Of a stretch of 52,854 nucleotides of DNA, positions 1 through 52,854 are shown one piece after another. The DNA is taken from NCBI GenBank assembly GCA_007127235.1, contig SKZT01000192.1:1-52854 (forward strand). The letters are read 5' to 3'. Source of the DNA: Desulfobacteraceae bacterium (GTDB lineage: Bacteria > Desulfobacterota > Desulfobacteria > Desulfobacterales > SKZT01). The translations under genes were made by a program, and so were the position numbers. The notes under the pieces were generated by a model. That model had not been told where the DNA came from. It was given only the letters and a program-made list of their open reading frames with translations, and made no database searches. The stretch's first letter is position 1. Every line of letters starts with the position of its first letter.

Positions 1-41
1 AACATTGAACTCTAAACATTGAACATTGAACTCTAAACATT
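1..41 (+). repeat. Tandem direct repeat: identical 20-mers AACATTGAACTCTAAACATT at 1-20 and 22-41, possibly truncated by the window edge
   Basis: Read directly from the sequence. The second copy contains the TTG start (26) of xseA. Confidence 0.6.
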
Positions 42-1375
42 CACCCAAACGTATCTTTACAGTTTCAGAACTGAACTTTCAACTTAAAGCATTGCTTGAA
101 GAAAAATTTCCGTTTATTTGGATCTACGGGGAAATTTCAAATTTCAGAAGGCCTTCTTCAGGGCATTTTTATTTTACTTTAAAAGATGAAAAGTCTCAGA
201 TTTCCGCTGTTATGTTTCGCGGCCAGCAGATGGGACTCAGGTTTTTGCCTCAGGATGGCATGGAAATTACGGGCCTTGGGCGGATCAGCCTCTATGAACC
301 CAGGGGCACTTATCAGATAATTTTTGAGTATGTGGAGCCTAAAGGTGTCGGAGCCCTTCAAAAAGCATTCGAGCAGTTAAAATTAAAGCTTTCGGATGAG
401 GGCCTTTTCGATGCGGCCCATAAGAAGCCGATAGCTTTTCTTCCCTCAAAGATTGTCCTGATAACCTCACCCACAGGGGCTGTGGTCCATGACATGCTCA
501 ACATTATCTTTCGCCGTTATGAAAACATGCATGTTCAGGTTTTTCCGGTCAAGGTTCAGGGTGATGGAGCTACAGAGCAGATTGTGGCGGCTCTTGAGCT
601 TATCAACACTGAAAAAGATATCGATGTGGCTATTCTGGCGAGAGGTGGTGGATCTTTGGAGGATTTTCAGGCCTTTAATTCTGAAGCAGTCGCAAGGGCG
701 GTTTTTAAATCTGAAATTCCTGTGGTATCCGCCGTCGGGCATGAAACGGATTTTACGATTGCCGACTTTGTTGCCGACTTGCGCGCTCCGACACCTTCCG
801 CAGCCGCGGAGTTGGTCGTTCCGGTAAAAAGCCAACTCAGTGGCAGATGTAAGGAACTTTCAGGGGCATTGGCGCTGAATATAATCAAAACAGTTGAGAA
901 ATACCGTTACCGCTTATCTCAAACCAGGCTTCGACTGATTCATCCTAAAAAACGCATTCAGGACCATATGCTTAAATTGGATGATTTATGTTTTCGTATG
1001 AAACGTTTTGTGGAAAAAATTTTTCAATTGCATCGTGAGCGCCTTGGATGGAAAGTTGAAAAGCTTTGGGTTAACAAGCCGGATAAGATGGTTGAAAAAT
1101 TTAAAGAAATGGTTCATCAAGAAGATTATAAGCTGCTGTTATATTTAAAGTTTTCCCTTGAAAAAAAACGAGCCGGACTGAGAACAATCGAATCAAAACT
1201 TGCAGTGATGAACCCCAGGGCCATATTAGCCCGGGGCTACAGCATAACCCGGGTACTTCCTGAAAAATCAATCTTGCGGGATGCCGCTTTTGTTTCTACC
1301 GGTCAGCATTTGGAAATAACATTGGAAAGGGGCACACTTACCTGCCGTGTTGAAGGAAAATCACATCATGAATAA
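26..1375 (+). CDS. xseA: Exodeoxyribonuclease VII large subunit
   Basis: 449-aa ORF. N-terminal OB-fold-like segment (IFTVSELN...WIYGEISNF...SGHFYFTLKD) and catalytic core (ARGGGSLEDF...GHETDFT) are typical of XseA. It is followed by xseB with an 8-nt overlap. TTG start. Confidence 0.9.
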   Translation: MNSKHSPKRIFTVSELNFQLKALLEEKFPFIWIYGEISNFRRPSSGHFYFTLKDEKSQISAVMFRGQQMGLRFLPQDGMEITGLGRISLYEPRGTYQIIFEYVEPKGVGALQKAFEQLKLKLSDEGLFDAAHKKPIAFLPSKIVLITSPTGAVVHDMLNIIFRRYENMHVQVFPVKVQGDGATEQIVAALELINTEKDIDVAILARGGGSLEDFQAFNSEAVARAVFKSEIPVVSAVGHETDFTIADFVADLRAPTPSAAAELVVPVKSQLSGRCKELSGALALNIIKTVEKYRYRLSQTRLRLIHPKKRIQDHMLKLDDLCFRMKRFVEKIFQLHRERLGWKVEKLWVNKPDKMVEKFKEMVHQEDYKLLLYLKFSLEKKRAGLRTIESKLAVMNPRAILARGYSITRVLPEKSILRDAAFVSTGQHLEITLERGTLTCRVEGKSHHE

Positions 1376-1607
1376 AACGATGAGCTTTGAAAAGGCGATG
1401 CAAAAACTTGAAAAAATTGTACAGGAACTTGAAACTGGTGACCTGACGTTGGAAGAATCTTTTAAAAAATTCGAGGAAGGGGTAAAACTTTCCAAGTTTT
1501 GTTCCTCAAAACTGGATGAAACCGAAAAAAGGGTTTCATTGCTTTTAAAGAACCCTGAGGGGAAGTTGATTGAAAAGCCCTTTATCGATAAGGATGAAGG
1601 GAGTTGA
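1368..1607 (+). CDS. xseB: Exodeoxyribonuclease VII small subunit
   Basis: Small helical protein (SFEKAMQKLEKIVQELETGDLTLEESFKKFEEGVKL), typical of XseB. The ORF track starts at GTG 1347. I prefer ATG 1368, which overlaps the xseA stop (ATGAATAA). ATG 1380 is also possible. Confidence 0.85.
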   Translation: MNKTMSFEKAMQKLEKIVQELETGDLTLEESFKKFEEGVKLSKFCSSKLDETEKRVSLLLKNPEGKLIEKPFIDKDEGS

Positions 1608-1608
1608 G

Positions 1609-2535
1609 ATGTCTTCTTCTTTGGAAGGTTCAACGTTATTCGATTTAGCAGCTTATTTGAAACATCAAAAAAGTGTGGTTGAAAAACGTTTGGAACAGGT
1701 CCTGAGTACTTATCCTCAAGATAGCCGTGTTATTTCTGCGGTTAAGTACAGTTTGATGTCGGGTGGAAAGCGCATCAGACCCATTTTATGCATTGCAGCG
1801 TCTGAGGCCGTGGCAGTTGAGGAAGATTTTTTCGAAGATGTACTCACCTGCGCAAGTGCTCTGGAAATGATTCATACATATTCTTTGATTCATGATGATC
1901 TTCCTGCAATGGACAATGACGGGTTGCGCAGGGGAAAACCGACCTGTCATGTGGCTTTTGATGATGCTACCGCGATTTTGGCAGGAGATGCTTTATTGAC
2001 CATGGCTTTTGAAACCCTGTCTTCCCATTTAGTTCAGGGCGGTAATGAACCTGGCAGGTGGCTTGAAATCATCAATCTTATTTCCCGAGCTTCTGGAGTC
2101 AGGGGGATGGTGGAAGGTCAGATGCTGGATATCTTTTCCGAGGGTGTTTCATTAACACCGGAGGCTTTAGAAAATATGCACCGGTTAAAAACAGGGGCCA
2201 TCATCGAAGCCTCTGTGTGTTCGGGCGCTATTCTTGCCAGGGGCCGGGTAAAGCATATCAAAAGCTTAAAACACTTTGCCCGGCATATAGGTTTAGCCTT
2301 TCAGGTGATAGATGATATATTGAATGTTGAAGGCGATCCGAAGCTGTTGGGAAAAGCGACAGGTACCGACAGCCAAAGGAACAAAAATACATACCCTTCC
2401 CTGCTGGGTTTGAACGAATCCGTCACTTTCGCAGAAAAACTGGTTGGAACCGCTTTGCAAGCTTTGTCTGATTTTGATAAGAAAGCGGATCCACTCAGGG
2501 CGATAGCGCGTTATATCATTGATCGAAAAAAATGA
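1609..2535 (+). CDS. ispA: Farnesyl/geranyl diphosphate synthase (short-chain trans-prenyltransferase)
   Basis: First and second Asp-rich motifs are present (LIHDDLPAMDNDGLRRG and FQVIDDILN). It sits in the conserved xseB-ispA-dxs order. ATG 1609 immediately follows the xseB stop. The track start at 1570 lies inside xseB. Confidence 0.9.
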   Translation: MSSSLEGSTLFDLAAYLKHQKSVVEKRLEQVLSTYPQDSRVISAVKYSLMSGGKRIRPILCIAASEAVAVEEDFFEDVLTCASALEMIHTYSLIHDDLPAMDNDGLRRGKPTCHVAFDDATAILAGDALLTMAFETLSSHLVQGGNEPGRWLEIINLISRASGVRGMVEGQMLDIFSEGVSLTPEALENMHRLKTGAIIEASVCSGAILARGRVKHIKSLKHFARHIGLAFQVIDDILNVEGDPKLLGKATGTDSQRNKNTYPSLLGLNESVTFAEKLVGTALQALSDFDKKADPLRAIARYIIDRKK

Positions 2536-4439
2536 AGGAGTTAAATAAGATTTTGAGCCTTTTAGAGACAATCAACAATCCGGCAGATTTGAAATGTCTT
2601 CAGAGATCCCAACTTTCAGGGCTTGCTTCTGAAATCCGAAAAAAAATTGTGGAGGTTGTTTCCAAAACTGGCGGACACCTTGCATCCAGCCTTGGTGTTG
2701 TTGAACTGGCCATCGCGATCCACTACGTGTTCAATGTACCCGAAGACAAGCTGATCTGGGATGTGGGGCATCAGGCTTATGCTCACAAGCTGCTTACCGG
2801 AAGACAGAAACAATTCGACAGGCTTCGGCAATTTAGGGGATTGTGCGGATTTACCCGCATGAGCGAAAGCCCATACGATGCTTTTTCCACGGGCCACAGC
2901 AGTACTTCCATCTCAGCTGGTTTGGGCATGTCCTGCGGCAAGGCCCTTAAGGGAGAAAAATCCAAAGTGATTGCCGTAATCGGGGATGGCTCCATGACCG
3001 CCGGCCTGGCCTATGAAGGCTTAAATCAAGCCGGAGATCTTAAAAAGGACCTTATCGTCATTTTAAATGACAACGATATGTCCATTGCCAGAAACGTCGG
3101 CGCCCTGTCTTCTTTTTTAAGCCGGAAATTTTCAGGAAAAAAACTCCAGGAATTCAGAAAAGAGCTGGGTGAATTCTTAAAATCCGTTCCCAGAATCGGG
3201 GACGACATCTATCACTTTGCCAAACGTTCGGAAGAATCTTTCAAGACATTCGTAACGCCGGGCATGCTCTTTGAAGCCTTCAATTTTGAATATTTCGGGC
3301 CCATCAACGGCCATAACCTGGATCACCTTATTAACATTTTGGTCAACATAAAGCATCTAAACGAACCGGTTTTGCTTCATATCACCACCCGGAAGGGAAA
3401 GGGATATCCACCTGCCGAAAAAAATCCCACTTATTTTCACGGCGTTGGGTGCTTTGAAGTCCGAACCGGTCAGTGTGTCAACCATAGTGAATGTGCGCCC
3501 ACATATACCCAGGTTTTTGGCAAGACCATGTCTGAGCTGGCCAAATTAAACAAAAACATTGTGGCCGTAACTGCTGCCATGCCTGAAGGAACCGGTTTGT
3601 GTGAATACTCGGAACAATTTCCGGATCGTTTCTTTGATGTGGGCATTGCTGAACAGCACGGGGTAACCTTTGCCGCCGGTCTTGCCACACAAGGTTTCAA
3701 GCCGGTGGTGGCTATTTATTCCACCTTCCTTCAGCGTGCATATGACCAGATTCTTCACGATGTTTGCCTGGAGAGCCTTCCGGTTGTATTTGCAGTGGAT
3801 CGGGGCGGCATTGTGGGAGAAGATGGTGCCACTCACCATGGTTTGTTTGATTTGTGCTATTTAAGAAGCCTTCCCAACATGGTGATTATGGCCCCCAAGG
3901 ATGAGAACGAACTTCGCAGGATGCTTTATACGGCTGTTTCACTTGATAAACCCACTGCAATTCGATATCCAAGGGGGATCGGTGTGGGTGTCAAGATGGA
4001 TAACCCCCCTGCCCTTTTGTCCCTGGGCAAAGCGGAAGTTTTAACCGAAGGGCAGGATGTTTTGATACTGGCCATTGGCCGATCGGTCAACGATGCTATT
4101 GAAGCCCATGACCTGCTGAAACAAAAAGGAATATTTTCCACGGTTGTCAATGCGAGGTTTGTAAAACCCCTGGATGTGGCACTTTTTACCGAGCTGGTTA
4201 AAAAGATACCGCGTGTTATTACGGTGGAAGAAAACATGCGTCAGGGCGGATTCGGAAGTGCCGTAATGGAATGTCTCGGTGATGAGGACATTGTCTGCCG
4301 GATCAGACGCATCGGAATCAGGGACACATTTGTGGAACATGGGTCCCAAAAGATCCTGAGGCGAAAATACCATGTTGACACCACGGCCATTGTCGAAGCC
4401 GCCGAAAAATTGATGCAAAATGGGCAAATCAAAACATAG
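2532..4439 (+). CDS. dxs: 1-deoxy-D-xylulose-5-phosphate synthase
   Basis: 635 aa with a Dxs-type N-terminus (LLETINNPADLK) and a ThDP-binding motif (GDGSMTAGLAYEGLN...LNDN). The transketolase-like C-terminal half is present. 4-nt overlap with ispA. Confidence 0.95.
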   Translation: MKELNKILSLLETINNPADLKCLQRSQLSGLASEIRKKIVEVVSKTGGHLASSLGVVELAIAIHYVFNVPEDKLIWDVGHQAYAHKLLTGRQKQFDRLRQFRGLCGFTRMSESPYDAFSTGHSSTSISAGLGMSCGKALKGEKSKVIAVIGDGSMTAGLAYEGLNQAGDLKKDLIVILNDNDMSIARNVGALSSFLSRKFSGKKLQEFRKELGEFLKSVPRIGDDIYHFAKRSEESFKTFVTPGMLFEAFNFEYFGPINGHNLDHLINILVNIKHLNEPVLLHITTRKGKGYPPAEKNPTYFHGVGCFEVRTGQCVNHSECAPTYTQVFGKTMSELAKLNKNIVAVTAAMPEGTGLCEYSEQFPDRFFDVGIAEQHGVTFAAGLATQGFKPVVAIYSTFLQRAYDQILHDVCLESLPVVFAVDRGGIVGEDGATHHGLFDLCYLRSLPNMVIMAPKDENELRRMLYTAVSLDKPTAIRYPRGIGVGVKMDNPPALLSLGKAEVLTEGQDVLILAIGRSVNDAIEAHDLLKQKGIFSTVVNARFVKPLDVALFTELVKKIPRVITVEENMRQGGFGSAVMECLGDEDIVCRIRRIGIRDTFVEHGSQKILRRKYHVDTTAIVEAAEKLMQNGQIKT

Positions 4440-5154
4440 GCTGGATGTAATCCTGGTGGAAAGGGGGCTTGCCGGCAGTCGTGAAAGGGCCAAGTCCATG
4501 ATTATGGCAGGTAAGGTCTTGGTGGATGATTTTCCTGTTGACAAGGCGGGAACGCTGATTGACAAAAACGCCCGGGTTCAGCTCAGGGGCGAAGACATTG
4601 CTTTTGTAAGCCGCGGTGGCATCAAGCTTGAACAGGCACTTAAAGATTTCAGCCTGGATGTTTCCGGCATGATTTGTCTGGATGTGGGGGCTTCCACCGG
4701 GGGCTTTACAGACTGCCTGCTGATGCATGGTGCAAAAAAAGTTTTTGCTGTAGATGTGGGTTATGGACAACTGGCATGGAAACTTCGACAGGATTCGCGG
4801 GTTATAGCCATTGAACGCACCAACATTCGGTCCATGAAAACCGGCACCCTTCCCTCACCCGTTGATTTGGCCACAATCGATGTGTCTTTTATTTCCTTGA
4901 AAATCGTGGTACCTTCCGTAAGCAAATTTCTGAAAAAAGGAGGATCTATTCTTGCGTTGATAAAACCCCAGTTTGAGGTCGGAAAAAATAAAGTTGGAAA
5001 AGGCGGTGTGGTTAAGGATCCGAACCTGCATCAGGAAATTGTTGATCAATTGATTATTTTTTTTGAACAACTCGGACTTACATCCTGCGGAATTTATCCG
5101 TCACCCATTTTAGGTCCAAAAGGAAACCGGGAGTTTTTTATCCTTCTAAGGTAG
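4420..5154 (+). CDS. tlyA: TlyA-family rRNA 2'-O-methyltransferase (hemolysin A-like)
   Basis: S4-like N-terminus (RLDVILVERGLAGSRERAKSMIMAGKVLV) plus an FtsJ-type SAM-binding motif (LDVGASTGGFTDCLL). Overlaps the dxs 3' end by 20 nt. Confidence 0.85.
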   Translation: MGKSKHRLDVILVERGLAGSRERAKSMIMAGKVLVDDFPVDKAGTLIDKNARVQLRGEDIAFVSRGGIKLEQALKDFSLDVSGMICLDVGASTGGFTDCLLMHGAKKVFAVDVGYGQLAWKLRQDSRVIAIERTNIRSMKTGTLPSPVDLATIDVSFISLKIVVPSVSKFLKKGGSILALIKPQFEVGKNKVGKGGVVKDPNLHQEIVDQLIIFFEQLGLTSCGIYPSPILGPKGNREFFILLR

Positions 5155-5334
5155 TATGTTGACCGGCAATTAACAGGAAGCAAGATTGCCCGGAATTAGG
5201 TGTTGATTTTTTTCCCCCAACCATATAAAAAATTTTGACTGTAAGTGTACGAGTCCAAATAATTCGTTGTCGTCAAATTTTTTACAACCAGAATTTGACG
5301 GCTGAATTTAGAAAATCCATAGAGAGGAGTTTAG

Positions 5335-7407
5335 ATGACTGAAATGGTTGAAAAATTAAGAAATATTGCTCTAGTTGCCCATGGCGGTGCCGGAAAGACT
5401 TCTTTGGCGGAAGTGATGCTTTTTGATGCGGGTGTAACCACAAGGTTGGGTCGGGTGGAAGACGGCAATACACAAATGGATTTTGAACCGGAAGAACTCA
5501 AACGCAATATCACCATCAGCAGCTCCTTTCACCAGTTTCCATGGAAAAAACACAGGGTCAATATTATCGATACCCCCGGAGACCAGAATTTTTTTTCTGA
5601 TACCCGTACCTGCATGCAGGCAGCCGATGGGGTTATTGTTGTGGTTGATGCGGTTGATGGAGTTAAGGTTCAAACCGAACTGGCCTGGGATTTTGCCGAA
5701 GAATTCAGCTTGCCGTGCACGATTTTCATCAATAAGCTGGACAGGGAAAGAGCAGATTTTTTCAGAGCTTTCAATGAGGCTTCTGAAATATTTCAACCAA
5801 AACCCATCATCACACAGCTGCCCATTGGTTCAGAAGATAAATTCAGCGGGATTGTCAATTTGTTGACCATGAAAGCCTATACTTATGATGAAAATGGGAA
5901 GTCCAAAGCAACGGAAATTCCCTCTGATATGGCGGAACAGGTGGAATCGGAAAGAGAAAATCTCATTGAAAATGTGGCTGAAGCTGATGACGAACTACTG
6001 GAAAGGTATCTGGAAGGAGAATCCCTTTCCGATGATGAAATCACAGCTGCACTGAAAAATGGCATTCAGGAACGCTTGTTTGTTCCGGTACTTTGTGGTT
6101 CAGCCACCAAAAATGTGGGTATTGATTTGCTTCAGGACTACATTGTTCAATGCATGCCATCCCCTTTGGACAGAGGTGACTGGAAAGCCCTGGACCCGTC
6201 CGGAGAAAAAGAAATAAGCGTATCACCCGACCCGGAGGCCCCGTTTTCAGCCTTTGTTTTTAAAACTGTTGCGGATCCTTATGCCGGCAGACTCACTATA
6301 TTTCGAGTTGTGTCGGGAACACTTGGGGGAGACGGAAACTTTTATAATACCAACAAAGAGACTCGTGAACGATTCAATCAGCTTTTGAGAATTACCGGCA
6401 AAGAGCAAAAACCTGTTGAAGAGGCCGGACCCGGTGATATTGTAGCGGTTTCAAAACTGAAGGAAACCACTACGGGTGATACGTTGTGCGATGAAAAAAA
6501 TAAAATTAAATTCACCCTGGCAGATCCCATGCCACCTTTGATTTCCTTTTCCCTGGTACCCAAGAGTAAAGGGGATGAAGACAAGGTTTTTACATCACTT
6601 CAAAAACTTTTGGAGGAAGATACAGCGCTTCAGGTTGACAGAAATGCCGAAACCAAGGAAATCCTTTTATCCGGTTTGGGAAATATTCATATCGAAGTGA
6701 CGGTTGAAAAACTCAAAAGAAAGTTTAATGTGGAAGTCGATTTGAATACCCCAAAAGTACCCTATCGGGAAACGATTCGGAAAAAAGTAAGGGTTCAGGG
6801 CAAGCATAAGAAACAAACCGGCGGCCATGGCCAGTATGGAGACTGTTGGATTCAGCTGGAACCGCTTCCGCGGGGAGAAGGTTTCGAATTTGTAGATGCC
6901 ATTGTCGGGGGATCCATCCCCAAAGGATACATACCGGCCGTTGAAAAAGGCGTTTTGGAATCCAGCCAGAGAGGTGTTCTTGCCGGATATCCATGTATTG
7001 ATTTCCGGGTAACCGTGGATGATGGTTCATACCATCAGGTGGATTCCTCTGAAATGGCCTTTAAAGTGGCGGGTTCATTAGCCTTTAAAAAAGCTGCCAC
7101 CCAGGCTGAGCCGGTACTCCTGGAACCCATCATGGCAGTGACCATAACCACCCCCGATGAATATATGGGTGATGTAATGGGCGATTTGAACAGCCGTCGT
7201 GGACGGGTGCTTGGCATGGATAACAAGGGAAAAAATCAGATTATCAATGCCAATGTCCCCATGTCGGAAATGCTGACATATGCACCGGATCTCAGATCCA
7301 TGACCGGCGGAAGGGGCATTTTCACCATGCAGTTTTCCCATTACGATGAAGTTCCTGCTCAGGTGGCGCAAAAGATCATTGAAGCAGTCAATAAAGAGAA
7401 GGAATAG
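5335..7407 (+). CDS. Elongation factor G paralog (EF-G II-like translational GTPase)
   Basis: 690 aa with G1 AHGGAGKTS, G3 DTPGDQNF, G4 NKLD, and EF-G domains II-V recognisable. A GAGAGGAG Shine-Dalgarno lies upstream of the ATG. It is not in an rpsL-rpsG-fusA-tuf context, and its G1 deviates from the canonical AHIDAGKTT. Confidence 0.85.
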   Translation: MTEMVEKLRNIALVAHGGAGKTSLAEVMLFDAGVTTRLGRVEDGNTQMDFEPEELKRNITISSSFHQFPWKKHRVNIIDTPGDQNFFSDTRTCMQAADGVIVVVDAVDGVKVQTELAWDFAEEFSLPCTIFINKLDRERADFFRAFNEASEIFQPKPIITQLPIGSEDKFSGIVNLLTMKAYTYDENGKSKATEIPSDMAEQVESERENLIENVAEADDELLERYLEGESLSDDEITAALKNGIQERLFVPVLCGSATKNVGIDLLQDYIVQCMPSPLDRGDWKALDPSGEKEISVSPDPEAPFSAFVFKTVADPYAGRLTIFRVVSGTLGGDGNFYNTNKETRERFNQLLRITGKEQKPVEEAGPGDIVAVSKLKETTTGDTLCDEKNKIKFTLADPMPPLISFSLVPKSKGDEDKVFTSLQKLLEEDTALQVDRNAETKEILLSGLGNIHIEVTVEKLKRKFNVEVDLNTPKVPYRETIRKKVRVQGKHKKQTGGHGQYGDCWIQLEPLPRGEGFEFVDAIVGGSIPKGYIPAVEKGVLESSQRGVLAGYPCIDFRVTVDDGSYHQVDSSEMAFKVAGSLAFKKAATQAEPVLLEPIMAVTITTPDEYMGDVMGDLNSRRGRVLGMDNKGKNQIINANVPMSEMLTYAPDLRSMTGGRGIFTMQFSHYDEVPAQVAQKIIEAVNKEKE

Positions 7408-7410
7408 TCC

Positions 7411-7435
7411 GGAGCGCGAAAGTTGTACTTTCGCG
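7411..7435 (+). repeat. Hairpin repeat, divergent member of the GGAGTGCAAAAGCTGTGCTTTTGC family (GGAGCGCGAAAGTTGTACTTTCGCG)
   Basis: 9-bp stem CGCGAAAGT/ACTTTCGCG with a TGT loop, 4 nt after the EF-G stop. Same architecture (GGAG + 8-9 bp stem + TGT loop) as the copies at 22503, 22559, 22590, 38865 and 7586. Confidence 0.6.
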
Positions 7436-7489
7436 TGGCCGGCTGTAAGCCGGGTCATCCAAAAAACAAGCGAGATAATCTCCTTTGAG

Positions 7490-7530
7490 TCTATGGACAT
7501 GGCTTAATTATTTCCAGCCATGTCCATAGA
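7490..7530. repeat. Perfect 14-bp inverted repeat TCTATGGACATGGC / GCCATGTCCATAGA with a 13-nt loop
   Basis: Read directly. It lies in the convergent intergenic region between the EF-G paralog (+) and the SSS-histidine kinase (-), so it may be a bidirectional terminator or part of a repeat element. Confidence 0.6.
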
Positions 7531-7585
7531 TATTGGTGTGGATTCGGATTTCACGTAAACAGTTGACTTGCTTGTACTAACTGCT

Positions 7586-7609
7586 GCAAAAGCAAAGCTT
7601 TTGCACTCC
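7586..7609 (-). repeat. Hairpin repeat family copy (minus orientation, one loop mismatch)
   Basis: The reverse complement reads GGAGTGCAAAAGCTTTGCTTTTGC, about 30 nt downstream of the kinase stop. With the copy at 7411 it forms an inverted pair bracketing about 200 nt. Confidence 0.7.
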
Positions 7610-7638
7610 GGTACTCCCCTCTCCCTTTTCTCACTTTC

Positions 7639-10374
7639 TTACCTTTTTACGTTCTCACCCTTTCCCATTATCGGCAAGGTAAATGAAAAGGCCGTGCCTT
7701 TGCCGGGCTCACTTTCCACCCAGATTTTTCCATTGTGGTAGTCGATAATTCGTTTGGTGATGGTAAGTCCAAGTCCGCTTCCGGTGGGTTTTCCCCGGGA
7801 AGTGTCCTTGACTTGCCGGAATTTATCAAAAATAATTTTTTGATTTTCTTTGCTGATACCTATGCCATTATCGATGACATCCACTTGCAGGTAATTGTTT
7901 TTTATCCATAAATTGATGGTTATAAGACCTCCATGGGGTTCACAAAATTTGACGGCATTTGAAATAAGGTTGACCATGACCTGGAAAAGTCTGTCCCGAT
8001 CCCCAAGTGCTGCCGGAACTTTTTGCGGGAGGTTCAACTGGGACCTTATTCCTTTTTCTTTTAGCAGTTGGCTTAAAGCGGTAAGCGCATCGTTGATCAC
8101 CTTTTTAATATTTATAGGTGTGACCTGCCATTCCATTCTGCCGGATTCGATTTTTTGAAGATCCAGCACTTTTGAAATAAGGCGGGTCAAGCGTTCCGTT
8201 TCGTTAATGATGATCTGGGTAAATTGCTTTTTCTGACTTTTGCCAATGTTGGGATTATCATGAAGTATTTCGGCCAGTGCACGAACGGAGGTCAAAGGCG
8301 TGCGCAATTCATGCGTAACAGTGGAGATAAAGTCATCCTTGAGTTTATCCAGTTCTTTAAGTCTTTCATTGGCGGCCTGAAGTTCCAGCGAGGTTTTTTC
8401 GAGTTCACGGCTGTATTCGATAACCTGCCGTGTTTCGTCGAGAATATTCATGACCTCTTCGATGCCTAAAGATTCTTCTTTGACCACCGAGGCCACCATG
8501 ACACGGGCCGATGCTGACCCGATGGCTCCAGCCAAGAGTTTTTCAGCGTGATTGACCAAGCCCGCATCCGAGGTCAGTGATTTGTTCCAATCAATTTGAT
8601 GCCTGTTCATATATTCGGAAAGGCCTTCATCGGCTCTTTGCTTTCCTAAAAACCTGCTCAAAAGCGACCGTAAATCAGGAACCGATGCAGTTCCCCGCCA
8701 GAAAAAAGATTCGCCCGGACCTCTGGAATATTTGAACACATCGACAAAAAGCGCTGCCTGTGTGGCTTCAATGGGAGATGGCCGGGTAAAGACAGATACG
8801 CCGACATATGCGCCGATGTTGACCAGCATACTCCAAAAAACCGCGTGGGTGATACTGTTGAATCCTTCCAGACCGAAAAGTTGAAAGGGTTTTAAAAGAG
8901 CAATACCAAAGGGGCCTTCCAAAACAAAATTCTGGTGAATAAATCCGGCCTGAACCAGGGACGGAAGAAAAAGCGTATAGATCCAAACTGCAAAGCCGCC
9001 TATTAAGCCGCAGAGAGCGCCCATCCGATTGCCGTCTTTCCAGAAAATTCCCCCGATTATGGCCGGTGCAAATTGTGCCACAGCGGCAAACGAAACCAGG
9101 CCGATAGAAACAAGTGGATAAAATTCACCGATAAATCGGAAATAAGTATACCCTAACAAAAGGGTGAGAGCGATTCCGGCCCGACGGATTGTCAGCAAAA
9201 AATGGCTCAAATCACTTCTCTGAGCAAACCGAGTGAGAGGCATCCACAAAAGTACCGGCATGACCAGATCGTTGCAGATCATGGTGGAAAGAGCGATGGT
9301 TTCCACAATAACCATGCTTGTGGCAGCAGACATGCCGCCAATATAAACAAAAAGGGCGAGACCCTCCTGGTTTTCAATCATGGGAAGGGTTAACACAAAG
9401 GTATCGGCATCCACGCTTCCATCCGGAAAGTGCAGCAACCCTGCAAATGCCGCCGGCAACACAAAAATGTTGATGGCCAGAAGATATAGCGGAAAAAGCC
9501 ACATGGCCTTATTGATATGTTCTTCGTTGACATTTTCCACTACCCCGATTTGAAATTGTCTCGGCAAACAAATAATGGCCATCATGGAAAGAAATATGCT
9601 GACACCCCAATCTGCAGAGGTACCGTTTTCCATCCCAACTGTGAAAAGCTCGTGCAACTCAGGGTTTTCCCGGGCTTTACTGATAATGTCTCCGAACCCA
9701 TTGTAAATGAAATAGGTAATAAAAATGCCGACTGTTAAAAATGCCACCAGCTTGACAATTGATTCAAATGCAATGGCCGCCACCAGGCCTTCATGACGTT
9801 CGGTGGCTTCCAGGTGACGAGTGCCGAACAGAATGGCGAAAAGGGCCAAAAGCACTGCCACATGAAAAGTGGTGTCTTTGAGCACCGGTATTTGATCGAA
9901 ATGAACCGAGGGCATGACAATATCAGGGTAATTCTGAATAATCTGGAAGCTGATAGAGATGGCTTTGAGTTGAAGTGAAATGTAGGGAATTACACCCAGG
10001 ACAGCGATAATTGTCACCACCCCGGCCAATGATGCGCTTTTTCCGTACCGTGAGGCGATAAAGTCTGCAATGGATGTAATATGATGAATTTTACTGATAC
10101 GAATGATTTTTTTGAGCACCACCCAACCCAGGGCGGCCATGAGTGTAGGCCCGAGATATATGCTTAAAAAGCTGGGCCCCGTATGAACCGCCCTTCCCAC
10201 ACTGCCGTAAAATGTCCATGCCGTGCAATATACGGCAAGCGAGAGAGCATAGATATAAGGATTGCTGATAATGCTTCTGCCGATATCCGCCCTTCGGTCC
10301 CCATAGTAGGCAATGGCGAACAGCAACCCCATGTATCCGAACGAGAAAAAGAAAATGATCCCTGTTTCTAACAT
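7639..10374 (-). CDS. Sodium:solute symporter (SLC5/SSS) domain fused to a histidine kinase (CbrA/CrbS-like sensor without receiver domain)
   Basis: 911 aa. The N-terminal ~520 aa are polytopic membrane SSS-like. A soluble linker and coiled coil follow. Then come an intact H-box (FISTVTHELRTPLTS), N-box (NLISNAVKF), G1 (DNGIGI) and G2 (GSGLGL). Confidence 0.85.
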   Translation of the reverse strand: MLETGIIFFFSFGYMGLLFAIAYYGDRRADIGRSIISNPYIYALSLAVYCTAWTFYGSVGRAVHTGPSFLSIYLGPTLMAALGWVVLKKIIRISKIHHITSIADFIASRYGKSASLAGVVTIIAVLGVIPYISLQLKAISISFQIIQNYPDIVMPSVHFDQIPVLKDTTFHVAVLLALFAILFGTRHLEATERHEGLVAAIAFESIVKLVAFLTVGIFITYFIYNGFGDIISKARENPELHELFTVGMENGTSADWGVSIFLSMMAIICLPRQFQIGVVENVNEEHINKAMWLFPLYLLAINIFVLPAAFAGLLHFPDGSVDADTFVLTLPMIENQEGLALFVYIGGMSAATSMVIVETIALSTMICNDLVMPVLLWMPLTRFAQRSDLSHFLLTIRRAGIALTLLLGYTYFRFIGEFYPLVSIGLVSFAAVAQFAPAIIGGIFWKDGNRMGALCGLIGGFAVWIYTLFLPSLVQAGFIHQNFVLEGPFGIALLKPFQLFGLEGFNSITHAVFWSMLVNIGAYVGVSVFTRPSPIEATQAALFVDVFKYSRGPGESFFWRGTASVPDLRSLLSRFLGKQRADEGLSEYMNRHQIDWNKSLTSDAGLVNHAEKLLAGAIGSASARVMVASVVKEESLGIEEVMNILDETRQVIEYSRELEKTSLELQAANERLKELDKLKDDFISTVTHELRTPLTSVRALAEILHDNPNIGKSQKKQFTQIIINETERLTRLISKVLDLQKIESGRMEWQVTPINIKKVINDALTALSQLLKEKGIRSQLNLPQKVPAALGDRDRLFQVMVNLISNAVKFCEPHGGLITINLWIKNNYLQVDVIDNGIGISKENQKIIFDKFRQVKDTSRGKPTGSGLGLTITKRIIDYHNGKIWVESEPGKGTAFSFTLPIMGKGENVKR

Positions 10375-10375
10375 T

Positions 10376-10675
10376 TTATTCCCCGTTTCGGTGAAGACTG
10401 ATTTTCGGTTTCGGTGAAGACTGATTATCGGTTTGTTGTTTTGAAGGCTTTGGTTTTTTGTCTCTGGGAAGGTATTTTTTGGGATGTATACTGGTGATCA
10501 AAATTAATGAAATGATAATAACGCCCCAGACAAAAAACAAATAGATGTACAGAAGGGGAATGCCCCAGATAAATATTTTATAATTGAATAACGAGAGGAT
10601 GGGAAAGTTAAATACCAGGCAGCCCAGCAAGAAAATACTGAAAATCCGTTTGCTTTTAATACTTTCAGGGGTCAT
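10376..10675 (-). CDS. Small two-TM membrane protein, DUF3311-like putative SSS accessory subunit with a Lys/Pro-rich tail
   Basis: 99 aa. The pattern FNFPILS...GIPLLYIYLFFVW resembles the small DUF3311 proteins encoded just upstream of SSS transporters. The stop lies 1 nt before the kinase ATG, and the start overlaps the SNase gene by 11 nt. Confidence 0.6.
   Translation of the reverse strand: MTPESIKSKRIFSIFLLGCLVFNFPILSLFNYKIFIWGIPLLYIYLFFVWGVIIISLILITSIHPKKYLPRDKKPKPSKQQTDNQSSPKPKISLHRNGE
10385..10426. repeat. 23-nt-period tandem duplication (GTTTCGGTGAAGACTGATT twice, at 10385-10403 and 10408-10426)
   Basis: Read directly. It lies in the last ~16 codons of the DUF3311-like ORF, 10-50 nt upstream of the kinase start. 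The period is not a multiple of 3, so the two copies are read in different frames. Confidence 0.8.
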
Positions 10676-11345
10676 TGAGGTCTCCTAAACTCAGGCATCG
10701 CCTGCACGGTGCATAACCCTGCCAAAAAGCATCCCAGGCACTTGTGAGCAGGATTTCGTTTTTTGGGTGGGTTTTTTTCCCCCAGGAACAATCCGGTGTA
10801 TGAAAACGTTTTGAATTCCTGTTTCCAATATACCATTCCGATTTTTCACGCAGATTTTTCCATATTCCTCTTTTGTGTGCCATGGCCTGCTGTTGTGTCT
10901 TGATCAACAGGTCACGATATTTCAGGTTGGGCTTGCTGTGCAGATAAAAAGCGTATCCTTTTTCCAGGAGGGCTTGATTTACAAACACGCCGTTTTCTGT
11001 GAACACATAGGCCAGTTTTCGTCCAAAGCGATCTGTTTTTTCCCGGTCATATTCCAGTCTCAGCTTTGTGGACAATACCAGTTTTTCATTGTATTCTTTA
11101 GCGGCATATCCATAGGGTTCGGCAATATTGTTCTGATGATCGATTTCAGGAGAATCAATGGCGATATACCTGACAAAAGTGCCATCTTTCAAAACGATGG
11201 TATCGCCATCGGCAACCCATTTGACCCTGACCCACTCTTCCCCGAAAACATAATGGGGAAAAATAAACAGCCAGGCAAGAACCCAGAGTAAAAAGAAGCA
11301 TCTATTAAAAAGTTTTCCGGCCAGATTCCATTTAAGCAAGTTCAC
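10665..11345 (-). CDS. Membrane-anchored staphylococcal-nuclease (SNase/thermonuclease) homolog with a C-terminal Ada-type zinc-binding motif
   Basis: SNase core: VKWVADGDTIVLKDG...VRYIAIDSPE...PYGYAAKEYN...DRFGRKLAYVF...ALLEKGYA. An N-terminal hydrophobic anchor is present (FFLLWVLAWLFIF). The C-terminus FHTPDCSWG...SAWDAFWQGYAPCRRC resembles the Ada N-terminal Zn motif. The start is uncertain. The track gives 11489, which lies deep inside the upstream gene. GTG 11345 gives a 14-nt overlap, and ATG 11429 is also possible. Confidence 0.75.
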   Translation of the reverse strand: MNLLKWNLAGKLFNRCFFLLWVLAWLFIFPHYVFGEEWVRVKWVADGDTIVLKDGTFVRYIAIDSPEIDHQNNIAEPYGYAAKEYNEKLVLSTKLRLEYDREKTDRFGRKLAYVFTENGVFVNQALLEKGYAFYLHSKPNLKYRDLLIKTQQQAMAHKRGIWKNLREKSEWYIGNRNSKRFHTPDCSWGKKTHPKNEILLTSAWDAFWQGYAPCRRCLSLGDLNDP

Positions 11346-12447
11346 AGACTTTTGCAGCGCTTCTATCCAACATTGCCGGCAACCCCCCCCTCTCCGCGGG
11401 GACAAATCCAAGGGAATTTTTCCAGACATGTTCATCCTCCATGCAAAAATACAAGCAAACATCCGGTGCAATTTTTCTGATATGTTCAATAATCGCCTTA
11501 TAGAAACTTATTCTCAAAGGTTTGAAATATCGCATTTTGCCATCCAGGCCTCTGATGAATTCCCCATAGACAATTTTAGAGTGTGGAAATCGTTCTTGTA
11601 TGGTTGGTTTCAACGATGGCATAAAGCGAAAGGTCCCAAGGCTGATCCAGGGAATATTTTCGGGGTTGATATATGAAAATAGTTTTGTAATCACATCTTT
11701 GTAGTCGTTTTCACATCCGGGATAAAGCACCATGGGATCAAAATGAAAGGCTACGGGATATCCCCATTGCTGGCATTTTTGGGCGGCATATAGTCGGGAC
11801 TTGAGAGATGCGGTTCCGCGTTCCTGTGTGCGGATAATTTCTTGGGTGTTCAAAGACCAGGCCAATATGGTTTTTCGGTTGTGTTTCAGGCTTCGGAAGT
11901 TTTCAATGGCGGTGGTTTTTGTTTTAAGCTCCAACACGCAATGGTGCTGATTTGAAAAAATCGGAACCAGCAATTGGGACAAGTCGGTCCCATATTCCCA
12001 GATGAGACTGTCGGTGAATTCGCCTGTTCCGATTCTCAAAAGGATCTTTTGTTCAAGTGCCATGTGAAGTTCTTCAATCATGTCATGGTGATTCACAAAA
12101 AACTGTAATAGCGGTGGATGAAAATAAGACTGTAGTATGCAATAAGAGCAATCCATGGTGCAGAAAGTGCCCACATGAAGAATCTGATAATCACAGCAGA
12201 TATAGTTTTGAGTCCCGGGGCATTTTTTTAAAAATGCACCTTTGTTCCGGGTCAGATAAAGTGTTTTCTTCCCTGCTTTGACCGGGTCGGCATGGGTATT
12301 GATTTTTTCATAAAGGGTTTGGACATCATGGATTATCTCAGCGGAGCATTGGATCCGGTCACATATGGATTTTACCTGTGATAAATGCTGTACAGAGCTG
12401 TCGATATATATTTGTTCGATGGGCATGCTTTTATTGTGATCACCCAA
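11332..12447 (-). CDS. Spore photoproduct lyase-like radical SAM protein (SplB family)
   Basis: 371 aa with the radical SAM cluster motif CTMDCSYC in the context HVGTFCTMDCSYCILQSYF. Overall length and layout resemble SplB-family proteins. The start is TTG 12447 (8-nt overlap with the upstream gene) or ATG 12426. Confidence 0.7.
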   Translation of the reverse strand: MGDHNKSMPIEQIYIDSSVQHLSQVKSICDRIQCSAEIIHDVQTLYEKINTHADPVKAGKKTLYLTRNKGAFLKKCPGTQNYICCDYQILHVGTFCTMDCSYCILQSYFHPPLLQFFVNHHDMIEELHMALEQKILLRIGTGEFTDSLIWEYGTDLSQLLVPIFSNQHHCVLELKTKTTAIENFRSLKHNRKTILAWSLNTQEIIRTQERGTASLKSRLYAAQKCQQWGYPVAFHFDPMVLYPGCENDYKDVITKLFSYINPENIPWISLGTFRFMPSLKPTIQERFPHSKIVYGEFIRGLDGKMRYFKPLRISFYKAIIEHIRKIAPDVCLYFCMEDEHVWKNSLGFVPAERGGLPAMLDRSAAKVCELA

Positions 12448-14770
12448 TCCCTACAAATTCGAAATTGAGTTGGGCCTGGAATTTTTCAATTCGTTTAAAG
12501 ATTTCTTTGAGCATGGTCTGTTCGATGCGGGACAATTTTTTAGGCTTAATGTAATTGTCCGGCTTGGCGTTTTCATCTATAATGGCGGAAATTTGCCGTA
12601 CAAACCTCAACTGCATCATAAAGCTGTAGGCTTGATCCAAATCATTGTAGTCCTGCCACGAGAGCCGGTTTTTAACGTAGAGCTGAAAAAGACGGTCCTG
12701 GGTATTGGTTTCATCGATCTTGTTTTTTAAAGCATAAATTCGCGCATAGTCAACAATGGGCTGCATGGCCGATTTAATATCAAAGGCATCCTGGTGCTGA
12801 CCTTTGGATTCCACCACAAAATTTCGAAAAAAGCCGATGGGAGGTTTGAAGTAGAGTGCATTTTCAGTCAGGTTCCGGAAAAATCCCGCCCAGCCCTCCA
12901 GCGAATCGAATAAAAATTGATGCAGATCCGCAATGAGTGTTTTGTCTCCGTATCCGCATTTAAAATCAAAGAAAATACTGGATTTGAGCAATTGTTCAGG
13001 ACCTCCTGCATATATCCATGATGAAAAATAGTCTTTCCAGACCGACAGTGGCTGGCACCATTTCGGGTTTTGGGCCATATTGTCGCCTTCACAGAAAGAA
13101 TAACCAGCCTGATCCAGCCAACTGCATACTTTTTTACCCAGTTGCAGAAAATATTCCTGGGCCTCCTTTTCAGTTTCACCGGAGACATCCTGATATACGA
13201 TGGCATTGTCCTGATCCGTCTTTAAAGTCTGTTCTTTCCTTCCCTCACTGCCCATGATCATAAAAGCAAAACGCGCAGGAGGATCTCCCAGATCCTGGAT
13301 GGCAAAATCTATCAGTTTCTTCAAGATGGTATCTGAAATAGTGGTGACAAGGCGGGTTACATTTTTAGACTTGGCACCCCCATGAATAAGGGTTTTGATA
13401 ACACCGGGAAGCTGGCTGTGTTTATCGATAATGGATTCGAGAGATGCTGCTTCGGTAATTTCCCGCACAAGAAAGAAGGGTGACTGTTCCTGTGCATTTA
13501 AAAGATCACGATTGGTCACCACCCCGATGACTTTTTCATCCATATCCGTCACAGCCAGGTGTTTGACCCCCGTTTGGGTCATCTGTATCATGGCTTCAAA
13601 AATGAGGGCTTCCTTGGGAATTAAACTGATCGGGTTGGACACAATTTCGGCCACTGGTCGATGGATATCATATCCTGCGGATACGACTTTATTTCTCAGA
13701 TCGGCATCCGTAAGAACACCGGTAAAGTTGTTATTGGAGGACTTGATAAAAACGGAACTTGATTTGTGCCTCGCCATAATACTTGCGGCTTCCTGGATGG
13801 AAACCCCGGAATCACAGTAGACTAGATCCCGGTTATAAACCGTCTCCACCGGCTGGTTGAAAAACTGCTGTTCTTCATGCCCCTGATAAAGGGACTTTGA
13901 CACAATGGCGGCATAGGATCTGTCAAGCATTCGTTTTCCGAAAGTATCCGTGAAATATTCGGAAAAAACCTCATACTCTCTGCAAAGAGCCAAGAACTCT
14001 TTTTTGGGCAAAATATAAAAATAACAATCTTCGGTGCACTTTAGTGTGCGTACGGCAAGGGCATCATTTACCAGAAGCGTGATACCCCCAAAATGCTCCC
14101 CTTCCCCCAAAAGCCCCAGCAGCCTTTTCTGATCGCCTTCCTCATAGTAACGTTCGGCAGCCCCCCTTTGGATGATGTAAAGGTAATCAAGCTTTGTCTG
14201 TCCCTGAACACACATGATTGAGCCCTTGGGGTAGTGAACGATAGAAAGTTTGCCGGCCACCTTTTCGATTTCATCATCAGGAAGAAAAGAAAACGGAACA
14301 ACACTTACAAGAAACTGAAAAGACTGCTCTATGGCCAGTGTGGAAACGTAAGATTCATCAAGCATTCTTTGGCTGTAAATATCCACAAAATATTCTTTGA
14401 TGAATTCATGGCGATTGCACATCTCAAAAAAAGGTTTCTCAGGCATAACATAATAAGCGGCATCTTTTTCTACAGCCACGGTCCTGAAAGAAATGCCCGA
14501 GTTCATCAACATGGAGACTGCTCCGCACAAATCCCCCCGCTGAAGAAAAACGGTAAACGTTTTTTTTCCCCTGATTCCATGGTAAGCTTCAATGGACCCG
14601 CTGTTGACAATAATTAAATGATTGACTTTTGTTTTTCCCTGAGAATAAAGCACCGTGCCTTTAATCTTTTTTTCAATCCAAACCCTTCTGGCGTAATTTT
14701 TCAACTCCTCTTTGGGAAGCTCCGAGAAGGGGGGTATGGTAGATAAAAATTCAAAAGCCTGATCACTCAT
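12440..14770 (-). CDS. Signal-transduction protein: 2x cyclic-nucleotide-binding domains + CBS pair + DUF294 GlnD-like nucleotidyltransferase + DUF294_C
   Basis: 776 aa with two CAP-effector-like domains (LYSQGKT...IIVNSGSIE; CVQGQTKLDYLYIIQRGAAE). The CBS pair is around SSVFI...GVLTDADLRNKV and HLAVTD...IGVVTNRDLL. An NTase core follows (MGSEGRKEQTLKTDQDNAIVY), then a helical C-terminal domain. Confidence 0.8.
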   Translation of the reverse strand: MSDQAFEFLSTIPPFSELPKEELKNYARRVWIEKKIKGTVLYSQGKTKVNHLIIVNSGSIEAYHGIRGKKTFTVFLQRGDLCGAVSMLMNSGISFRTVAVEKDAAYYVMPEKPFFEMCNRHEFIKEYFVDIYSQRMLDESYVSTLAIEQSFQFLVSVVPFSFLPDDEIEKVAGKLSIVHYPKGSIMCVQGQTKLDYLYIIQRGAAERYYEEGDQKRLLGLLGEGEHFGGITLLVNDALAVRTLKCTEDCYFYILPKKEFLALCREYEVFSEYFTDTFGKRMLDRSYAAIVSKSLYQGHEEQQFFNQPVETVYNRDLVYCDSGVSIQEAASIMARHKSSSVFIKSSNNNFTGVLTDADLRNKVVSAGYDIHRPVAEIVSNPISLIPKEALIFEAMIQMTQTGVKHLAVTDMDEKVIGVVTNRDLLNAQEQSPFFLVREITEAASLESIIDKHSQLPGVIKTLIHGGAKSKNVTRLVTTISDTILKKLIDFAIQDLGDPPARFAFMIMGSEGRKEQTLKTDQDNAIVYQDVSGETEKEAQEYFLQLGKKVCSWLDQAGYSFCEGDNMAQNPKWCQPLSVWKDYFSSWIYAGGPEQLLKSSIFFDFKCGYGDKTLIADLHQFLFDSLEGWAGFFRNLTENALYFKPPIGFFRNFVVESKGQHQDAFDIKSAMQPIVDYARIYALKNKIDETNTQDRLFQLYVKNRLSWQDYNDLDQAYSFMMQLRFVRQISAIIDENAKPDNYIKPKKLSRIEQTMLKEIFKRIEKFQAQLNFEFVGIG

Positions 14771-14799
14771 AGAAACTCCTTAATGTTCCACTTACCTGA

Positions 14800-16962
14800 C
14801 TAATATTTCAACCTGGCATACATGGTCTTTTTTGAGGCCTGACGGGCTTCTTTCATGGTATGGATACCCTGTTGGGCCAACAGAGGGATAAATTTCAAAA
14901 AAACTTCCGCCGTAGCAAGCGTGTCACCCAAAGCGGTGTGTCTTCCCACTATACTGATACCCAGCCGGTTAGCAATCGATTCCAGGCTTTGATCTTCCTG
15001 GGCAGGGTTTACCACGGCTGCCAGCAGCAGCGTATCGAGGACGGGGTTTATAAATTTGATGTTGGTTTGTTTTTCCTTCAACTCCAGCATTCGCATATCA
15101 AAGGCGGCATTATGGGCTACAAGTACCGTATCTTCGGCAAACATGTGGAACAAAGGAAGAACCTGGTCGATGGTCGGCTGTCCTTCAAGCATTTCCGGTT
15201 GTATCCCGTGAATTTTAATAGATTCTATAGGTACATGACGTTTGGGATCAATGAGTTGATCAAAAATTTCATCATGAAGAATGCGCCCATTGACGATCCG
15301 AACAGCGCCGATAGCAATAATTTCGTCGTTTCCTCTCGTATCCAGACCGGTGGTTTCCGTATCGAAAACAGTATATGTAAGAGACAGCAGCGAAAGGTCA
15401 TCCAGTTCCGGATTCTGTCCCGGTTGATTGAACAGGTCAAAATCGTAGAACTCGGGACGACTATCCGGAACGATGGTCATGGTACGGATATTATCGGACT
15501 CTACCGCTTCGACGGCAGGGAGACAAAAGCGCAGATAGGACTGATTTTTCACGTCCCGGCAGGAATAAGACCAGATTTCCGCCTCATGGTGCCCGACAAC
15601 TTCCTTGAGCGTGAGAGGAATACCTTCATCTTCGATCATCAACGGCTGTTCATCCCATTTTTTAAGTGTTTCCATCTTGATAGAGCCGCCTTCCCATAAA
15701 AGATCAATATTGACGAATCTTCCTTTCCTGCTCAAAGTACAAGCAAAATTTTTCCCGTCAAACTGTTTTTTAATTTGATTCAGAATATAAAGGATAGAGG
15801 TAATAATGGAGTAGCTGTCCACCTTAACCCATTCATCAGAACCGTTGGTTTCCGTTGACAGTTGAATTCCAAGTGCCTTATCGGCTCTTTTTGCAATGGT
15901 TTCCACCAGATCCTCAGCAGGCATTTTAACGAGAGGCCACTCGGTTTTAACATGGCTCGAATAATCGATGGCGGCTTTGTCCAAAAGATAGCCCAGTGCG
16001 AGAGCTTCTTTATGGATAATTTCGTTGAATTTTTTCTGCTGCTCTTCATCCATGTGAGGATATTCCAGGATGGCTTCGATTGCAGCCCGGATACTGGCCA
16101 CAGAAGCCCTGATACCCCTGGAAAGGTTTTTCAGTAAAAAATCAACCCGGCTGTCCACCTGAATTTGCTGAGTAATATCATAAAAAATGGTGATAAAACC
16201 GGTCAGTTGCCGCTGCTGATTTAAAATCGGGACCGTTTCCACCCTGAGCAGGTTGCCTTCTTTACCTACAATGACAAAGTAAGCGGCGATGTTGAGTTCT
16301 TCACGCCTCAATTTTTCGGCAATTTCATCGAGGGCGTGAACAATCACGTTTTTATCAATGACTCCAAATATCGAGCGCCCAAGCCCGATAAACCTCCCGG
16401 TTTTATTCAATGGGGAATCATTTTCCGTCTGACCTTCCAGAAACTCCCTTGCACGCTTATTATAAAAAAGTATTCGACCTTCCGCATTGCATATGAGAAT
16501 CCCCTCGGGAAGTTCCGCCATAAAAGCCGCCAGCAGGTTTTTTTCCTCTTCGAGATCTGCTTTGGCGATCTGGATTTTTTGTTCCACGTTTGCCCGCAAA
16601 TCTTCCTGCCGGTCTGCTCCCCGGTTAATCGCTTTGGCCAGACGTCCGATCTCTTTGCTTCCTTCCACTTTGATTCGGTGGGAAGGATTCACGGAATTGA
16701 TTATGGTAACTTCTTCAATAAGCTTATTGATGGGAATGATGTAGTTGTTGAAAATGGCGTCGAGAATAAACCCGAAACCGGCGAGAATAACAAAAACAAC
16801 ACCGAAAATATATATGAAACGCTCCCTGGCTATTCGCAGAAGCATTTCGGCTTCAGAAGGCGAAAGCTGCTGCCATAAAAAGAACCCGAGGCTTACCACC
16901 AAAGCAAGTGCGATGGTGAAAGAGACTGCAACGAACCACCAGTATTTGTTGTTGGGATTCAC
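14800..16962 (-). CDS. Membrane sensor (2 TM-HAMP-PAS-degenerate histidine-kinase-like module) fused to a C-terminal DEDDh (DnaQ/epsilon-like) 3'-5' exonuclease
   Basis: 720 aa. Exo motifs: Exo I FDTETTGLD, Exo II LVAHNAAFDMRML, Exo III HTALGDTLATAEVF. Upstream is a PAS-like segment (LPEGILICNAEGRILFYNKRAREFL). A DHp-like helix reads LSRGIRASVASIRAAIE and has no phospho-acceptor His. The ATPase-like fold lacks clear N/G boxes. GTG start with a GGGAG Shine-Dalgarno. Confidence 0.8.
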   Translation of the reverse strand: MNPNNKYWWFVAVSFTIALALVVSLGFFLWQQLSPSEAEMLLRIARERFIYIFGVVFVILAGFGFILDAIFNNYIIPINKLIEEVTIINSVNPSHRIKVEGSKEIGRLAKAINRGADRQEDLRANVEQKIQIAKADLEEEKNLLAAFMAELPEGILICNAEGRILFYNKRAREFLEGQTENDSPLNKTGRFIGLGRSIFGVIDKNVIVHALDEIAEKLRREELNIAAYFVIVGKEGNLLRVETVPILNQQRQLTGFITIFYDITQQIQVDSRVDFLLKNLSRGIRASVASIRAAIEAILEYPHMDEEQQKKFNEIIHKEALALGYLLDKAAIDYSSHVKTEWPLVKMPAEDLVETIAKRADKALGIQLSTETNGSDEWVKVDSYSIITSILYILNQIKKQFDGKNFACTLSRKGRFVNIDLLWEGGSIKMETLKKWDEQPLMIEDEGIPLTLKEVVGHHEAEIWSYSCRDVKNQSYLRFCLPAVEAVESDNIRTMTIVPDSRPEFYDFDLFNQPGQNPELDDLSLLSLTYTVFDTETTGLDTRGNDEIIAIGAVRIVNGRILHDEIFDQLIDPKRHVPIESIKIHGIQPEMLEGQPTIDQVLPLFHMFAEDTVLVAHNAAFDMRMLELKEKQTNIKFINPVLDTLLLAAVVNPAQEDQSLESIANRLGISIVGRHTALGDTLATAEVFLKFIPLLAQQGIHTMKEARQASKKTMYARLKY

Positions 16963-17090
16963 TATCTCCCTTTTCGATACTTACTTGGCTGTATGATGAA
17001 CTGGTTTGCGATATAGTACCTGAACCAAAAGCCCTTTATTTCCTCTCCCGGCGGGGGAGTGTCAGGGTGCGGGGTAATAATATCAGAACC

Positions 17091-17324
17091 TCATTGCAGC
17101 GAACTCCAAGGAATAACGATCATTTCAATAAAGACATATGCTAAAAAACTAATCGCACCTAATGCTGCCAAATAAATTAGGAAAGTATTCCATTTGTGCG
17201 TATTTTTTTCATTCTCATAATAATAAACCGGATTTGCGCACTTTTCACACCAGTATCTTCTTCGGTCAATGGTGAAAGTATGTCCGCAATCACACTGAAT
17301 TTCCTTGGGAGGCAGTCTTTCCAT
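17091..17324 (-). CDS. Small zinc-ribbon protein with a C-terminal TM helix (hypothetical)
   Basis: 77 aa with a CxC...CxxC motif (CDCGHTF...CEKC) followed by a hydrophobic helix (FLIYLAALGAISFLAYVFI). Confidence 0.5.
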   Translation of the reverse strand: MERLPPKEIQCDCGHTFTIDRRRYWCEKCANPVYYYENEKNTHKWNTFLIYLAALGAISFLAYVFIEMIVIPWSSLQ

Positions 17325-17411
17325 GGTAATGATTCCTTTGCATATTATTTATAACAAAATTATTTCATACGTAAATTTTCAGCTATTTTAACCAAAAAGT
17401 CAAGATTTGCA

Positions 17412-17450
17412 ATAAAAAAGGCCGAAAGATAATTTCATATCTTCCGGCCT
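17412..17450 (-). terminator. Rho-independent terminator of the acs-SSS-minipeptide transcription unit
   Basis: The minus strand reads AAGGCCGGAAGAT-ATGAAATT-ATCTTTCGGCCTTTTTTATT. This is an 11-bp stem with one G-U/mismatch, followed by a U6 tract, about 20 nt after the 28-aa ORF stop. Confidence 0.7.
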
Positions 17451-17469
17451 TAACTTAACAGGGTTCAGC

Positions 17470-17556
17470 TTAACCGAAAAGACCCAAACCAAAAGAGGCG
17501 GTCCACAAAACAGCGAATGCAATCACGCCGATAAGATAAATATCTTCTTTATCCAT
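17470..17556 (-). CDS. Unannotated 28-aa single-TM peptide MDKEDIYLIGVIAFAVLWTASFGLGLFG
   Basis: Below the ORF-track length cutoff. ATG preceded by AGGAGG at 7-nt spacing (CCAGGAGGTAGCCAATATG). It starts 30 nt after the SSS transporter stop and is followed by the terminator. Confidence 0.5.
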   Translation of the reverse strand: MDKEDIYLIGVIAFAVLWTASFGLGLFG

Positions 17557-17586
17557 ATTGGCTACCTCCTGGTAAAGATAGTTCGA

Positions 17587-19392
17587 TTAAGCTTCTTTTA
17601 TAACGATCATGGTTTCTTTTTCAGCCCTTTCGATCTGTACAGGACTTGTGGTGGACATTTCAGATTTGAAACTCCATCCCCACATCACGACAATACCAAT
17701 GATCCACCAGAAAATCTGCCATGACCACACCGGTGTGAACCCTCCGAATGTAAACCAGCTGTTGGCCATAATGCAGAGAGGTCCGATAGCAATAACATAC
17801 CAGCCGATGACGACATATTTCCAGACATTTCGCCATGCTTGGCCTGACTCGCTTGGTGCATCAATGTCGTCGAGGAAATTGCGCACCTCCTGCTGGCGCT
17901 TGATGGTTTCTTCGTCATCTTTTATTCCAAGCCCCCTGCAGAGGTAAGCCACAATGAAGGCAACGAACGTACCCCAGAAAGCACAGTGCATTGACAGCGG
18001 GTTGGGCCAGACACGATAGGTAAGGGTTACGGCAATCAGACCGGCCAGCGTGCCCAGAACAGCACCCATGGACGGGAATCTGAATCCCCAGAGAACTCCA
18101 GCCTGGAATAGGTACATCACAAATCCAAAAGCTGTGGCCAGGGCTCCAAGGATAACGAGAGCCGCCTGTGAAGTCAGACCAACGGCCAAAGCAGCTATTG
18201 TCAGTACGGTGGCAAGAATACGGTTCACCCAAATCTGCTCGGCATGGGTGGCTTCCTGATTTTTGATGTATCTCCAATAGACGTCACGGAGCAGGATAGA
18301 TCCGCCGGTTCCCAGATAAGGTGCCGCAGTTGAGTGAATAGCGGCAATAGCACCTACAAAAACTATTCCCAGCATAAACGGCGGCAGGTACAGTTTCATA
18401 AAGATGGGTACGACAGTTCTGTCCGTAAGCCCGCCGACTTCTGCTGCAGCAGACATAAATGCCGGATCATTTGCCACTTCCAATACCTTGGCGCCCATGC
18501 CCTGGAATGCGGAAAAGAAGAACAGAGCAAAACCAACCACAAAACATGACATGAACGTCTGCTGCCAGGCAAGGGGTGCCGGGGATTTAATGCCGAAGTT
18601 CCACATGGTAAAAGCCGGAGATGATTGAATACCCATGAGTGCAAACATATAGGTAAGAATCATTACCGCGGTCCATCCACCACCCAGACCCCAGTTGATT
18701 ACCATTGGTACTTCCAGATATCTGGTCTCGAGCAAAGCAACATTTGCGGAAAATGCCCCCCAACCTTCGAAAATCGGATGGGTAAGAACATAAATACCAA
18801 TAATGATAATACCGCCTACCAGCAAGATGAACTGGATAACGCCAACCCATGTACTTGCCTTGAGACCTCCGGTGCACACATAGAACCACACGATAAATGA
18901 AAGGAAAAGCACTCCAAAAGTAAATGGCACGCCGGCGATAACCTCGAACAACGCACCGGCAGCCATCAACTGGATTGCCGAGTAGAAAATGGAATACAAA
19001 ACAGCAGTGAAGACTGTCAACCAGCGGGTTGCTTCCGAGTTGTAATAATAGGCGTACATGTCACCGGGGGTAACAAACCCGTAACGTTTGCCCATCAACC
19101 AGTTTCTTTTAGCAAATAAAGCGCCGGTCATGGGAATGCAAAATACGTAAAAGGATGCAAATGCATAAGCCAGACCGTCGCGCCAGATCAATCCTGGATG
19201 CCCGATAAAGGTCCATCCGGAAAAAGATGCGGCTGTGGCCGCCATTAAAAACGCGATGAAAGGAATCGACCGCCCAGCGATAGAGTAGCCCGAGGAGGTC
19301 TTTTCAGTAAAATATCCTTTCAAGCCCCAGTAAAAGCAATAAATAATATAAATCGCCAAAAAAATATAAACCCAAGTGACTCCACCCAACAT
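17587..19392 (-). CDS. Sodium:solute symporter family transporter (probable monocarboxylate/acetate uptake by context)
   Basis: 601 aa, polytopic, with an SSS-like N-terminal half (YSIAGRSIP...SFSGWTFIGHPG). AGGAGG Shine-Dalgarno 7 nt upstream of the ATG. It sits immediately downstream of acs. It diverges from E. coli ActP, and I saw no DUF485/yjcH partner. Confidence 0.8.
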   Translation of the reverse strand: MLGGVTWVYIFLAIYIIYCFYWGLKGYFTEKTSSGYSIAGRSIPFIAFLMAATAASFSGWTFIGHPGLIWRDGLAYAFASFYVFCIPMTGALFAKRNWLMGKRYGFVTPGDMYAYYYNSEATRWLTVFTAVLYSIFYSAIQLMAAGALFEVIAGVPFTFGVLFLSFIVWFYVCTGGLKASTWVGVIQFILLVGGIIIIGIYVLTHPIFEGWGAFSANVALLETRYLEVPMVINWGLGGGWTAVMILTYMFALMGIQSSPAFTMWNFGIKSPAPLAWQQTFMSCFVVGFALFFFSAFQGMGAKVLEVANDPAFMSAAAEVGGLTDRTVVPIFMKLYLPPFMLGIVFVGAIAAIHSTAAPYLGTGGSILLRDVYWRYIKNQEATHAEQIWVNRILATVLTIAALAVGLTSQAALVILGALATAFGFVMYLFQAGVLWGFRFPSMGAVLGTLAGLIAVTLTYRVWPNPLSMHCAFWGTFVAFIVAYLCRGLGIKDDEETIKRQQEVRNFLDDIDAPSESGQAWRNVWKYVVIGWYVIAIGPLCIMANSWFTFGGFTPVWSWQIFWWIIGIVVMWGWSFKSEMSTTSPVQIERAEKETMIVIKEA

Positions 19393-19544
19393 TTTTAATT
19401 CCTCCTATGCCTTATGTCAATTCAGTTGACCGGCTAACCGGATATGGATAACTCTATTAGCTGCAAAGCCTGCGTTTTTTTTGTATTCTCACCTCCTTTC
19501 CGATTTCCGTTAATGTTAATGTTTAAGATAGAGGTTATTACAGG

Positions 19545-21578
19545 TTAATTCTCTACCATTTTCTTGATGTCTTCCACCACTTCCGGGTTGGCAAGTGTCA
19601 TGGTATCGCCCACGTCGCTTTTATTGGAAATGGCGGCAAGCACGCGCCGCATGATTTTTCCTGAGCGTGTCTTGGGCATGTCGGGGACAATCCAGACTTT
19701 ACGTGCCTTGGCAATAGGACCGATTTCACGAACCAGTGCAGCGTTTACCTTTTGGGCGATTTCTTCGCTGGGTTCGTATCCGGGTTTTAGTGCCACATAA
19801 ATATCCGGCTCAACACCCTTGATATCGTGCCTGATCGGTACAACAGCCGCTTCGGCTACTTCTTCAACTACAAGGGCCGCAGATTCAAGTTCTTTTGTTC
19901 CCAGGCGATGACCGGAAACATTGATAACATCATCAATACGCCCCAGAATACGAACATAGCCGTCTTCGGCCATCATGGCCGCATCGCCTGTCAAGTAGGG
20001 CCAGTCTCTCCAGTCCTTGCTGCTGGAATCTTTACAGTATTTTTCAAAGTACTGGCGTACAAAACGGTCCCGGTCTCCCCAGATGGTCTGAAACATTCCC
20101 GGCCAAGGATTCCGGATACAGAGATTTCCCGCGATTCCTTTGCCAGGGGGCACTTCATTGCCCTTGTCATCGTAAATGATACAATGAATGCCGGGCATAC
20201 CGGGGCCTGCACTGCCGGGTTTCATGGGCTTGATGGCCGGGATGGTGCTGCACAGAAATCCACCGGTTTCTGTCTGCCACCACGTATCCACAATAACGGC
20301 TTTTCCCTTTCCCACCACTTCATAGTACCATTTCCAAACTTCGGGTTCGATGGGCTCTCCAACGGTGGTCATATGTTTGAATTCATAGTTATATTTGGCC
20401 GGTTCCTCCGGCCCGGTTTTTCTAAACGCCCGAATGGCTGTGGGTGCTGTGTGGAAAATGTTGACCCCCAGGTCCTGGGCGATCCGCCAGCACCTTCCGG
20501 CATCAGGATAGGTGGGGATACCTTCATAAATGACCGTCGATGCACAAATGGATAGCGGGCCATAGACGATATAGGAATGGCCGGTAATCCATCCGATATC
20601 CGCCATGCACCAGTAAACGTCTTCCGGATGAATATCTTGAACATACTTTGATGTTGCGGTGACACAGGCCAGGTACCCGCCGGTGTCGTGCTGGCATCCC
20701 TTGGGTTTTCCGGTGGTACCACTGGTGTACATGAGAAACAACGGTGCTTCGGCCGGCATTTTGACAGGCTCTACCCGTGCGCCATAATAATCTTTTATGA
20801 CTTCGTTGACAAAGAAGTCTCTTCCTTCAACCATGGGGGTCGATGCAGAATATTTGCCGGGATAACGCTGCCATATCAAAACTTTATCGACCTTTTGTCC
20901 GTGTTTTTCTGCAATCCCTACAGCTTCGTCTGCCTTTTGCTTGTGATTGAGAAGCTTGCCGCCCCGATAATAAGCATCCATGGTAATGAGAACGCTGCTG
21001 CCGGAGTCTGTGATTCTGTCTCCACAGGCACTTCCGCTAAACCCTCCAAATACCTGGGAGTGAATGATCCCCAGTCGGGCACAGGCCAGCATGGTGACGG
21101 GAAGATCAGGCAGCATGGGAAGATGAAGTGTGACACGATCGCCGGTTTTTAGTCCGCAAAAATCAAGAAGCACAGCCGCCATCTCGTTGACCCGCACCCA
21201 AAGCTCCCGGTAGGTCACATGCTCGATTTTTTCTTCCTCAAGTTCAGGGACAAAATGGATGGCTGTTTTATTGCTGTTTCCGGCCAGGTGACGGTCAATG
21301 CAGTTGTAGCTGACATTGAGCAATCCCCCCTTGAACCACTTGTAGCACGGAGCATCACTGGTATCCAAAATTTCATCCCAATACTTATACCAGTCCAAAA
21401 GATCCGCATACTCTTTGAAACAGTCCGGGAAATTGTCCATGCTGAAACGATCATAAATGCTTTCATCCGTCATATTCGCCTGTGCGATAAACTTGACGCT
21501 GGGCATATAATAGCCTTCTTCCCCCCAATGAACAGCTATTTGAGCCTCGGATGTTTCAGTATATTCTTTTTCCGCCAT
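19545..21578 (-). CDS. acs: Acetyl-CoA synthetase (AMP-forming)
   Basis: Motifs YTSGTTGKPKG, DTWWQTETGG, and the C-terminal PKTRSGKIMRR containing the conserved regulatory Lys. ATG 21578 (MAEKEY...) has a GGGAG Shine-Dalgarno. The track start 21593 is a TTG. Confidence 0.9.
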   Translation of the reverse strand: MAEKEYTETSEAQIAVHWGEEGYYMPSVKFIAQANMTDESIYDRFSMDNFPDCFKEYADLLDWYKYWDEILDTSDAPCYKWFKGGLLNVSYNCIDRHLAGNSNKTAIHFVPELEEEKIEHVTYRELWVRVNEMAAVLLDFCGLKTGDRVTLHLPMLPDLPVTMLACARLGIIHSQVFGGFSGSACGDRITDSGSSVLITMDAYYRGGKLLNHKQKADEAVGIAEKHGQKVDKVLIWQRYPGKYSASTPMVEGRDFFVNEVIKDYYGARVEPVKMPAEAPLFLMYTSGTTGKPKGCQHDTGGYLACVTATSKYVQDIHPEDVYWCMADIGWITGHSYIVYGPLSICASTVIYEGIPTYPDAGRCWRIAQDLGVNIFHTAPTAIRAFRKTGPEEPAKYNYEFKHMTTVGEPIEPEVWKWYYEVVGKGKAVIVDTWWQTETGGFLCSTIPAIKPMKPGSAGPGMPGIHCIIYDDKGNEVPPGKGIAGNLCIRNPWPGMFQTIWGDRDRFVRQYFEKYCKDSSSKDWRDWPYLTGDAAMMAEDGYVRILGRIDDVINVSGHRLGTKELESAALVVEEVAEAAVVPIRHDIKGVEPDIYVALKPGYEPSEEIAQKVNAALVREIGPIAKARKVWIVPDMPKTRSGKIMRRVLAAISNKSDVGDTMTLANPEVVEDIKKMVEN

Positions 21579-21722
21579 CGATTTCTCCCTCAACCAATCA
21601 TGTTTGCCCCTAAAAGAGAAAAAAACATATCATTTTTAAAAAACTAAATATTTGTTTGAAATCCGATTGCCTTCCTGACCCAAAATCCCCCCTTTCCATA
21701 AATAGTACGGAAACTTACAGAC

Positions 21723-22364
21723 TCACCCCCTTTCATTCTTCTTAATCCCTTCGGCAAAAATATCGAAAGCAATTTCAAGGGTTTCTTTTAATGAGTCGCT
21801 GCCCTCATTCAATATTCTCTTGCTTTCCTCCCATAAAACAATTCCTGAAAACATGGCCCATATGATATTTGAAAAAGTCAACGGTTTCTTTTCGATAAAG
21901 GTACCCCTGCTTATTCCTTCTTCAAATATCTTTGCCATGGTATTTAAAGAATTTCGGGAAAGTTCCCGGATTTCAGACAGAAGCTCAGGTGTTAAATTTT
22001 TCAAGGCTTCACTCGATTGCAAATGAAACATGTTAACGAGAATCAGAGGATCAAATTCATAAACGTCATACATTGCCTCCTTCAAAGATTCGATCATTTG
22101 CTCGGGGGTCTGATCAGGCTCGGCATTCACATGTTCCAAACGAATCAATAAATACTGAAGTATCCGAAGCGAAAGGGATGCATAAAGTTCATCCTTGTTT
22201 TTGAAATACAGATAGAGCGTTCCGGGACTAAGTTCGGCTTCCTTGGCGATGTCTTCCATGGTCGCTTTGGTAAACCCCTTGACGGAAAACACTCTCTTGG
22301 CCGCAACCATGATCTGCTGCCGCCGCCGTTCTCGTTCTCTTTCTTTGCGTTCCTGTATTCCCAT
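21723..22364 (-). CDS. TetR/AcrR family transcriptional regulator
   Basis: 213 aa with an N-terminal TetR HTH (AAKRVFSVKGFTKATMEDIAKEAELSPGTLYLYFKNKDELY). It lies directly upstream of acs on the same strand. Confidence 0.85.
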   Translation of the reverse strand: MGIQERKERERERRRQQIMVAAKRVFSVKGFTKATMEDIAKEAELSPGTLYLYFKNKDELYASLSLRILQYLLIRLEHVNAEPDQTPEQMIESLKEAMYDVYEFDPLILVNMFHLQSSEALKNLTPELLSEIRELSRNSLNTMAKIFEEGISRGTFIEKKPLTFSNIIWAMFSGIVLWEESKRILNEGSDSLKETLEIAFDIFAEGIKKNERG

Positions 22365-22398
22365 AATTTTCTGAATCCCATTTAGTTCTTAATTTGCA

Positions 22399-22426
22399 CT
22401 TTTAATAAATATGAACCGTTTGTCAA
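22399..22426 (-). promoter_or_regulatory. Candidate sigma70-type promoter for the TetR gene (-35 TTGACA, 16-nt spacer, -10 TAAAAG)
   Basis: The minus strand reads TTGACAAACGGTTCATATTTATTAAAAG, about 35 nt upstream of the TetR ATG. This is pattern matching only. Confidence 0.25.
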
Positions 22427-22502
22427 GTAAAATTATATTTATTTTAAAAAAAAATTCATTTTCCCATGGTCGGTTGTATGGCAGGGTATTTAAATAGGCA
22501 AA

Positions 22503-22613
22503 GGAGTGCAAAAGCTGTGCTTTTGCGGTCGGACCGTGAACGCTGTGCTTTGGCAATCGGAGTGCGAACGCTGTGCTTTCGCAAAAAATGCAAAAGCACA
22601 GCTTTTGCACTCC
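22503..22613. repeat. Cluster of four hairpin repeat units: three direct at 28-nt spacing (22503, 22531 degenerate, 22559) plus one inverted (22590-22613)
   Basis: GGAGTGCAAAAGCTGTGCTTTTGC / GGACCGTGAACGCTGTGCTTTGGC / GGAGTGCGAACGCTGTGCTTTCGC, then GCAAAAGCACAGCTTTTGCACTCC. The outer units are perfect inverted copies. On the minus strand the last unit is followed by ATTTTTT, so it can serve as the terminator of the purC/ParB-like transcript. Confidence 0.8.
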
Positions 22614-22625
22614 GATTGAGGTTGC

Positions 22626-23573
22626 TTAGAAGATACTTATAAACTCAGGGTCAGCAATAAGTTTATCGAGTTTTTTTTGATGGGTTTTAATTTCTTCTAA
22701 ACTTTTGAAATCAATGGTCAGACGATAGGTATCCCCTTCAAATCCCGGGGGGGGTATGATCCTGAACTTTTCGCCCAGGCCCAGCTTTTTGATTTGGGAT
22801 AAAAATTTCTTTTCTGCTCTTGTGATTTGGGGATAGCGGCGTCTTCTCAACTCGTATCTGACTTGCCGGGTTTTTTGATTGGTATCCAAATTATCATCAT
22901 GAACAATTTTTTGTATGGAATTATCCATTAACATCTCAAAAACAGATACATCATCCCGGTGGCTGATTTCTTTTATCAGCGTTATTATTTCCCGCTGCTT
23001 GTTGAGGCTGCAATTTAAGGCTGAAAGAATTTTGGCAAAAGCAATTGCCTGGTCTTCAGGCATTTGGGACAATTGCCATGCTGTCGGAAGTGAAATCAAA
23101 TCGGCAAGGATTGCTTGCTGGATGGATTCGGGCATTCGGCAAAGGGGTGCGATTTTTTCCAGATAGCCCGGGTTTGATGGCAGCCCCAAAAGGTCAGCCT
23201 CTTTTATAATTTCGGAATGGCTGAAATATTTTTGGAGAAGCGCAAAAGATTTTGATACTTCAATGATATTTAAAGATCTTTGGAAAGCGTTGTCGGCAAT
23301 GCTAAGGCGGATGCATTGTTTTTTCGGGATTTCTGGTGGCAAAATGGAGGCATGGATGTTTGAAAAGTTCAAAACCCTTGCGGCTTCAATTCTTTTGAAG
23401 CCGCATACGACTATAAATTCATCATCTCGGGGCACAAGCACCGGAGGGTTGATTATTCCCAGGCATGCAATTGACTTGATAAGATCATCGCTGTTTTTTT
23501 TCGTGGTGATACGAAAGTTCTCACTATCGATGCTTATACGGGAAATTTCAATGCTTTTGTGTTCATAGCACAT
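22626..23573 (-). CDS. ParB/Srx-fold N-terminal domain protein (ParB-like nuclease/NTPase domain), function unknown
   Basis: [54 protein letters not shown] resembles the ParB N-terminal domain, with GFKR in place of the GERR arginine patch. ATG 23573 overlaps the purC stop by 11 nt. The track start 23630 lies further inside purC. Confidence 0.6.
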
Positions 23574-24459
23574 CTGTTTTGCCGGTGAGTTTTCTGAAGG
23601 CCTCCAAATATTTGTCGCGGGTTGCGGCAATTATATTATCCGGTAAAGAAGGCGCCGGGGGGGTTTTGTCCCAATCCAGCGAAAGGAGATAATCCCTCAG
23701 ATATTGTTTATCAAAGCTTTTTTGGGACCCTCCCGGTTTGTAATCCGATTTGGGCCAAAACCTTGAAGAATCGGGGGTAAGGATTTCATCGATTAAAATG
23801 AGGCCGTCATCTGACAAGCCGAATTCAAATTTTGTATCAGCGATAATAATTCCTTTTTCGTCGGCTATTTCAGACCCTTTTTTATATATGGCAATACTCA
23901 GCGCTTTGACTCGTTCGGCTGTTTCCCTGCCGACTTTTTCAACGGCTTCCTCAAATGAAATATTGACATCGTGCAAACCCTGCTCTTCTTTTGTGGATGG
24001 CGTAAATATCGGTTCAGGGAGTTTTTCGGATTCTTTTAAGCCCTCGGGAAGATCAATTCCGCAGACCTGTCCTGATTCCTGATAGGATTTCCACCCTGAG
24101 CCGGAAATGTAGCCACGAACCACGCATTCAATGGGAAGTGGGGTTGTTTTTTTCACCAGCATGCTTCTTTTTGCAAGAATCTCAGCGTACGGTTTACATA
24201 TATCAGGATATTGTTCAACATCGCTGGCAAGGACATGGTTGGGGCAAATCGATTCCATGAGCCGGAACCAGAAAAGCGATATCTGAGTCAAGACTGCCCC
24301 TTTTTGGGGCACCGCATCAGGCATAACCACATCGAAAGCGGATATCCGATCCGTGGCAACCAGCAGGATTTTGTCTCCCAGGTCATAAATGTCTCTGACT
24401 TTCCCTCTTTTCAATAGTTTCATATCTTCAAATTCAGTTTTGAACAAAGGCTGATTCAT
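23563..24459 (-). CDS. purC: Phosphoribosylaminoimidazole-succinocarboxamide (SAICAR) synthase
   Basis: 298 aa with long-form PurC motifs ([26 protein letters not shown]...GYISGSGW...ADTKFEFG). Confidence 0.9.
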
Positions 24460-24478
24460 AAGCTAATCCTTATTGTTT

Positions 24479-24829
24479 TTAACTATAAATTTCGTTGAAC
24501 GCATCAATATATTTTTTGAGTATCAATGCGGAACCCTCGTCTATTTCTACAAATTCAATTCCCGTCTCATGCTTCCCATCTTTATTGAGTCTTGTATGGA
24601 CTACACGGCCGATAATATCGATGAGATCATCCATGAGACCGACATCAATGAGTAAAATGTTTTCACAATCCAAAGGATAAGCGGTTTCTAAAAGCAACCC
24701 CACTCGCGATACATTGAGTGTTCTGCCCATGCCTTGGTTGACGGGTTGTTGATTTTCATTCAGACACGCATAAGCGATAAGGTTTAGGGATTCGATTCGG
24801 GGATATCGTCTTTTTTCCTTGTTCGCCAT
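24479..24829 (-). CDS. PilZ domain protein (putative c-di-GMP receptor)
   Basis: 116 aa with an RxxxR motif (RRYPR) and a [D/N]xSxxG motif (NVSRVG) at the expected spacing. Confidence 0.75.
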   Translation of the reverse strand: MANKEKRRYPRIESLNLIAYACLNENQQPVNQGMGRTLNVSRVGLLLETAYPLDCENILLIDVGLMDDLIDIIGRVVHTRLNKDGKHETGIEFVEIDEGSALILKKYIDAFNEIYS

Positions 24830-24850
24830 GGTTTTTCCTTTTTTGGTTGA

Positions 24851-26029
24851 TTAGGGGTTTTCTGTGTTGTGTTTATAAGATTCCGGCACCAGGGAGGTAA
24901 CCGATATATTGGTGGCTAAATTTTCAATGATGTTTTTAAACATATTGGACAATTGACCAAATTCTTCCTGTAGTCCCTGATGATCCAAAGGATTCAATTC
25001 GATGTCTTCGGAAACAAATATGGAGGCGGCTTCAGGCTCCAGCCCCATATTGATAAAAGGAATATTGCCGATAAAATCGCCCTGCTCCAGTGTACCTATG
25101 ACAAACTCTCCGGATTCGCTTTTTCGAACGATATCCGCATAACCCTTTGATATTCTAAACAGCCTTTCTTCTGAGTCACCCTGGCGGATCAGTTCATTTT
25201 TCCTGGAAAAGGTCAGGTTGTTTTTTTCCCGGCGAAAATAGTGGCTGGCAGCCTTGATGGTCACTTGTTTTAATCTTCTGTCAAGACTGAGGAGCACCTC
25301 CCGCAACTCTGGCGACAATCTTGAAAACTCGACAAAAAGACGTTGAGAATCAAGTACTCCGAGTTGTACTTTGCCCAGGGCAATGGCTGTGGCACTGCGG
25401 ATATTTCCCCCCAAGAGAAAAGAAGCGATACTTCCGATGAAGGCTCCATTGCTTAATCTTAATATTTTGACACGACCTTGAGAAGTTTCTTTGCTGATTT
25501 GGACAACGCCTTCCAGAATCACCCAGATCCAGCTTCCATGTTTGCCCTCGACAACGATTTCTTCGCCATCTTCGAATTCTTCTTCATCAACCACATAGAT
25601 ATAATCCACCATAGGCCCTTTAACTATGGGGCCGACACCTGCTTGTTGTGACTCGGAAGCCGTTGTTTTTTCATAATATACAGGCCCTGCCTTTTCTATT
25701 ATCCCTTCATCGAGCATTCGAATGCCATCCAAAATAATCTGCATTCGGCTCTTTTTTATCATGGCTTCAACACTTACCGGTGTTCTTGAAAATTCGAACT
25801 CTCCTTTGGTCCAACCAAAAAGAGAGTTTAGGGCATCAATTCCGGTTAGAGATCCATTACGGGCATTGATCGGATTTCCTTTTTCAAAAAAAATCATCCC
25901 CGAATGCTGCGAATAATGCCCAATAACGCGCAAAATTCCGGTAACACCATTTGAACCGAGCAATTGAATTAAATCCGCCAGAGTTAAAAACTCGAGATTG
26001 CCGCTTAAATCTGTTTTATTATCCATCAT
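24851..26029 (-). CDS. DUF4388 (PATAN-like) domain protein with two cyclic-nucleotide-binding-like domains
   Basis: The N-terminus LSGNLEFLTLADLIQLLGSNGVTGILRV...IFFEKGNPINA is typical of DUF4388. Two CAP-effector-like folds follow (VILEGVVQISKE...GAFIGS; LFRISKGYADIV...GDFIGN). ATG 26029 forms an ATGA overlap with the mglA-like stop. The track start 26080 is internal to mglA. Confidence 0.75.
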   Translation of the reverse strand: MMDNKTDLSGNLEFLTLADLIQLLGSNGVTGILRVIGHYSQHSGMIFFEKGNPINARNGSLTGIDALNSLFGWTKGEFEFSRTPVSVEAMIKKSRMQIILDGIRMLDEGIIEKAGPVYYEKTTASESQQAGVGPIVKGPMVDYIYVVDEEEFEDGEEIVVEGKHGSWIWVILEGVVQISKETSQGRVKILRLSNGAFIGSIASFLLGGNIRSATAIALGKVQLGVLDSQRLFVEFSRLSPELREVLLSLDRRLKQVTIKAASHYFRREKNNLTFSRKNELIRQGDSEERLFRISKGYADIVRKSESGEFVIGTLEQGDFIGNIPFINMGLEPEAASIFVSEDIELNPLDHQGLQEEFGQLSNMFKNIIENLATNISVTSLVPESYKHNTENP

Positions 26030-26640
26030 TGCGCCAATTTTAATTGTTTCCGGATAGATACAATTGTCAACTTCAAGCATTCCTTCAGGGTTTTTCCAAC
26101 ACCCGTGCCAATCATCGCACTTGCCGGAAACGACGGCACCCGTAACTGGCTGTTGAGCTCTTTTTCCATCTGCTCAACGGTCATTAAAGGAATGCCCTGA
26201 TCCCCCAAATCCCTCTTGTTATATTGTAAAACCAGTGGGATTTTATAAATACTAATACCATATTCTTTTAGATTTGCCTGCATATCCTGAAGAGAAAGTA
26301 TGTTTTTCCCACGGCGGACATTCACGGAATCAGCAACAAACACAATGCCGTCCACCTGTTTTAAAACCAGCTTTCTGGTGGATTTGTATTGCACTTGTCC
26401 CGGAACTGTATACAGTTGAAGACGAACATTAAATCCCTTGATTTTTCCTATTCCCATTGGAAGAAAATCAAAAAAAAGGGTGCGGTCTCCCTCTGTTTTA
26501 ATGGAAATCATCTCGCCAGACACATAATTTTTGTAGGATTTGAAAATATACTCCAGATTAGTGGTTTTACCGCTCCTTCCGGGACCATAATAGACAATTT
26601 TACACTCAATTTCCTTTTTTTTAAAATTAATACTCGCCAT
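26026..26640 (-). CDS. mglA: MglA-family Ras-like small GTPase
   Basis: 204 aa. It is collinear with Myxococcus MglA as I recall it: KIVYYGPGRSGKTTNLEYI, DRTLFFDFLP, LYTVPGQV.Y, VDGIVFVADS, LQYNKRDL. Confidence 0.85.
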   Translation of the reverse strand: MASINFKKKEIECKIVYYGPGRSGKTTNLEYIFKSYKNYVSGEMISIKTEGDRTLFFDFLPMGIGKIKGFNVRLQLYTVPGQVQYKSTRKLVLKQVDGIVFVADSVNVRRGKNILSLQDMQANLKEYGISIYKIPLVLQYNKRDLGDQGIPLMTVEQMEKELNSQLRVPSFPASAMIGTGVGKTLKECLKLTIVSIRKQLKLAQ

Positions 26641-26720
26641 CAGCTTTTTCTCCGAAAAAAAGAAACCAGCATTAATCCGTGCTCCAAAACGTATCGTTTA
26701 ACTCTTAGCCTTTTTTGATG

Positions 26721-26765
26721 TTTATTGTCAACATTTGAGAAAGATATAAATGTGTTGACAATAAA
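26721..26765. promoter_or_regulatory. Perfect 13-bp inverted repeat TTTATTGTCAACA-N19-TGTTGACAATAAA carrying a TTGACA hexamer on each strand
   Basis: Read directly. It lies in the 250-nt divergent region between mglA (-) and mdh (+), so it is a candidate operator and/or pair of divergent -35 boxes. I found no convincing -10 element. Confidence 0.35.
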
Positions 26766-26854
26766 AGAAGTTATGTGTTCAAAAGATAAGAAAGGAAGAT
26801 GATAAATAAAAACAGGATAAATTATGGGTATTCAATGGCGGTGGTTTTTATTAA

Positions 26855-27826
<972 letters not shown>

Positions 27827-27846
27827 AAGATGATTGCAAACGTTCT

Positions 27847-27924
27847 CCCCCTTTTGAAAAGGGGGGACAGGGGGGATTTGAGGCGTTTTTAAATCCCCCT
27901 AAATCCCCTCTTGCTAAATGGGGA
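27847..27924. repeat. Cluster of three G/C-run stem-loops in the convergent mdh/uvrC spacer
   Basis: CCCCCTTTT-G-AAAAGGGGG (27847-27865). GGGGGATTT-N11-AAATCCCCC (27871-27899). TCCCC-N11-GGGGA (27904-27924). None has a canonical U-tract. The two track ORFs covering this spacer are translation artefacts of these repeats. Confidence 0.6.
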
Positions 27925-27998
27925 CTTGCTGGTTGCACATACGCCTCTGTGCGAATGAATTCGCACCTACAAGTAAAACCATATCTGATGGAAATCAC

Positions 27999-29819
27999 CT
28001 ATATGTTTCCCCTCATTGCTTTATATAAAGCCCCTGCGGCTGTTCTGGTAATACCGGGGACTTCAAGAAGTTGGTCAAGGGAAGCTTCCCGGATTTTTGA
28101 GATACTTCCGAAATATTTCATCAATGCCTCTTTTCTTTTTTTTCCGATTCCGGGTATGTCATCCAGTATGGAATGAAGTGTGCTTTTTTTACGCTGTTTA
28201 CGATGAAATGTAATGGCAAAGCGGTGGGCTTCATCCCTGATGCGCTGAAGAAACAGCAGTTGATCTCCCGATACGTTCATGGGATTGACGCGTCCTGGAA
28301 CGTATATTTTGTCTTGTGTTTCTCCACGACTTGTATCTTTTTTTGAAATCCCGATTACATAAAACTTTCCGGCAAGGCCCAGATCCTTTAACACTGACAC
28401 GGCGATATTCAGATGTCCCTTGCCGCCGTCCACCATGAGCAGATCCGGCAATGTATCCGCTCTTTCACCTTTTTTGCCATAGCGTCTTTTCAAGGCTTCC
28501 TGCATATAAGCATAATCATTGGGTTCTGTGACGCTTTTAATTTTGAATTTTCGGTAGGCGGACTTTTTGGGTTTTGCGTTTTCAAAAACAACCATCGCGG
28601 AAACGGGTTCCGATCCGGAAATGTTTGAGTTATCAAAGCACTCTATGCGCGCAGGTGGCTTGTCCATGCGGAGTGATTTTTGAAGATATTCAATTATTTT
28701 GCTGGCCGAATAGACAGAGGCCATGAATTCTTCCAAAGCACTTTCCGCGTTCTGAACAGCCATTTCCATGAGACGCGCTTTTTCGCCTCTCTGGGGATAA
28801 AAGATATGGACCTTTTGCTTTTTAAGGCTTTCCAGCCAGACTTCCAGGAGCGGAATTTCTTCGGTGTTGAAAGGAAGCAGAATTTCACCGGGGATAAAAT
28901 GGGAGGTTTCATAGTGTTGTTTAATAAAGGCTTCCAAAATTTCTACCCTGGTGGCCAGTTTGTCTGAAAAATCGTAATTATGGGAGCCTATGAGAAATCC
29001 GGAGCGAATCATCAGCTTGGTAATCATGAAAAGTCCGTGTTTGCCTGCAACAGCAAGGACATCCCGGTCAATAAAGTCAGTGGTGACGGTCACCTGTTTT
29101 TCCAGGGTCGTTTGGAGAGCAAACATTTTATCCCTGAGCCTGGCCGCCTTTTCAAACTCCTGAGAGGCTGCGGCTTTTTGCATATCCTTTTTAATGTCAT
29201 AAATCAGCTCAGGGGTTCGACCCTTTAGAAAAAGTATGACTTCCTTAACTATTTGATGATAATCCTGAGGCTTAACCTCCATGCAGCAAGGTGCGGTGCA
29301 TCCTTCGATCTGGCAATGAAGGCAAGGCCGGGTTCTGGGTTTGACTTTTTTAGAACGGCATTTTCTGAGGCGAAATGTTTTATGGATAAATTTAAGGGTT
29401 TGCCGAACAGCGCCCGGGGAAGCATAAGGACCGAAATAAAGCGCACCGTCATTTTGAATTTTGCGAACAATGGTAAGGTTGGGATAATCGTCTTTTACAT
29501 CGAGCTTTAAGACAGGATATCGTTTGTCATCTTTTAACAGGACATTGTATCGGGGCCGATAACGCTTGATAAGTGTCGATTCCAGAATCAGAGCTTCTTT
29601 TTCGGTGGCCGTGATGATCGTATCAAAATCGGCGATTTGTTTGACCAAAACCCCGCTTTTCATGTCAAGCTGCAAAGGCCGGTTGAAGTAGGAAGCCAGT
29701 CGTTTTTTCAGATTCCTGGCTTTACCCACATAAATAACCTGACCCGTGTTGCTTTTCATCAGGTAAACACCGGGTGCGGTTGAAACTCTCGATAATTTTT
29801 CCAGGAGGGATTCGGCCAT
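27999..29819 (-). CDS. uvrC: Excinuclease ABC subunit C
   Basis: GIY-YIG N-terminus (PGVYLMKSNTGQVIYVGKARNLKKRL), a UVR domain, an Endo V-like domain and a C-terminal (HhH)2. ATG 29819 (MAESLL...) is preferred over TTG 29828. Confidence 0.9.
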   Translation of the reverse strand: MAESLLEKLSRVSTAPGVYLMKSNTGQVIYVGKARNLKKRLASYFNRPLQLDMKSGVLVKQIADFDTIITATEKEALILESTLIKRYRPRYNVLLKDDKRYPVLKLDVKDDYPNLTIVRKIQNDGALYFGPYASPGAVRQTLKFIHKTFRLRKCRSKKVKPRTRPCLHCQIEGCTAPCCMEVKPQDYHQIVKEVILFLKGRTPELIYDIKKDMQKAAASQEFEKAARLRDKMFALQTTLEKQVTVTTDFIDRDVLAVAGKHGLFMITKLMIRSGFLIGSHNYDFSDKLATRVEILEAFIKQHYETSHFIPGEILLPFNTEEIPLLEVWLESLKKQKVHIFYPQRGEKARLMEMAVQNAESALEEFMASVYSASKIIEYLQKSLRMDKPPARIECFDNSNISGSEPVSAMVVFENAKPKKSAYRKFKIKSVTEPNDYAYMQEALKRRYGKKGERADTLPDLLMVDGGKGHLNIAVSVLKDLGLAGKFYVIGISKKDTSRGETQDKIYVPGRVNPMNVSGDQLLFLQRIRDEAHRFAITFHRKQRKKSTLHSILDDIPGIGKKRKEALMKYFGSISKIREASLDQLLEVPGITRTAAGALYKAMRGNI

Positions 29820-29828
29820 GCCGGACAA

Positions 29829-31832
29829 TTAAAATTCAAAAAGCATGATTTTTTTTAATACTTTGATCTGGTCCCGAAGTTCTGCGGCTTTTTCAAATTC
29901 CATTAATTTTGCAGCCTCGGCCATTTCTTTTTCCAAATTTTCCACAGCAGCTTCAATATTCCGGGAACCGCCATAGGCTGAGACAGACTCCGCCACTTTT
30001 GGTGCAGGATCTGAAAGCATCTCGTTTTTGTACTCGAAAACATGTTTGATTTCTTTGTGGATGCTTTCCGGAGTAATGTTATGGGCCTTGTTGTAGGCCT
30101 CCTGGATTTTTCGCCTTCTGTGGGTCTCATCAATGGCGAATTTCATGGATGCTGTAACCACCTCGGCGTACATGATAACTTTTCCGTCAACATTTCTGGC
30201 GGCACGTCCGCAGGTTTGAACCAGGGATCTGGCAGACCTTAAAAAACCTTCCTTATCCGCATCCAAGATGGCCACCAGGGAGACCTCGGGAATATCGAGT
30301 CCTTCCCTTAAAAGATTGATCCCTACCAGAACGTCAAAAGTGCCTGACCTCAGCTCCTGAATAATATCCATTCTTTCGAGGGTGCTGATGTCCGAGTGAA
30401 GATACCTGACTCGGATTCCCATATCCGAGTAGTACTCAGTTAAATCCTCAGCCATCCGCTTGGTCAGGGTGGTAACCAGCACCCTTTGGTTTTTTTTGAC
30501 CCGTGTCAGCACTTCGTCGTAAAGGTCATCAACCTGATGCTTTGCACTCCTGACCTCTATTTCCGGATCTAAAAGCCCTGTAGGACGTACGATTTGTTCC
30601 ACAAGAGCATCGGCGCCCATTTGCATTTCGTAATCCGCCGGTGTGGCGGAAACATAAATGATCTGGCGGATTCTTTGGGTGAATTCCTCGAAATTGAGAG
30701 GGCGGTTGTCAAGAGCCGACGGCAGTCTGAAACCATAGTTGACCAGGGTTTCTTTTCGTGACCGGTCTCCGCGATACATCCCTCGTATCTGTGGAATACC
30801 AATATGGCTTTCATCGGCAAAAAGCATATAATCTTCGGGAAAATAATCCAAAAGAGTTGGTGGTGGTGAGCCGGGATTTCTACCGGTCAGATGGCGGGAA
30901 TAGTTTTCTATTCCGTTGCAATAGCCGAGTTCGAGCATCATTTCTATATCGAAATTTGTGCGCTCTTCCAGCCGCTGAGCTTCAATCAGTTTGTTTTCGG
31001 CCCTGAAATAATCGATTCGCTTTTTCACTTCCGTTTTTATGGAATCAATGGCACTTTGCAGGGTCTGTTTTGTGGTCACGTAATGACTGGCCGGGTAAAT
31101 ATCCACTTCAAACAGGCGTTTTCCGGCAGTGCCCCGTAAGGGGTCAATCTCGTATATACTTTCAATTTCATCCCCAAAAAAGTCAATCCGAACAGCTTTG
31201 TCTTCCTCATAAGCAGGATAAATTTCCACCCGGTCCCCCCTGACCCGGAACACACCCCTGTGAAAATCCATATCGTTTCGGTCATACTGTATGGACACCA
31301 GGTTCATCAGCAAACGATCCCGGGACAATTCCATTTCCTCCTCCAGGTGAATACGCATGGACAGGTAGTCTTCGGGTGCCCCAAGCCCGAAAATGCATGA
31401 AACACTGGCGACCACCACAACATCTCTTCGGGAAAGAACCGAACGGGTTGCCGAATGGCGCATTTTGTCAATCATGTCATTGATGGAAGAATCTTTCTGA
31501 ATATAGGTGTCCGTGGTGGGAATGTAGGCCTCGGGCTGGTAGTAATCGTAATAGGAAACAAAATATTCTACAGCGTTTTCAGGAAAAAAGTATTTGAACT
31601 CATTGAAAAGCTGAGCAGCAAGGGTTTTGTTCGGGGCAATAATAAGAGTCGGCCTGTTAAGCCTTGCGATTACATGGGCCATGGTAAAAGTCTTACCCGA
31701 ACCGGTAACCCCCAAAAGTACATTGTGGCGTTTTCCGTACAAGAGATTTTCGCAAATTCGGTCGATGGCTTGGGGCTGGTCACCGGTTGGTTTATAATGG
31801 GATTTGAGTTTGAAGGAGGCTTTTTTAGTCAT
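29829..31832 (-). CDS. uvrB: Excinuclease ABC subunit B
   Basis: 667 aa with Walker A ([10 protein letters not shown]), DESH, helicase motifs, and a C-terminal UVR domain ([12 protein letters not shown]). Confidence 0.95.
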
Positions 31833-33267
31833 TATATTTCCACACGGTGCCTTCAGAACGATCTTCCAGAATAATGTTGAGTTCTAAAAGCTCATCTCTG
31901 ATTCTGTCGGCTTCAGCCCAGTTTTTGGCTGCTCTGGCCTGGGTTCTTTCACGAATTTTTACTTCAATCCAGCCAGGATCGATGGATTCTTTCCGGAGCC
32001 CTGCCCTTCGCTTCTGATCAAAATAACTTTGGGGAGATTGCCTGAAAATACCAAGAATACTTCCGATACTCAGTACATCACTGTAACCGTTTCTAACGCT
32101 CAGTGCAATTTGATCGGATACCTGATCACCTGAAGCATCCAGCATGCGGTTTAAATCTCGCACAGTGGAAAATAATATACCGAGTCCCTGGGCGGTGTTG
32201 AAGTCGTCACCCATGGCTTCACAAAATTGCCGCCAAAGCTCTCCGTGAGAGGAAAGCTTTGTTTCGGAAGGTATACCAAATTTTCTGTCCACCCTTTCCA
32301 GGAACGTGTATACCCTGTCAAGAGCTCCGGAAGCTTCTTCCATGGCTTTTTCATTAAAATCGATGGGGCTTCGGTAATGATTTGACAAAAGAAACAACCT
32401 TACGATTTCAGGATGATAGGCTTTCAGAATATCTCTGATCAAAAGAAAATTGCCCAATGATTTGGACATCTTTTCCTGGTTGATATTCACAAAGCCGTTA
32501 TGAACCCAATATTTAACAAATTGTTTACCGAAAGCCGCCTCGGACTGGGCAATTTCATTTTCGTGGTGAGGAAAAACCAGATCTTTGCCACCACCATGAA
32601 TATCGATGGTTTCACCTAAAAGACCGCTGCTCATGGCTGTACACTCAATATGCCACCCGGGACGTCCTTTGCCCCAGGGGCTGTCCCAGGAAGGTTCTCC
32701 CGGCTTGGCGGTTTTCCATAATGCGAAATCATAAGGATTTTTCTTTCTTTCATCCACTGCCACCCGGGCCCCGGCCTCCATATCCTCCAGAATTCTTCTG
32801 GACAGTTTTCCGTAATCCGGGTAAGATTCCACCGAAAAGTAAACATCACCATCCACAGGATAAGCCATGTTTTTTCCTATGAGAAGTTGAATCACCCCGA
32901 TAATTTCCCGAATATACCCCGTAGCGCGGGGTTCCATCGTGGCCCGCTCAACATTCAGGGAATCCATGTCTTCATAAAATTCATGGATATATTTTTCAGC
33001 CAGTTCCGTGGCACTGATGCCCAGTTCGTTTGCACGATTGATAATCTTGTCATCAATATCGGTAAAATTGCGAACATATATCACCTCAAAGCCCTGACTT
33101 CGAAGAAATCGAACAATGACATCAAAAACCACTACCGATCTGGCATGCCCTACATGACATGAATCATAAACAGTAGGACCACAGACGTACATTCGCACTT
33201 TTTGAGGTTCAATGGTTTCAAAATTTTCTTTTTGTTTGGTCAGAGTGTTGTAGATTTTAATTTTCAT
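31825..33267 (-). CDS. cysS: Cysteine--tRNA ligase
   Basis: 480 aa with HIGH-type (CHVGHARS) and KMSKS motifs and an [11 protein letters not shown]-terminus. The 3' end overlaps the uvrB start by 8 nt. Confidence 0.95.
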
Positions 33268-33350
33268 AACTTATGTTATTCTCCTATGGATAGCCGGATG
33301 CCGGTTTTCACCATAAACAATCCATTTTCTAAGCCGTCCGATTATCCAAG

Positions 33351-33383
33351 AAACCCGTGCACGTGCTCGTGCACGGGTTTTTT
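33351..33383. terminator. Perfect 13-bp GC-rich hairpin AAACCCGTGCACG-TGCT-CGTGCACGGGTTT with flanking A/T runs, lying in the cysS 5' leader
   Basis: Read directly. The plus strand has TTTTTT after the stem. The minus (cysS-sense) strand has AAAAAA before and UUUCUU after it. It lies 84-116 nt upstream of the cysS ATG. Confidence 0.6.
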
Positions 33384-33494
33384 CAATGCCTACCTTGTTT
33401 TACAATAAAGGCAAAATAGTTCTTAATTGGTTTTTATCTTCTTCCCACATCCCGGTAAAATCAAATCTTCGTATTTTATCTCCAGCTTTTACTA

Positions 33495-33675
33495 CCGTTC
33501 ACGAGCACGAGCACGTGTACGTTCACGTGCACGAAACTTGGATATTGTGAAGTATGGCCCAGGTCATTTTCTTATGGATAACCAGGCGCCGGTTTAGGCT
33601 CGGAATAAATGTTTTACAATGTTGCCTGATACAAACCGTGCACGTGAACGTACTCGTGCACGTGCTCGTGCTCGG
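33495..33675. repeat. Imperfect 39-nt inverted repeat made of CGTGCA/CGAGCA/CGTGAA hexamers (arms 33495-33533 and 33636-33675)
   Basis: By manual alignment 35 of 39 positions are complementary, with a 102-nt spacer. The arms share 13 nt or more of identity or complementarity with the hairpin at 33351-33383. A second shared block occurs at 33285-33307 (TATGGATAGCCGGATGCCGGTTT) and 33573-33595 (TATGGATAACCAGGCGCCGGTTT), 288 nt apart. Confidence 0.75.
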
Positions 33676-33743
33676 TTTTTCCATTGCGCACCTTTTATCC
33701 ACAATATTGGAACGGTAATTATCAATAGCTATTAATCCCATCC

Positions 33744-34211
33744 CTATTCCATTAACACAATACACATCGCCCCAATCCCCTCCCCTTTTCCGATCATTCC
33801 CAATCCTTCGGTGGTGGTTGCTTTGATATTTATTCTTTCCGGTTCAATGTCAAGGGATTCGGCGATTTTTTCGACCATGGCTTTTCGGTATGGAGAAATT
33901 TTCGGCTGCTCGGCAAACAGGGTCATATCTGTATTGATGATGGAAAATCCCTTATCTCTGATCATCTTGTTGCATTTTTTCAACAGTTTGATGCTGTATA
34001 TGTCTTTGTAGGCCGGATCGGTGTCAGGAAACCAGAAACCGATATCTTTCAGGCCGGCGGCACCCAGGAGTGCATCACATACCGCATGCACCAAAACATC
34101 GGCGTCCGAATGTCCCTCGAGGCCTTTTTCAAAATCGATGGTAATGCCGCCCAGCACCAGCTTTTTTCCGGCAACCAAGCGGTGAACATCATAACCCATT
34201 CCGATTCGCAT
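33744..34211 (-). CDS. ispF: 2-C-methyl-D-erythritol 2,4-cyclodiphosphate synthase
   Basis: MRIGMGYDVHRL...GHSDADVLVHA...DIG... is typical of IspF. ATG 34211 lies 1 nt after the upstream Hsp70-like stop. The track start 34376 is inside that gene. Confidence 0.9.
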   Translation of the reverse strand: MRIGMGYDVHRLVAGKKLVLGGITIDFEKGLEGHSDADVLVHAVCDALLGAAGLKDIGFWFPDTDPAYKDIYSIKLLKKCNKMIRDKGFSIINTDMTLFAEQPKISPYRKAMVEKIAESLDIEPERINIKATTTEGLGMIGKGEGIGAMCIVLME

Positions 34212-34212
34212 T

Positions 34213-37026
34213 TCAGTTACCAATTTCCATAATAAGACCTGCAGGAAGAGATTCTCCGAAAATAGTGTTCTGTTCTTGTCTTTCCATGGAAACAATTTCT
34301 TTAAGATAGCGCTGATAAGGTTTAAAGAATTTATCCTGATCCATCCAATCAAGAATTCTTTGCACCAAAAGCTCATCTATATCCCGGATTCGATCTCCTG
34401 TTTTGCGGGCCATCTGGGCCAGGGCAATACCGACGGGTTTCGGGTTTTTCCATCTGATGGTTAAAAGCGTATCGATCCATCGGGAGACTTCTGCAGCGGG
34501 AATCACCCGGTCGGCGGGCCCATAGAGAAGGGATCTGGCGCCGAGTCTTGAAATGGACCAGAAATGAGGGCTTTTGGCGTTTTGAACAGAAATTTCCGAT
34601 AACAAGTGTTGCCCCCACCTGATTTTATCCTTCACATGAAGCATTTCCATATTGGCTATAGCCATCCAGATTTCTAAACGTTCCTGGGGACTTGTTTTGA
34701 TTCTGGGGCCTTTTCCGGGCATCATCACAGGAGTCAAATCCTGGCTGAATTGCCGCTGCTGTCCCGGCTTGAGTCCGCCGGCTGTTCTTCGCCAAAGAAT
34801 CCACCATTCACTGCGAACCTGAGCGTTCTTGGGAAATCGCATTCCTTCCTGATAGATTTTCCATAATTTGGCCATGCGCTGGGGATCAAAGCCCTCGGCA
34901 AACCCCGGACGCATGCAAAATCCCGTAAGATTCAGCCACCGGCTTTCATGAACCGTTGAAGTATTTTTCAACTTTCTGTGTTCCAAAAGGCAATCGGCAA
35001 GCTTTCGAATCAATCCCAGCGGCCATTTTTCTCTGGGCATTTCCACGACATCGGCAACTTCCTTTGTCAGTGAATTTAAAGCAGTGGTATCGGTCTTGTT
35101 GGAAAATGCGTGTTGGATTTTTTTAAGGGCCTCGTTAACGACGGATTCATCAAAAATCTCGGAATCTGAAACTTCTGCAGGGGCTGCTTCATCCCGAAGC
35201 CGAAACTGCAGTTGCCATCGATGATTGCTGATCAGTGACCGGCACCAGACCGCAAGGGTTCCGATCTCCGTAAAATCGGCTTCGATTTGAACCGGTACCT
35301 TTTTTTGCATCCCTTTTTTACCGAACTTTATCACGGTTTGGAGGGGTGGAAGAGCAACCATGGTGTCGTCGATGGTCACAAGGTCTCCGCATCGATCTCC
35401 GGAACGATAACTGGAGCTGTAAACATTAAAAGTCACCGGCTGATTGGCCAAAACTTCAAATTGATATTCTCCCAGTTCAATATGGGTACCTTCATCCAAA
35501 CCTCTTTCCACAAGGCAAATGGCTTTACCGGTGTCAAAGGTTCCGGTATGCTCATCACGGGTGGATATGCCCAAGAAATATGCGCGGGCGCTTCCACAAC
35601 CTACACGAACACCTTTTCCGATTTTTACCAGGCCATAATAGGATGCCCCCAGTGCTACGGCAAGGTCAGGATTGGGATTTTCAAGAATTCTGGGTACTTC
35701 GGCATTGGTAATGCCAAACCAGTGACGGATAGCAGTCCTGATTCGCTCCTGGATAATTACCGGTTTCAGAGCACCCCCATTGAAAAGAATGAGATCCGGA
35801 GCCGGATTGTCCCGGTTTAGAAATTTTTGAACATCTTCCTTGTGCTGTTCCAGAAACCTTCCCAAATGGCGGGTAATGGCCGGTTCCGGTTCGTAGGGCA
35901 GCCCAAACTCGGTAATACCTGAGCGGGGCACCTTTTTTTGAACCTCCTCAGGAGCAGCCACAGGGAAAAAACCCTCCACAATGGTTTCCTCCACCTCTTT
36001 TTTGTTAATCTCCGCTGCAATGGTACCTGCGATCAGCTGACTGCCTTCACCCATAAGGGTAATTTTGTGTGACTTTTCATGTCCGCTCAGAATGGATTCT
36101 TTGGCTTGCCGGCATTGGTGACAAAGGGCTTTCCACCTATCGGTATGAAGCGACATTTTGCGATGGCTGAATTGCCCTTCTATTCGCCGGGCAAGGGCCA
36201 AATCCATATTGTCACCACCGAGAATAAGATGATCACCCACCGCGATACGTTCGAAACGGGGACTTCCTTCATGCTTCTGAAGGGTGATAAGGGTAAAATC
36301 GGAGGTGCCTCCGCCCACATCGCAAACCAGGATAAGTTCATTTGGACGAACGTAACGCCCCCATTGATCGCCGTGACCAATCAGCCAGCTATAAAAAGCT
36401 GCAAGAGGTTCCTCAAGCAGGGTTACATCACGCAACCCTGCCATACTGGCGGCTTCCACGGTAAGATCCCTGGCAACCTCATCAAAAGAGGCCGGTACGG
36501 TTACAGTCAACAACTGGTTTTCCAGAAAATCTTCATCTTCTTTGGCCATCTCGGCATTCCAGGTGTCCTTGATGTGTTCCAGGTAAGCTGCCGTGGCCTG
36601 TACGGGTGAAACCTTGTAAACCTCATCGCCTGATCCCCAAGGGAGAATCCTTGCTTTTCTGTCCACCTTTGAATGACACAGCCAGCTTTTGGCTGAAGAA
36701 ACCAGGCGTGCGGAAACTTTTGCGCCGTGATCCCTGGCAAAAGCACCCACAAAGTTTTGTTTGGCGCTTTTTTCGCTGTTCCAGGGAATTTTGACAGCTT
36801 CCGGGGAAATATCATACGTGCCGGGGATGTACAAAAATGACGGAAGTACATGGGATCGGGTGATTTCCCCCGGGCCGGTCAGTTGAGGGACCTTGAAAAT
36901 TCTGATTCGTTGTTTCCGGAAATCCTGGGTTAAATCCACATAAGAAACAGCAGAGTTCGTGGTCCCCAGGTCAATTCCGATAATGTATCGTTTATCCGGT
37001 TCCAATAGTGTCTCTCTCTCTGACAT
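34213..37026 (-). CDS. Non-canonical Hsp70-family ATPase with a long (~450 aa) helical C-terminal extension
   Basis: The actin/Hsp70 NBD motifs are present (IIGIDLGTTNSAVSYV, VCDVGGGTSDFTLI, GGDNMDLAL). The C-terminal half has no recognisable DnaK substrate-binding domain. The start is uncertain: ATG 37026 (35-nt overlap with the upstream gene), TTG 37008, or the track start 37080. Confidence 0.8.
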   Translation of the reverse strand: MSERETLLEPDKRYIIGIDLGTTNSAVSYVDLTQDFRKQRIRIFKVPQLTGPGEITRSHVLPSFLYIPGTYDISPEAVKIPWNSEKSAKQNFVGAFARDHGAKVSARLVSSAKSWLCHSKVDRKARILPWGSGDEVYKVSPVQATAAYLEHIKDTWNAEMAKEDEDFLENQLLTVTVPASFDEVARDLTVEAASMAGLRDVTLLEEPLAAFYSWLIGHGDQWGRYVRPNELILVCDVGGGTSDFTLITLQKHEGSPRFERIAVGDHLILGGDNMDLALARRIEGQFSHRKMSLHTDRWKALCHQCRQAKESILSGHEKSHKITLMGEGSQLIAGTIAAEINKKEVEETIVEGFFPVAAPEEVQKKVPRSGITEFGLPYEPEPAITRHLGRFLEQHKEDVQKFLNRDNPAPDLILFNGGALKPVIIQERIRTAIRHWFGITNAEVPRILENPNPDLAVALGASYYGLVKIGKGVRVGCGSARAYFLGISTRDEHTGTFDTGKAICLVERGLDEGTHIELGEYQFEVLANQPVTFNVYSSSYRSGDRCGDLVTIDDTMVALPPLQTVIKFGKKGMQKKVPVQIEADFTEIGTLAVWCRSLISNHRWQLQFRLRDEAAPAEVSDSEIFDESVVNEALKKIQHAFSNKTDTTALNSLTKEVADVVEMPREKWPLGLIRKLADCLLEHRKLKNTSTVHESRWLNLTGFCMRPGFAEGFDPQRMAKLWKIYQEGMRFPKNAQVRSEWWILWRRTAGGLKPGQQRQFSQDLTPVMMPGKGPRIKTSPQERLEIWMAIANMEMLHVKDKIRWGQHLLSEISVQNAKSPHFWSISRLGARSLLYGPADRVIPAAEVSRWIDTLLTIRWKNPKPVGIALAQMARKTGDRIRDIDELLVQRILDWMDQDKFFKPYQRYLKEIVSMERQEQNTIFGESLPAGLIMEIGN

Positions 37027-38821
37027 TGAATTCCAGTTTCCATCGGCGGCCGGTATCTTCAGAGACGCACCAGAGTTCAAGAGTGCCGATTTCAGTTACC
37101 TTGACTTCCAGATTAACAGGCACTACGGTTCCGTATTCGCCGTCCAGAGTGGTTTCCATAGTGGTGATTTTATCAATTTCACCCTCCCAGTCTTCCACCA
37201 CTGCGCCTACCGTGTCATGATGGCGTTTTGAAGAGCCCAGAAAATCAAAAGCTACCGGTTCTCCCACAACCAGTGCAAAATCCTGGCCGGTAAGGGTCTC
37301 ACCGGTACCTTCTTCCATTCCAAAAGATCCCACGCAGATGGCTTTCATGGGAGCGGGCATGCCCGGTACTGAGGGCATAGCTGCAGCAATACCAATATAG
37401 TAGGATTTATTGAGACCTCCCCGAATTCGTACTCCTTTTCCTTTACGTGCCAGTCCGAAATATGCGGCACCTTTGGCCACTGCGAGGTCGAAATCGAAAG
37501 TCTCGATCTCCCTTGGGCTTTCAAGACCATCGGGCGCAATCCAGGAATTTATAACTTCCATTATCCGTTTACGAACCAGGCCTGCTTTCATGATGCCGCC
37601 ATTATACAAAATAGCAGTGGGGGCAAAAGCTGTCTGTTCTGCTTCGGATGCCTCGCTTAAAAATTTGGCCAGATGATGGGTTACCGCCGGGTCAGACTCG
37701 TAAACAAGGCCCATTTCCCGGATTCCGGCTTTCTGGGGAGCCACGGGTCTATGACTTTTTTCACAGGGGGGGAAAAAACCTTCCAAAATCACCTGCTCGA
37801 CTGTTTGTCGAGGAAGTTCAGTTTTTATGGTTCCCCCGATAAGGCTGGTTCCGCGGCCGAGAATGGTCACCGGATAATTCTGACGGTCTTCCTGGGATAA
37901 GAGCTGCTCCTTGGCTGTACGGCAACTGTGCCAGAGTCCCCGCACCTGCCAGGAATCAAGCCGTGTTCCTTTTTCGGACATTTCACGGGCCACTGAATAA
38001 GCCAGGGCCAGATCCATGTTATCACCACCCACCAGGAGATGATCTCCAACCGCAATACGTTCCAAAGACAGCTCACCGTTGTTTTCTGTAACACTGATAA
38101 GGCTGAAATCCGTAGTGCCGCCCCCGATATCGCATACCAGGATTAGATCGCCTTTTTGAATCTGTTTTCGCCACTGGTCACCCCTGTGCTCAATCCAGGC
38201 ATAAAATGCCGCCTGGGGCTCTTCCAGCAAGGTAATATTTCTCAAGCCAGCCATTTCAGCCGCCTTGACCGTAAGATCTCTGGCCACAGCATCAAAGGAG
38301 GCCGGTACAGTAAGAAGAATCTCCTGGTTTTCCATCCGGAGGCTGTCGTCAATACCTTCCTCCCCCATGGCCATTTCATGGTTCCAGGCGTCCCGGATAT
38401 GGGCGATAATTGCCGAAGAAGCCTCTACCGGGGATTTTTTTTTCTCTTTGTCGGGGCATTCCCAGGGCAACACCGGCTTGTTTCTGTCTACCATGGTGTT
38501 GCATAGCCAGGATTTGGACGATGAAATTAGCCGTTGCGGAAGTTCTGCACCTCTATTACGGGCAAATTCACCCACCGCAAATTCCTGATCATCGTTCCAG
38601 GGCAAATCAAGCCCCTCCGAGGCAACATCATGTTTGCCGGGAATAAAAACAAATGAAGGCAAAACATCCCGTTTTTCAACGGTTCCTGATGCTACCAGCT
38701 GGGGTATTTCAAATACCTTAATTTCCGGCTTTTCACCAACAACCATATCCGCTTTTGTATAAGCCACAACGCTGTTGGTGGTTCCCAAATCAATTCCGAT
38801 AATATATTCTGGTTGATTCAT
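36992..38821 (-). CDS. Non-canonical Hsp70-family ATPase (609 aa)
   Basis: NBD motifs IIGIDLGTTNSVVAYT, VCDIGGGTTDFSLI, GGDNMDLAL, with a beta-rich C-terminal domain. It lacks the DnaK EEVD-type tail and the lid. Confidence 0.8.
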   Translation of the reverse strand: MNQPEYIIGIDLGTTNSVVAYTKADMVVGEKPEIKVFEIPQLVASGTVEKRDVLPSFVFIPGKHDVASEGLDLPWNDDQEFAVGEFARNRGAELPQRLISSSKSWLCNTMVDRNKPVLPWECPDKEKKKSPVEASSAIIAHIRDAWNHEMAMGEEGIDDSLRMENQEILLTVPASFDAVARDLTVKAAEMAGLRNITLLEEPQAAFYAWIEHRGDQWRKQIQKGDLILVCDIGGGTTDFSLISVTENNGELSLERIAVGDHLLVGGDNMDLALAYSVAREMSEKGTRLDSWQVRGLWHSCRTAKEQLLSQEDRQNYPVTILGRGTSLIGGTIKTELPRQTVEQVILEGFFPPCEKSHRPVAPQKAGIREMGLVYESDPAVTHHLAKFLSEASEAEQTAFAPTAILYNGGIMKAGLVRKRIMEVINSWIAPDGLESPREIETFDFDLAVAKGAAYFGLARKGKGVRIRGGLNKSYYIGIAAAMPSVPGMPAPMKAICVGSFGMEEGTGETLTGQDFALVVGEPVAFDFLGSSKRHHDTVGAVVEDWEGEIDKITTMETTLDGEYGTVVPVNLEVKVTEIGTLELWCVSEDTGRRWKLEFNVRERDTIGTG

Positions 38822-38864
38822 ATTAACAAATAATGGTTCTGAAATTTAAGTTATAAATTTTTAA

Positions 38865-38888
38865 GGAGTGCAAAAGCTGTGCTTTTGC
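38865..38888 (+). repeat. Hairpin repeat family copy GGAGTGCAAAAGCTGTGCTTTTGC followed by ATTTTTT
   Basis: Identical to the units at 22503-22526 and to the reverse complement of 22590-22613. It lies between two minus-strand genes. Confidence 0.8.
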
Positions 38889-38918
38889 ATTTTTTCACAA
38901 GATTACACCTAGTATTCT

Positions 38919-39683
38919 CTATACAACCTCCACCTCCGCCGGTGCAATAATTCTTGAATCCTGCCCCGATGAAAGCGTTGGAAGCTCCGGTTTTTCAGTC
39001 TGCCATCCTTTATGCCTTAAAATGCCTTTAAAAGGAGGATCCCCGGTGACATTTCCGGTCAACTTGATGGCATTGGGGTCAAAATCAGGTTCCACCACTA
39101 TTTCTTCACCTTCATTTTTGTCCACAACCGGTCGCAGACTCAGGTTTTTATCAACAACCTTTTTACAATTTTGATGAATATTTCTAACGGCTGCACCTAT
39201 TTGAGAATCTTCATACAAGTCGAGATTTTCGGAAAAAAAATCAAGCAGTCTTCCTTCCCGCTGCAAAAGTGAAATCAAATACAAATATATCCGCCGGTCC
39301 TGTTCCCTCTTTTCCTCTTTAATTTTTCGGGACTCTTCTGCGGGTCCTTTTTTCGTTTTAGGTGAAACAGTTTTTTGCTCTTTTTTAAAGAGCCCGCCAT
39401 TTATAATTCTAAGGAAAAACCACAAAACAATGGCAAAAACAAAGAAAAAAGCCCCTGATATCGGCAGAAAATAAGTTTCTGCCAGTTGCTTATACACGAC
39501 AATTTCGTTCACAAACTCCACCAGCTGAGATGGCGGGTCCGGTATTCGCTCAAGAGCCAAAATCATTTCTGATATCGCCTGATAGCCAACCGATAACAGT
39601 CCGTTAATTATACCGAACAAAAGCAGCATAAACATCAGTACTACAAAAAGAGTCCGCCGCGAGAATGCTTTTACCGGTTTCAT
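38919..39683 (-). CDS. Membrane protein with a DUF2760-like C-terminal domain (hypothetical)
   Basis: 254 aa with two N-terminal TM helices, a charged coiled linker (KEEKREQDRR), and a conserved-looking C-terminus (...GDPPFKGILRHKGWQ). The DUF2760 assignment is from memory of the family and its Hsp70 neighbourhood, and it needs HMM confirmation. Confidence 0.6.
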   Translation of the reverse strand: MKPVKAFSRRTLFVVLMFMLLLFGIINGLLSVGYQAISEMILALERIPDPPSQLVEFVNEIVVYKQLAETYFLPISGAFFFVFAIVLWFFLRIINGGLFKKEQKTVSPKTKKGPAEESRKIKEEKREQDRRIYLYLISLLQREGRLLDFFSENLDLYEDSQIGAAVRNIHQNCKKVVDKNLSLRPVVDKNEGEEIVVEPDFDPNAIKLTGNVTGDPPFKGILRHKGWQTEKPELPTLSSGQDSRIIAPAEVEVV

Positions 39684-39929
39684 GCATTTTCTCCTGAAAT
39701 TTTATTAGTCTTTAAACTTCTAAAAATAACATGTCAGAAACAAATTTGAAAGATTAAATTTATATCAAAATAATGCAAACGGTTTATCTTGTCGAATGCA
39801 AAATGCTGTGATATTTTCAAAGGAAATGCGGCAGGATTTGATAAACCCAATTTTACTGAGATAGCCGGAAACCTAAAACCGCAGAGGCCCTTTGATAACA
39901 TTGCCAGCCTCTTGGAAGTACAGGATAAA

Positions 39930-40148
39930 ATGACAAATCACAAACACCGTTTTGATTTTGATATCGGATATTTGATAAAAAGCCCCTGTAAAAACTGCGA
40001 AATGCAGCAAAGTTTTCCCAAATGCTCTGAAGATTGCCAAGTTCTTGACAAGATCCAGGAAATGCTTTGTGGAGCCGTTTCCAGCACACGAGGGTATTCG
40101 TCTTTGGAATCTTTTGCCATCTCCATGGAAAGTTGGGGGCGGAAATAA
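39930..40148 (+). CDS. Small Cys-rich hypothetical protein (72 aa from ATG 39930)
   Basis: MTNHKHRFDFDIGYLIKSPCKNCEMQQSFPKCSEDCQVLDKI... has Cys pairs (CxxC...CxxxC). An AGGA lies upstream of ATG 39930. The longer track ORF begins at a TTG at 39789. No family was recognised. Confidence 0.35.
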   Translation: MTNHKHRFDFDIGYLIKSPCKNCEMQQSFPKCSEDCQVLDKIQEMLCGAVSSTRGYSSLESFAISMESWGRK

Positions 40149-40180
40149 ATTCACTAATTTCAAAAACTGAATTAATCGAT

Positions 40181-41773
40181 ATGAATAATATTATTCAAAA
40201 ACTGAAGCAACAGGCAGATTTTATCGATCTGCCTCAAAACCATCTGGCCAATCTTCTTCAGGATCCGGATCGTTTTTCAAAGTACTCTTTGAAAATGCCC
40301 GGCTTTTTTTATGATTTTTCCCGTCAGCGCATTGACGAATCCACTCTTGAGCTTTTATTTCATTTGGCCCGGGATAAAAAAGTGGTGGATTGTTTTAAGG
40401 CCATGGTCGGGGGGGAAAAAATCAACCTGTCTGAAAACCGGGCTGCTCTTCACACTGCCACAAGAGATTTTTCAGGAAAGTCCATCCATGTTGATGGAAA
40501 CGATGTGATGCCGCAAATTCGAAAAGTGCGCGAACACATTAAGTTATTTTCAGAGCGCATGCACGCGCAAAAGCTTGTGGGAACCACAGGAAAAACCCTG
40601 AAGGATGTTGTGGTTGTCGGAATCGGCGGATCTTATCTGGGAACCGAGTGTGTAGCCGATGCGCTTTTGGCAAATACAAAGAGCAATATCAATCTTTATT
40701 TTCTAACAAATGTGGATCCGTCCGATTTTGGACGGGTGATCGGTCATATTGATCCTGAAAAAACATTGTGGATCATTATTTCCAAAAGTTATACCACGCG
40801 GGAAACCCTTGCCAATGAAAACCTGGTTCGCGGGTTTTTGAAGCAAAATGGCATGGACCCTTCCTTGCACCTGGCTACGGTAACCAGCATGGGAAGCCCC
40901 GGTGATAATCCCGACAATCCCGTTTTGGCTTGTTTTCATATGTTTGATTTTGTCGGGGGACGATTCAGCGTCAGCTCTGCCGTGGGGGGAGTTCCACTGA
41001 GCCTTTATCTAGGGTTTGATGTTTTTGAGAGGTTTCTGCAGGGGGCCAATACCATGGACCAGCACGCGGCAAATTCTCCGGTTTCTGAAAACATACCCCT
41101 GATAGCCGCGCTCTCAACATTTTGGAACAAGGACTTTCTGGGATATCCGGCAATGGGTATTATACCGTATGCCACACCTCTCCGGCGTCTTCCTGCACAT
41201 ATCCAGCAGCTTCACATGGAAAGCAACGGCAAAAGCGTCAACATTCATGGTGAACCACTTGATAAACCTGCAGGCACGATCATCATTGGAGAACCGGGCA
41301 CCAATGCTCAGCACTCATTTTTTCAAATGGCCCATCAAGGTCCTGCATTTCCCATTGAATTCATCGGAGTTATCCAAAATCCATATGCCCATCTGGACGC
41401 CTCCTATGAAGGTGTAACAAACCATCAAGAGCTTTGGGCAAATCTTGTCTCGCAATCCAAATCCCTGGCAGAAGGCAAAGCCAATACCGATAAAACCAGA
41501 TTTTTTGAAGGCAACCGCCCGTCATCCACCATTATTCTGAACAATCTGTCACCGGAAAGTGTCGGAATGCTGATTTCATATTATGAAGCAAAAACGGTTT
41601 TTGAAGCATTCCTATGGGATATCAATCCTTTTGATCAGTTTGGTGTTCAGCTAGGAAAAACTATCGCCAAAACGGTGCGGGAAAAGATGCTTGCCAGGAA
41701 TCGTGGCCAGGCCGATATGCCTGACCCCGATCCCATCGTGAAAGCTTATCTTGATATGTTGGGTGAGTTCTAA
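40181..41773 (+). CDS. pgi: Glucose-6-phosphate isomerase
   Basis: ~530 aa from ATG 40181 (MNNIIQKLKQQ...). PGI signatures: VVVGIGGSYLG, ISKSYTTRET, and GEPGTNAQHSFFQMAHQG, which is close to the PGI signature 2 region. The track start 40067 overlaps the preceding small ORF. Confidence 0.9.
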   Translation: MNNIIQKLKQQADFIDLPQNHLANLLQDPDRFSKYSLKMPGFFYDFSRQRIDESTLELLFHLARDKKVVDCFKAMVGGEKINLSENRAALHTATRDFSGKSIHVDGNDVMPQIRKVREHIKLFSERMHAQKLVGTTGKTLKDVVVVGIGGSYLGTECVADALLANTKSNINLYFLTNVDPSDFGRVIGHIDPEKTLWIIISKSYTTRETLANENLVRGFLKQNGMDPSLHLATVTSMGSPGDNPDNPVLACFHMFDFVGGRFSVSSAVGGVPLSLYLGFDVFERFLQGANTMDQHAANSPVSENIPLIAALSTFWNKDFLGYPAMGIIPYATPLRRLPAHIQQLHMESNGKSVNIHGEPLDKPAGTIIIGEPGTNAQHSFFQMAHQGPAFPIEFIGVIQNPYAHLDASYEGVTNHQELWANLVSQSKSLAEGKANTDKTRFFEGNRPSSTIILNNLSPESVGMLISYYEAKTVFEAFLWDINPFDQFGVQLGKTIAKTVREKMLARNRGQADMPDPDPIVKAYLDMLGEF

Positions 41774-41793
41774 ACAAGCCTTTACCCAAAGAG

Positions 41794-42453
41794 CTAATCA
41801 ATCATAACCATGATTTCATTGACCAGTTCTTCAATTCCGACAGCCACGTCTTTTATGCCCGGCCCAAGCATATAGGCGGGTGTGGTTACCAGCCGGTTGT
41901 TTTTATCAATATGAATCCTGTCCACACCGCAGTTGTGATGAACCCCGCCCATTTTTTCAATGGCCTGAGCTGTGCTCAAATCGTTTCCTATGGTCACCTG
42001 AGGTTTTTTATCAGAAATGATTTTGGTCAGCGTGGCCGGAGCAATACAAATGGCACCCACCGGCTTTTTTGCCCCAACCATTTCCTTGATGATCCTTTCG
42101 ACTTCCGGATTAACCTGTGCATCAGGCCCATGAACTGCGAATGTGCTCAAATTTTTTGCTGCCCCAAATCCTCCCGGTAGAATCAAAGCATCTATATCCT
42201 CAGCTTTAACATCTTTAAGATTTTGAATCTCTCCCCTGGCAATGCGTGCAGATTCCACCAGCACATTGCGTTTTTCATCGGTTGTTTCCTGGGACAAATG
42301 ATTGACCACGTGCAGCTGTTCTATATCCGGGGCCATGCAGACCGCTTTAGCACCTGCCTTGTCCAAGGCCAAAAGGGTCAATACGGCCTCATGAATTTCA
42401 GAACCATCGTATACCCCACATCCTGATAACAAAACGCCTACTTTTTTCTCCAT
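41794..42453 (-). CDS. elbB: ElbB-type DJ-1/PfpI family protein (glyoxalase III-like)
   Basis: Near-collinear with E. coli ElbB as I recall it (VGVLLSGCGVYDGSEIHEAVLTLLAL...LILPGGFGAAKNLS...VTTPAYML). ATG 42453 has an AGGAGG Shine-Dalgarno. Confidence 0.85.
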   Translation of the reverse strand: MEKKVGVLLSGCGVYDGSEIHEAVLTLLALDKAGAKAVCMAPDIEQLHVVNHLSQETTDEKRNVLVESARIARGEIQNLKDVKAEDIDALILPGGFGAAKNLSTFAVHGPDAQVNPEVERIIKEMVGAKKPVGAICIAPATLTKIISDKKPQVTIGNDLSTAQAIEKMGGVHHNCGVDRIHIDKNNRLVTTPAYMLGPGIKDVAVGIEELVNEIMVMID

Positions 42454-42476
42454 GCCTCGCACCTCCTCCCAAAAAA

Positions 42477-42860
42477 TTAACTCAATACATGTTTTTCAAG
42501 CACAAAACAAATAAATGTGCCTTCGAAAACCTTTTCATTATCCCGCGTCACGGCCACTTCTACCGTATGTTTTTTCTTTTCGACAGCAGTCACCTGGGCT
42601 TCGGCAATCACAGTGTCACCGGCTTTTACGGGCTTTAAAAATTTGACATTGGCCCCTGCCAGCACAACGTTGGGATGGTTAACGGCAATCATGGCTGCAT
42701 AATCCGCCTGTCCGAATATAAAGCCCCCATGCACAAGGCCCGTTTCATCCACAGCCATGCCTGCATCAGCAGCAAGTTCAACACGGCTGTAACCTTCTTT
42801 GACCTCAAGAGGTTTTCCGCAAAGTTGCTGGTTTATTTTTTGATGTGTGCTGATTTGCAT
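42477..42860 (-). CDS. Hotdog-fold (PaaI/4HBT-like) thioesterase
   Basis: 127 aa. The segment VHGGFIFGQADYAAMIAV...GDTVIAEAQV is typical of PaaI-type hotdog proteins. Confidence 0.7.
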   Translation of the reverse strand: MQISTHQKINQQLCGKPLEVKEGYSRVELAADAGMAVDETGLVHGGFIFGQADYAAMIAVNHPNVVLAGANVKFLKPVKAGDTVIAEAQVTAVEKKKHTVEVAVTRDNEKVFEGTFICFVLEKHVLS

Positions 42861-43108
42861 ACCCCCTCCCTTTCTGTTTTTTTTTTTGGTAGGCAGATTA
42901 ATATTTGATCTTTCCTGGCTTGATTAAATCATTTTTAATACACAAATACCAACTTATCAAGGATTATAGATTTTCTGACTATAATAAAAAAAAGTTGAAT
43001 CTTTGGATTAAGACAGCTAAATTAAAAAATTGAAAAAAAATAGCCATAAACCTGAAATCAGAAACAGACAGGGGGACCAGAGTGTGAAACCTCCTTAAGG
43101 ATAAAAAT

Positions 43109-44230
43109 TTGGAACATTCAATAAAAAAAAGAATCGAAGATGTAAGAAAGGCGCTTCAAGAAGAGAAACTGGACGCTTTAATGGTGCTGGTCGAGCAAAA
43201 CCGGCGTTATTTGAGCGGTTATACCGGTGAGGATACTCAGTTTGACGAAACTGCCGGTGTACTTTTTATCACAGCTAATCATCTAATTCTGGCAACGGAT
43301 TCGCGTTACCAGTTGCAGGCCCAAAATGAGGCGCCGTCATATGAAGTAATCTGTTATAAAAAAGGTCTTGAAAAAGAAATGTCCGGTATCGTTGATCGGC
43401 TTAACATCCGTACACTGGGTTTTGAGAGTGTGAGGCTTTCTTTTTCGCAATACCAGAAAATTCTCCGTGAACTTGATGCGCATCAACACCTCCAAACTGA
43501 TCTGGTTGCATCTGAAAATATTGTCGAAAAGCTGCGGATGGTCAAAGAACAGCATGAAATTCAGGCGGTGAAGGATGCATTGACCATGGCGGAAAATGTT
43601 TTTTATGAGTTGATTGAACATCTTAAGCCCGGTATGACCGAAAAAGAGGTGTCCTGGCAGATGGAAAAACGAATGCGGGAAAAGGGGGCAGATGCACTAT
43701 CATTTCCGACAATAGTGGCATCCGGCCCAAATAGCGCCCTTCCCCATGCCATACCCACCAACCGCAGAATCAAAGAGGGTGAACCGGTACTTTTTGACTG
43801 GGGCGTTAAGCTCAACGGGTATTGCTCTGATATTTCAAGGACAGTTATTCTGGGTCGTCCGGACGACCATTTCAAAAAAGTGTTTCAAACCGTTTATGAG
43901 GCGCAGCAAAAAGCCATTGAAGCCATGAAGCCGGGCATGACCGGCAAAGAGGTCGATAAAGTTGCTCGAAGTCTTATTGACGACACCGAATTTAAAGGAA
44001 AATTTTCCCACGGTCTTGGTCATGGCACAGGTCTGGCTGTCCATGAAGCACCGCGATTAAGCCCTTTAAAGGAGGACATGCTCGAACCGGGGATGGTATT
44101 TACCGTGGAACCCGGAATTTATATTCCGGACTGGGGTGGGATTCGGCTGGAGAATATGGTGGTAATGCGCGATGATGGCGCCGAGGTGCTCAATGAATCT
44201 GATCCGGCCTTTTATCTTTTGAAAGGCTGA
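43109..44230 (+). CDS. pepP: M24-family Xaa-Pro aminopeptidase/dipeptidase
   Basis: 373 aa with a creatinase-like N-domain and pita-bread metal ligands (DWG...D...HGLGHGTGLAVHE...EPG...E). TTG start with an AAGGA Shine-Dalgarno. Confidence 0.85.
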   Translation: MEHSIKKRIEDVRKALQEEKLDALMVLVEQNRRYLSGYTGEDTQFDETAGVLFITANHLILATDSRYQLQAQNEAPSYEVICYKKGLEKEMSGIVDRLNIRTLGFESVRLSFSQYQKILRELDAHQHLQTDLVASENIVEKLRMVKEQHEIQAVKDALTMAENVFYELIEHLKPGMTEKEVSWQMEKRMREKGADALSFPTIVASGPNSALPHAIPTNRRIKEGEPVLFDWGVKLNGYCSDISRTVILGRPDDHFKKVFQTVYEAQQKAIEAMKPGMTGKEVDKVARSLIDDTEFKGKFSHGLGHGTGLAVHEAPRLSPLKEDMLEPGMVFTVEPGIYIPDWGGIRLENMVVMRDDGAEVLNESDPAFYLLKG

Positions 44231-44233
44231 ATT

Positions 44234-45127
44234 ATGAATCCTGATTTACTGGTAGACCGCTTTATCCATTACCTGATGGTTGAAAAAGGTCTTTCCGGCA
44301 ATACCATCGAATCTTACAGCATGGACTTGTCAAGATATGTGGATTTTTTAAAAAAAACAGGAATAAACAGCATTTCCAAAGATGACACCGCTCATATCCT
44401 GAGGCATCTGATTGAACTGAGAAAGGAAGGGTTGAATACCAGGTCCAGAGCAAGACATCTGGTAACAATCAGAGGGTTTTATCGTTTTTTAGTGCAGGAA
44501 AAAATCATTGAACATGATCCGGCACATATGGTGGATCTACCGAAACTTGGACTGAAGCTGCCTGATGTATTGTCGGTTGAAGACATTGAGCAGCTCTTGA
44601 AAGTTCCGGACCTGACAACACCCAGGGGACAAAGGGATTCCGCCATGCTGGAGTTGCTTTATGCTGCGGGATTGAGGGTCTCTGAACTGGTTCAGCTGAA
44701 AATTCAGGACATCAACCTGGAGGCTGGATTTGTAAGGGTATTTGGGAAAGGTTCCAAAGAACGCATCGTGCCGGTGGGAAATTTTGCCAGGGAAAAAGTC
44801 GCGGATTATATCAAACATGGCAGGCCCTACTTGCTGAAAACCATTCCAAGTCAGTATCTTTTTGTGGCGAGAGCCGGAAAACCCATGACCCGTCAAGGGT
44901 TTTGGAAACTCGTTAAAAAATATGCAAAAATAGCCGGCATTTCAAAAACCATCACCCCCCACAGTTTTCGGCACTCTTTCGCCAGCCATCTTCTGGAGGC
45001 CGGGGCGGACTTGCGATCAGTACAGCTAATGCTGGGCCACGAGGACATTTCCACCACCCAGATTTATACGCACGTGGCAAGGGAGCATCTCCAACAGTTG
45101 CACGAAAAATATCATCCCCGGGGTTAA
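44234..45127 (+). CDS. xerD: Tyrosine recombinase XerD
   Basis: 297 aa with an XerD-type N-terminus (FIHYLMVEKGLSGNTIESYSMDLSRY), catalytic R...HxxR...Y (HSFRHSFASHLL, LGHEDISTTQIYTHV), and no flanking mobile-element signatures. Confidence 0.85.
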   Translation: MNPDLLVDRFIHYLMVEKGLSGNTIESYSMDLSRYVDFLKKTGINSISKDDTAHILRHLIELRKEGLNTRSRARHLVTIRGFYRFLVQEKIIEHDPAHMVDLPKLGLKLPDVLSVEDIEQLLKVPDLTTPRGQRDSAMLELLYAAGLRVSELVQLKIQDINLEAGFVRVFGKGSKERIVPVGNFAREKVADYIKHGRPYLLKTIPSQYLFVARAGKPMTRQGFWKLVKKYAKIAGISKTITPHSFRHSFASHLLEAGADLRSVQLMLGHEDISTTQIYTHVAREHLQQLHEKYHPRG

Positions 45128-45225
45128 CATTCTCCATGGCTTGACAATATCGTCAAAATTTTATACAAAGACTAATTTAATTTATTCAATTAGTAAAAAT
45201 ACCATTCGTCGGGAAGGAACAGGCA

Positions 45226-46878
45226 GTGCAAATGGCATCGATCAATCAGGTACCGCTTTGGTGGCTCAATGGGTCCAACTCCCCGGAGATGGGGGTGGAC
45301 GCCTTACAAAAGGCGTTATTGCGGTTGAGCCGGCCCTTTTTTTTGCTTGATATCGATGGTCAAATGGGTGTTGCTTACGATGGAGGGTTGAGTTTTGATT
45401 CCCGTGTTCCGGGAAAAAAAGAGACGCTGCCCCTGCTTGCCTATGTTCCTGCCGGTCATCCGAAAAACCTTGGGGATCCCCTTTTTAAACAAAGACATGG
45501 CCTGACCTACGCCTATGTCGCCGGGGCTATGGCCAACGGAATTACATCGGTGGAAATGGTCCGGGTTATGAGCGAGGCAGGGATGCTGGGGATGTTTGGT
45601 GCAGCCGGATTGTCAGTTTCCGGGATTGAAGATGCCGTGTTGGAGTTGCAGCGTTTGCTCAAAGGCCGCCCGTTTGGTTCCAATCTTATCCACAGTCCGA
45701 GCGATCCCGAGCACGAGATGGCAGTGGTCCGGCTCTACTTAAAGCACAATGTTCGCTTGGTAAGTGCGTCGGCTTATTTAAGCCTCACGCTTCCCCTTGT
45801 ATATTATCGTGTCAAGGGTATTTTTCGAAATCACGAGGGCAGCGTTGTCTGTCGCAATAAGGTGATCGGTAAGGTTTCCAGGATTGAGGTTGCCAAAAAA
45901 TTCATGTCGCCGCCGCCGGAAAAAATATTACAACAGCTGGTGGAGAAAAAATTGATTACCCGTGAAGAGGCTCTTTTAGCGGGGGATGTTCCCGTAGCGG
46001 ATGATATCACCGCGGAAGCCGACTCCGGCGGACACACTGACAATCAGCCGGCCATAGCCCTGTTGCCAACCATGCTGGCGCTTCGCGATGAGATGGTGTC
46101 GAAGTTCAACTATCAGACCCCTATTTGTGTTGGACTTGCCGGAGGCATTGCCACACCGGCATCCACCGCCGCAGCTTTTGCCATGGGGGCTGCCTATGTC
46201 CTTACCGGCTCAATAAACCAGTCATGCCTGGAAGCCGGTACATCCGAAAAGGTTCGGTGTATGCTGGCAGAGTCTTGCCAGGCCGATGTTACCATGGCCC
46301 CTGCCGCCGATATGTTCGAAATGGGTATCAAAGTGCAGGTATTAAAACGCGGCACCATGTTCGCCTTCAGGGCGGCAAAGCTCTACGAGCTTTACTCCCA
46401 ATATGATTCTATCGAGGATATCCCCCGGAAACAAAGGGACATGCTGGAGCGGGACTATTTCAAATGCGGTTTTGAACAGGTTTGGGAACAGACCAGAGCT
46501 TTTTTTCAGAAATGTGATCCAAGGCAGATGCTTCTGGCGGAGAAAGATCCCAAGCATAAAATGGCATTATTATTTCGATCCTATCTCGGACAATCATCCA
46601 GATGGGCTTCTTCGGGCGATCCCGATAGAATAATCGATTATCAGATATGGTGCGGGCCTTCCATGGGGGCTTTTAATGAATGGGTGAGAGGTTCATTTTT
46701 GGAAAAACCCGAAAACAGAAAAACGGTCACTTTAGCTATGAATTTGTTGTTCGGCGCTTCACTGGCCACGCGTGTCAACTGGATGAGATTTCAGGGAATA
46801 ACCATACCGAAAAGCATCGGACATTTTTCTCCTCGAACCGATGATGAGATAGCGATGCTTCTGTCAGATAATTTTTAA
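45226..46878 (+). CDS. pfaD: PfaD-family trans-acting enoyl reductase (2-nitropropane-dioxygenase-like) of PUFA/polyketide synthases
   Basis: 550 aa. The segments GAMANGITS, ITAEADSGGHTDN and the long C-terminal extension are typical of PfaD. The start is GTG 45226 or ATG 45232. Confidence 0.85.
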   Translation: MQMASINQVPLWWLNGSNSPEMGVDALQKALLRLSRPFFLLDIDGQMGVAYDGGLSFDSRVPGKKETLPLLAYVPAGHPKNLGDPLFKQRHGLTYAYVAGAMANGITSVEMVRVMSEAGMLGMFGAAGLSVSGIEDAVLELQRLLKGRPFGSNLIHSPSDPEHEMAVVRLYLKHNVRLVSASAYLSLTLPLVYYRVKGIFRNHEGSVVCRNKVIGKVSRIEVAKKFMSPPPEKILQQLVEKKLITREEALLAGDVPVADDITAEADSGGHTDNQPAIALLPTMLALRDEMVSKFNYQTPICVGLAGGIATPASTAAAFAMGAAYVLTGSINQSCLEAGTSEKVRCMLAESCQADVTMAPAADMFEMGIKVQVLKRGTMFAFRAAKLYELYSQYDSIEDIPRKQRDMLERDYFKCGFEQVWEQTRAFFQKCDPRQMLLAEKDPKHKMALLFRSYLGQSSRWASSGDPDRIIDYQIWCGPSMGAFNEWVRGSFLEKPENRKTVTLAMNLLFGASLATRVNWMRFQGITIPKSIGHFSPRTDDEIAMLLSDNF

Positions 46879-46906
46879 CAACCCATTATTATAAAGGTTT
46901 TTTACA

Positions 46907-49900
46907 ATGACCCGAAATGTTCCTGTGGCCATTATTGGCATGGGATGTTTTTTCCCGAAATCCCCGGGAATAAAACAATACTGGCGGCTTTTGTACAAAG
47001 GTGAGGATGCTGTTTCCGAAGTTCCTTTGACTCACTGGTCAACAAAGGACTATTTTGACGAAGATCCCAACACACCGGACCATGTTTACTGCAAGCGGGG
47101 TGGTTTTTTATCTCAAGTCTCTTTTGATCCCACTGAATTCGGTATTCCGCCGGCATCTCTGGAAGCAACAGATACTTCTCAACTTCTTGGCCTGATTGCA
47201 GCCAAAATGGCCCTTGAAAATGCCGGTTACCATGCAGATAAAGAATTTGACCGGTCAAAAGTTTCGGTTATACTGGGTGCCACCGGAACCCAGGAACTTG
47301 TGATTCCTTTGGGAGCCAGGCTGGGGCATCCCCATTGGCGAAAGGCACTGAACGCTTGTGGGATAACCGGCACGAAAGCCGATGAAATTGTCAAAAAAAT
47401 TTCCGAATCTTATGTGCCCTGGCAGGAAAATTCATTTCCGGGGTTACTGGGAAATGTTATTGCCGGAAGAATCTGCAACCGTTTGGACCTGGGGGGAACC
47501 AATTGTGCTGTGGATGCCGCCTGTGCAAGCTCCATGAGTGCCATCCATCTTGCTTTGCTTGAACTGGTATCCGAAAAAAGCGACATGGTGGTTACCGGAG
47601 GTATTGACACTCTCAATGACATTTTTATGCACATGTGCTTTGCAAAAACGCGCATCCTTTCTCCTACCGGAGATGCCCGTCCTTTTTCAAAAGATGCCGA
47701 TGGCACCGTTCTGGGTGAGGGTATCGGCATGATTGTACTGAAACGTCTTGTGGATGCCCAAAAACACGGTGACCGAATTTATGCGGTGATTAAAGGTATC
47801 GGATCATCCAGTGACGGAAAATCCCAAAGCATATACGCTCCCCGTTCCGAGGGTCAGATGCAGGCCCTGAATTCAGCCTACGTGCAGGCCGGGATTGACC
47901 CTTCCACGGTTGAACTTGTGGAGGCTCATGGCACGGGAACGCGGGTAGGAGATCTGGTCGAGTTTCAGGCCCTGTCAAGGGTGTTTCAAAAAGTTCCTGA
48001 AAACCATTGTGCACTGGGTTCGGTAAAATCAAACATCGGTCATACCAAAGCTGCCGCCGGTGCCGCAGGCATGATCAAGGCGGTTCTGGCACTTCATCAT
48101 AAGGTATTGCCCCCCACATTGAAAGCCGATACCCCTGACCCGGCACTCAATATTCATAAAAGCCCTTTTTACCTGAATACCCGAAGCCGACCCTGGCTAA
48201 AAAACGACAAACATCCTCGAAGAGCCGGGGTGAGCGCATTCGGATTTGGTGGAAGTAATTTTCATGTGGTCTTGGAAGAATACGAACCAAAAAAAACATC
48301 ACCTTCCTGGCAGGGTTCCGTTGATATTTTTGCACTCTCCTCTTTTGACCGGAACAATCTTGAAAAACAACTCCATGAAATAAAACAATCGGCAGAGAAA
48401 ACACACTCGTACAATGATATTGCCCATGCCGCCTTGAAAACCCGCAATACCTTTTCCCATGAGGATCCATACCGGCTTCTTTTTCCCATAAATCCTGAAT
48501 TATCTTTTCCGGAACAAGTGCAGAAGGTTCATCAGGAATTTTCACAAAACAGCACTGACCAGATACTAAACAGTCGGCGTATTTATTTGGGAGGTCCCGA
48601 CAAGGCCGGCAAGCTGGCTTTTGTGTTTCCAGGACAAGGCAGCCAGTATGTCCATATGGGATGCGATTTAATCTGCACATTCCCTGAGGCTCTGGAACGT
48701 CTGGAAAAGGCCGAACTTCAATTTAGAATGAATAATGATCTTTGGTCTCTTACGGATTATTTATATCCCAAAATGTATAATGATGATCAAAAAAGTCCGA
48801 AAAGCGAGCATGATCTTAAACTTCGCCAGACCCATATCGCCCAGCCCGCCATCGGTGCTGTCAGTTTTTGCCTTTCCAGGATATTAAACAGATTCAATGT
48901 TTCTCCGGAGGCTGTTTGCGGGCACAGCTTTGGGGAACTCACTGCCCTTTGGTCAGCAGGTCGCATTTCCGATGAAGATTTTTTGTTACTGAGTGTTCAC
49001 CGGGGCAGGCTCATGGCAAAAGCCTCTGACGGTCGCGGAGTAATGACAGCCGTCAAAGCTCATGCGGACAAACTTGAAAAATTAATCCAGCAGGAAAAAA
49101 TCGAGGTTATTGTCGCCAATAAAAACTCCAGGGAACAAACCGTTTTGTCCGGTCTGGAAAAACATATGGCCAAAGCGGAATCTATCTGCCGGGAAAAAGG
49201 CTTTGTTTTTCGCAGACTTCCGGTTTCGGCTGCTTTTCACACACCCATGATGAAAGATGCACGGGATGGTTTTTATAAGCTTCTTTCCCAAGTTAGTTTT
49301 AAAGATTCCCGAATTCCGATTTTTTCCAATACTACAGGGAAAACCTACCCGGATTGCCCAGAAGATACCCGCAATCTTTTGGCAAACCAGATAGTATTTC
49401 CTGTGGATTTTGTAGGTGAAATTGAAAGTATGGTTCAATTCGGTGCCCGTACTTTTCTTGAAGTGGGTCCCGGAAAGGTGCTCACGAATTTAATTCAAGC
49501 AATTTTAAAAGATTATCCTGACTGTCATGCTCTGTCCATTGATCATTCCAGTGGAAAGGCTGACGGTTGTACCGATCTTGCCCACAGCCTGTGTTACCTG
49601 GCCGCCATTGGTCATCCGGTCAAACTCGACCAATGGGAGCAGCCCCTGGAAAACAATGTTCGCAAGCAAAAAATGAGTGTGGCCATTTCCGGAGCCAATA
49701 TCCGGGTTGCATCAAAAAAAATAAAACAGAACGTAAAAAATGAAACACCCAAAGCCAGAGAAACGAATTCAGAACATTCAGCACATAATAATTCAGAACA
49801 TTCACCACATAATAAGGTGCCTGTACAAGATGTCTCTCCGGATCTGAAATTATCCGGTAAAATCAGTAACATGTCGAAACAATCCCCAAATAATCAGCAG

Positions 49901-52854
49901 AGGATTATGAACGATCGAAACAAAAACTTTCCGGATCAGATTCAAAGCGCATTGAAAGTTGTCCAGGATGGTATGAAGTCCATGCAGGCTTTGCAGATGC
50001 AGACCGCTGAAACACACAAGAAATTTCTTGAAACTCAGACCGAAACCGGACGAATGCTTCAGCAAATGATGGCCCATACCCAACGGCTGGCTGAAACCGC
50101 CATGGGTTCGAATTTTAATGAGATCCCGGCACAGAGCCCTGCATGCCATAACAACCGGTCCCATCCCATTGAATCCCAAAATGCAGCGATAGAAACAGAA
50201 AATGAATATCACCCCCCGGCTCAAAACAAGGCTTTGGAAAAACCTCAAAGTGACCGGCTGAAAAGGTCCCTTTTATCTGTGGTCAGTGAGCTTACAGGAT
50301 ACCCTCCGGAAATGCTCGATCTGGATATGGATATCGAGTCGGATCTGGGAATTGATTCCATCAAACGGGTGGAAATTCTGTCTGCTTTGGAAGAAAAAAT
50401 ACCGGATCTTCCTTCCGTATCCCCCGAGCAGATGGGGCGTCTTAAAACCCTCGGACAAGTTATGGAGCAATTGACCGCCGGTGATCCTGAAATAATGACT
50501 GATAATCCTGAAAAGCAGGTGGATTCTATTCAAAAGACCGGAGTAAATGCCGGCCAGGAAAAAGATGACCGGGTGACCGGTGAACTTCTGAGTGCCGTTA
50601 GTGAAATGACAGGCTATCCCGTCGAAATGCTTGGGATGGATATGGATATCGAGTCGGATCTGGGAATCGATTCCATCAAACGGGTGGAAATTTTATCTGC
50701 TTTGGAAGAGCGACTTCCGGGGATTCCCCACGTTTCTCCCGAAATCATGGGTAAATTGAAAACCCTGGAACAAATCGCTGCGCACCTGGCGCAGAAAACC
50801 CCTGAGGTGACCGGTTCACAAAACCAGGTTGCAGGTATACAGGCTAAAACAGGTTCAGGAAATCAAGAGATTATCGAAGAACCTCTTCTTACAGTGGTAA
50901 GTGAACTCACCGGATACCCTCCGGAAATGCTCGGTCTGGATATGGATATCGAGTCAGACCTGGGAATTGATTCCATCAAGCGGGTGGAAATTCTTTCGGC
51001 TCTGGAAAGCAGAATACCGGATATGCCTTCGATTACTCCGGATCAGGTGGGTAAATTGAAAACCCTGGGAGAAATTTTAAATTATCTGAGCGGCAATATT
51101 TTTTCCGATGTGCTCCCACCTCATGAACAGCATACGGATAAAAGTGCAAAGAGTTATGTTGACGAACCCGGAGAGGTGAATGAAGGTTTTTCTGCAACTG
51201 TACAACCGATTGAAAGACAGGTGGTCAATCTTGAAGATTCTCCGGAAATATCCCCGGATCATATGTTGCTTCCGGCCGGAAGAAAACTGCTGGTGGCCGG
51301 TTTGGACCATAGTATGTCAACAAATTTGGTTAAACAATTTGTGGCGCACAATGTTGATGCGGAATGTATTTCCATGGATGCCCATAAGCATATAGAAACA
51401 ATTCCCAAAGCTTCAGGCCTGGTCATTCTTGGCAATCATGATGCAGAAAAATCTTTTTTATGCGATGCGCTCATGCTGGCAAAAGCCACATCCGGGGATC
51501 TTCAGGATTCTGCCCTGGAGAGCTGCGCTCTGTTTGCCACAGTTTCTTTTATGGACGGTGGCTTTGGTTTTAGCCAAAAAGGTTTTTTAAACCCCGAACA
51601 AGGAGGGTTGGCAGGTCTGGTGAAAACCGCAGCCAGGGAATGGTCCGGTGTTACCTGCCGCGCTTTGGATATTGATCCTGATATTCAAAATAACCTTCAA
51701 ACCTCCCATCGGATTGTATCGGAGCTTTTGGCCAGAAATACGGATAGCTGCCCGGAAACAGGTTTAAGCTTCAACAGTCGTGTAAAGCCTGTTCTGGTAT
51801 CTGCACCTGATTATGAAGGATCCCTTGCAATCGGTGCCGGCGATGTGGTTCTGGTCACTGGCGGTGCCCGGGGAATTACGGCTCAGGCCGCACTTGCACT
51901 GGCCCAAGAAACACCTGCCACGTTTATTCTCATGGGAAAAAGCCCTTTGCCGGATTCCAAACCTGAATGGTTAAAAGGTCTCAGTGATGATCATGCCTTG
52001 AAAAAAGCGGTAATCCTGAACTTATCCCAAGAAACGGCGGCACCGACACCTGCACAGGTGGAACAATTTCTAAAAAAACACAAGGCTGCTGAAGAAATCA
52101 GGGAAAATATCGAAAAGCTTGCCCGAAAAGGGGCGACGGTCCGCTATGTATCCGCTGATATCTGTGACGAAAATACCGTGCATGATGTAATGGCCAATAT
52201 CCGGGCGGAATTCGGCCCTGTCAAAGCCGTTATCCACGGCGCGGGGGTGCTGGAAGACCGGCTGATTAAAGAAAAGACCGCCGAACAATTTAACAGGGTG
52301 TACGACACCAAGGTCAGGGGTTTGAAAAACGTGCTAAAAGCATGTACTGATCCACTATCATACCTGATATTCTTTTCTTCGGTAGCAGGCCGTTTTGGCA
52401 ATGCTGGACAAGCCGATTATGCAATGGCCAATGAGGTTTTAAACAAAATGGCCTGTGTGGAGGCTTTGTCCCGCCCGGATTGTCGTGTGGTCTCAATCAA
52501 CTGGGGTCCATGGGATGGCGGAATGGTCACCGAATCGATAAAAAAATCGTTTGAAGCAAGAAACATCCCTCTCATTCCGATGGAAAGCGGTGGAAAGTAT
52601 CTGGTTCAGCAAATGCGTGCACCGGCCGGCGCACCTGTCGAGGTGGTTATCGGAGCCCCTATTTCCAATGACGATCATGATTCTGACACAAAGCAAAATT
52701 CCCTTGGGCAGCCACTGCCCTCAGTAAAAAACATGCCGACGCAATATCCTCTCTCCTTGAGTTTCAAACGGGAACTCGACCTGCAAAAATGCCCTGTTTT
52801 AGGAGCACATATTCTTGGAGGAAAACCGGTGGTTCCCTTTGCGCTTATGACCGA
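46907..52854 (+). CDS. pfaA: PfaA-like multidomain PUFA/polyketide synthase, 5' partial (KS-MAT-3xACP-KR-start of DH); runs off the window end
   Basis: It is absent from the ORF track because it has no stop in the window; I translated it by hand from ATG 46907. KS active site DAACASS (Cys codon 47522-47524) plus HGTGT and GHTK. MAT FPGQGSQ and GHSFGE (48920-48937). Three ACPs with LGIDSIKRVE. KR VTGGARGIT. PKS DH motif HILGGKPVVP at 52806-52835. All minus-strand track ORFs from 46932 to 52696 are shadows. Confidence 0.9.
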   Translation, partial: MTRNVPVAIIGMGCFFPKSPGIKQYWRLLYKGEDAVSEVPLTHWSTKDYFDEDPNTPDHVYCKRGGFLSQVSFDPTEFGIPPASLEATDTSQLLGLIAAKMALENAGYHADKEFDRSKVSVILGATGTQELVIPLGARLGHPHWRKALNACGITGTKADEIVKKISESYVPWQENSFPGLLGNVIAGRICNRLDLGGTNCAVDAACASSMSAIHLALLELVSEKSDMVVTGGIDTLNDIFMHMCFAKTRILSPTGDARPFSKDADGTVLGEGIGMIVLKRLVDAQKHGDRIYAVIKGIGSSSDGKSQSIYAPRSEGQMQALNSAYVQAGIDPSTVELVEAHGTGTRVGDLVEFQALSRVFQKVPENHCALGSVKSNIGHTKAAAGAAGMIKAVLALHHKVLPPTLKADTPDPALNIHKSPFYLNTRSRPWLKNDKHPRRAGVSAFGFGGSNFHVVLEEYEPKKTSPSWQGSVDIFALSSFDRNNLEKQLHEIKQSAEKTHSYNDIAHAALKTRNTFSHEDPYRLLFPINPELSFPEQVQKVHQEFSQNSTDQILNSRRIYLGGPDKAGKLAFVFPGQGSQYVHMGCDLICTFPEALERLEKAELQFRMNNDLWSLTDYLYPKMYNDDQKSPKSEHDLKLRQTHIAQPAIGAVSFCLSRILNRFNVSPEAVCGHSFGELTALWSAGRISDEDFLLLSVHRGRLMAKASDGRGVMTAVKAHADKLEKLIQQEKIEVIVANKNSREQTVLSGLEKHMAKAESICREKGFVFRRLPVSAAFHTPMMKDARDGFYKLLSQVSFKDSRIPIFSNTTGKTYPDCPEDTRNLLANQIVFPVDFVGEIESMVQFGARTFLEVGPGKVLTNLIQAILKDYPDCHALSIDHSSGKADGCTDLAHSLCYLAAIGHPVKLDQWEQPLENNVRKQKMSVAISGANIRVASKKIKQNVKNETPKARETNSEHSAHNNSEHSPHNKVPVQDVSPDLKLSGKISNMSKQSPNNQQRIMNDRNKNFPDQIQSALKVVQDGMKSMQALQMQTAETHKKFLETQTETGRMLQQMMAHTQRLAETAMGSNFNEIPAQSPACHNNRSHPIESQNAAIETENEYHPPAQNKALEKPQSDRLKRSLLSVVSELTGYPPEMLDLDMDIESDLGIDSIKRVEILSALEEKIPDLPSVSPEQMGRLKTLGQVMEQLTAGDPEIMTDNPEKQVDSIQKTGVNAGQEKDDRVTGELLSAVSEMTGYPVEMLGMDMDIESDLGIDSIKRVEILSALEERLPGIPHVSPEIMGKLKTLEQIAAHLAQKTPEVTGSQNQVAGIQAKTGSGNQEIIEEPLLTVVSELTGYPPEMLGLDMDIESDLGIDSIKRVEILSALESRIPDMPSITPDQVGKLKTLGEILNYLSGNIFSDVLPPHEQHTDKSAKSYVDEPGEVNEGFSATVQPIERQVVNLEDSPEISPDHMLLPAGRKLLVAGLDHSMSTNLVKQFVAHNVDAECISMDAHKHIETIPKASGLVILGNHDAEKSFLCDALMLAKATSGDLQDSALESCALFATVSFMDGGFGFSQKGFLNPEQGGLAGLVKTAAREWSGVTCRALDIDPDIQNNLQTSHRIVSELLARNTDSCPETGLSFNSRVKPVLVSAPDYEGSLAIGAGDVVLVTGGARGITAQAALALAQETPATFILMGKSPLPDSKPEWLKGLSDDHALKKAVILNLSQETAAPTPAQVEQFLKKHKAAEEIRENIEKLARKGATVRYVSADICDENTVHDVMANIRAEFGPVKAVIHGAGVLEDRLIKEKTAEQFNRVYDTKVRGLKNVLKACTDPLSYLIFFSSVAGRFGNAGQADYAMANEVLNKMACVEALSRPDCRVVSINWGPWDGGMVTESIKKSFEARNIPLIPMESGGKYLVQQMRAPAGAPVEVVIGAPISNDDHDSDTKQNSLGQPLPSVKNMPTQYPLSLSFKRELDLQKCPVLGAHILGGKPVVPFALMT
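50270..51090 (+). repeat. Three tandem ACP-domain coding repeats (starts about 50270, 50585, 50885; periods 315 and 300 nt)
   Basis: Near-identical cores, for example GGATATGGATATCGAGTC.GA.CTGGGAAT.GATTCCATCAA.CGGGTGGAAATT. Phosphopantetheine Ser codon of ACP1 at 50357-50359. Confidence 0.9.

Follow-up and report, generated by a model that had tools for sequence, protein, structure and literature searches.

A compact array of six genes in a contig of a Desulfobacteraceae bacterium raises the question of whether tight packing marks one functional system or an assembly of genes that belong to different contexts. The original prediction favoured a single new system that combines nucleic-acid or nucleotide enzymes with sensory modules. 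Here the array was examined within the window, that is, the whole 52,854-nt stretch of contig SKZT01000192.1 that was analysed.

Six tightly packed genes probably share one transcript

The ORF reading of the window confirmed six minus-strand genes within 16962-7639:

16962-14800, minus strand: sensor-exonuclease gene, 720 aa
14770-12440, minus strand: cNMP/CBS/DUF294 nucleotidyltransferase gene, 776 aa
12426-11332, minus strand: SPL-family radical SAM gene, 364 aa, from ATG 12426
11345-10665, minus strand: SNase gene, 226 aa, from GTG 11345
10675-10376, minus strand: mini-membrane protein gene, 99 aa
10374-7639, minus strand: SLC5-type histidine kinase gene, 911 aa

In the sequence, the exonuclease and DUF294 genes are separated by a 29-nt gap with AAGGAG inside, and a 13-nt gap separates DUF294 from SPL. 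SPL and SNase overlap by 14 nt (8 nt if SNase starts at TTG 11339), SNase and the mini-membrane gene overlap by 11 nt, and a single nucleotide lies between the mini-membrane gene and the kinase (TAAaATG). TTG 12447 is a possible SPL start, and ATG 12426 is the one used by homologues and public gene calls. The longest SNase ORF begins at 11489, and the family alignment puts the true N-terminus at a signal-peptide-like segment. Equally tight spacing of the cluster genes was found in two other loci, L001 and L002. The ORFs and junctions bore out the predicted operon-like packing and its spacings, and a Pfam profile search did the same for the domain assignments of the six proteins.

Upstream of the array lie acetate genes, two small genes and candidate transcription signals, and a hairpin was found behind the kinase gene:

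19545-21593, minus strand: acs, acetyl-CoA synthetase gene, head of the acetate module (Pfam ACAS_N, AMP-binding, AMP-binding_C)
17587-19392, minus strand: ActP-like sodium:solute symporter gene (Pfam SSF, E 7e-31)
17470-17556, minus strand: gene of a 28-aa single-TM peptide, right behind the symporter (tblastn, JGI contig gene call)
17418-17451, minus strand: strong intrinsic terminator behind acs-actP-28aa, with a T-run after its 14-bp stem
17375-17403, minus strand: sigma-70-like promoter candidate, TTGACT-17-GAAAAT (promoter scan)
17091-17324, minus strand: gene of a 77-aa protein with Zn-ribbon and C-terminal TM segment (tblastn, public contig gene calls)
7490-7530, no strand assigned: 15-bp perfect hairpin in the convergent kinase/EF-G spacer (inverted-repeat search and sequence)

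The 28-aa peptide, with its one TM segment, is conserved by tblastn in six further loci (L001, L002, L004, L018, L023 and L060). The 77-aa protein (TM 46-76) has tblastn matches of 45-64% identity in L001, L002, L004, L013 and L060, its gene lying there always in the interval from actP to the exonuclease gene; it is probably the first gene of the transcription unit. The hairpin at 17451-17418, the sole strong terminator of the scan, is kept in the window, L001, L002 and L004. In the otherwise diverged spacer, TTGACT-17-GAAAAT is the sole block conserved among the four species compared, which makes it a candidate promoter of the cluster. The predicted lack of terminators between the genes held up, as the internal scan gave 19 weak sites, none of them convincing, where shuffled sequence gave 15 +/- 3.7. 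At the other end, the 7490-7530 hairpin, which has no canonical T-run directly behind it, is the probable 3' boundary of the unit and may act as its terminator. These signals suggest that the six genes probably share one transcript.

The exonuclease/DUF294 pair belongs to a known acetate module

The exonuclease protein carries an RNase_T/DEDDh domain (Pfam, E 4e-37) and PAS hits. The exonuclease domain comes last, behind two TM helices, a HAMP-like stretch, PAS and a kinase-like region, and residues 50-435 gave a WalK/PnpS-like match with weak HisKA and HAMP hits. Its DxE, D and Hx4D motifs (FDTETTGL, AHNAAFDM, RHTALGD) are kept in 10 of 10 family members. The H-box position reads LSRGIRAS; here the phospho-acceptor His is replaced, and in the relatives (10 aligned) the position is Arg or Thr/Lys. 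The N-terminal region was rejected as a bona fide histidine kinase, since the phospho-His is missing and HisKA reached just E 0.054; Pfam gave no HATPase_c hit in this protein. Sister lineages have a receiver-only protein that overlaps the exonuclease.

The DUF294 protein contains two cNMP_binding, two CBS, a DUF294 and a DUF294_C domain (Pfam), and the GS-x10-DxD motif (GSEGRKEQTLKTDQD) is present in its translation. DUF294 homologues adjoin exonuclease genes in Paracoccus (acs-DUF485-actP-DUF294-hyp-REC-exonuclease), in Ruegeria (DUF4212-SSS-DUF294-hyp-exonuclease), and as a DUF294-exonuclease pair in Vibrio and Hymenobacter. In Alpha- and Gammaproteobacteria the module stands beside acs/actP without SPL or SNase. 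The PP_0354-PP_0353 operon of Pseudomonas is a direct MxtR/ErdR (CrbS/R) target (PMC9927547; bioRxiv 10.64898/2026.09.07.749794), and in P. aeruginosa the exonuclease/DUF294 pair adjoins actP-yjcH (PMC9927547). The predicted pair near acs/actP is thus real and published, and was also read in the Paracoccus, Ruegeria and Vibrio records, where the pair beside acs-actP is an old, widespread module. The proposed link to acetate likewise gained support from acs and the SSS permease directly upstream and from the published pair.

The window resembles the MxtR/ErdR (CrbS/CrbR) regulon (acsA, yjcH-actP, PP_0354-PP_0353) in the types of target genes, from acs to DUF294 (21593-12440), in the adjacent and co-oriented exonuclease and DUF294 genes, and in the SLC5-type sensor kinase of the same neighbourhood. 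It differs in several respects. The order of the Pseudomonas pair is reversed, as the window has exonuclease, then DUF294; the exonuclease bears a 520-aa TM/HAMP-like/PAS/pseudo-kinase sensor missing from the 240-480-aa exonucleases seen elsewhere; and the host is of an anaerobic Desulfobacterales lineage, unlike the Pseudomonas and Vibrio hosts of the regulon. CrbS is a hybrid kinase (SLC5-STAC-PAS-HisKA-HATPase-REC), whereas the window kinase lacks a receiver and has no detected PAS; CrbS/R uses a LuxR-type regulator, whereas no regulator gene lies near the window kinase. The acs-actP-exonuclease-DUF294 module and SLC5-type transceptor kinases have so far been studied in Pseudomonas, Vibrio and Sinorhizobium, and the cluster extends them to anaerobic relatives of sulfate reducers. 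The sensor-fused exonuclease and the receiver-only protein of sister lineages may help explain the PP_0353/PP_0354-type pair.

The mini-membrane protein and the kinase resemble CbrX and CbrA

The 99-aa mini-protein has two TM segments (9-32 and 33-66), and its gene lies directly upstream of the kinase gene in all of L001-L004. By analogy it may be a CbrX-like two-helix membrane hairpin. As with CbrX and CbrA, the two-helix hydrophobic mini-protein of the window is encoded directly upstream of its kinase, where 1 nt parts the stop codon from the kinase start, and both kinases lack a receiver domain; the likeness is one of arrangement and TM helices. CbrX has about 58 aa, while the window protein has 99 aa with a Lys/Pro/Gln-rich tail; in contrast to CbrA, the window kinase has no detected PAS and no adjacent cbrB-like gene. 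The ligand of CbrA is histidine. The small membrane protein CbrX is translationally coupled to and complexed with its kinase (PMC6591292, PMC13488458).

In Pfam, the window kinase showed HisKA (H-box THELRTPL) and HATPase_c, and its 911 aa gave no PAS, Response_reg or SSF hit. Residues 8-475 match PDB 10ed_A, a 606-residue "histidine kinase" chain (phmmer E 9e-69), which we equate, from this length and from PMC13488458, with the SLC5-STAC construct of CbrA whose cryo-EM structure that paper describes; the identification is inferred. No model hit STAC, and the 10ed match stops at residue 475. No response regulator gene is encoded in the 52.8-kb window, so the output of the kinase, and hence its assignment to acetate, would follow from neighbourhood and analogy.

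The SPL-like enzyme and the SNase have other relatives

The SPL protein matched PF20903 (E 2e-24), TIGR04070 at 112.1 bits against a cut-off of 400, and TIGR03886 at 39.6 against 437.6. The top six Foldseek hits were all SPL structures, including 4fhf, 4rh0 and 4fhc (TM 0.68-0.75, E about 1e-18). Comparison with SplB of Bacillus and Clostridium (PDB 4FHC), which had been proposed as a check, agreed in part: both have the fold, the CxxxCxxC motif and a cluster-shielding Tyr, but they differ at the Cys141 and Tyr98/99 positions. The motif cysteines C89, C93 and C96 are invariant in the family. The Cys141 position of Bacillus is Glu136, within an invariant GTGEFTDS, and the strictly conserved relay Tyr98/99 corresponds to Ile97, a position held by Ile, Val or Tyr among family members. 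The near-invariant C69 lines up with the upstream Cys of C. botulinum, the Clostridium-type hydrogen donor, and with the Bacillus-type Ser (Ser76 of the Geobacillus enzyme; PMC3467042). The window protein further differs from SplB by a lesion-flipping hairpin region 6 residues shorter, a CC insert (C77, C78) and a C-terminal extension of about 45 aa with C328. SplB orthology was rejected, since the scores lie far below the equivalog cut-off and Ile97 takes the relay position.

The SNase protein gave an SNase hit (E 2e-22) and a weak Ada_Zn_binding hit in Pfam, and alignment to the S. aureus nuclease showed that the equivalents of R35, D40, E43 and R87 are kept. A hydrophobic N-terminal segment followed by VFG/EE forms a conserved signal-peptide-like region in the family, and the protein is predicted to be exported or anchored. 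It shares the OB-fold SNase domain, the catalytic Arg, Asp, Glu and Arg and the N-terminal export-type segment with the secreted Ca2+-dependent nucleases Nuc and NucI. It differs from them by a Cys-rich, Ada-Zn-like C-terminal tail, whose Cys are not conserved in all relatives, and it scored 104 bits with the NucI model against a cut-off of 250.

Two further genes bear on the context of SPL:

22626-23630, minus strand: c3, gene of a ParB/Noc-like 334-aa protein (weak ParB_N, Noc and ParB hits)
21723-22364, minus strand: TetR-family regulator gene, bordering slot A (Pfam TetR_N)

In KSB1, Acidobacteriota and another lineage, the gene that immediately precedes SPL encodes a protein homologous to c3 over its full length (E 2e-36, 2e-17 and 3e-49). 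In 8 distant SPL-like contexts (35-45% identity; 5 from another phylum), a c3-like gene directly precedes SPL in four, two of them with 4-nt overlaps, and none of the other five families stands beside SPL in any of the 8; genes for SNase, exonuclease, DUF294 and kinase are missing from these contexts. Among the Desulfobacterales loci compared, the best 80 of at least 575 matching stretches, 34 have c3 ahead of SPL in the same orientation; in the window it is about 10 kb away, with inserted genes in between. Judged by gene order, the recurrent cross-phylum partner of the SPL-like enzyme is thus the ParB-like c3, in place of the splA that accompanies SplB, and the window host is non-spore-forming; SNase appears as a neighbour of SPL solely within Desulfobacterales.

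Acetate genes fill two slots around a resident SPL-SNase pair

Gene order was tabulated for 80 Desulfobacterales species carrying the closest SPL relatives, the best 80 of at least 575 stretches, and the counts in this section refer to those best 80. The backbone order is purC-c3-TetR-[slot A]-SPL-SNase-[slot B]-<EFG-<tlyA-<dxs-<ispA-<xseBA, with TetR between c3 and SPL in many loci, whether acs is present or absent. Acetate genes fill the two variable slots that flank SPL-SNase. Where at least 5.2 kb upstream was visible (n = 50), DUF294 occurred in 10 loci and the exonuclease in 9; where at least 4.2 kb downstream was visible (n = 56), the kinase occurred in 5 and convergent EF-G in 33. Of the 33 loci with 10 kb upstream, 9 have acs ahead of SPL, in copies 76-91% identical, and in several loci acs is directly beside SPL without exonuclease and DUF294. 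In all loci long enough to show it, the symporter gene precedes that of the exonuclease. The earlier picture, SPL and SNase inserted into an acetate pair, is reversed by these data: SPL-SNase is resident in a housekeeping block, and the acetate genes occupy variable slots.

We therefore consider it most probable, at about 70%, that the array is a mosaic operon, a lineage-specific splice in which known acetate-sensing genes surround a resident, unrelated SPL-SNase pair. One set would be a carboxylate (acetate-type) module, made up of the 77-aa protein, the sensor-exonuclease, the DUF294 protein, and the CbrX-like peptide with the SLC5-type kinase to which it would be translationally coupled. 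This module would go together with the acs and ActP-like symporter genes just ahead of it and would be the counterpart of the Pseudomonas and Vibrio genes in the MxtR/ErdR (CrbS/R) regulon. The other set, SPL and the putatively exported SNase, would be functionally independent genes resident in a syntenic housekeeping block of the chromosome. In the lineage of the window, acetate genes would have come into both slots and the spacers would have collapsed; transcription from the promoter near 17400 would most likely run through all seven genes as a result. The local novelties are the 520-aa TM/PAS/pseudo-kinase sensor on the exonuclease, the PAS-less and receiver-less SLC5 kinase and, probably, the read-through into SPL-SNase.

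The same table bears on mere adjacency, the reading in which internal promoters drive SPL-SNase and mini-ORF/kinase and three unconnected transcription units result. In most species SPL stands behind TetR, c3 or unrelated genes and must own a promoter, 90-400 nt separate SPL and SNase in many loci, and sigma-70-like matches occur within coding regions, such as 11517-11489. However, promoter-like matches numbered 25 in the real sequence against 21 +/- 5 in shuffles, which is no excess, and the way stop and start codons overlap suggests that translation is coupled. Because the genes have no terminators between them, upstream read-through would persist even with internal promoters. We regard mere adjacency as unlikely, while granting it some weight.

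The six proteins might instead form one system for nucleic-acid or nucleotide signalling and turnover, linked to carbon status, in which four enzymes share a substrate under PAS, cNMP and SLC5 control. The tight packing with overlaps would fit, nucleic acids or nucleotides are plausible substrates for three of the enzymes, and wherever exonuclease-DUF294 is present in Desulfobacterales, the DUF294 stop lies at most 20 nt from the SPL start, a closeness kept in at least 6 quite divergent species, including L018 and L044, where the exonuclease is just 42% identical. The claim of one new functional system is nevertheless not supported, as all six families occur together in 2 of the 36 loci with both flanks visible. 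SPL-SNase is usually alone, and 16 of the 36 have SPL and SNase without exonuclease, DUF294 or kinase. The proteobacterial module lacks both genes, and the cross-phylum partner of SPL is c3, none of the five. Moreover, the SNase probably works outside the cytoplasm, as its signal-peptide-like N-terminus indicates, apart from the cytoplasmic radical SAM enzyme. A single integrated system is accordingly improbable to us.

Tight packing alone does not make a system; parts of one regulon filled two slots around a resident pair. Against the mosaic reading, the DUF294-SPL distance kept despite divergence suggests that co-expression of SPL with exonuclease-DUF294 is old and might be selected, not accidental; the loci with acs directly beside SPL but no exonuclease and DUF294 also weigh against it. 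If the fusion were more than an accident of gene order, which we consider improbable, SPL, and in the lineage of the window SNase, would stand under a carboxylate- and energy-sensing promoter together with the nucleotidyltransferase and exonuclease. That the three cytoplasmic enzymes act on one nucleic-acid substrate according to carbon status is a doubtful extension. Tailing, trimming, and radical repair or modification are conceivable joint actions.

The stress- or defence-type module also suggested for this array, taken here as an anti-phage or stress island on a mobile element, is very hard to credit. Its content is nuclease-rich, and PADLOC (PADLOC-DB 2.0) reported generic matches to a Cas-associated DEDDh, an SNc model and PDC candidates. 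The DS11_antiphage model also matched the CBS region weakly, with 32 bits where its cut-off is 260. These hits are, however, common domains, HATPase-type included, each from a different system, with no system-specific model among them. The flanks are housekeeping genes (purC, uvrBC, cysS, EF-G, dxs, xseAB) whose order is conserved across the bacterial order, the GC content is uniform, and no integrase, tRNA or repeat boundaries were found near the cluster.

No description of the pair of a c3-like and an SPL-family gene was found in the literature searched. Occurring in Desulfobacterales, KSB1 and Acidobacteriota, this ParB/Noc-like and SPL-family pair may be the more interesting lead.

Anatomy and junctions of the cluster

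As read directly from the sequence, six ORFs on the minus strand fill positions 16962-7639, and the tight packing and spacings claimed for these genes were confirmed at every junction. Domain searches returned the same domain identities as the original prediction, and sediment metagenomes contain the same DNA with identical gene calls.

Gene junctions of the cluster (minus strand)
Exonuclease TAG (14802-14800) to DUF294 ATG (14770): 29-nt gap with AAGGAG
DUF294 TGA (12442-12440) to SPL ATG (12426): 13-nt gap
SPL alternative start TTG (12447): would overlap DUF294 by 8 nt
SPL TAA (11334-11332) to SNase start: 14-nt overlap from GTG 11345, or 8 nt from TTG 11339
SNase TGA (10667-10665) to mini-ORF ATG (10675): 11-nt overlap
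Mini-ORF TAA to kinase ATG (10374): 1 nt between

The SPL start at ATG 12426 is used by public gene calls, and homologues are 364-366 aa long. The longer SNase ORF of 274 aa, which would overlap SPL by 158 nt, was discarded, because relatives begin at a signal peptide and public calls give 226 aa. The claimed absence of internal terminators also held, as the scan returned 19 weak intragenic candidates versus 15 ± 3.7 in shuffles, a count not above the shuffled one.

Boundaries, promoter and surroundings

Features flanking the cluster
21593-19545, minus: acs, upstream of the cluster
19392-17587, minus: SSF-family symporter (ActP-like), upstream of the cluster
17556-17470, minus: gene for a 28-aa single-TM peptide, directly after the symporter and conserved in six related loci
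17451-17418, minus: strong hairpin terminator upstream of the cluster, the sole strong one found
17324-17091, minus: zn77, conserved 77-aa Zn-ribbon/TM gene, after a promoter-like block
5335-7407, plus: EF-G paralogue converging on the cluster

The 28-aa peptide may be a small transporter subunit, by analogy with the DUF4212 or DUF485 partners found elsewhere. Directly after the terminator lies TTGACT-17-GAAAAT, the sole conserved stretch of a diverged spacer among the four species compared, and the region upstream of the cluster showed no -24/-12 pattern of the sigma-54 type. Since the conserved zn77 gene follows the terminator and this promoter-like block, the transcription unit probably comprises seven genes, zn77 included. 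In one close relative (locus L001), positions 4861-5042, between the promoter block and zn77, contain about six copies of a 30-nt unit (90% matches), an array absent from the window.

The spacer between the kinase and EF-G genes contains several hairpins, one a perfect 15-bp. Rfam (gathering thresholds) and tRNA scans over the whole window were empty, thus indicating no riboswitch or tRNA boundary. No response regulator was found among window ORFs of at least 150 aa, and tblastn of k41, the receiver-only protein of sister loci, against the window gave nothing. Other window genes are housekeeping (xseA, ispA, dxs, tlyA, purC, mdh, uvrC, uvrB, cysS, ispF, pgi, xerC/D, and those for a PilZ protein, a cNMP/DUF4388 protein and an MglA-like GTPase). 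An unusual chaperone-like trio at 34213-39683 (minus) consists of two Hsp70-like paralogues, one with a C-terminal DUF3731 'DnaK-related' domain, followed by a membrane DUF2760 protein.

Comparative gene order points to a probable mosaic operon

The best 80 of at least 575 SPL-subfamily loci, one per GTDB species and nearly all titled Desulfobacterales or related Thermodesulfobacteriota, were compared by tblastn with the window proteins and by clustering of all ORFs. The results showed a conserved backbone among these 80 loci, GTPase - cNMP/DUF4388 - PilZ - purC - c3 - TetR - slot A on the 5' side and SPL - SNase - slot B - <EF-G <tlyA <dxs <ispA <xseB <xseA on the 3' side, where c3 is a ParB/Noc-like gene. 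Slot A was empty or held acs alone, acs-actP-(zn77/REC)-exonuclease-DUF294, or unrelated genes; slot B was empty in most loci, and the window, L001-L004 and L069 are alone in having the mini-ORF and kinase there.

Families around SPL among the best 80 loci; counts cover only loci with enough flanking sequence for the given feature
DUF294 upstream of SPL: 10/50
Exonuclease upstream of SPL: 9/50
SNase downstream of SPL: 43/71
Kinase downstream of SPL: 5/56
Convergent EF-G downstream, after SPL-SNase: 33/56
All six families together: 2/36
SPL and SNase without exonuclease, DUF294 or kinase: 16/36
SPL alone: 12/36

When placed on a rough tree of SPL, the exonuclease/DUF294 loci were scattered over several clades, and the kinase loci belonged to the window's clade, with L069 in addition. 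SPL and SNase had been thought to be inserted beside the acetate pair; the gene orders contradict this, since SPL-SNase are backbone genes and the acetate genes sit in variable slots. Our preferred reading, to which we give a probability of about 0.7, is a mosaic operon of an acetate module and a resident SPL-SNase pair. Its main caveat is that DUF294 lies within 20 nt of SPL in at least six divergent species, so that their co-expression would be old. That the six proteins form a true system is improbable, because the neighbourhood search for their co-occurrence found the full set in only 2 of 36 scorable loci of the best 80, against 16 with SPL and SNase alone, and the acetate module occurs without SPL/SNase nearby in other organisms. 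The composition had been put forward as new, but the components and both sub-arrangements are of known kinds; what is new is the sensor-fused exonuclease, the PAS-less and receiver-less SLC5 kinase in Desulfobacterota, and the lineage-specific operon fusion.

The anatomy and distribution of the cluster were determined directly, whereas the mechanism that follows is what we infer for the mosaic operon. A sigma-70-type promoter at about 17400 would drive zn77 and the genes of the sensor-exonuclease and DUF294 protein, all three of which could act as accessory regulators of carboxylate use that combine signals from the membrane/PAS side, from cyclic nucleotides and from adenylates (CBS). With terminators lacking and stop and start codons overlapping, transcription and translation would run on into the SPL and SNase genes and from there into those of the CbrX-like peptide and the SLC5 kinase; three separate transcription units with internal promoters are an unlikely alternative to this run-on. 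The kinase would sense or transport a carboxylate and pass the signal to a regulator whose gene lies elsewhere and which probably switches on acs-actP. As for SPL and SNase, they would be passengers, the first processing DNA lesions and the second degrading DNA outside the cytoplasm.

Precedents for the acetate module

In P. putida, PP_0354 (cNMP/CBS/nucleotidyltransferase) and PP_0353 (RNase_T-type exonuclease) form an operon whose promoter is bound by ErdR, with mild phenotypes on propionate and pyruvate (PMC9927547; PMC5715377; bioRxiv 10.64898/2026.09.07.749794). The gene order was acs - DUF485 - acetate symporter - DUF294 - hypothetical - receiver-only regulator - exonuclease in Paracoccus alcaliphilus and DUF4212 - SSS - DUF294 - hypothetical - exonuclease in Ruegeria TM1040, and the DUF294-exonuclease pair was also present in Vibrio pelagius and Hymenobacter. 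In V. cholerae, VC0298-VC0303 presumably hold acs, the exonuclease gene, the DUF294 gene and crbS close together. The suggested pairing of exonuclease and DUF294 near acs/actP is borne out by the published Pseudomonas operon and by the Paracoccus record with its acs and acetate symporter. No SPL or SNase was found near the pair in the Paracoccus, Ruegeria, Vibrio and Hymenobacter records, and the literature searched on DUF294 and acetate gave no mention of SPL/SNase/c3 associations. The acetate module is already known, independent of SPL.

Among the Desulfobacterales loci, the exonuclease gene has the symporter gene upstream of it whenever the contig is long enough to show it. A receiver-only gene stands just upstream of the sensor-exonuclease gene, often overlapping it, in four Desulfobacterales loci and is absent in the window's lineage; the exonuclease start is overlapped in L023, L044 and L060.

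Coordinates of the receiver-only genes (four Desulfobacterales loci and Paracoccus)
L023: 4319-4699
L044: 3221-3592
L060: 7434-7799
L078: 2724-3104
L099: 10299-10670

This echoes Paracoccus, where the receiver-only gene is likewise adjacent to the exonuclease, between it and DUF294. Such proximity suggests a receiver protein as docking partner for the pseudo-kinase part of the exonuclease.

Sensor-exonuclease, DUF294 protein, mini-ORF and kinase

The exonuclease keeps all DEDDh motifs. In its N-terminal part, two TM helices and a HAMP-like stretch are followed by a PAS domain and then by a region aligning with WalK/PnpS kinases, in which the phospho-acceptor His is replaced (LSRGIRAS); no HATPase_c was recognisable in the protein. 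This architecture with the replaced His was common to ten of ten family members, and judged by sequence the protein reads most readily as a membrane sensor built on a pseudo-kinase scaffold, with the exonuclease as its output. Exonucleases in other phyla have 240-480 aa, whereas the window's sensor-fused form is a local variant. The DUF294 protein keeps the GS...DxD nucleotidyltransferase signature.

Both the H-box and the ATPase domain of the kinase are canonical. Over its first 475 residues the protein matches, at E 9e-69, the 606-residue chain of PDB 10ed, an entry titled 'histidine kinase' that we take to be the CbrA SLC5-STAC construct of PMC13488458. The SLC5 assignment follows from this match, as Pfam SSF and any STAC model gave none even at E 5. 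Neither PAS nor receiver domain was detectable, so the architecture is nearer CbrA than CrbS. The 99-aa mini-ORF encodes a two-helix hairpin and its stop abuts the kinase start, the same arrangement as cbrX-cbrA. A recent duplication of the ActP-like neighbour as source of the SLC5 domain was rejected (E 0.004 over 150 aa).

SPL-like enzyme and SNase

The AlphaFold model of the SPL-like protein (pLDDT 82) had Geobacillus SPL as all six best PDB matches (TM 0.68-0.75, E ~1e-18; next E 5e-4), and the protein as modelled has an SPL fold. Residues were mapped by alignment with Bacillus and Clostridium SplB. The proposed comparison with the SplB Cys/Tyr relay held for the fold, the cluster cysteines and the shielding Tyr, and differed at two positions: that of Bacillus donor Cys141 is an invariant Glu in the family, and the strictly conserved Tyr98/99 is Ile. 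The near-invariant C69 aligns with the Clostridium-type donor Cys position, which corresponds to Ser76 in the Geobacillus structure (PMC3467042). Relative to SplB, the hairpin region of the SPL-like protein is shorter, and members of its family carry an additional CC insert as well as a C-terminal extension; the protein falls short of both curated SPL models. It is classed as an SPL-family enzyme that probably acts on DNA.

The family comprises 493 representative clusters at E<=1e-30, and source names looked up among them included KSB1, Acidobacteriota, Elusimicrobia and Bacteroidota. A search of the plasmid collection found no close subfamily member, the best matches (24-28% identity) being SplB or annotated 'SPL family'. 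Two representatives, P0212 (668 aa) and P0216 (649 aa), carry an N-terminal PNP_UDP_1 domain (nucleoside phosphorylase / MTA-SAH-5'-deoxyadenosine nucleosidase type), and a separate PNP_UDP_1 gene lies near another member (L097 4693-5433). An aldo/keto reductase follows SPL in KSB1 (L087) and Elusimicrobia (L091) contexts.

The SNase keeps its catalytic residues and has a signal-peptide-like N-terminal segment conserved in relatives. It followed SPL on the same strand in 42/42 cases, with gaps of -25 to +400 nt and one of 1.2 kb, and never accompanied SPL outside Desulfobacterales in the contexts examined; the link between the two may be one of synteny only. A stress/defence-type module had also been suggested, but a defence island is highly improbable, as PADLOC gave only generic domain matches. 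The Cys-rich C-terminal tail of the SNase (10665-10800, minus; FHxxxC...PCxxC) weakly matches Ada_Zn_binding, and one Cys is Gly in several relatives, so that zinc binding may not be universal in the nuclease family.

A ParB-like partner of SPL

The backbone gene c3 (22626-23630, minus) encodes a ParB/Noc-like protein with a GxxR motif. Its pairing with SPL, recurrent across phyla and lying outside the cluster, is a more original lead than the cluster itself, and no description of a ParB-like/SPL-like pair was found in the literature searched on ParB and spore photoproduct lyase. A full-length c3 homologue stood directly upstream of SPL in 4 of 8 distant contexts, with a 4-nt overlap in two.

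c3 homologues upstream of SPL
L087: 4963-5946
L089: 4929-5918
L096: 3039-4004

In L097, the ORF ahead of SPL, truncated at 136 aa, was rejected as not c3-like. The family (~330 aa) precedes SPL in many Desulfobacterales, in KSB1 and Acidobacteriota, and in two further metagenome contigs. In the Desulfobacterales, c3 was upstream of SPL on the same strand in 34 loci, within 300 nt in 10. In the window the pair is about 10 kb apart, split by inserted genes, and in the rearranged L065 c3 is still beside SPL.

Follow-up and report, generated by a model that had tools for sequence, protein, structure and literature searches.

A membrane-anchored protein that joins a predicted pseudo-histidine kinase to a DEDDh exonuclease, and the conserved kinase, receiver and DUF294 module to which its family belongs

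The window, i.e. the whole stretch of 52,854 nucleotides analyzed here (contig SKZT01000192.1 of a Desulfobacteraceae bacterium), carries on its reverse strand a string of genes, among them an open reading frame for a 720-aa protein with a putative membrane sensor at the N-terminus and an exonuclease domain at the C-terminus (Table 1). The GTG start codon of this frame is preceded by a GGGAG Shine-Dalgarno sequence at a distance of ~5 nt, and the N-terminus of the protein aligns with homologues that start at ATG. The genes for acetyl-CoA synthetase (acs) and a symporter of the SSF type lie immediately upstream of the exonuclease unit, which begins with the 77-aa ORF and is divided from them by a terminator-like hairpin. 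Downstream, the 776-aa neighbor combines two cNMP-binding domains, two CBS domains, DUF294 and DUF294_C. The genuine histidine kinase farther along possesses a polytopic, transporter-like N-terminal domain of ~640 aa, for which Pfam returns nothing at E<=1 and which gives, when compared with an SSF transporter, two short collinear BLASTP matches only (E 3e-4 and 0.047); in a sequence search of the PDB, this kinase strongly matches the kinase chain 10ed_A. Rfam identifies no family in the whole window and thus offers no hint of a riboswitch or sRNA, and a scan for sigma-70 promoters did not rise above the shuffle expectation; only the hairpin stood out.

Table 1. Genes, domains and other elements at the locus, in the direction of transcription
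Feature	Position	Strand	Details
Acetyl-CoA synthetase (acs)	19545..21593	-	682 aa
Sodium:solute symporter family (SSF) transporter	17587..19392	-	601 aa, distantly ActP/MctP-like
Strong terminator-like hairpin	17418..17451	-	14-bp stem and T-run
Zn-ribbon and TM protein	17091..17324	-	77 aa, immediately upstream of exonuclease gene
Predicted pseudo-histidine-kinase sensor and DEDDh exonuclease, whole ORF	14800..16962	-	720 aa, single ORF, GTG start, stop included
TM helix 1	16876..16944	-	aa ~7-29; hydropathy; AF2 helix 3-31
TM helix 2	16750..16818	-	aa ~49-71; hydropathy and AF2
HAMP-like segment and long signalling helix	16516..16749	-	aa 72-149; AF2 helices 49-90 and 103-149
PAS domain	16165..16515	-	aa 150-266
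DHp-like helical hairpin	15958..16164	-	aa 267-335
CA-like alpha/beta domain	15505..15939	-	aa 342-486
Near-invariant linker motif RPEFYDFDLF	15430..15459	-	aa 502-511
DEDDh 3'-5' exonuclease domain	14863..15378	-	aa 529-700
Conserved C-terminal helix ending ARLKY	14803..14856	-	R717 and Y720 invariant
DUF294 nucleotidyltransferase	12440..14770	-	776 aa, 29 nt downstream of exonuclease gene
Spore-photoproduct-lyase (SPL)-like radical SAM protein	11332..12447	-	overlaps end of DUF294 gene by 8 nt
Staphylococcal-nuclease (SNase)-like protein	10665..11489	-	true start uncertain
Small membrane protein	10376..10675	-	99 aa, directly upstream of kinase gene
Genuine histidine kinase	7639..10374	-	911 aa, intact HisKA and HATPase_c

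The initial annotation of this frame, made from the sequence alone, described a DEDDh exonuclease fused to a transmembrane HAMP-PAS-pseudo-histidine-kinase sensor, and Pfam, AlphaFold and Foldseek agree that this order of domains is correct. The profile searches that it recommended return matches for RNase_T (aa 532-688, E 3.7e-37) and PAS (PAS_9/PAS_4, aa 150-266, E ~1e-5); HAMP and HisKA are matched weakly (E 0.058 and 0.089, respectively), and HATPase_c is not matched at all in the 720-aa protein. The region of the Tsr HAMP domain is also matched weakly in the PDB. HAMP is the least secure element of the architecture. Exactly two hydrophobic segments are found by hydropathy; only ~18 residues lie between the two helices, and therefore there is no real extracytoplasmic domain. 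The full-length AlphaFold model, of moderate reliability (pLDDT 74.8, pTM 0.39), places two TM helices, the HAMP/signalling helix, PAS, the DHp hairpin, the CA domain, a linker and the DEDDh fold in this sequence, and predicts the linker (aa 487-528) to be disordered apart from RPEFYDFDLF. Foldseek matches the N-terminal 400-480 residues to WalK, VicK, YF1, HK853 and ThkA. The motifs singled out by the annotation start at aa 280 (LSRGIRASVASIRAAIE), 533 (FDTETTG), 617 (HNAAFD) and 675 (HTALGD), and in the PAS domain the residues G193-L-G-R-S197 and H209-A210 are invariant across the family. The 720-aa protein is thus anchored in the inner membrane and consists of a kinase fold of the WalK/PhoR type, joined to a DEDDh exonuclease by a conserved linker.

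The kinase fold is degenerate at the positions on which phosphotransfer depends. The NCBIfam WalK model aligns with aa 50-435 at 80 bits (E 1e-22), as against a cut-off of 725 bits. In the PDB alignment to WalK (4u7n), the query NLSRGIRASVASIRAAIEAI falls on NVSHELRTPLTSLRSYIEAL, and therefore the phospho-acceptor His is replaced by R282 (codon 16117-16119; the nearby R285 is conserved). R282 is likewise the counterpart of the His in the kinase of the window, with whose core hhalign aligns the protein at a probability of 96%; between the DHp regions of the two, identity amounts to 27% over 63 aa only. The loss is real and family-wide: in 120 representatives, position 282 is occupied by E (59), Q (11), R (9), K (8), T (8), A (6), D (4) and H (4), among others, so that the His is absent from 116, and the overlooked His that, by the annotation's own account, would have refuted its claim did not come to light. 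The N, G1 and G2 boxes have degenerated as well. According to hhalign against the genuine kinase, the N-box Asn corresponds to Q396, among unconserved neighboring columns, G1 "DNGIGI" to "WEGGSI", with W423 (present in 112 of the 120 representatives) at the position of the Asp, and G2 "GSGLGL" to "DEGIPL". Because the His and all three boxes are missing, the kinase part is, as judged from its sequence, catalytically dead and should be incapable of autophosphorylation.

On the other hand, the exonuclease domain appears to be intact. Its catalytic residues are D534 and E536 in ExoI, D622 in ExoII, and H675 and D680 in ExoIII; all five are invariant in sets of 25 and of 34 aligned homologues, and the DEDDh signature is complete in 112 of 120 diverse representatives. 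The loss of acidic Exo residues from orthologues, which would have indicated a dead enzyme, is thus not observed, and given this conservation the nuclease is probably live. Across loci, it is 57-71% identical as against 23-49% for the sensor, and therefore the nuclease is the part under the strongest constraint. Together, the missing His and boxes and the conserved DEDDh residues lend good support to the earlier suggestion that the output of the protein would be nuclease activity rather than phosphotransfer. The same data bear on the converse idea, namely that the pseudo-kinase is the functional core, which heterodimerizes with or scaffolds the genuine kinase, and that the exonuclease is accessory or functionally degenerate. 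Pseudokinases that regulate kinases are documented (e.g. DivL for CckA, RocA for CovS), both proteins in question are membrane-anchored, and the window retains the genuine kinase even where the receiver is lacking. However, the retention of the DEDDh residues, the much higher identity of the exonuclease, the limited similarity of the DHp region to that of the partner kinase and the existence of variants that lack the CA domain and still carry the exonuclease all speak against this idea, which we consider quite unlikely.

In terms of fold, the C-terminus is closest to the exonucleases of PolC, DinG and the epsilon subunit (Foldseek, rmsd 1.6-2.3 A), and the exonuclease of T. maritima PolC (2p1j) is matched with 119 bits. 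These resemblances, and the SPL- and SNase-like genes in the gene string of the window, could be taken to indicate a paralogue of DnaQ or of the PolC exonuclease that serves in DNA repair or proofreading and is brought to the membrane under stress. We find this very improbable, as the domain scores 111.7 bits against the equivalog cut-off of 222.7 for dnaQ_proteo and stays far short of all cut-offs for PolC and DinG, it is accompanied by neither a polymerase nor a helicase, the neighbors shared across phyla are genes for signalling and carboxylate uptake, and SPL and SNase genes are confined to the Desulfobacterales loci.

The fusion is not a peculiarity of this genome. A search with the sensor part (E<=1e-30) gives no fewer than 373 clusters, at 50% identity, in Desulfobacterales, Burkholderiales, Alpha- and Gammaproteobacteria and Chloroflexota; a betaproteobacterial search alone yields 6,153 clusters at 90% identity. 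With thousands of full-length homologues, the association with the exonuclease is far beyond chance. A motif scan for the linker, in which RPxFYDFDLF was written by hand as a degenerate pattern, provided a set of loci of which 120 out of 120 are true members, from at least five phyla or classes. In Rhizobium and Ruegeria, shorter TM-HAMP-PAS-exonuclease variants occur in operons of the order DUF4212-SSF-DUF294-hypothetical-exonuclease, and in one protein (P0137) the same PAS and pseudo-kinase module is fused directly to DUF294, a case that may be an assembly artefact and is taken as supportive only. The names under which these proteins are deposited, "DNA polymerase III subunit epsilon" and "PAS domain-containing protein", are misleading or uninformative. 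Our literature search returned no published description of a pseudo-kinase/exonuclease fusion, and a search for DUF294 combined with an exonuclease was likewise empty.

Comparison of the loci reveals a module that recurs in several phyla and comprises a kinase with a small membrane protein, a receiver, a CBS-DUF294 protein (often with cNMP-binding domains), an SSF symporter with or without DUF4212, and often acs. In 74 of 75 loci, the gene directly upstream, in the same orientation, encodes a single-domain receiver. It can overlap the exonuclease gene by 4 nt in 30 of 54, and 59 of the 74 receivers carry the Asp motif. A kinase of the window type was found in 59 loci. When that of the window is compared over its 911 aa with a Hydrogenophaga kinase whose gene adjoins those of a receiver and an exonuclease, the two share 51% identity; in other phyla, too, the kinase gene is preceded by a small gene, just where the window has the gene for the 99-aa membrane protein. 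DUF294 was encountered in 72 of 120 related loci, as counted in 8-kb snippets that are not centered on the exonuclease gene; in 47 it follows downstream in the same orientation, in 17 it is convergent and in 8 it lies upstream. It was not found in 14 loci whose snippets extend 3.5 kb or more downstream, and it is not adjacent at some Desulfobacterales loci (L057, L088, L091). It neighbors the exonuclease gene in the operons of Paracoccus, Rhizobium and Ruegeria. In Paracoccus denitrificans PD1222, where the exonuclease protein is 39% identical to that of the window, the whole five-gene operon is present with overlaps of 4, 4, 11 and 4 nt. DUF4212/SSF symporter genes and acs occur at many loci. 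In the window, as in its 81%-identical relative, no receiver gene lies near the ORF; the place that other lineages reserve for it is taken by the gene for the 77-aa protein (some lineages have both). The interpretation offered initially, a signal-gated exonuclease, stands as far as the architecture is concerned, but the image of a lone ligand-gated enzyme gives way to that of a component of a module with kinase, receiver, DUF294, symporters and acs. As the exonuclease protein belongs to this conserved module, a vestige seems a less likely description of the dead kinase core than a part at which a phosphorylated receiver, or the kinase, docks or provides input.

A sequence search of the PDB returned nothing meaningful for the DUF294 enzyme, and the only confident matches of its predicted structure are to DrrA (TM 0.67) and GlnE (TM 0.60-0.69), i.e. 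its catalytic half, as modeled, resembles most closely the protein AMP-transferases. This result bears on the substrate. The initial annotation favored signalling oligonucleotides or nanoRNAs (pGpG, pApA, and other linear or cyclic species), which an autonomous, PAS/HAMP ligand-gated exonuclease would degrade and which the neighboring nucleotidyltransferase might produce. An intact DEDDh site with a sensor attached, a neighbor that belongs to the pol-beta-like nucleotidyltransferase superfamily and possesses cNMP-binding domains, and the ability of DEDDh enzymes of the oligoribonuclease (Orn) type to degrade dinucleotides would all suit such a function. However, the fold of the partner is that of GlnE and DrrA rather than of cGAS/CD-NTase or GGDEF-type synthases, the best 25 of 42 NCBIfam matches of the exonuclease are to PolC, DnaQ, DinG and generic DEDD families with no Orn-type family among them, and the fact that kinase and receiver genes are coupled to it in a conserved manner speaks against autonomy. 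We found no specific support for these substrates; the nanoRNA idea is not the best-supported one, and we regard the autonomous enzyme as rather unlikely.

A physiological context is suggested by separate genes in Pseudomonas. In P. alloputida, the operon PP_0353-PP_0354, which encodes an exonuclease and a cNMP/CBS-nucleotidyltransferase, depends most strongly on MxtR/ErdR (CrbS/R); deletion of either gene reduces growth on propionate, and deletion of the exonuclease also lowers growth on pyruvate, as does that of actP or yjcH (bioRxiv 10.64898/2026.09.07.749794). DUF4212/SSF symporters exhibit cofitness with a neighboring COG2905/RNase T gene, the wording being ambiguous as to which of the two is meant (Price et al., bioRxiv 10.1101/072470). 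The control of the soluble Pseudomonas pair by the carboxylate-responsive CrbS/R system is also pertinent to the superficially defence-like look of a nucleotidyltransferase, a nuclease and a membrane protein side by side, which might recall a CBASS-like anti-phage system with the nucleotidyltransferase as sensor and the nuclease as effector. The DEDDh models of PADLOC match the exonuclease domain and an NCBIfam CBS model ("DS11") is matched weakly, but the PADLOC matches (DEDDh/PDC-S48) are at the level of domains, while DUF294, SPL and the 77-aa protein are not matched, and across phyla the module accompanies housekeeping acs, symporter and two-component genes. A defence system is exceedingly improbable, and with domain-level PADLOC matches only, we have rejected this identity.

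We are inclined, on balance, to regard the 720-aa protein as the effector of a two-component-like module for the uptake and activation of short-chain carboxylates (of the acetate, propionate, pyruvate or lactate type), with the dead kinase as its input. In two-component signalling the usual order is from kinase to receiver and from there mostly to transcription. Here, the genuine kinase would sense the availability or flux of the carboxylate and phosphorylate the receiver, which would then dock on the vestigial DHp/CA core, so that information would run in reverse, as in DivL-DivK of Caulobacter. We infer this docking from gene coupling and from the likeness to DivL. The docked receiver and the PAS/HAMP input could together switch the attached exonuclease, and the latter might act on the same nucleotidylated substrate as the DUF294 enzyme; this substrate, a nucleotidylylated protein or the 3' end of an RNA, would tune the activity or expression of the symporter or of Acs. 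As neither the window nor its 81%-identical relative has a receiver gene, receiver docking is not the whole story there; in this sub-lineage a receiver from another locus, the co-operonic kinase itself or PAS alone may supply the input.

It is tempting to go further and to consider the DEDDh domain in vivo as an eraser of protein nucleotidylylation rather than a nucleic-acid exonuclease, with DUF294 writing on Acs or the carboxylate symporter and receiver docking gating the erasure. The phosphodiester in Tyr/Thr/Ser-O-NMP is chemically the same as the bond cut by a 3'-5' exonuclease that releases 5'-NMP. In the known systems, the mark is removed by a second NTase domain (GlnE), an HD domain (GlnD) or a PP2C-like phosphatase (SidD); to our knowledge, a DEDDh exonuclease is not among these erasers. 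A writer/eraser pair naively predicts opposite mutant phenotypes, and similar ones have been reported. We put this forward as a speculation with a small chance of being right; if true, it would reveal a new class of de-AMPylases, wired directly into a two-component pathway.

The family is very widespread, with hundreds of 50%-identity clusters and members in model organisms, Paracoccus denitrificans and Cupriavidus necator among them, and it appears to illustrate how a histidine-kinase scaffold without catalysis can be turned into the input of a hydrolytic enzyme, with a bona fide kinase/receiver pair as the apparent source of the signal. It bears on a question raised by the Pseudomonas papers of 2017 and 2026, namely the role of the exonuclease and the cNMP/CBS-nucleotidyltransferase in short-chain fatty-acid metabolism, and the fused, operon-organized versions offer a tractable system in which predictions such as receiver docking and a common nucleotidylated substrate can be tested.

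Among known systems, HisKA kinases of the WalK/VicK/PhoR type share the overall fold and the succession TM-HAMP-PAS-DHp-CA, and provide the best sequence and structure matches for aa 50-490, but they possess the His, the N-box Asn, the G1 Asp and the G2 glycines, and lack the additional C-terminal exonuclease. The exonuclease domain shares all three Exo motifs and the fold with DnaQ, PolC and DinG; it differs in having no polymerase or helicase attached, in the RPEFYDFDLF linker and the ARLKY C-terminus, and in its context of signalling and carboxylate genes, and whereas DnaQ epsilon is a protein of ~240 aa with a C-terminal alpha-binding tail, the present one has 720 aa with a membrane sensor at the N-terminus. 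The module recalls the GlnE, GlnD and DrrA-SidD systems in its DUF294 partner with the GlnE/DrrA fold, the regulatory CBS/cNMP domains and the hydrolase encoded alongside, which is where those systems also have their erasers.

The pairs PP_0353/PP_0354 and PA3232-PA3233 and Pflu5625 of Pseudomonas likewise bring together a DEDDh or RNase T-like protein and a cNMP-CBS-nucleotidyltransferase in connection with uptake of the acs/actP type, and that pathway also has a histidine kinase with a transporter domain upstream, as in the module described here; the exonucleases of Pseudomonas and Shewanella are likened to ours by shared context and domain descriptions. However, the SLC5-type kinase of Pseudomonas acts transcriptionally via the DNA-binding CrbR, whereas here the genes for a kinase and a single-domain receiver adjoin that for the exonuclease, whose own membrane-anchored HAMP-PAS-pseudo-kinase input suggests post-translational wiring.

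A close analogue of the input part is DivL of Caulobacter crescentus, which also combines the architecture of a histidine kinase with PAS and the lack of a phospho-acceptor His, and which possesses no kinase activity; the position of the His is occupied by Tyr in DivL, and by Glu, Arg, Gln, Lys and others in the exonuclease-fused family, for which inactivity is predicted from sequence. Through the docking interface for response regulators, the DHp/CA core of DivL senses DivK~P, i.e. it reads the phosphorylation of a single-domain receiver (PMC4211667), and in most lineages considered here a gene for such a receiver is translationally coupled to that of the exonuclease; the window's own locus has no receiver. 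However, DivL carries no enzymatic output domain and controls the kinase CckA, while in the exonuclease-fused family a nuclease is attached to the pseudo-kinase itself.

The sensor-exonuclease is encoded by a single open reading frame, preceded by the ribosome-binding site GGGAG about 5 nt before the start, and its homologues have ATG at the same starting residue. The motifs quoted in the initial annotation were located in the translation (LSRGIRASVASIRAAIE at aa 280, FDTETTG at 533, HNAAFD at 617 and HTALGD at 675), and the fusion of a sensor-kinase-like region with a DEDDh exonuclease, which it had noticed, is confirmed. Pfam recognizes RNase_T at aa 532-688 (E 3.7e-37) and PAS_9/PAS_4 at aa 150-266 (E about 1e-5), with marginal matches to HAMP (0.058) and HisKA (0.089), and the WalK kinase model of NCBIfam, whose cut-off is 725, covers aa 50-435 with a score of 80 bits (E 1e-22). 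The hydropathy profile contains two hydrophobic segments and no more. In the AlphaFold model (mean pLDDT 74.8), two TM helices joined by an 18-residue connector lead into a HAMP/signalling helix and a PAS domain (154-262), followed by the DHp helical hairpin (264-333), an alpha/beta domain equivalent to the ATPase-like CA domain of kinases (345-484), a disordered linker, the DEDDh fold (530-700) and a terminal helix. According to Foldseek, 400-480 residues of the sensor part superpose on full-length WalK, VicK, YF1 and ThkA, with HK853 also matched, and the C-terminus superposes on the exonucleases of PolC, DinG and epsilon with an rmsd of 1.6-2.3 A. Two family-specific motifs, one in the linker and one at the C-terminus (see the table), are candidate docking or autoinhibitory elements, and the invariant residues of the PAS domain lie in the region that in PAS domains usually accommodates a ligand or cofactor.

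The kinase-like core appears to be catalytically dead. In the alignment with WalK (4u7n), R282 takes the place of the phospho-acceptor His, and both BLASTP and hhalign comparisons with the genuine kinase encoded in the window again place R282 opposite that residue. Among 120 diverse representatives, this position is occupied by Glu in 59, Gln in 11, Arg in 9, Lys in 8, Thr in 8, Ala in 6, Asp in 4 and His in only 4. The missing N, G1 and G2 boxes are likewise borne out: Pfam finds no HATPase_c match in the protein, and the hhalign alignment (96% probability) pairs the N-box Asn with Q396, the G1 sequence 'DNGIGI' with 'WEGGSI' and the G2 sequence 'GSGLGL' with 'DEGIPL'. The adenine-binding Asp is replaced by W423, which is found in 112 of the 120 representatives; all five DEDDh residues are also intact in 112 of the 120. 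No His had been overlooked and the DEDDh residues are conserved in the homologues, so that neither objection foreseen by the initial annotation stands. As judged from these alignments, the kinase part lacks all the catalytic signatures, and the nuclease site is retained. A reading of the protein as a pure pseudokinase that modulates other kinases is disfavoured because the nuclease is its most conserved part: identity across loci is 57-71% in the exonuclease domain versus 23-49% in the sensor.

The family is large and unnamed. With the sensor part alone as the query, 373 representatives of 50%-identity clusters were retrieved at E<=1e-30, mostly of 700-730 aa, and a betaproteobacterial member retrieved 6,153 clusters at 90% identity. 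When species genomes were scanned at the DNA level with a degenerate pattern of RPxFYDFDLF, the near-invariant linker, at least 120 of them matched, and tblastn showed all 120 loci listed to be genuine members. The taxa listed among them are Burkholderiales/Rhodocyclales, Thiothrix, Competibacteraceae, Xanthobacter, Hyphomicrobiaceae, Chloroflexota, a Nocardioidaceae MAG and Desulfobacterales; Paracoccus denitrificans PD1222 and Cupriavidus necator are further hosts, with the gene on a chromid in both. Members go by no source names other than 'DNA polymerase III subunit epsilon', '3'-5' exonuclease', 'PAS domain-containing protein' and 'exonuclease domain-containing protein'. The role in proofreading or repair that database names imply is unlikely: the top exonuclease models among the NCBIfam matches listed (PolC, DnaQ, DinG and generic DEDD) all score far under their equivalog cut-offs, and the gene context is a poor fit.

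Features of the sensor-exonuclease locus (window coordinates unless a related locus is named)
Feature	Position	Strand	Remarks
Sensor-exonuclease ORF	14800..16962	-	720 aa, GTG start
PAS motif G-L-G-R-S	16381-16395 (aa 193-197)	-	invariant, as are H209-A210
Linker motif RPEFYDFDLF	15430-15459	-	near-invariant, family-specific; in disordered linker before exonuclease
C-terminal motif ARLKY	14803-14817	-	near-invariant, family-specific; R717 and Y720 invariant
Hairpin, terminator-like, strong	17418-17451	-	14-bp stem, then T-run; between symporter gene and 77-aa ORF
77-aa Zn-ribbon and TM protein gene	17091-17324		in the usual place of the receiver gene (16963-17586)
Spore-photoproduct-lyase (SPL)-like radical SAM gene	11332-12447	-	8-nt overlap with end of DUF294 gene
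Staphylococcal-nuclease (SNase)-like gene	10665-11489	-	SNase domain aa 106-212, E 2e-22; hydrophobic N-terminal stretch
Kinase unit	7639-10675	-	small membrane protein and kinase
DUF4388(PatA_N) and 2x cNMP-binding protein	24851-26640	-	adjoins small Ras/Arf-like GTPase gene
Short variant (related loci L125, L126)	L125 5380-7597; L126 5748-7708		479-562 aa; on Rhizobium and Ruegeria plasmids

On the minus strand of the window, the genes for a TetR regulator, Acs and an SSF symporter are followed by the hairpin, the 77-aa protein and the sensor-exonuclease, and then by the DUF294 gene (cNMPx2-CBSx2-DUF294-DUF294_C, after a gap of 29 nt), the SPL-like and SNase-like genes, a 99-aa membrane protein and a 911-aa histidine kinase. 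The hairpin and the promoter-like hexamers directly after it suggest that acs-SSF is transcribed separately from the sensor-exonuclease operon. The SPL-like gene occupies the same position in the Desulfobacterales relatives L088, L090, L099 and L123; in L088 its immediate upstream neighbour is the exonuclease gene, without an intervening DUF294. The SNase-like gene is flanked by the SPL-like gene on one side and the kinase unit on the other; in this place L123, a relative 81% identical to the window, has an 89-aa ORF only. A few kb from the sensor-exonuclease, the DUF4388/cNMP-binding and GTPase genes form a second cyclic-nucleotide-related signalling cluster, which in L123 also includes a PilZ protein.

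In 74 of 75 related loci, the gene directly upstream of the sensor-exonuclease gene, in the same orientation, encodes a receiver, and in 30 of 54 the two reading frames could overlap by 4 nt; 59 of the 74 receivers carry the phospho-acceptor Asp motif, and a genuine kinase gene was seen in 59 loci. The adjacent receiver gene is absent from the window and L123, and present in the Desulfobacterales loci L028, L044, L046, L057, L088, L090 and L091, of which L088 carries it together with the 77-aa gene. In Hydrogenophaga, a 925-aa kinase and a small membrane protein precede a 124-aa single-domain receiver gene that overlaps the exonuclease gene by 4 nt; DUF294 is convergent, and DUF4212 and SSF symporters flank the cluster. 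Paracoccus denitrificans combines DUF294, the small protein, kinase, receiver and exonuclease in a single operon whose successive genes overlap by 4, 4, 11 and 4 nt. The window kinase is 51% identical to that of Hydrogenophaga over the full length. Its polytopic N-terminal domain of about 640 aa is not recognized by Pfam even at E<=1; the first 490 residues of the kinase match 10ed_A (E 3e-69), a solved chain named 'histidine kinase', and two short, collinear, weak matches link the kinase to an SSF transporter. The small membrane protein (77-99 aa) that always precedes the genuine kinase is reminiscent of DUF4212 and YjcH, the small subunits of SSF transporters.

A DUF294 homologue was found in 72 of 120 loci, counted in non-centred 8-kb snippets: it lies downstream in the same orientation in 47, is convergent in 17 and lies upstream in 8. 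In Rhizobium and Ruegeria, the short variant closes a DUF4212-SSF-DUF294-hyp-exo operon that contains neither kinase nor receiver; the hypothetical protein (172-174 aa) has no Pfam match, and the Rhizobium variant comprises TM-HAMP-PAS, a short helical region and the exonuclease, without the CA domain. In one cluster representative, P0137 (811 aa), the same PAS/pseudo-kinase module, which shares 41% identity with aa 78-506 of the window protein, is fused straight to DUF294 and DUF294_C, without exonuclease or cNMP/CBS domains. Such a fusion connects the sensor module with the enzyme of the neighbouring gene in the manner of a Rosetta stone, and is supportive only, as a single representative may be an artefact of assembly or gene calling. 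Taken together, the loci show a cross-phylum linkage of the sensor-exonuclease to a transporter-like kinase, a coupled receiver, a GlnE/DrrA-like nucleotidyltransferase and carboxylate uptake genes. A defence system is not supported.

The DUF294 enzyme has no sequence match in the PDB. A structure model of its catalytic half (pLDDT 79.9, pTM 0.81) yielded only four confident structural matches, all to Legionella DrrA (TM score 0.67) or to the adenylylation and deadenylylation halves of E. coli GlnE (0.60-0.69); similarity to aminoglycoside nucleotidyltransferases was far weaker, and that to an RNA uridylyltransferase was at noise level. The predicted fold supports the long-standing suggestion, quoted in PMC5715377, that DUF294 proteins modify other proteins by nucleotidylylation. 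The interpretation offered by the initial annotation is partly supported: the His-less core and the conserved nuclease site stand, but an autonomous enzyme that degrades oligonucleotides or nanoRNA, although possible, is not favoured by the fold of the partner or by the relatives of the exonuclease.

We propose instead that the genuine kinase signals the availability of carboxylate and transfers phosphate to the receiver, which would dock on the dead DHp/CA core, by analogy to DivL, in which a His-less kinase core can sense a phosphorylated single-domain receiver (PMC4211667). The docked receiver and the PAS/HAMP region together could then gate the exonuclease, which may share one nucleotidylated substrate with the DUF294 enzyme and so tune symporter or Acs function. 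The weak point of the receiver step is that the receiver gene is missing in the window lineage.

The pseudo-histidine kinase with a DEDDh exonuclease is a novel combination of known kinds that defines a widespread, uncharacterized signalling module, and we found no description in the literature of a kinase-like sensor fused to a DEDDh exonuclease. A related system is the Pseudomonas pair of an exonuclease and a cNMP/CBS-nucleotidyltransferase (PP_0353/PP_0354; PA3232-3235 cluster; Pflu5625), which is under the SLC5-domain kinase system CrbS/CrbR (MxtR/ErdR) (PMC5715377; bioRxiv 10.64898/2026.09.07.749794). PP_0353-PP_0354 is the operon that shows the strongest MxtR/ErdR dependence; deletion of either gene lowers growth on propionate, and deletion of the exonuclease also lowers growth on pyruvate, like deletions of actP and yjcH, the function of the pair being stated as unknown by its authors (bioRxiv 10.64898/2026.09.07.749794). 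In the data of Price et al., DUF4212/SSF symporters are cofit with an adjoining COG2905/RNase T gene, which the authors speculated to be needed for symporter expression (bioRxiv 10.1101/072470). The sensor-exonuclease family offers a tractable route into the open question of CrbS/R-type carboxylate regulation. Judging from gene context and domain descriptions, the connection between kinase and exonuclease appears to be transcriptional, via CrbR, in the Pseudomonas pair, whereas in the sensor-exonuclease family the same connection appears to be post-translational.

Follow-up and report, generated by a model that had tools for sequence, protein, structure and literature searches.

Textbook Hsp70 function depends on J-proteins and exchange factors. 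The locus described here raises the question of how two divergent Hsp70-like ATPases, encoded together with a membrane protein, might operate with neither kind of helper encoded beside them, and which of the three proteins form the working unit. The locus lies in a window of 52,854 nucleotides, which is the whole stretch of DNA that was analysed (contig SKZT01000192.1 of a Desulfobacteraceae bacterium), and was singled out in a preliminary description made before any database search. Our preferred reading, to which we give a probability of about 45%, is that the module works at the inner membrane as a self-contained machine of the Hsp70 type, independent of J-proteins and GrpE, with a DUF2760 protein and the long Hsp70 "B" as its core and the short Hsp70 "A" paired with B when present.

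A module with replaced J-contact residues and its own membrane partner would broaden the known ways to run the Hsp70 cycle, and it would point to a membrane-proximal quality-control or remodelling task. The DUF2760 family and the Hsp70 family carrying DUF3731 were already catalogued in Pfam. New here are the perfect co-occurrence of DUF2760 and DUF3731, the dispensability of A, the family-wide replacement of J-contact residues, the old A/B duplication, the trio in Burkholderia cenocepacia, the continuous transcript coverage and the lineage-specific nature of the adjacency to ispF. At the level of the locus, the outcome is the annotation of a typical copy.

Gene organization of the locus

The coordinates of the open reading frames and the Pfam matches agree on three adjacent genes on the minus strand, two of them with the Hsp70 fold, as had been described: the DUF2760 gene (38919–39683, 254 aa), gene A (36992–38821, 609 aa) and gene B (937 aa). 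Gene B runs from 37080 (TTG) or 37026 (ATG) to 34213 and codes for 955 or 937 aa, respectively. The overlap of A and B reported earlier is real, but its extent, given as 17–35 nt for a B of about 938 aa, is 35 nt with the ATG at 37026 and 14 nt with a TTG at 37005 as the start of B. The C-terminal tail and stop codon of B occupy 34213–34251; the stop codon (TGA, 34215–34213) is followed by one base and then by the ATG of ispF at 34211, so the 1-nt gap was correctly noted. The ispF gene for MEcPP synthase (33744–34211, minus strand; PF02542, 1e-66, and TIGR00151) is a neighbour outside the module.

An AGGAG is found 9 nt upstream of the DUF2760 ATG, and a spacer of 97 nt separates this gene from A. 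The spacer contains a REP-like palindrome, TGCAAAAGC-TGT-GCTTTTGCA (38869–38889, no strand assigned), of which about 212 copies are present genome-wide; the word depth at this element rises to about 10,000 in DNA and RNA runs alike. Scans of the locus with Rfam and for tRNAs, promoters and terminators gave no result above chance.

Domain structures of the two Hsp70-like proteins

In both ATPases, PF00012 covers the NBD part only (E-values 2e-20 and 4e-19; 68.6 and 72.7 bits, cut-off 20.6 bits). The sequences IDLGTTNS and CD[IV]GGGT[TS]DF occur in A and in B, and the phosphate-1, phosphate-2 and adenosine motifs and the equivalents of D8, K70, E171, D194 and T199 are all found in their NBDs. 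D8, T11, K70, R151 and E171 (DnaK numbering) are invariant across 65 A and 73 B sequences; both Hsp70s thus keep the ATPase motifs and the catalytic residues, the former as was proposed.

A is 42% identical to about the first 610 aa of B. Its NBD of about 460 aa with family-specific insertions is followed by a short linker and by a beta-sandwich, the latter predicted from the identity to B over aa 1–604, and the protein, which was also aligned to the DnaK of its own genome, stops directly after the sandwich, without an alpha-helical lid. B consists of an NBD (aa 1–470, 35617–37026; Pfam, AF2, Foldseek), a DnaK-like beta-sandwich (aa ~480–607, 35206–35589) corresponding to the beta part of the DnaK substrate-binding domain, a disordered linker (aa 608–625) and an all-helical DUF3731 domain of about 310 aa (aa 627–925, 34252–35148), all on the minus strand. 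Confidence in the AF2 models is medium (pLDDT about 75, shallow alignments). In the model of B, the sandwich is seen as strands, no lid helix stands between it and the linker, and the linker is an 18-aa disordered stretch directly followed by DUF3731. The alpha-helical lid (SBD-alpha) of the Hsp70 superfamily was found in neither A nor B. By Foldseek, 620–790 columns of the model were aligned to full-length DnaK, BiP and Ssb (E-values 1e-22 to 1e-17), and the first ~610 residues of B superpose on full-length DnaK, BiP, Ssb and Hsp110; the match to Hsp110/Sse1 (E-value 8e-17) has the highest query TM, 0.41.

The C-terminal domain of B was identified by Pfam search as PF12531 (DUF3731; 285 bits, E-value 8e-85, profile positions 1–248 of 248), which is described as "DNA-K related protein". 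It is modelled with about 14 helices and has many invariant Trp and Arg residues. The preliminary description had taken the C-terminal ~450 aa of B as helical and unlike the DnaK substrate-binding domain. The former is incorrect, because aa ~480–607 form the beta-sandwich and helices are confined to aa 627–925 according to AF2 and Foldseek; the latter holds only for the alpha-lid, which is missing or replaced, while the DnaK-like sandwich is retained. Searches for relatives of DUF3731 yielded none among PDB sequences with the profile and PF12531 alone in Pfam at an E-value of 10. The whole-model Foldseek list for B is filled by Hsp70s.

Both paralogues share an insertion with the motif G-[IL]-x-E-x-G-L-x-Y-E-x-[DE]-P-A-[IV]-T-x-H-L. 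Because it is conserved in A and B yet modelled with low confidence, this motif is a candidate contact site.

The DUF2760 membrane protein

The membrane protein matches PF10816 with aa 133–252 (38928–39287; 168.7 bits against a gathering score of 25 bits, E-value 6e-50, profile positions 5–124 of 124), and its proposed DUF2760 identity is thereby established. It has two hydrophobic segments, TM1 (aa 12–34, 39582–39650) and TM2 (aa 71–94, 39402–39473), and a Lys-rich disordered linker (aa 103–114). Since the N-terminus and the linker after TM2 are both basic, the DUF2760 domain is predicted by the positive-inside rule to be on the cytoplasmic side. The two-TM anchor is not universal across phyla: in the B. 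cenocepacia protein, a single short hydrophobic helix at the N-terminus and a Pro/Ala linker stand in place of the two helices.

In the AF2 model (pLDDT 75.5), the protein folds into a pair of long helices, a segment of three helices and a small beta domain. For the fold, Foldseek against PDB gave no match better than an E-value of 1.9 and phmmer against PDB gave no match; a Pfam search of the protein at E-values up to 10 returned PF10816 only and no J-domain. The domain closes with the invariant C-terminal motif IIAPAEVE[VIL], in which P248, A249, E250 and E252 never vary, and in nearly all of the 150 best representatives its end falls on the final or penultimate residue of the protein. We considered this motif as a free EEVD-like tail for a TPR-like clamp formed by DUF3731. 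Because AF2 places it in a strand of the protein's own beta domain, such a clamp is unsupported.

Comparison with known Hsp70 systems

Against the NCBIfam equivalogs, A and B score 88–90 bits for HscA (cut-offs 620–708), 62–75 bits for DnaK (648–822) and 30–31 bits for PRK11678 (331), and in a tree they make their own long-branch clade. The proposal that they are distinct from DnaK, HscA and YegD is thus borne out. With the DnaK-DnaJ-GrpE system they share an actin-like NBD, the same catalytic residues and the linker with beta-sandwich (Foldseek E-value 1e-22 to DnaK); they differ from it in an NBD about 85 aa longer with conserved insertions, in the absent lid and in the replacement of R167, N170 and T173, and the module has no linked J-protein or GrpE. 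These three residues of DnaK are reported contacts of DnaJ (Suh et al. 1998; PDB 5NRO). In the module, R167 is replaced by T, V or I, N170 by E in all 138 sequences, and T173 by Q in A and by L in B. On this alignment, A and B have lost the J-domain-contacting residues of DnaK family-wide.

Neither a J-domain nor GrpE is encoded on the contig of the module, and neither adjoins the module in about 100 surveyed loci, in agreement with what was first described for the operon. Elsewhere in the genome there are 10 J-domain hits and 2 GrpE genes, both of the latter in operons with other Hsp70s. HscC (YbeW) of E. coli is a specialised non-heat-shock Hsp70 with the membrane-anchored J-proteins DjlB/DjlC. 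Similarly, A and B may be specialised conventional Hsp70s driven in trans by a J-domain protein and GrpE of the host, with DUF2760 as a client or passive anchor. The helper genes available in the genome, the intact catalytic machinery including R151 and the overall DnaK fold would suit this arrangement, but we judge it decidedly unlikely: none of the A and B sequences examined keeps any of the three J-contact residues, no helper is linked in the surveyed loci, both GrpE genes belong to other Hsp70 operons, and the co-inheritance of DUF2760 and DUF3731 is strict even where their genes are unlinked. The module resembles HscC-DjlB/DjlC in combining a specialised Hsp70 with a partner anchored in the inner membrane, but DUF2760 has no J-domain, and there are two Hsp70 paralogues here, one with a helical C-terminal domain. 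E. coli K-12, used as a control, has neither DUF2760 nor DUF3731. The ~10 J-domain proteins of the genome could act in trans on A and B, which counts against the self-contained machine that we prefer.

Pairs of a short and a long Hsp70 are found in Kar2-Lhs1-Sec63 of the ER, in Ssa/Ssb-Sse1 (Hsp110) and in the ribosome triad Ssb-Ssz1-Zuo1. The module is like these in having two divergent paralogues, one of them much longer, and a third protein that would fix the cellular site. In contrast to the eukaryotic pairs, B is extended not by a longer lid but by a separate solenoid-like domain that follows a disordered linker, the hydrolysis residues are kept in A and B, the short paralogue is dispensable in many lineages, and the anchored partner has no J-domain. 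This likeness may be read as an analogy only.

Distribution and co-inheritance

DUF2760 and DUF3731 co-occur perfectly in 49 genomes, six of which have the genes unlinked. PF10816 and PF12531 match an identical set of 21 out of 41 genomes, with two copies of each in one genome, and all eight further genomes with DUF2760 also have DUF3731, although in six of these no B gene stands beside the DUF2760 gene. DUF2760 and the DUF3731-bearing Hsp70 are therefore an obligate pair, and the suggested co-occurrence of the membrane protein with the ATPases elsewhere is confirmed by this phylogenetic profile.

About 60 of some 100 Desulfobacterales loci have the genes in the order DUF2760-A-B on one strand, as does B. 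cenocepacia, which has the full trio; the trio accordingly recurs, as expected, in diverse bacteria (Desulfobacterota and Betaproteobacteria). As a unit, however, the triad proposed earlier stands only in part. DUF2760 and B are inseparable, but A is no fixed part, and five dyad genomes (DUF2760 and B) have no A-type gene anywhere. The B sequences of the dyads are scattered across the B clade. A is an old paralogue of the first 610 residues of B that has often been lost. Because A is absent from five genomes and was lost repeatedly, the core is DUF2760 and B, and this minimal unit names two proteins for a first reconstitution. A 1515-aa open frame in one genome was considered as a natural A-B fusion and rejected: the genome is of high GC, and the frame is an overlapping one that is poor in stops.

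About 1,760 sequence clusters, spread over at least two phyla of bacteria, make up the module; 32 of the 301 genomes from the phylum carry it, as do about half of those from the order. Other copies are annotated by NCBI as "DUF2760 domain-containing protein" and "Hsp70 family protein". All three proteins studied here score above the curated cut-offs, and lengths, motifs and gene order equal those of hundreds of other copies; what differs is the abutting ispF (1 nt), seen within the genus, and the REP-like element between the first two genes. A literature search found no paper that mentions DUF2760 or DUF3731, in line with the earlier statement that no function is assigned. The module is catalogued but functionally unstudied, and its copy at this locus is intact, transcribed and ordinary.

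Genomic context and transcription

The module is located between pgi and ispF-cysS-uvrBC, and this housekeeping setting is kept across several families of the order. In soda-lake metatranscriptome contigs (31536–38889 and 38867–39804), the former is unbroken from A through B and ispF into cysS; elsewhere in the window RNA contigs break at intergenic regions and DNA contigs do not. The predicted coupling of expression to ispF fits this coverage, as A, B, ispF and cysS lie under one RNA contig, but the link to ispF is lineage-specific. Among 21 module-bearing relatives, ispF is within 5 kb downstream in eight and within 200 nt in six of those, and genomes that lack the module can likewise have the ispF-cysS-uvrB block.

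This context bears on whether the module is an anti-phage or conflict system with Hsp70-like ATPases as sensors or effectors, which we consider very improbable. The patchy distribution, the occurrence of Hsp70s in some GTPase-centred conflict systems (PMC7159879) and a faint PADLOC match would be compatible with it. However, that match (PADLOC-DB 2.0, PDC-M61B, E-value 2e-5) is a partial one of 20–21 bits over about 90 NBD residues and reflects generic NBD similarity only; DUF2760 has no match in this database, and defence membership was thus not indicated. The conserved housekeeping context also argues against a conflict system, and no effector, nuclease, GTPase, tubulin or mobile-element genes adjoin the module. 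Among plasmid records, tblastn identified 10; the majority are replicons of megabase size, and six of the 10 are typed as non-mobilizable. In the A and B trees alike, the lone outside copy, that of B. cenocepacia, is set apart from the Desulfobacterales copies. The GTPase/tubulin/Hsp70 conflict systems (PMC7159879) were themselves rejected as counterparts; their architecture differs from that of the module.

Proposed mode of action

In the self-contained machine that we prefer, a two-helix hairpin would anchor DUF2760 in the inner membrane with its conserved C-terminal domain in the cytoplasm, and DUF2760 would recruit and probably regulate B, whose DUF3731 domain would take the lid's place as a platform, for docking or as an adaptor. 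A, where present, would pair with B, translationally coupled to it, like a short Hsp70 with a long one of the Hsp110/Grp170 type, and the pair would then need neither J-protein nor GrpE. The outcome would be ATP-driven protein handling at the cytoplasmic face of the membrane. Gene order, co-occurrence and analogy suggest that A pairs with B, that DUF2760 binds B and that DUF3731 has this role. A heterodimer of the Hsp70/Hsp110 type cannot be the essential mechanism, since A is dispensable. A wider proposal, possible but still doubtful in our judgement, is that DUF2760 and the Hsp70 with DUF3731, with A optional, constitute a further bacterial Hsp70 machine beside DnaK, HscA and HscC. Its ATPase cycle would proceed free of J-domain proteins and GrpE; DUF2760 would represent a novel type of Hsp70 cofactor bound to the membrane, and the solenoid of DUF3731 would serve as a built-in adaptor in place of the lid.

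The Hsp70 fold may instead serve no general chaperone role here, and the module may hold a single partner and thereby regulate or remodel one membrane-associated process, for instance development, tolerance of oxidative stress, or control of the envelope or of polysaccharides; the atypical Hsp70s StkA and Ssz1 are examples of this type. MXAN_5323 of Myxococcus xanthus is a 925-aa "cd10170" Hsp70 whose deletion reduces sporulation and oxidative resistance and which failed to rescue an E. coli dnaK mutant (Pan et al. 2021, PMC8265645). It resembles the B type in its length and as a very divergent, non-essential Hsp70, and is likely an orthologue of B, judged by length and description. These phenotypes, the accessory distribution of the module and the invariant Trp/Arg surface of DUF3731, which suggests one specific ligand, speak for a single-partner function. 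We nevertheless hold it to be somewhat unlikely, since both paralogues retain a beta-sandwich of the substrate-binding type and no conserved fourth gene pointing to a pathway was found in the surveyed loci; MXAN_5323 is also no more than a candidate carrier of DUF3731, and the report (PMC8265645) mentions neither DUF3731 nor DUF2760 nor an Hsp70 neighbouring MXAN_5323. StkA/StkB/StkC of M. xanthus were rejected as the same module, as StkA measures 540 aa and the genes after it encode an SCP2 protein and a protein of 89 aa. MXAN_5323 is the only candidate member of the module with mutant phenotypes.

GENE ORGANIZATION AND TRANSCRIPTION

Three co-directional ORFs on the minus strand constitute the trio: the DUF2760 gene (39683..38919, 254 aa), gene A (38821..36992, 609 aa) and gene B (37026..34213, 937 aa from ATG or 955 aa from an upstream TTG), the latter two encoding Hsp70-type ATPases. 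This agrees with the preliminary description, in which three consecutive minus-strand genes with intact phosphate and adenosine motifs in both ATPases were proposed; IDLGTTNS and CD[IV]GGGT[TS]DF are found in both A and B. Pfam search has assigned the membrane protein to DUF2760 as expected (PF10816, aa 133-252, E 6e-50) and has identified the C-terminal domain of B as DUF3731 (PF12531, E 8e-85), while PF00012 covers only the nucleotide-binding part (NBD) of A and B. The A/B overlap, previously given as about 17-35 nt, is 35 nt when B starts at ATG 37026, and falls below that range, at 14 nt, with TTG 37005. Only one base lies between the stop TGA of B and the ATG of ispF, as had been noted. 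The locus is real and was read correctly, and the trio is a typical representative of a family that has been catalogued but not studied; no mention of DUF2760 or DUF3731 was found in the literature searched.

In one metatranscriptome, 99% of the locus's sampled words are present. One RNA contig (31536-38889; depth 125 vs. 73 in same-sample DNA) spans A, B, ispF, the ispF-cysS spacer and cysS, and another (38867-39804; 44.5 vs. 70) spans DUF2760; RNA coverage is interrupted at 39804-39854, within the divergent promoter region. Since intergenic breaks elsewhere in the window occur in RNA contigs and not in DNA contigs, the signal probably comes from genuine RNA and not from contaminating DNA. 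The trio locus is thus transcribed, while the contigs do not prove single transcripts.

The contig break at 38867-38889 is attributable to a REP-like palindrome, TGCAAAAGC-NNN-GCTTTTGCA, with about 212 copies in the 3.27-Mb genome (up to 2 mismatches), which also fragments the Logan unitigs assembled from DNA as well as from RNA runs. All four window copies (7585-7605, 22507-22527, 22589-22609, and 38869-38889) are intergenic. GGAG and a T-run often flank the palindrome, and in + orientation it resembles an intrinsic terminator.

DISTRIBUTION AND CO-INHERITANCE

Recurrence of the triad in diverse bacteria, as presumed in the preliminary description, is borne out: within the phylum, DUF3731 occurs in 32 of 301 genomes, representing 25 of 199 genera, and tblastn has matched it to secondary replicons in Burkholderia, Caballeronia, Bradyrhizobium, and a strain of Comamonadaceae. 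A full trio is present in B. cenocepacia (NZ_CP091013.1, 2698549-2717469), with identities to the window of 47% (A), 41% (N-terminal part of B), 32% (DUF3731), and 39% (DUF2760). This replicon is a 3.2-Mb secondary replicon, a plasmid according to PLSDB, whose table leaves the trio unannotated.

The phylogenetic profile proposed earlier gave exact co-occurrence, PF12531 and PF10816 falling in the identical 21 of 41 Desulfobacterales genomes and in none of 14 control genomes, E. coli K-12 among them, and the sole genome of the order with two DUF3731 genes has two DUF2760 genes too. The order DUF2760-A-B is the rule among about 100 fetched loci. At certain loci DUF2760 stands by itself or beside an A-type gene only, and DUF2760 loci lacking B have unrelated neighbors (histidine kinase, DUF6178, glycogen phosphorylase, and others); in all eight genomes that have such loci or are outlying, a DUF3731 gene lies elsewhere. 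DUF2760 and B are thus an obligate pair. A is an optional member: in five genomes with a DUF2760-B dyad, A-type genes are absent altogether.

When N-terminal regions (65 from A and 73 from B) are placed in a tree with the window genome's own DnaK as root, A (support 0.93) and B (support 1.0) are each monophyletic, the B. cenocepacia copy is basal within both clades, and B sequences from dyads are dispersed through the B clade. This topology, together with the dyad genomes without A, indicates that the A/B duplication is old, that A has been lost repeatedly, and that DUF2760 plus B is the minimal module. In another genome of the same genus (G001, contig C143, locus L022), a dyad accompanies the trio as a second copy, and its B has 51% identity to the window's B.

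RELATION TO CANONICAL HSP70S

A and B score 30-90 bits against the NCBIfam models of DnaK, HscA, and YegD, far below the equivalog cut-offs (331-822 bits), and the distinction drawn earlier from these three families holds. The window's genome has an ordinary grpE-dnaK pair (contig C115), a complete second Hsp70-GrpE-J operon (C28), and two further Hsp70s: one of 501+ aa truncated where its contig ends (C77) and, on C205, a very divergent one of 544 aa, close in size to StkA (540 aa). StkA itself is ruled out as the same module, being a different Hsp70.

In its AlphaFold2 model (mean pLDDT 75.8), B divides into four regions: NBD (aa 1-470), beta-sandwich (aa 480-607), disordered linker (aa 608-625), and a helical part of about 14 helices (aa 627-925). 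Because Foldseek aligns B with full-length DnaK, BiP, Ssb, and Hsp110 over 620-790 columns (E 1e-22 to 1e-16), a DnaK-type substrate-binding beta domain is retained. The earlier view of the C-terminal ~450 aa as helical and unlike the DnaK substrate-binding domain therefore stands for aa 627-925 and fails for aa 480-607. Only the alpha-helical lid is gone, being absent in A and having DUF3731 in its place in B. An insertion conserved in both A and B, G-[IL]-x-E-x-G-L-x-Y-E-x-[DE]-P-A-[IV]-T-x-H-L, is a candidate interface because of this conservation and its low confidence in the AlphaFold2 model.

In all A and B sequences D8, T11, K70, R151, and E171 (DnaK numbering) are invariant, so that the catalytic residues are intact as far as sequence can tell. 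In contrast, the three DnaK residues that make up the DnaJ contact site are replaced, R167 by T/V/I, N170 by E in 100% of sequences, and T173 by Q or L, and loss of the J-contact site is evident in the alignment of both proteins. The genome has 10 J-domain matches from which trans-acting J-proteins might drive A and B; with the contact site replaced, this is quite unlikely. None of the 10 is on the window contig, in line with the reported absence of a J-protein near the trio.

DUF2760 PROTEIN AND POSSIBLE MECHANISM

In Desulfobacterales, the DUF2760 protein is predicted to have two transmembrane helices. Its model (pLDDT 75.5) contains, besides two helices that are long and hydrophobic, a disordered linker rich in Lys, a segment of three helices, and a small beta domain, and no structural or sequence relative was found in PDB. 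With basic residues ahead of TM1 and following TM2, the conserved domain is predicted to be cytoplasmic. The C-terminal residues IIAPAEVE[VIL] are invariant, and in nearly all of the best 150 among 1,760 representative clusters at most one residue follows the domain. The B. cenocepacia protein has no transmembrane helices: in place of the two-TM hairpin it carries an N-terminal helix, short and hydrophobic, together with a Pro/Ala linker.

We propose, with a probability of about 0.45, a membrane-tethered Hsp70-type machine independent of J-proteins and GrpE. On the cytoplasmic side of the membrane, DUF2760 would tether and regulate B, DUF3731 might serve as an adaptor platform, A where it exists may pair with B by analogy with eukaryotic short/long Hsp70s, and clients would be handled without J-proteins or GrpE. 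Deletion of MXAN_5323 (WP_011555288.1), a 925-aa "cd10170" Hsp70 of M. xanthus, reduced sporulation and oxidative resistance (Pan et al., 2021, PMC8265645), and this protein is probably a B orthologue. That the module regulates a single target, rather than acting as such a machine, seems rather unlikely.

GENOMIC SURROUNDINGS

The source is a Desulfobacterales MAG from soda-lake sediment. Housekeeping genes surround the trio, with ispF, cysS, uvrB, and uvrC downstream and pgi upstream and divergent, followed by a DJ-1 protein, thioesterase, M24 peptidase, xerC/D, and a pfa-type PUFA synthase; dxs, an EF-G paralogue, and acs are farther upstream. In this setting a defense system is highly improbable. 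The 1-nt abutment to ispF, from which coupling was suggested earlier, is not general: the distance from B to a downstream ispF is at most 200 nt in 6 of 21 module-bearing relatives and at most 5 kb in 8, and module-free genomes still have ispF-cysS-uvrB(-uvrC). It is thus a local arrangement, tightest in the window's genus. The order ispF-cysS-uvrB-uvrC (27999-34211; loci L114-L120) is conserved across Desulfobacterales families with or without the Hsp70 module upstream. The ispF-cysS spacer (476 nt, 33268-33743) had no match in Rfam or tRNA search.

A gene for a cNMP-binding/CBS/DUF294 nucleotidyltransferase (12440-14770) adjoins the gene (14800-16962) for a 720-aa protein whose C-terminal domain is an RNase T/DEDD exonuclease, and a sodium:solute symporter gene and acs lie upstream of the pair. 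The pfa-type polyunsaturated-fatty-acid/polyketide synthase cluster (45226-52854) comprises an enoyl reductase resembling PfaD (45226-46878) and, from 46907 to beyond 52852, a KS-AT-3xACP-KR megasynthase that continues past the window end.
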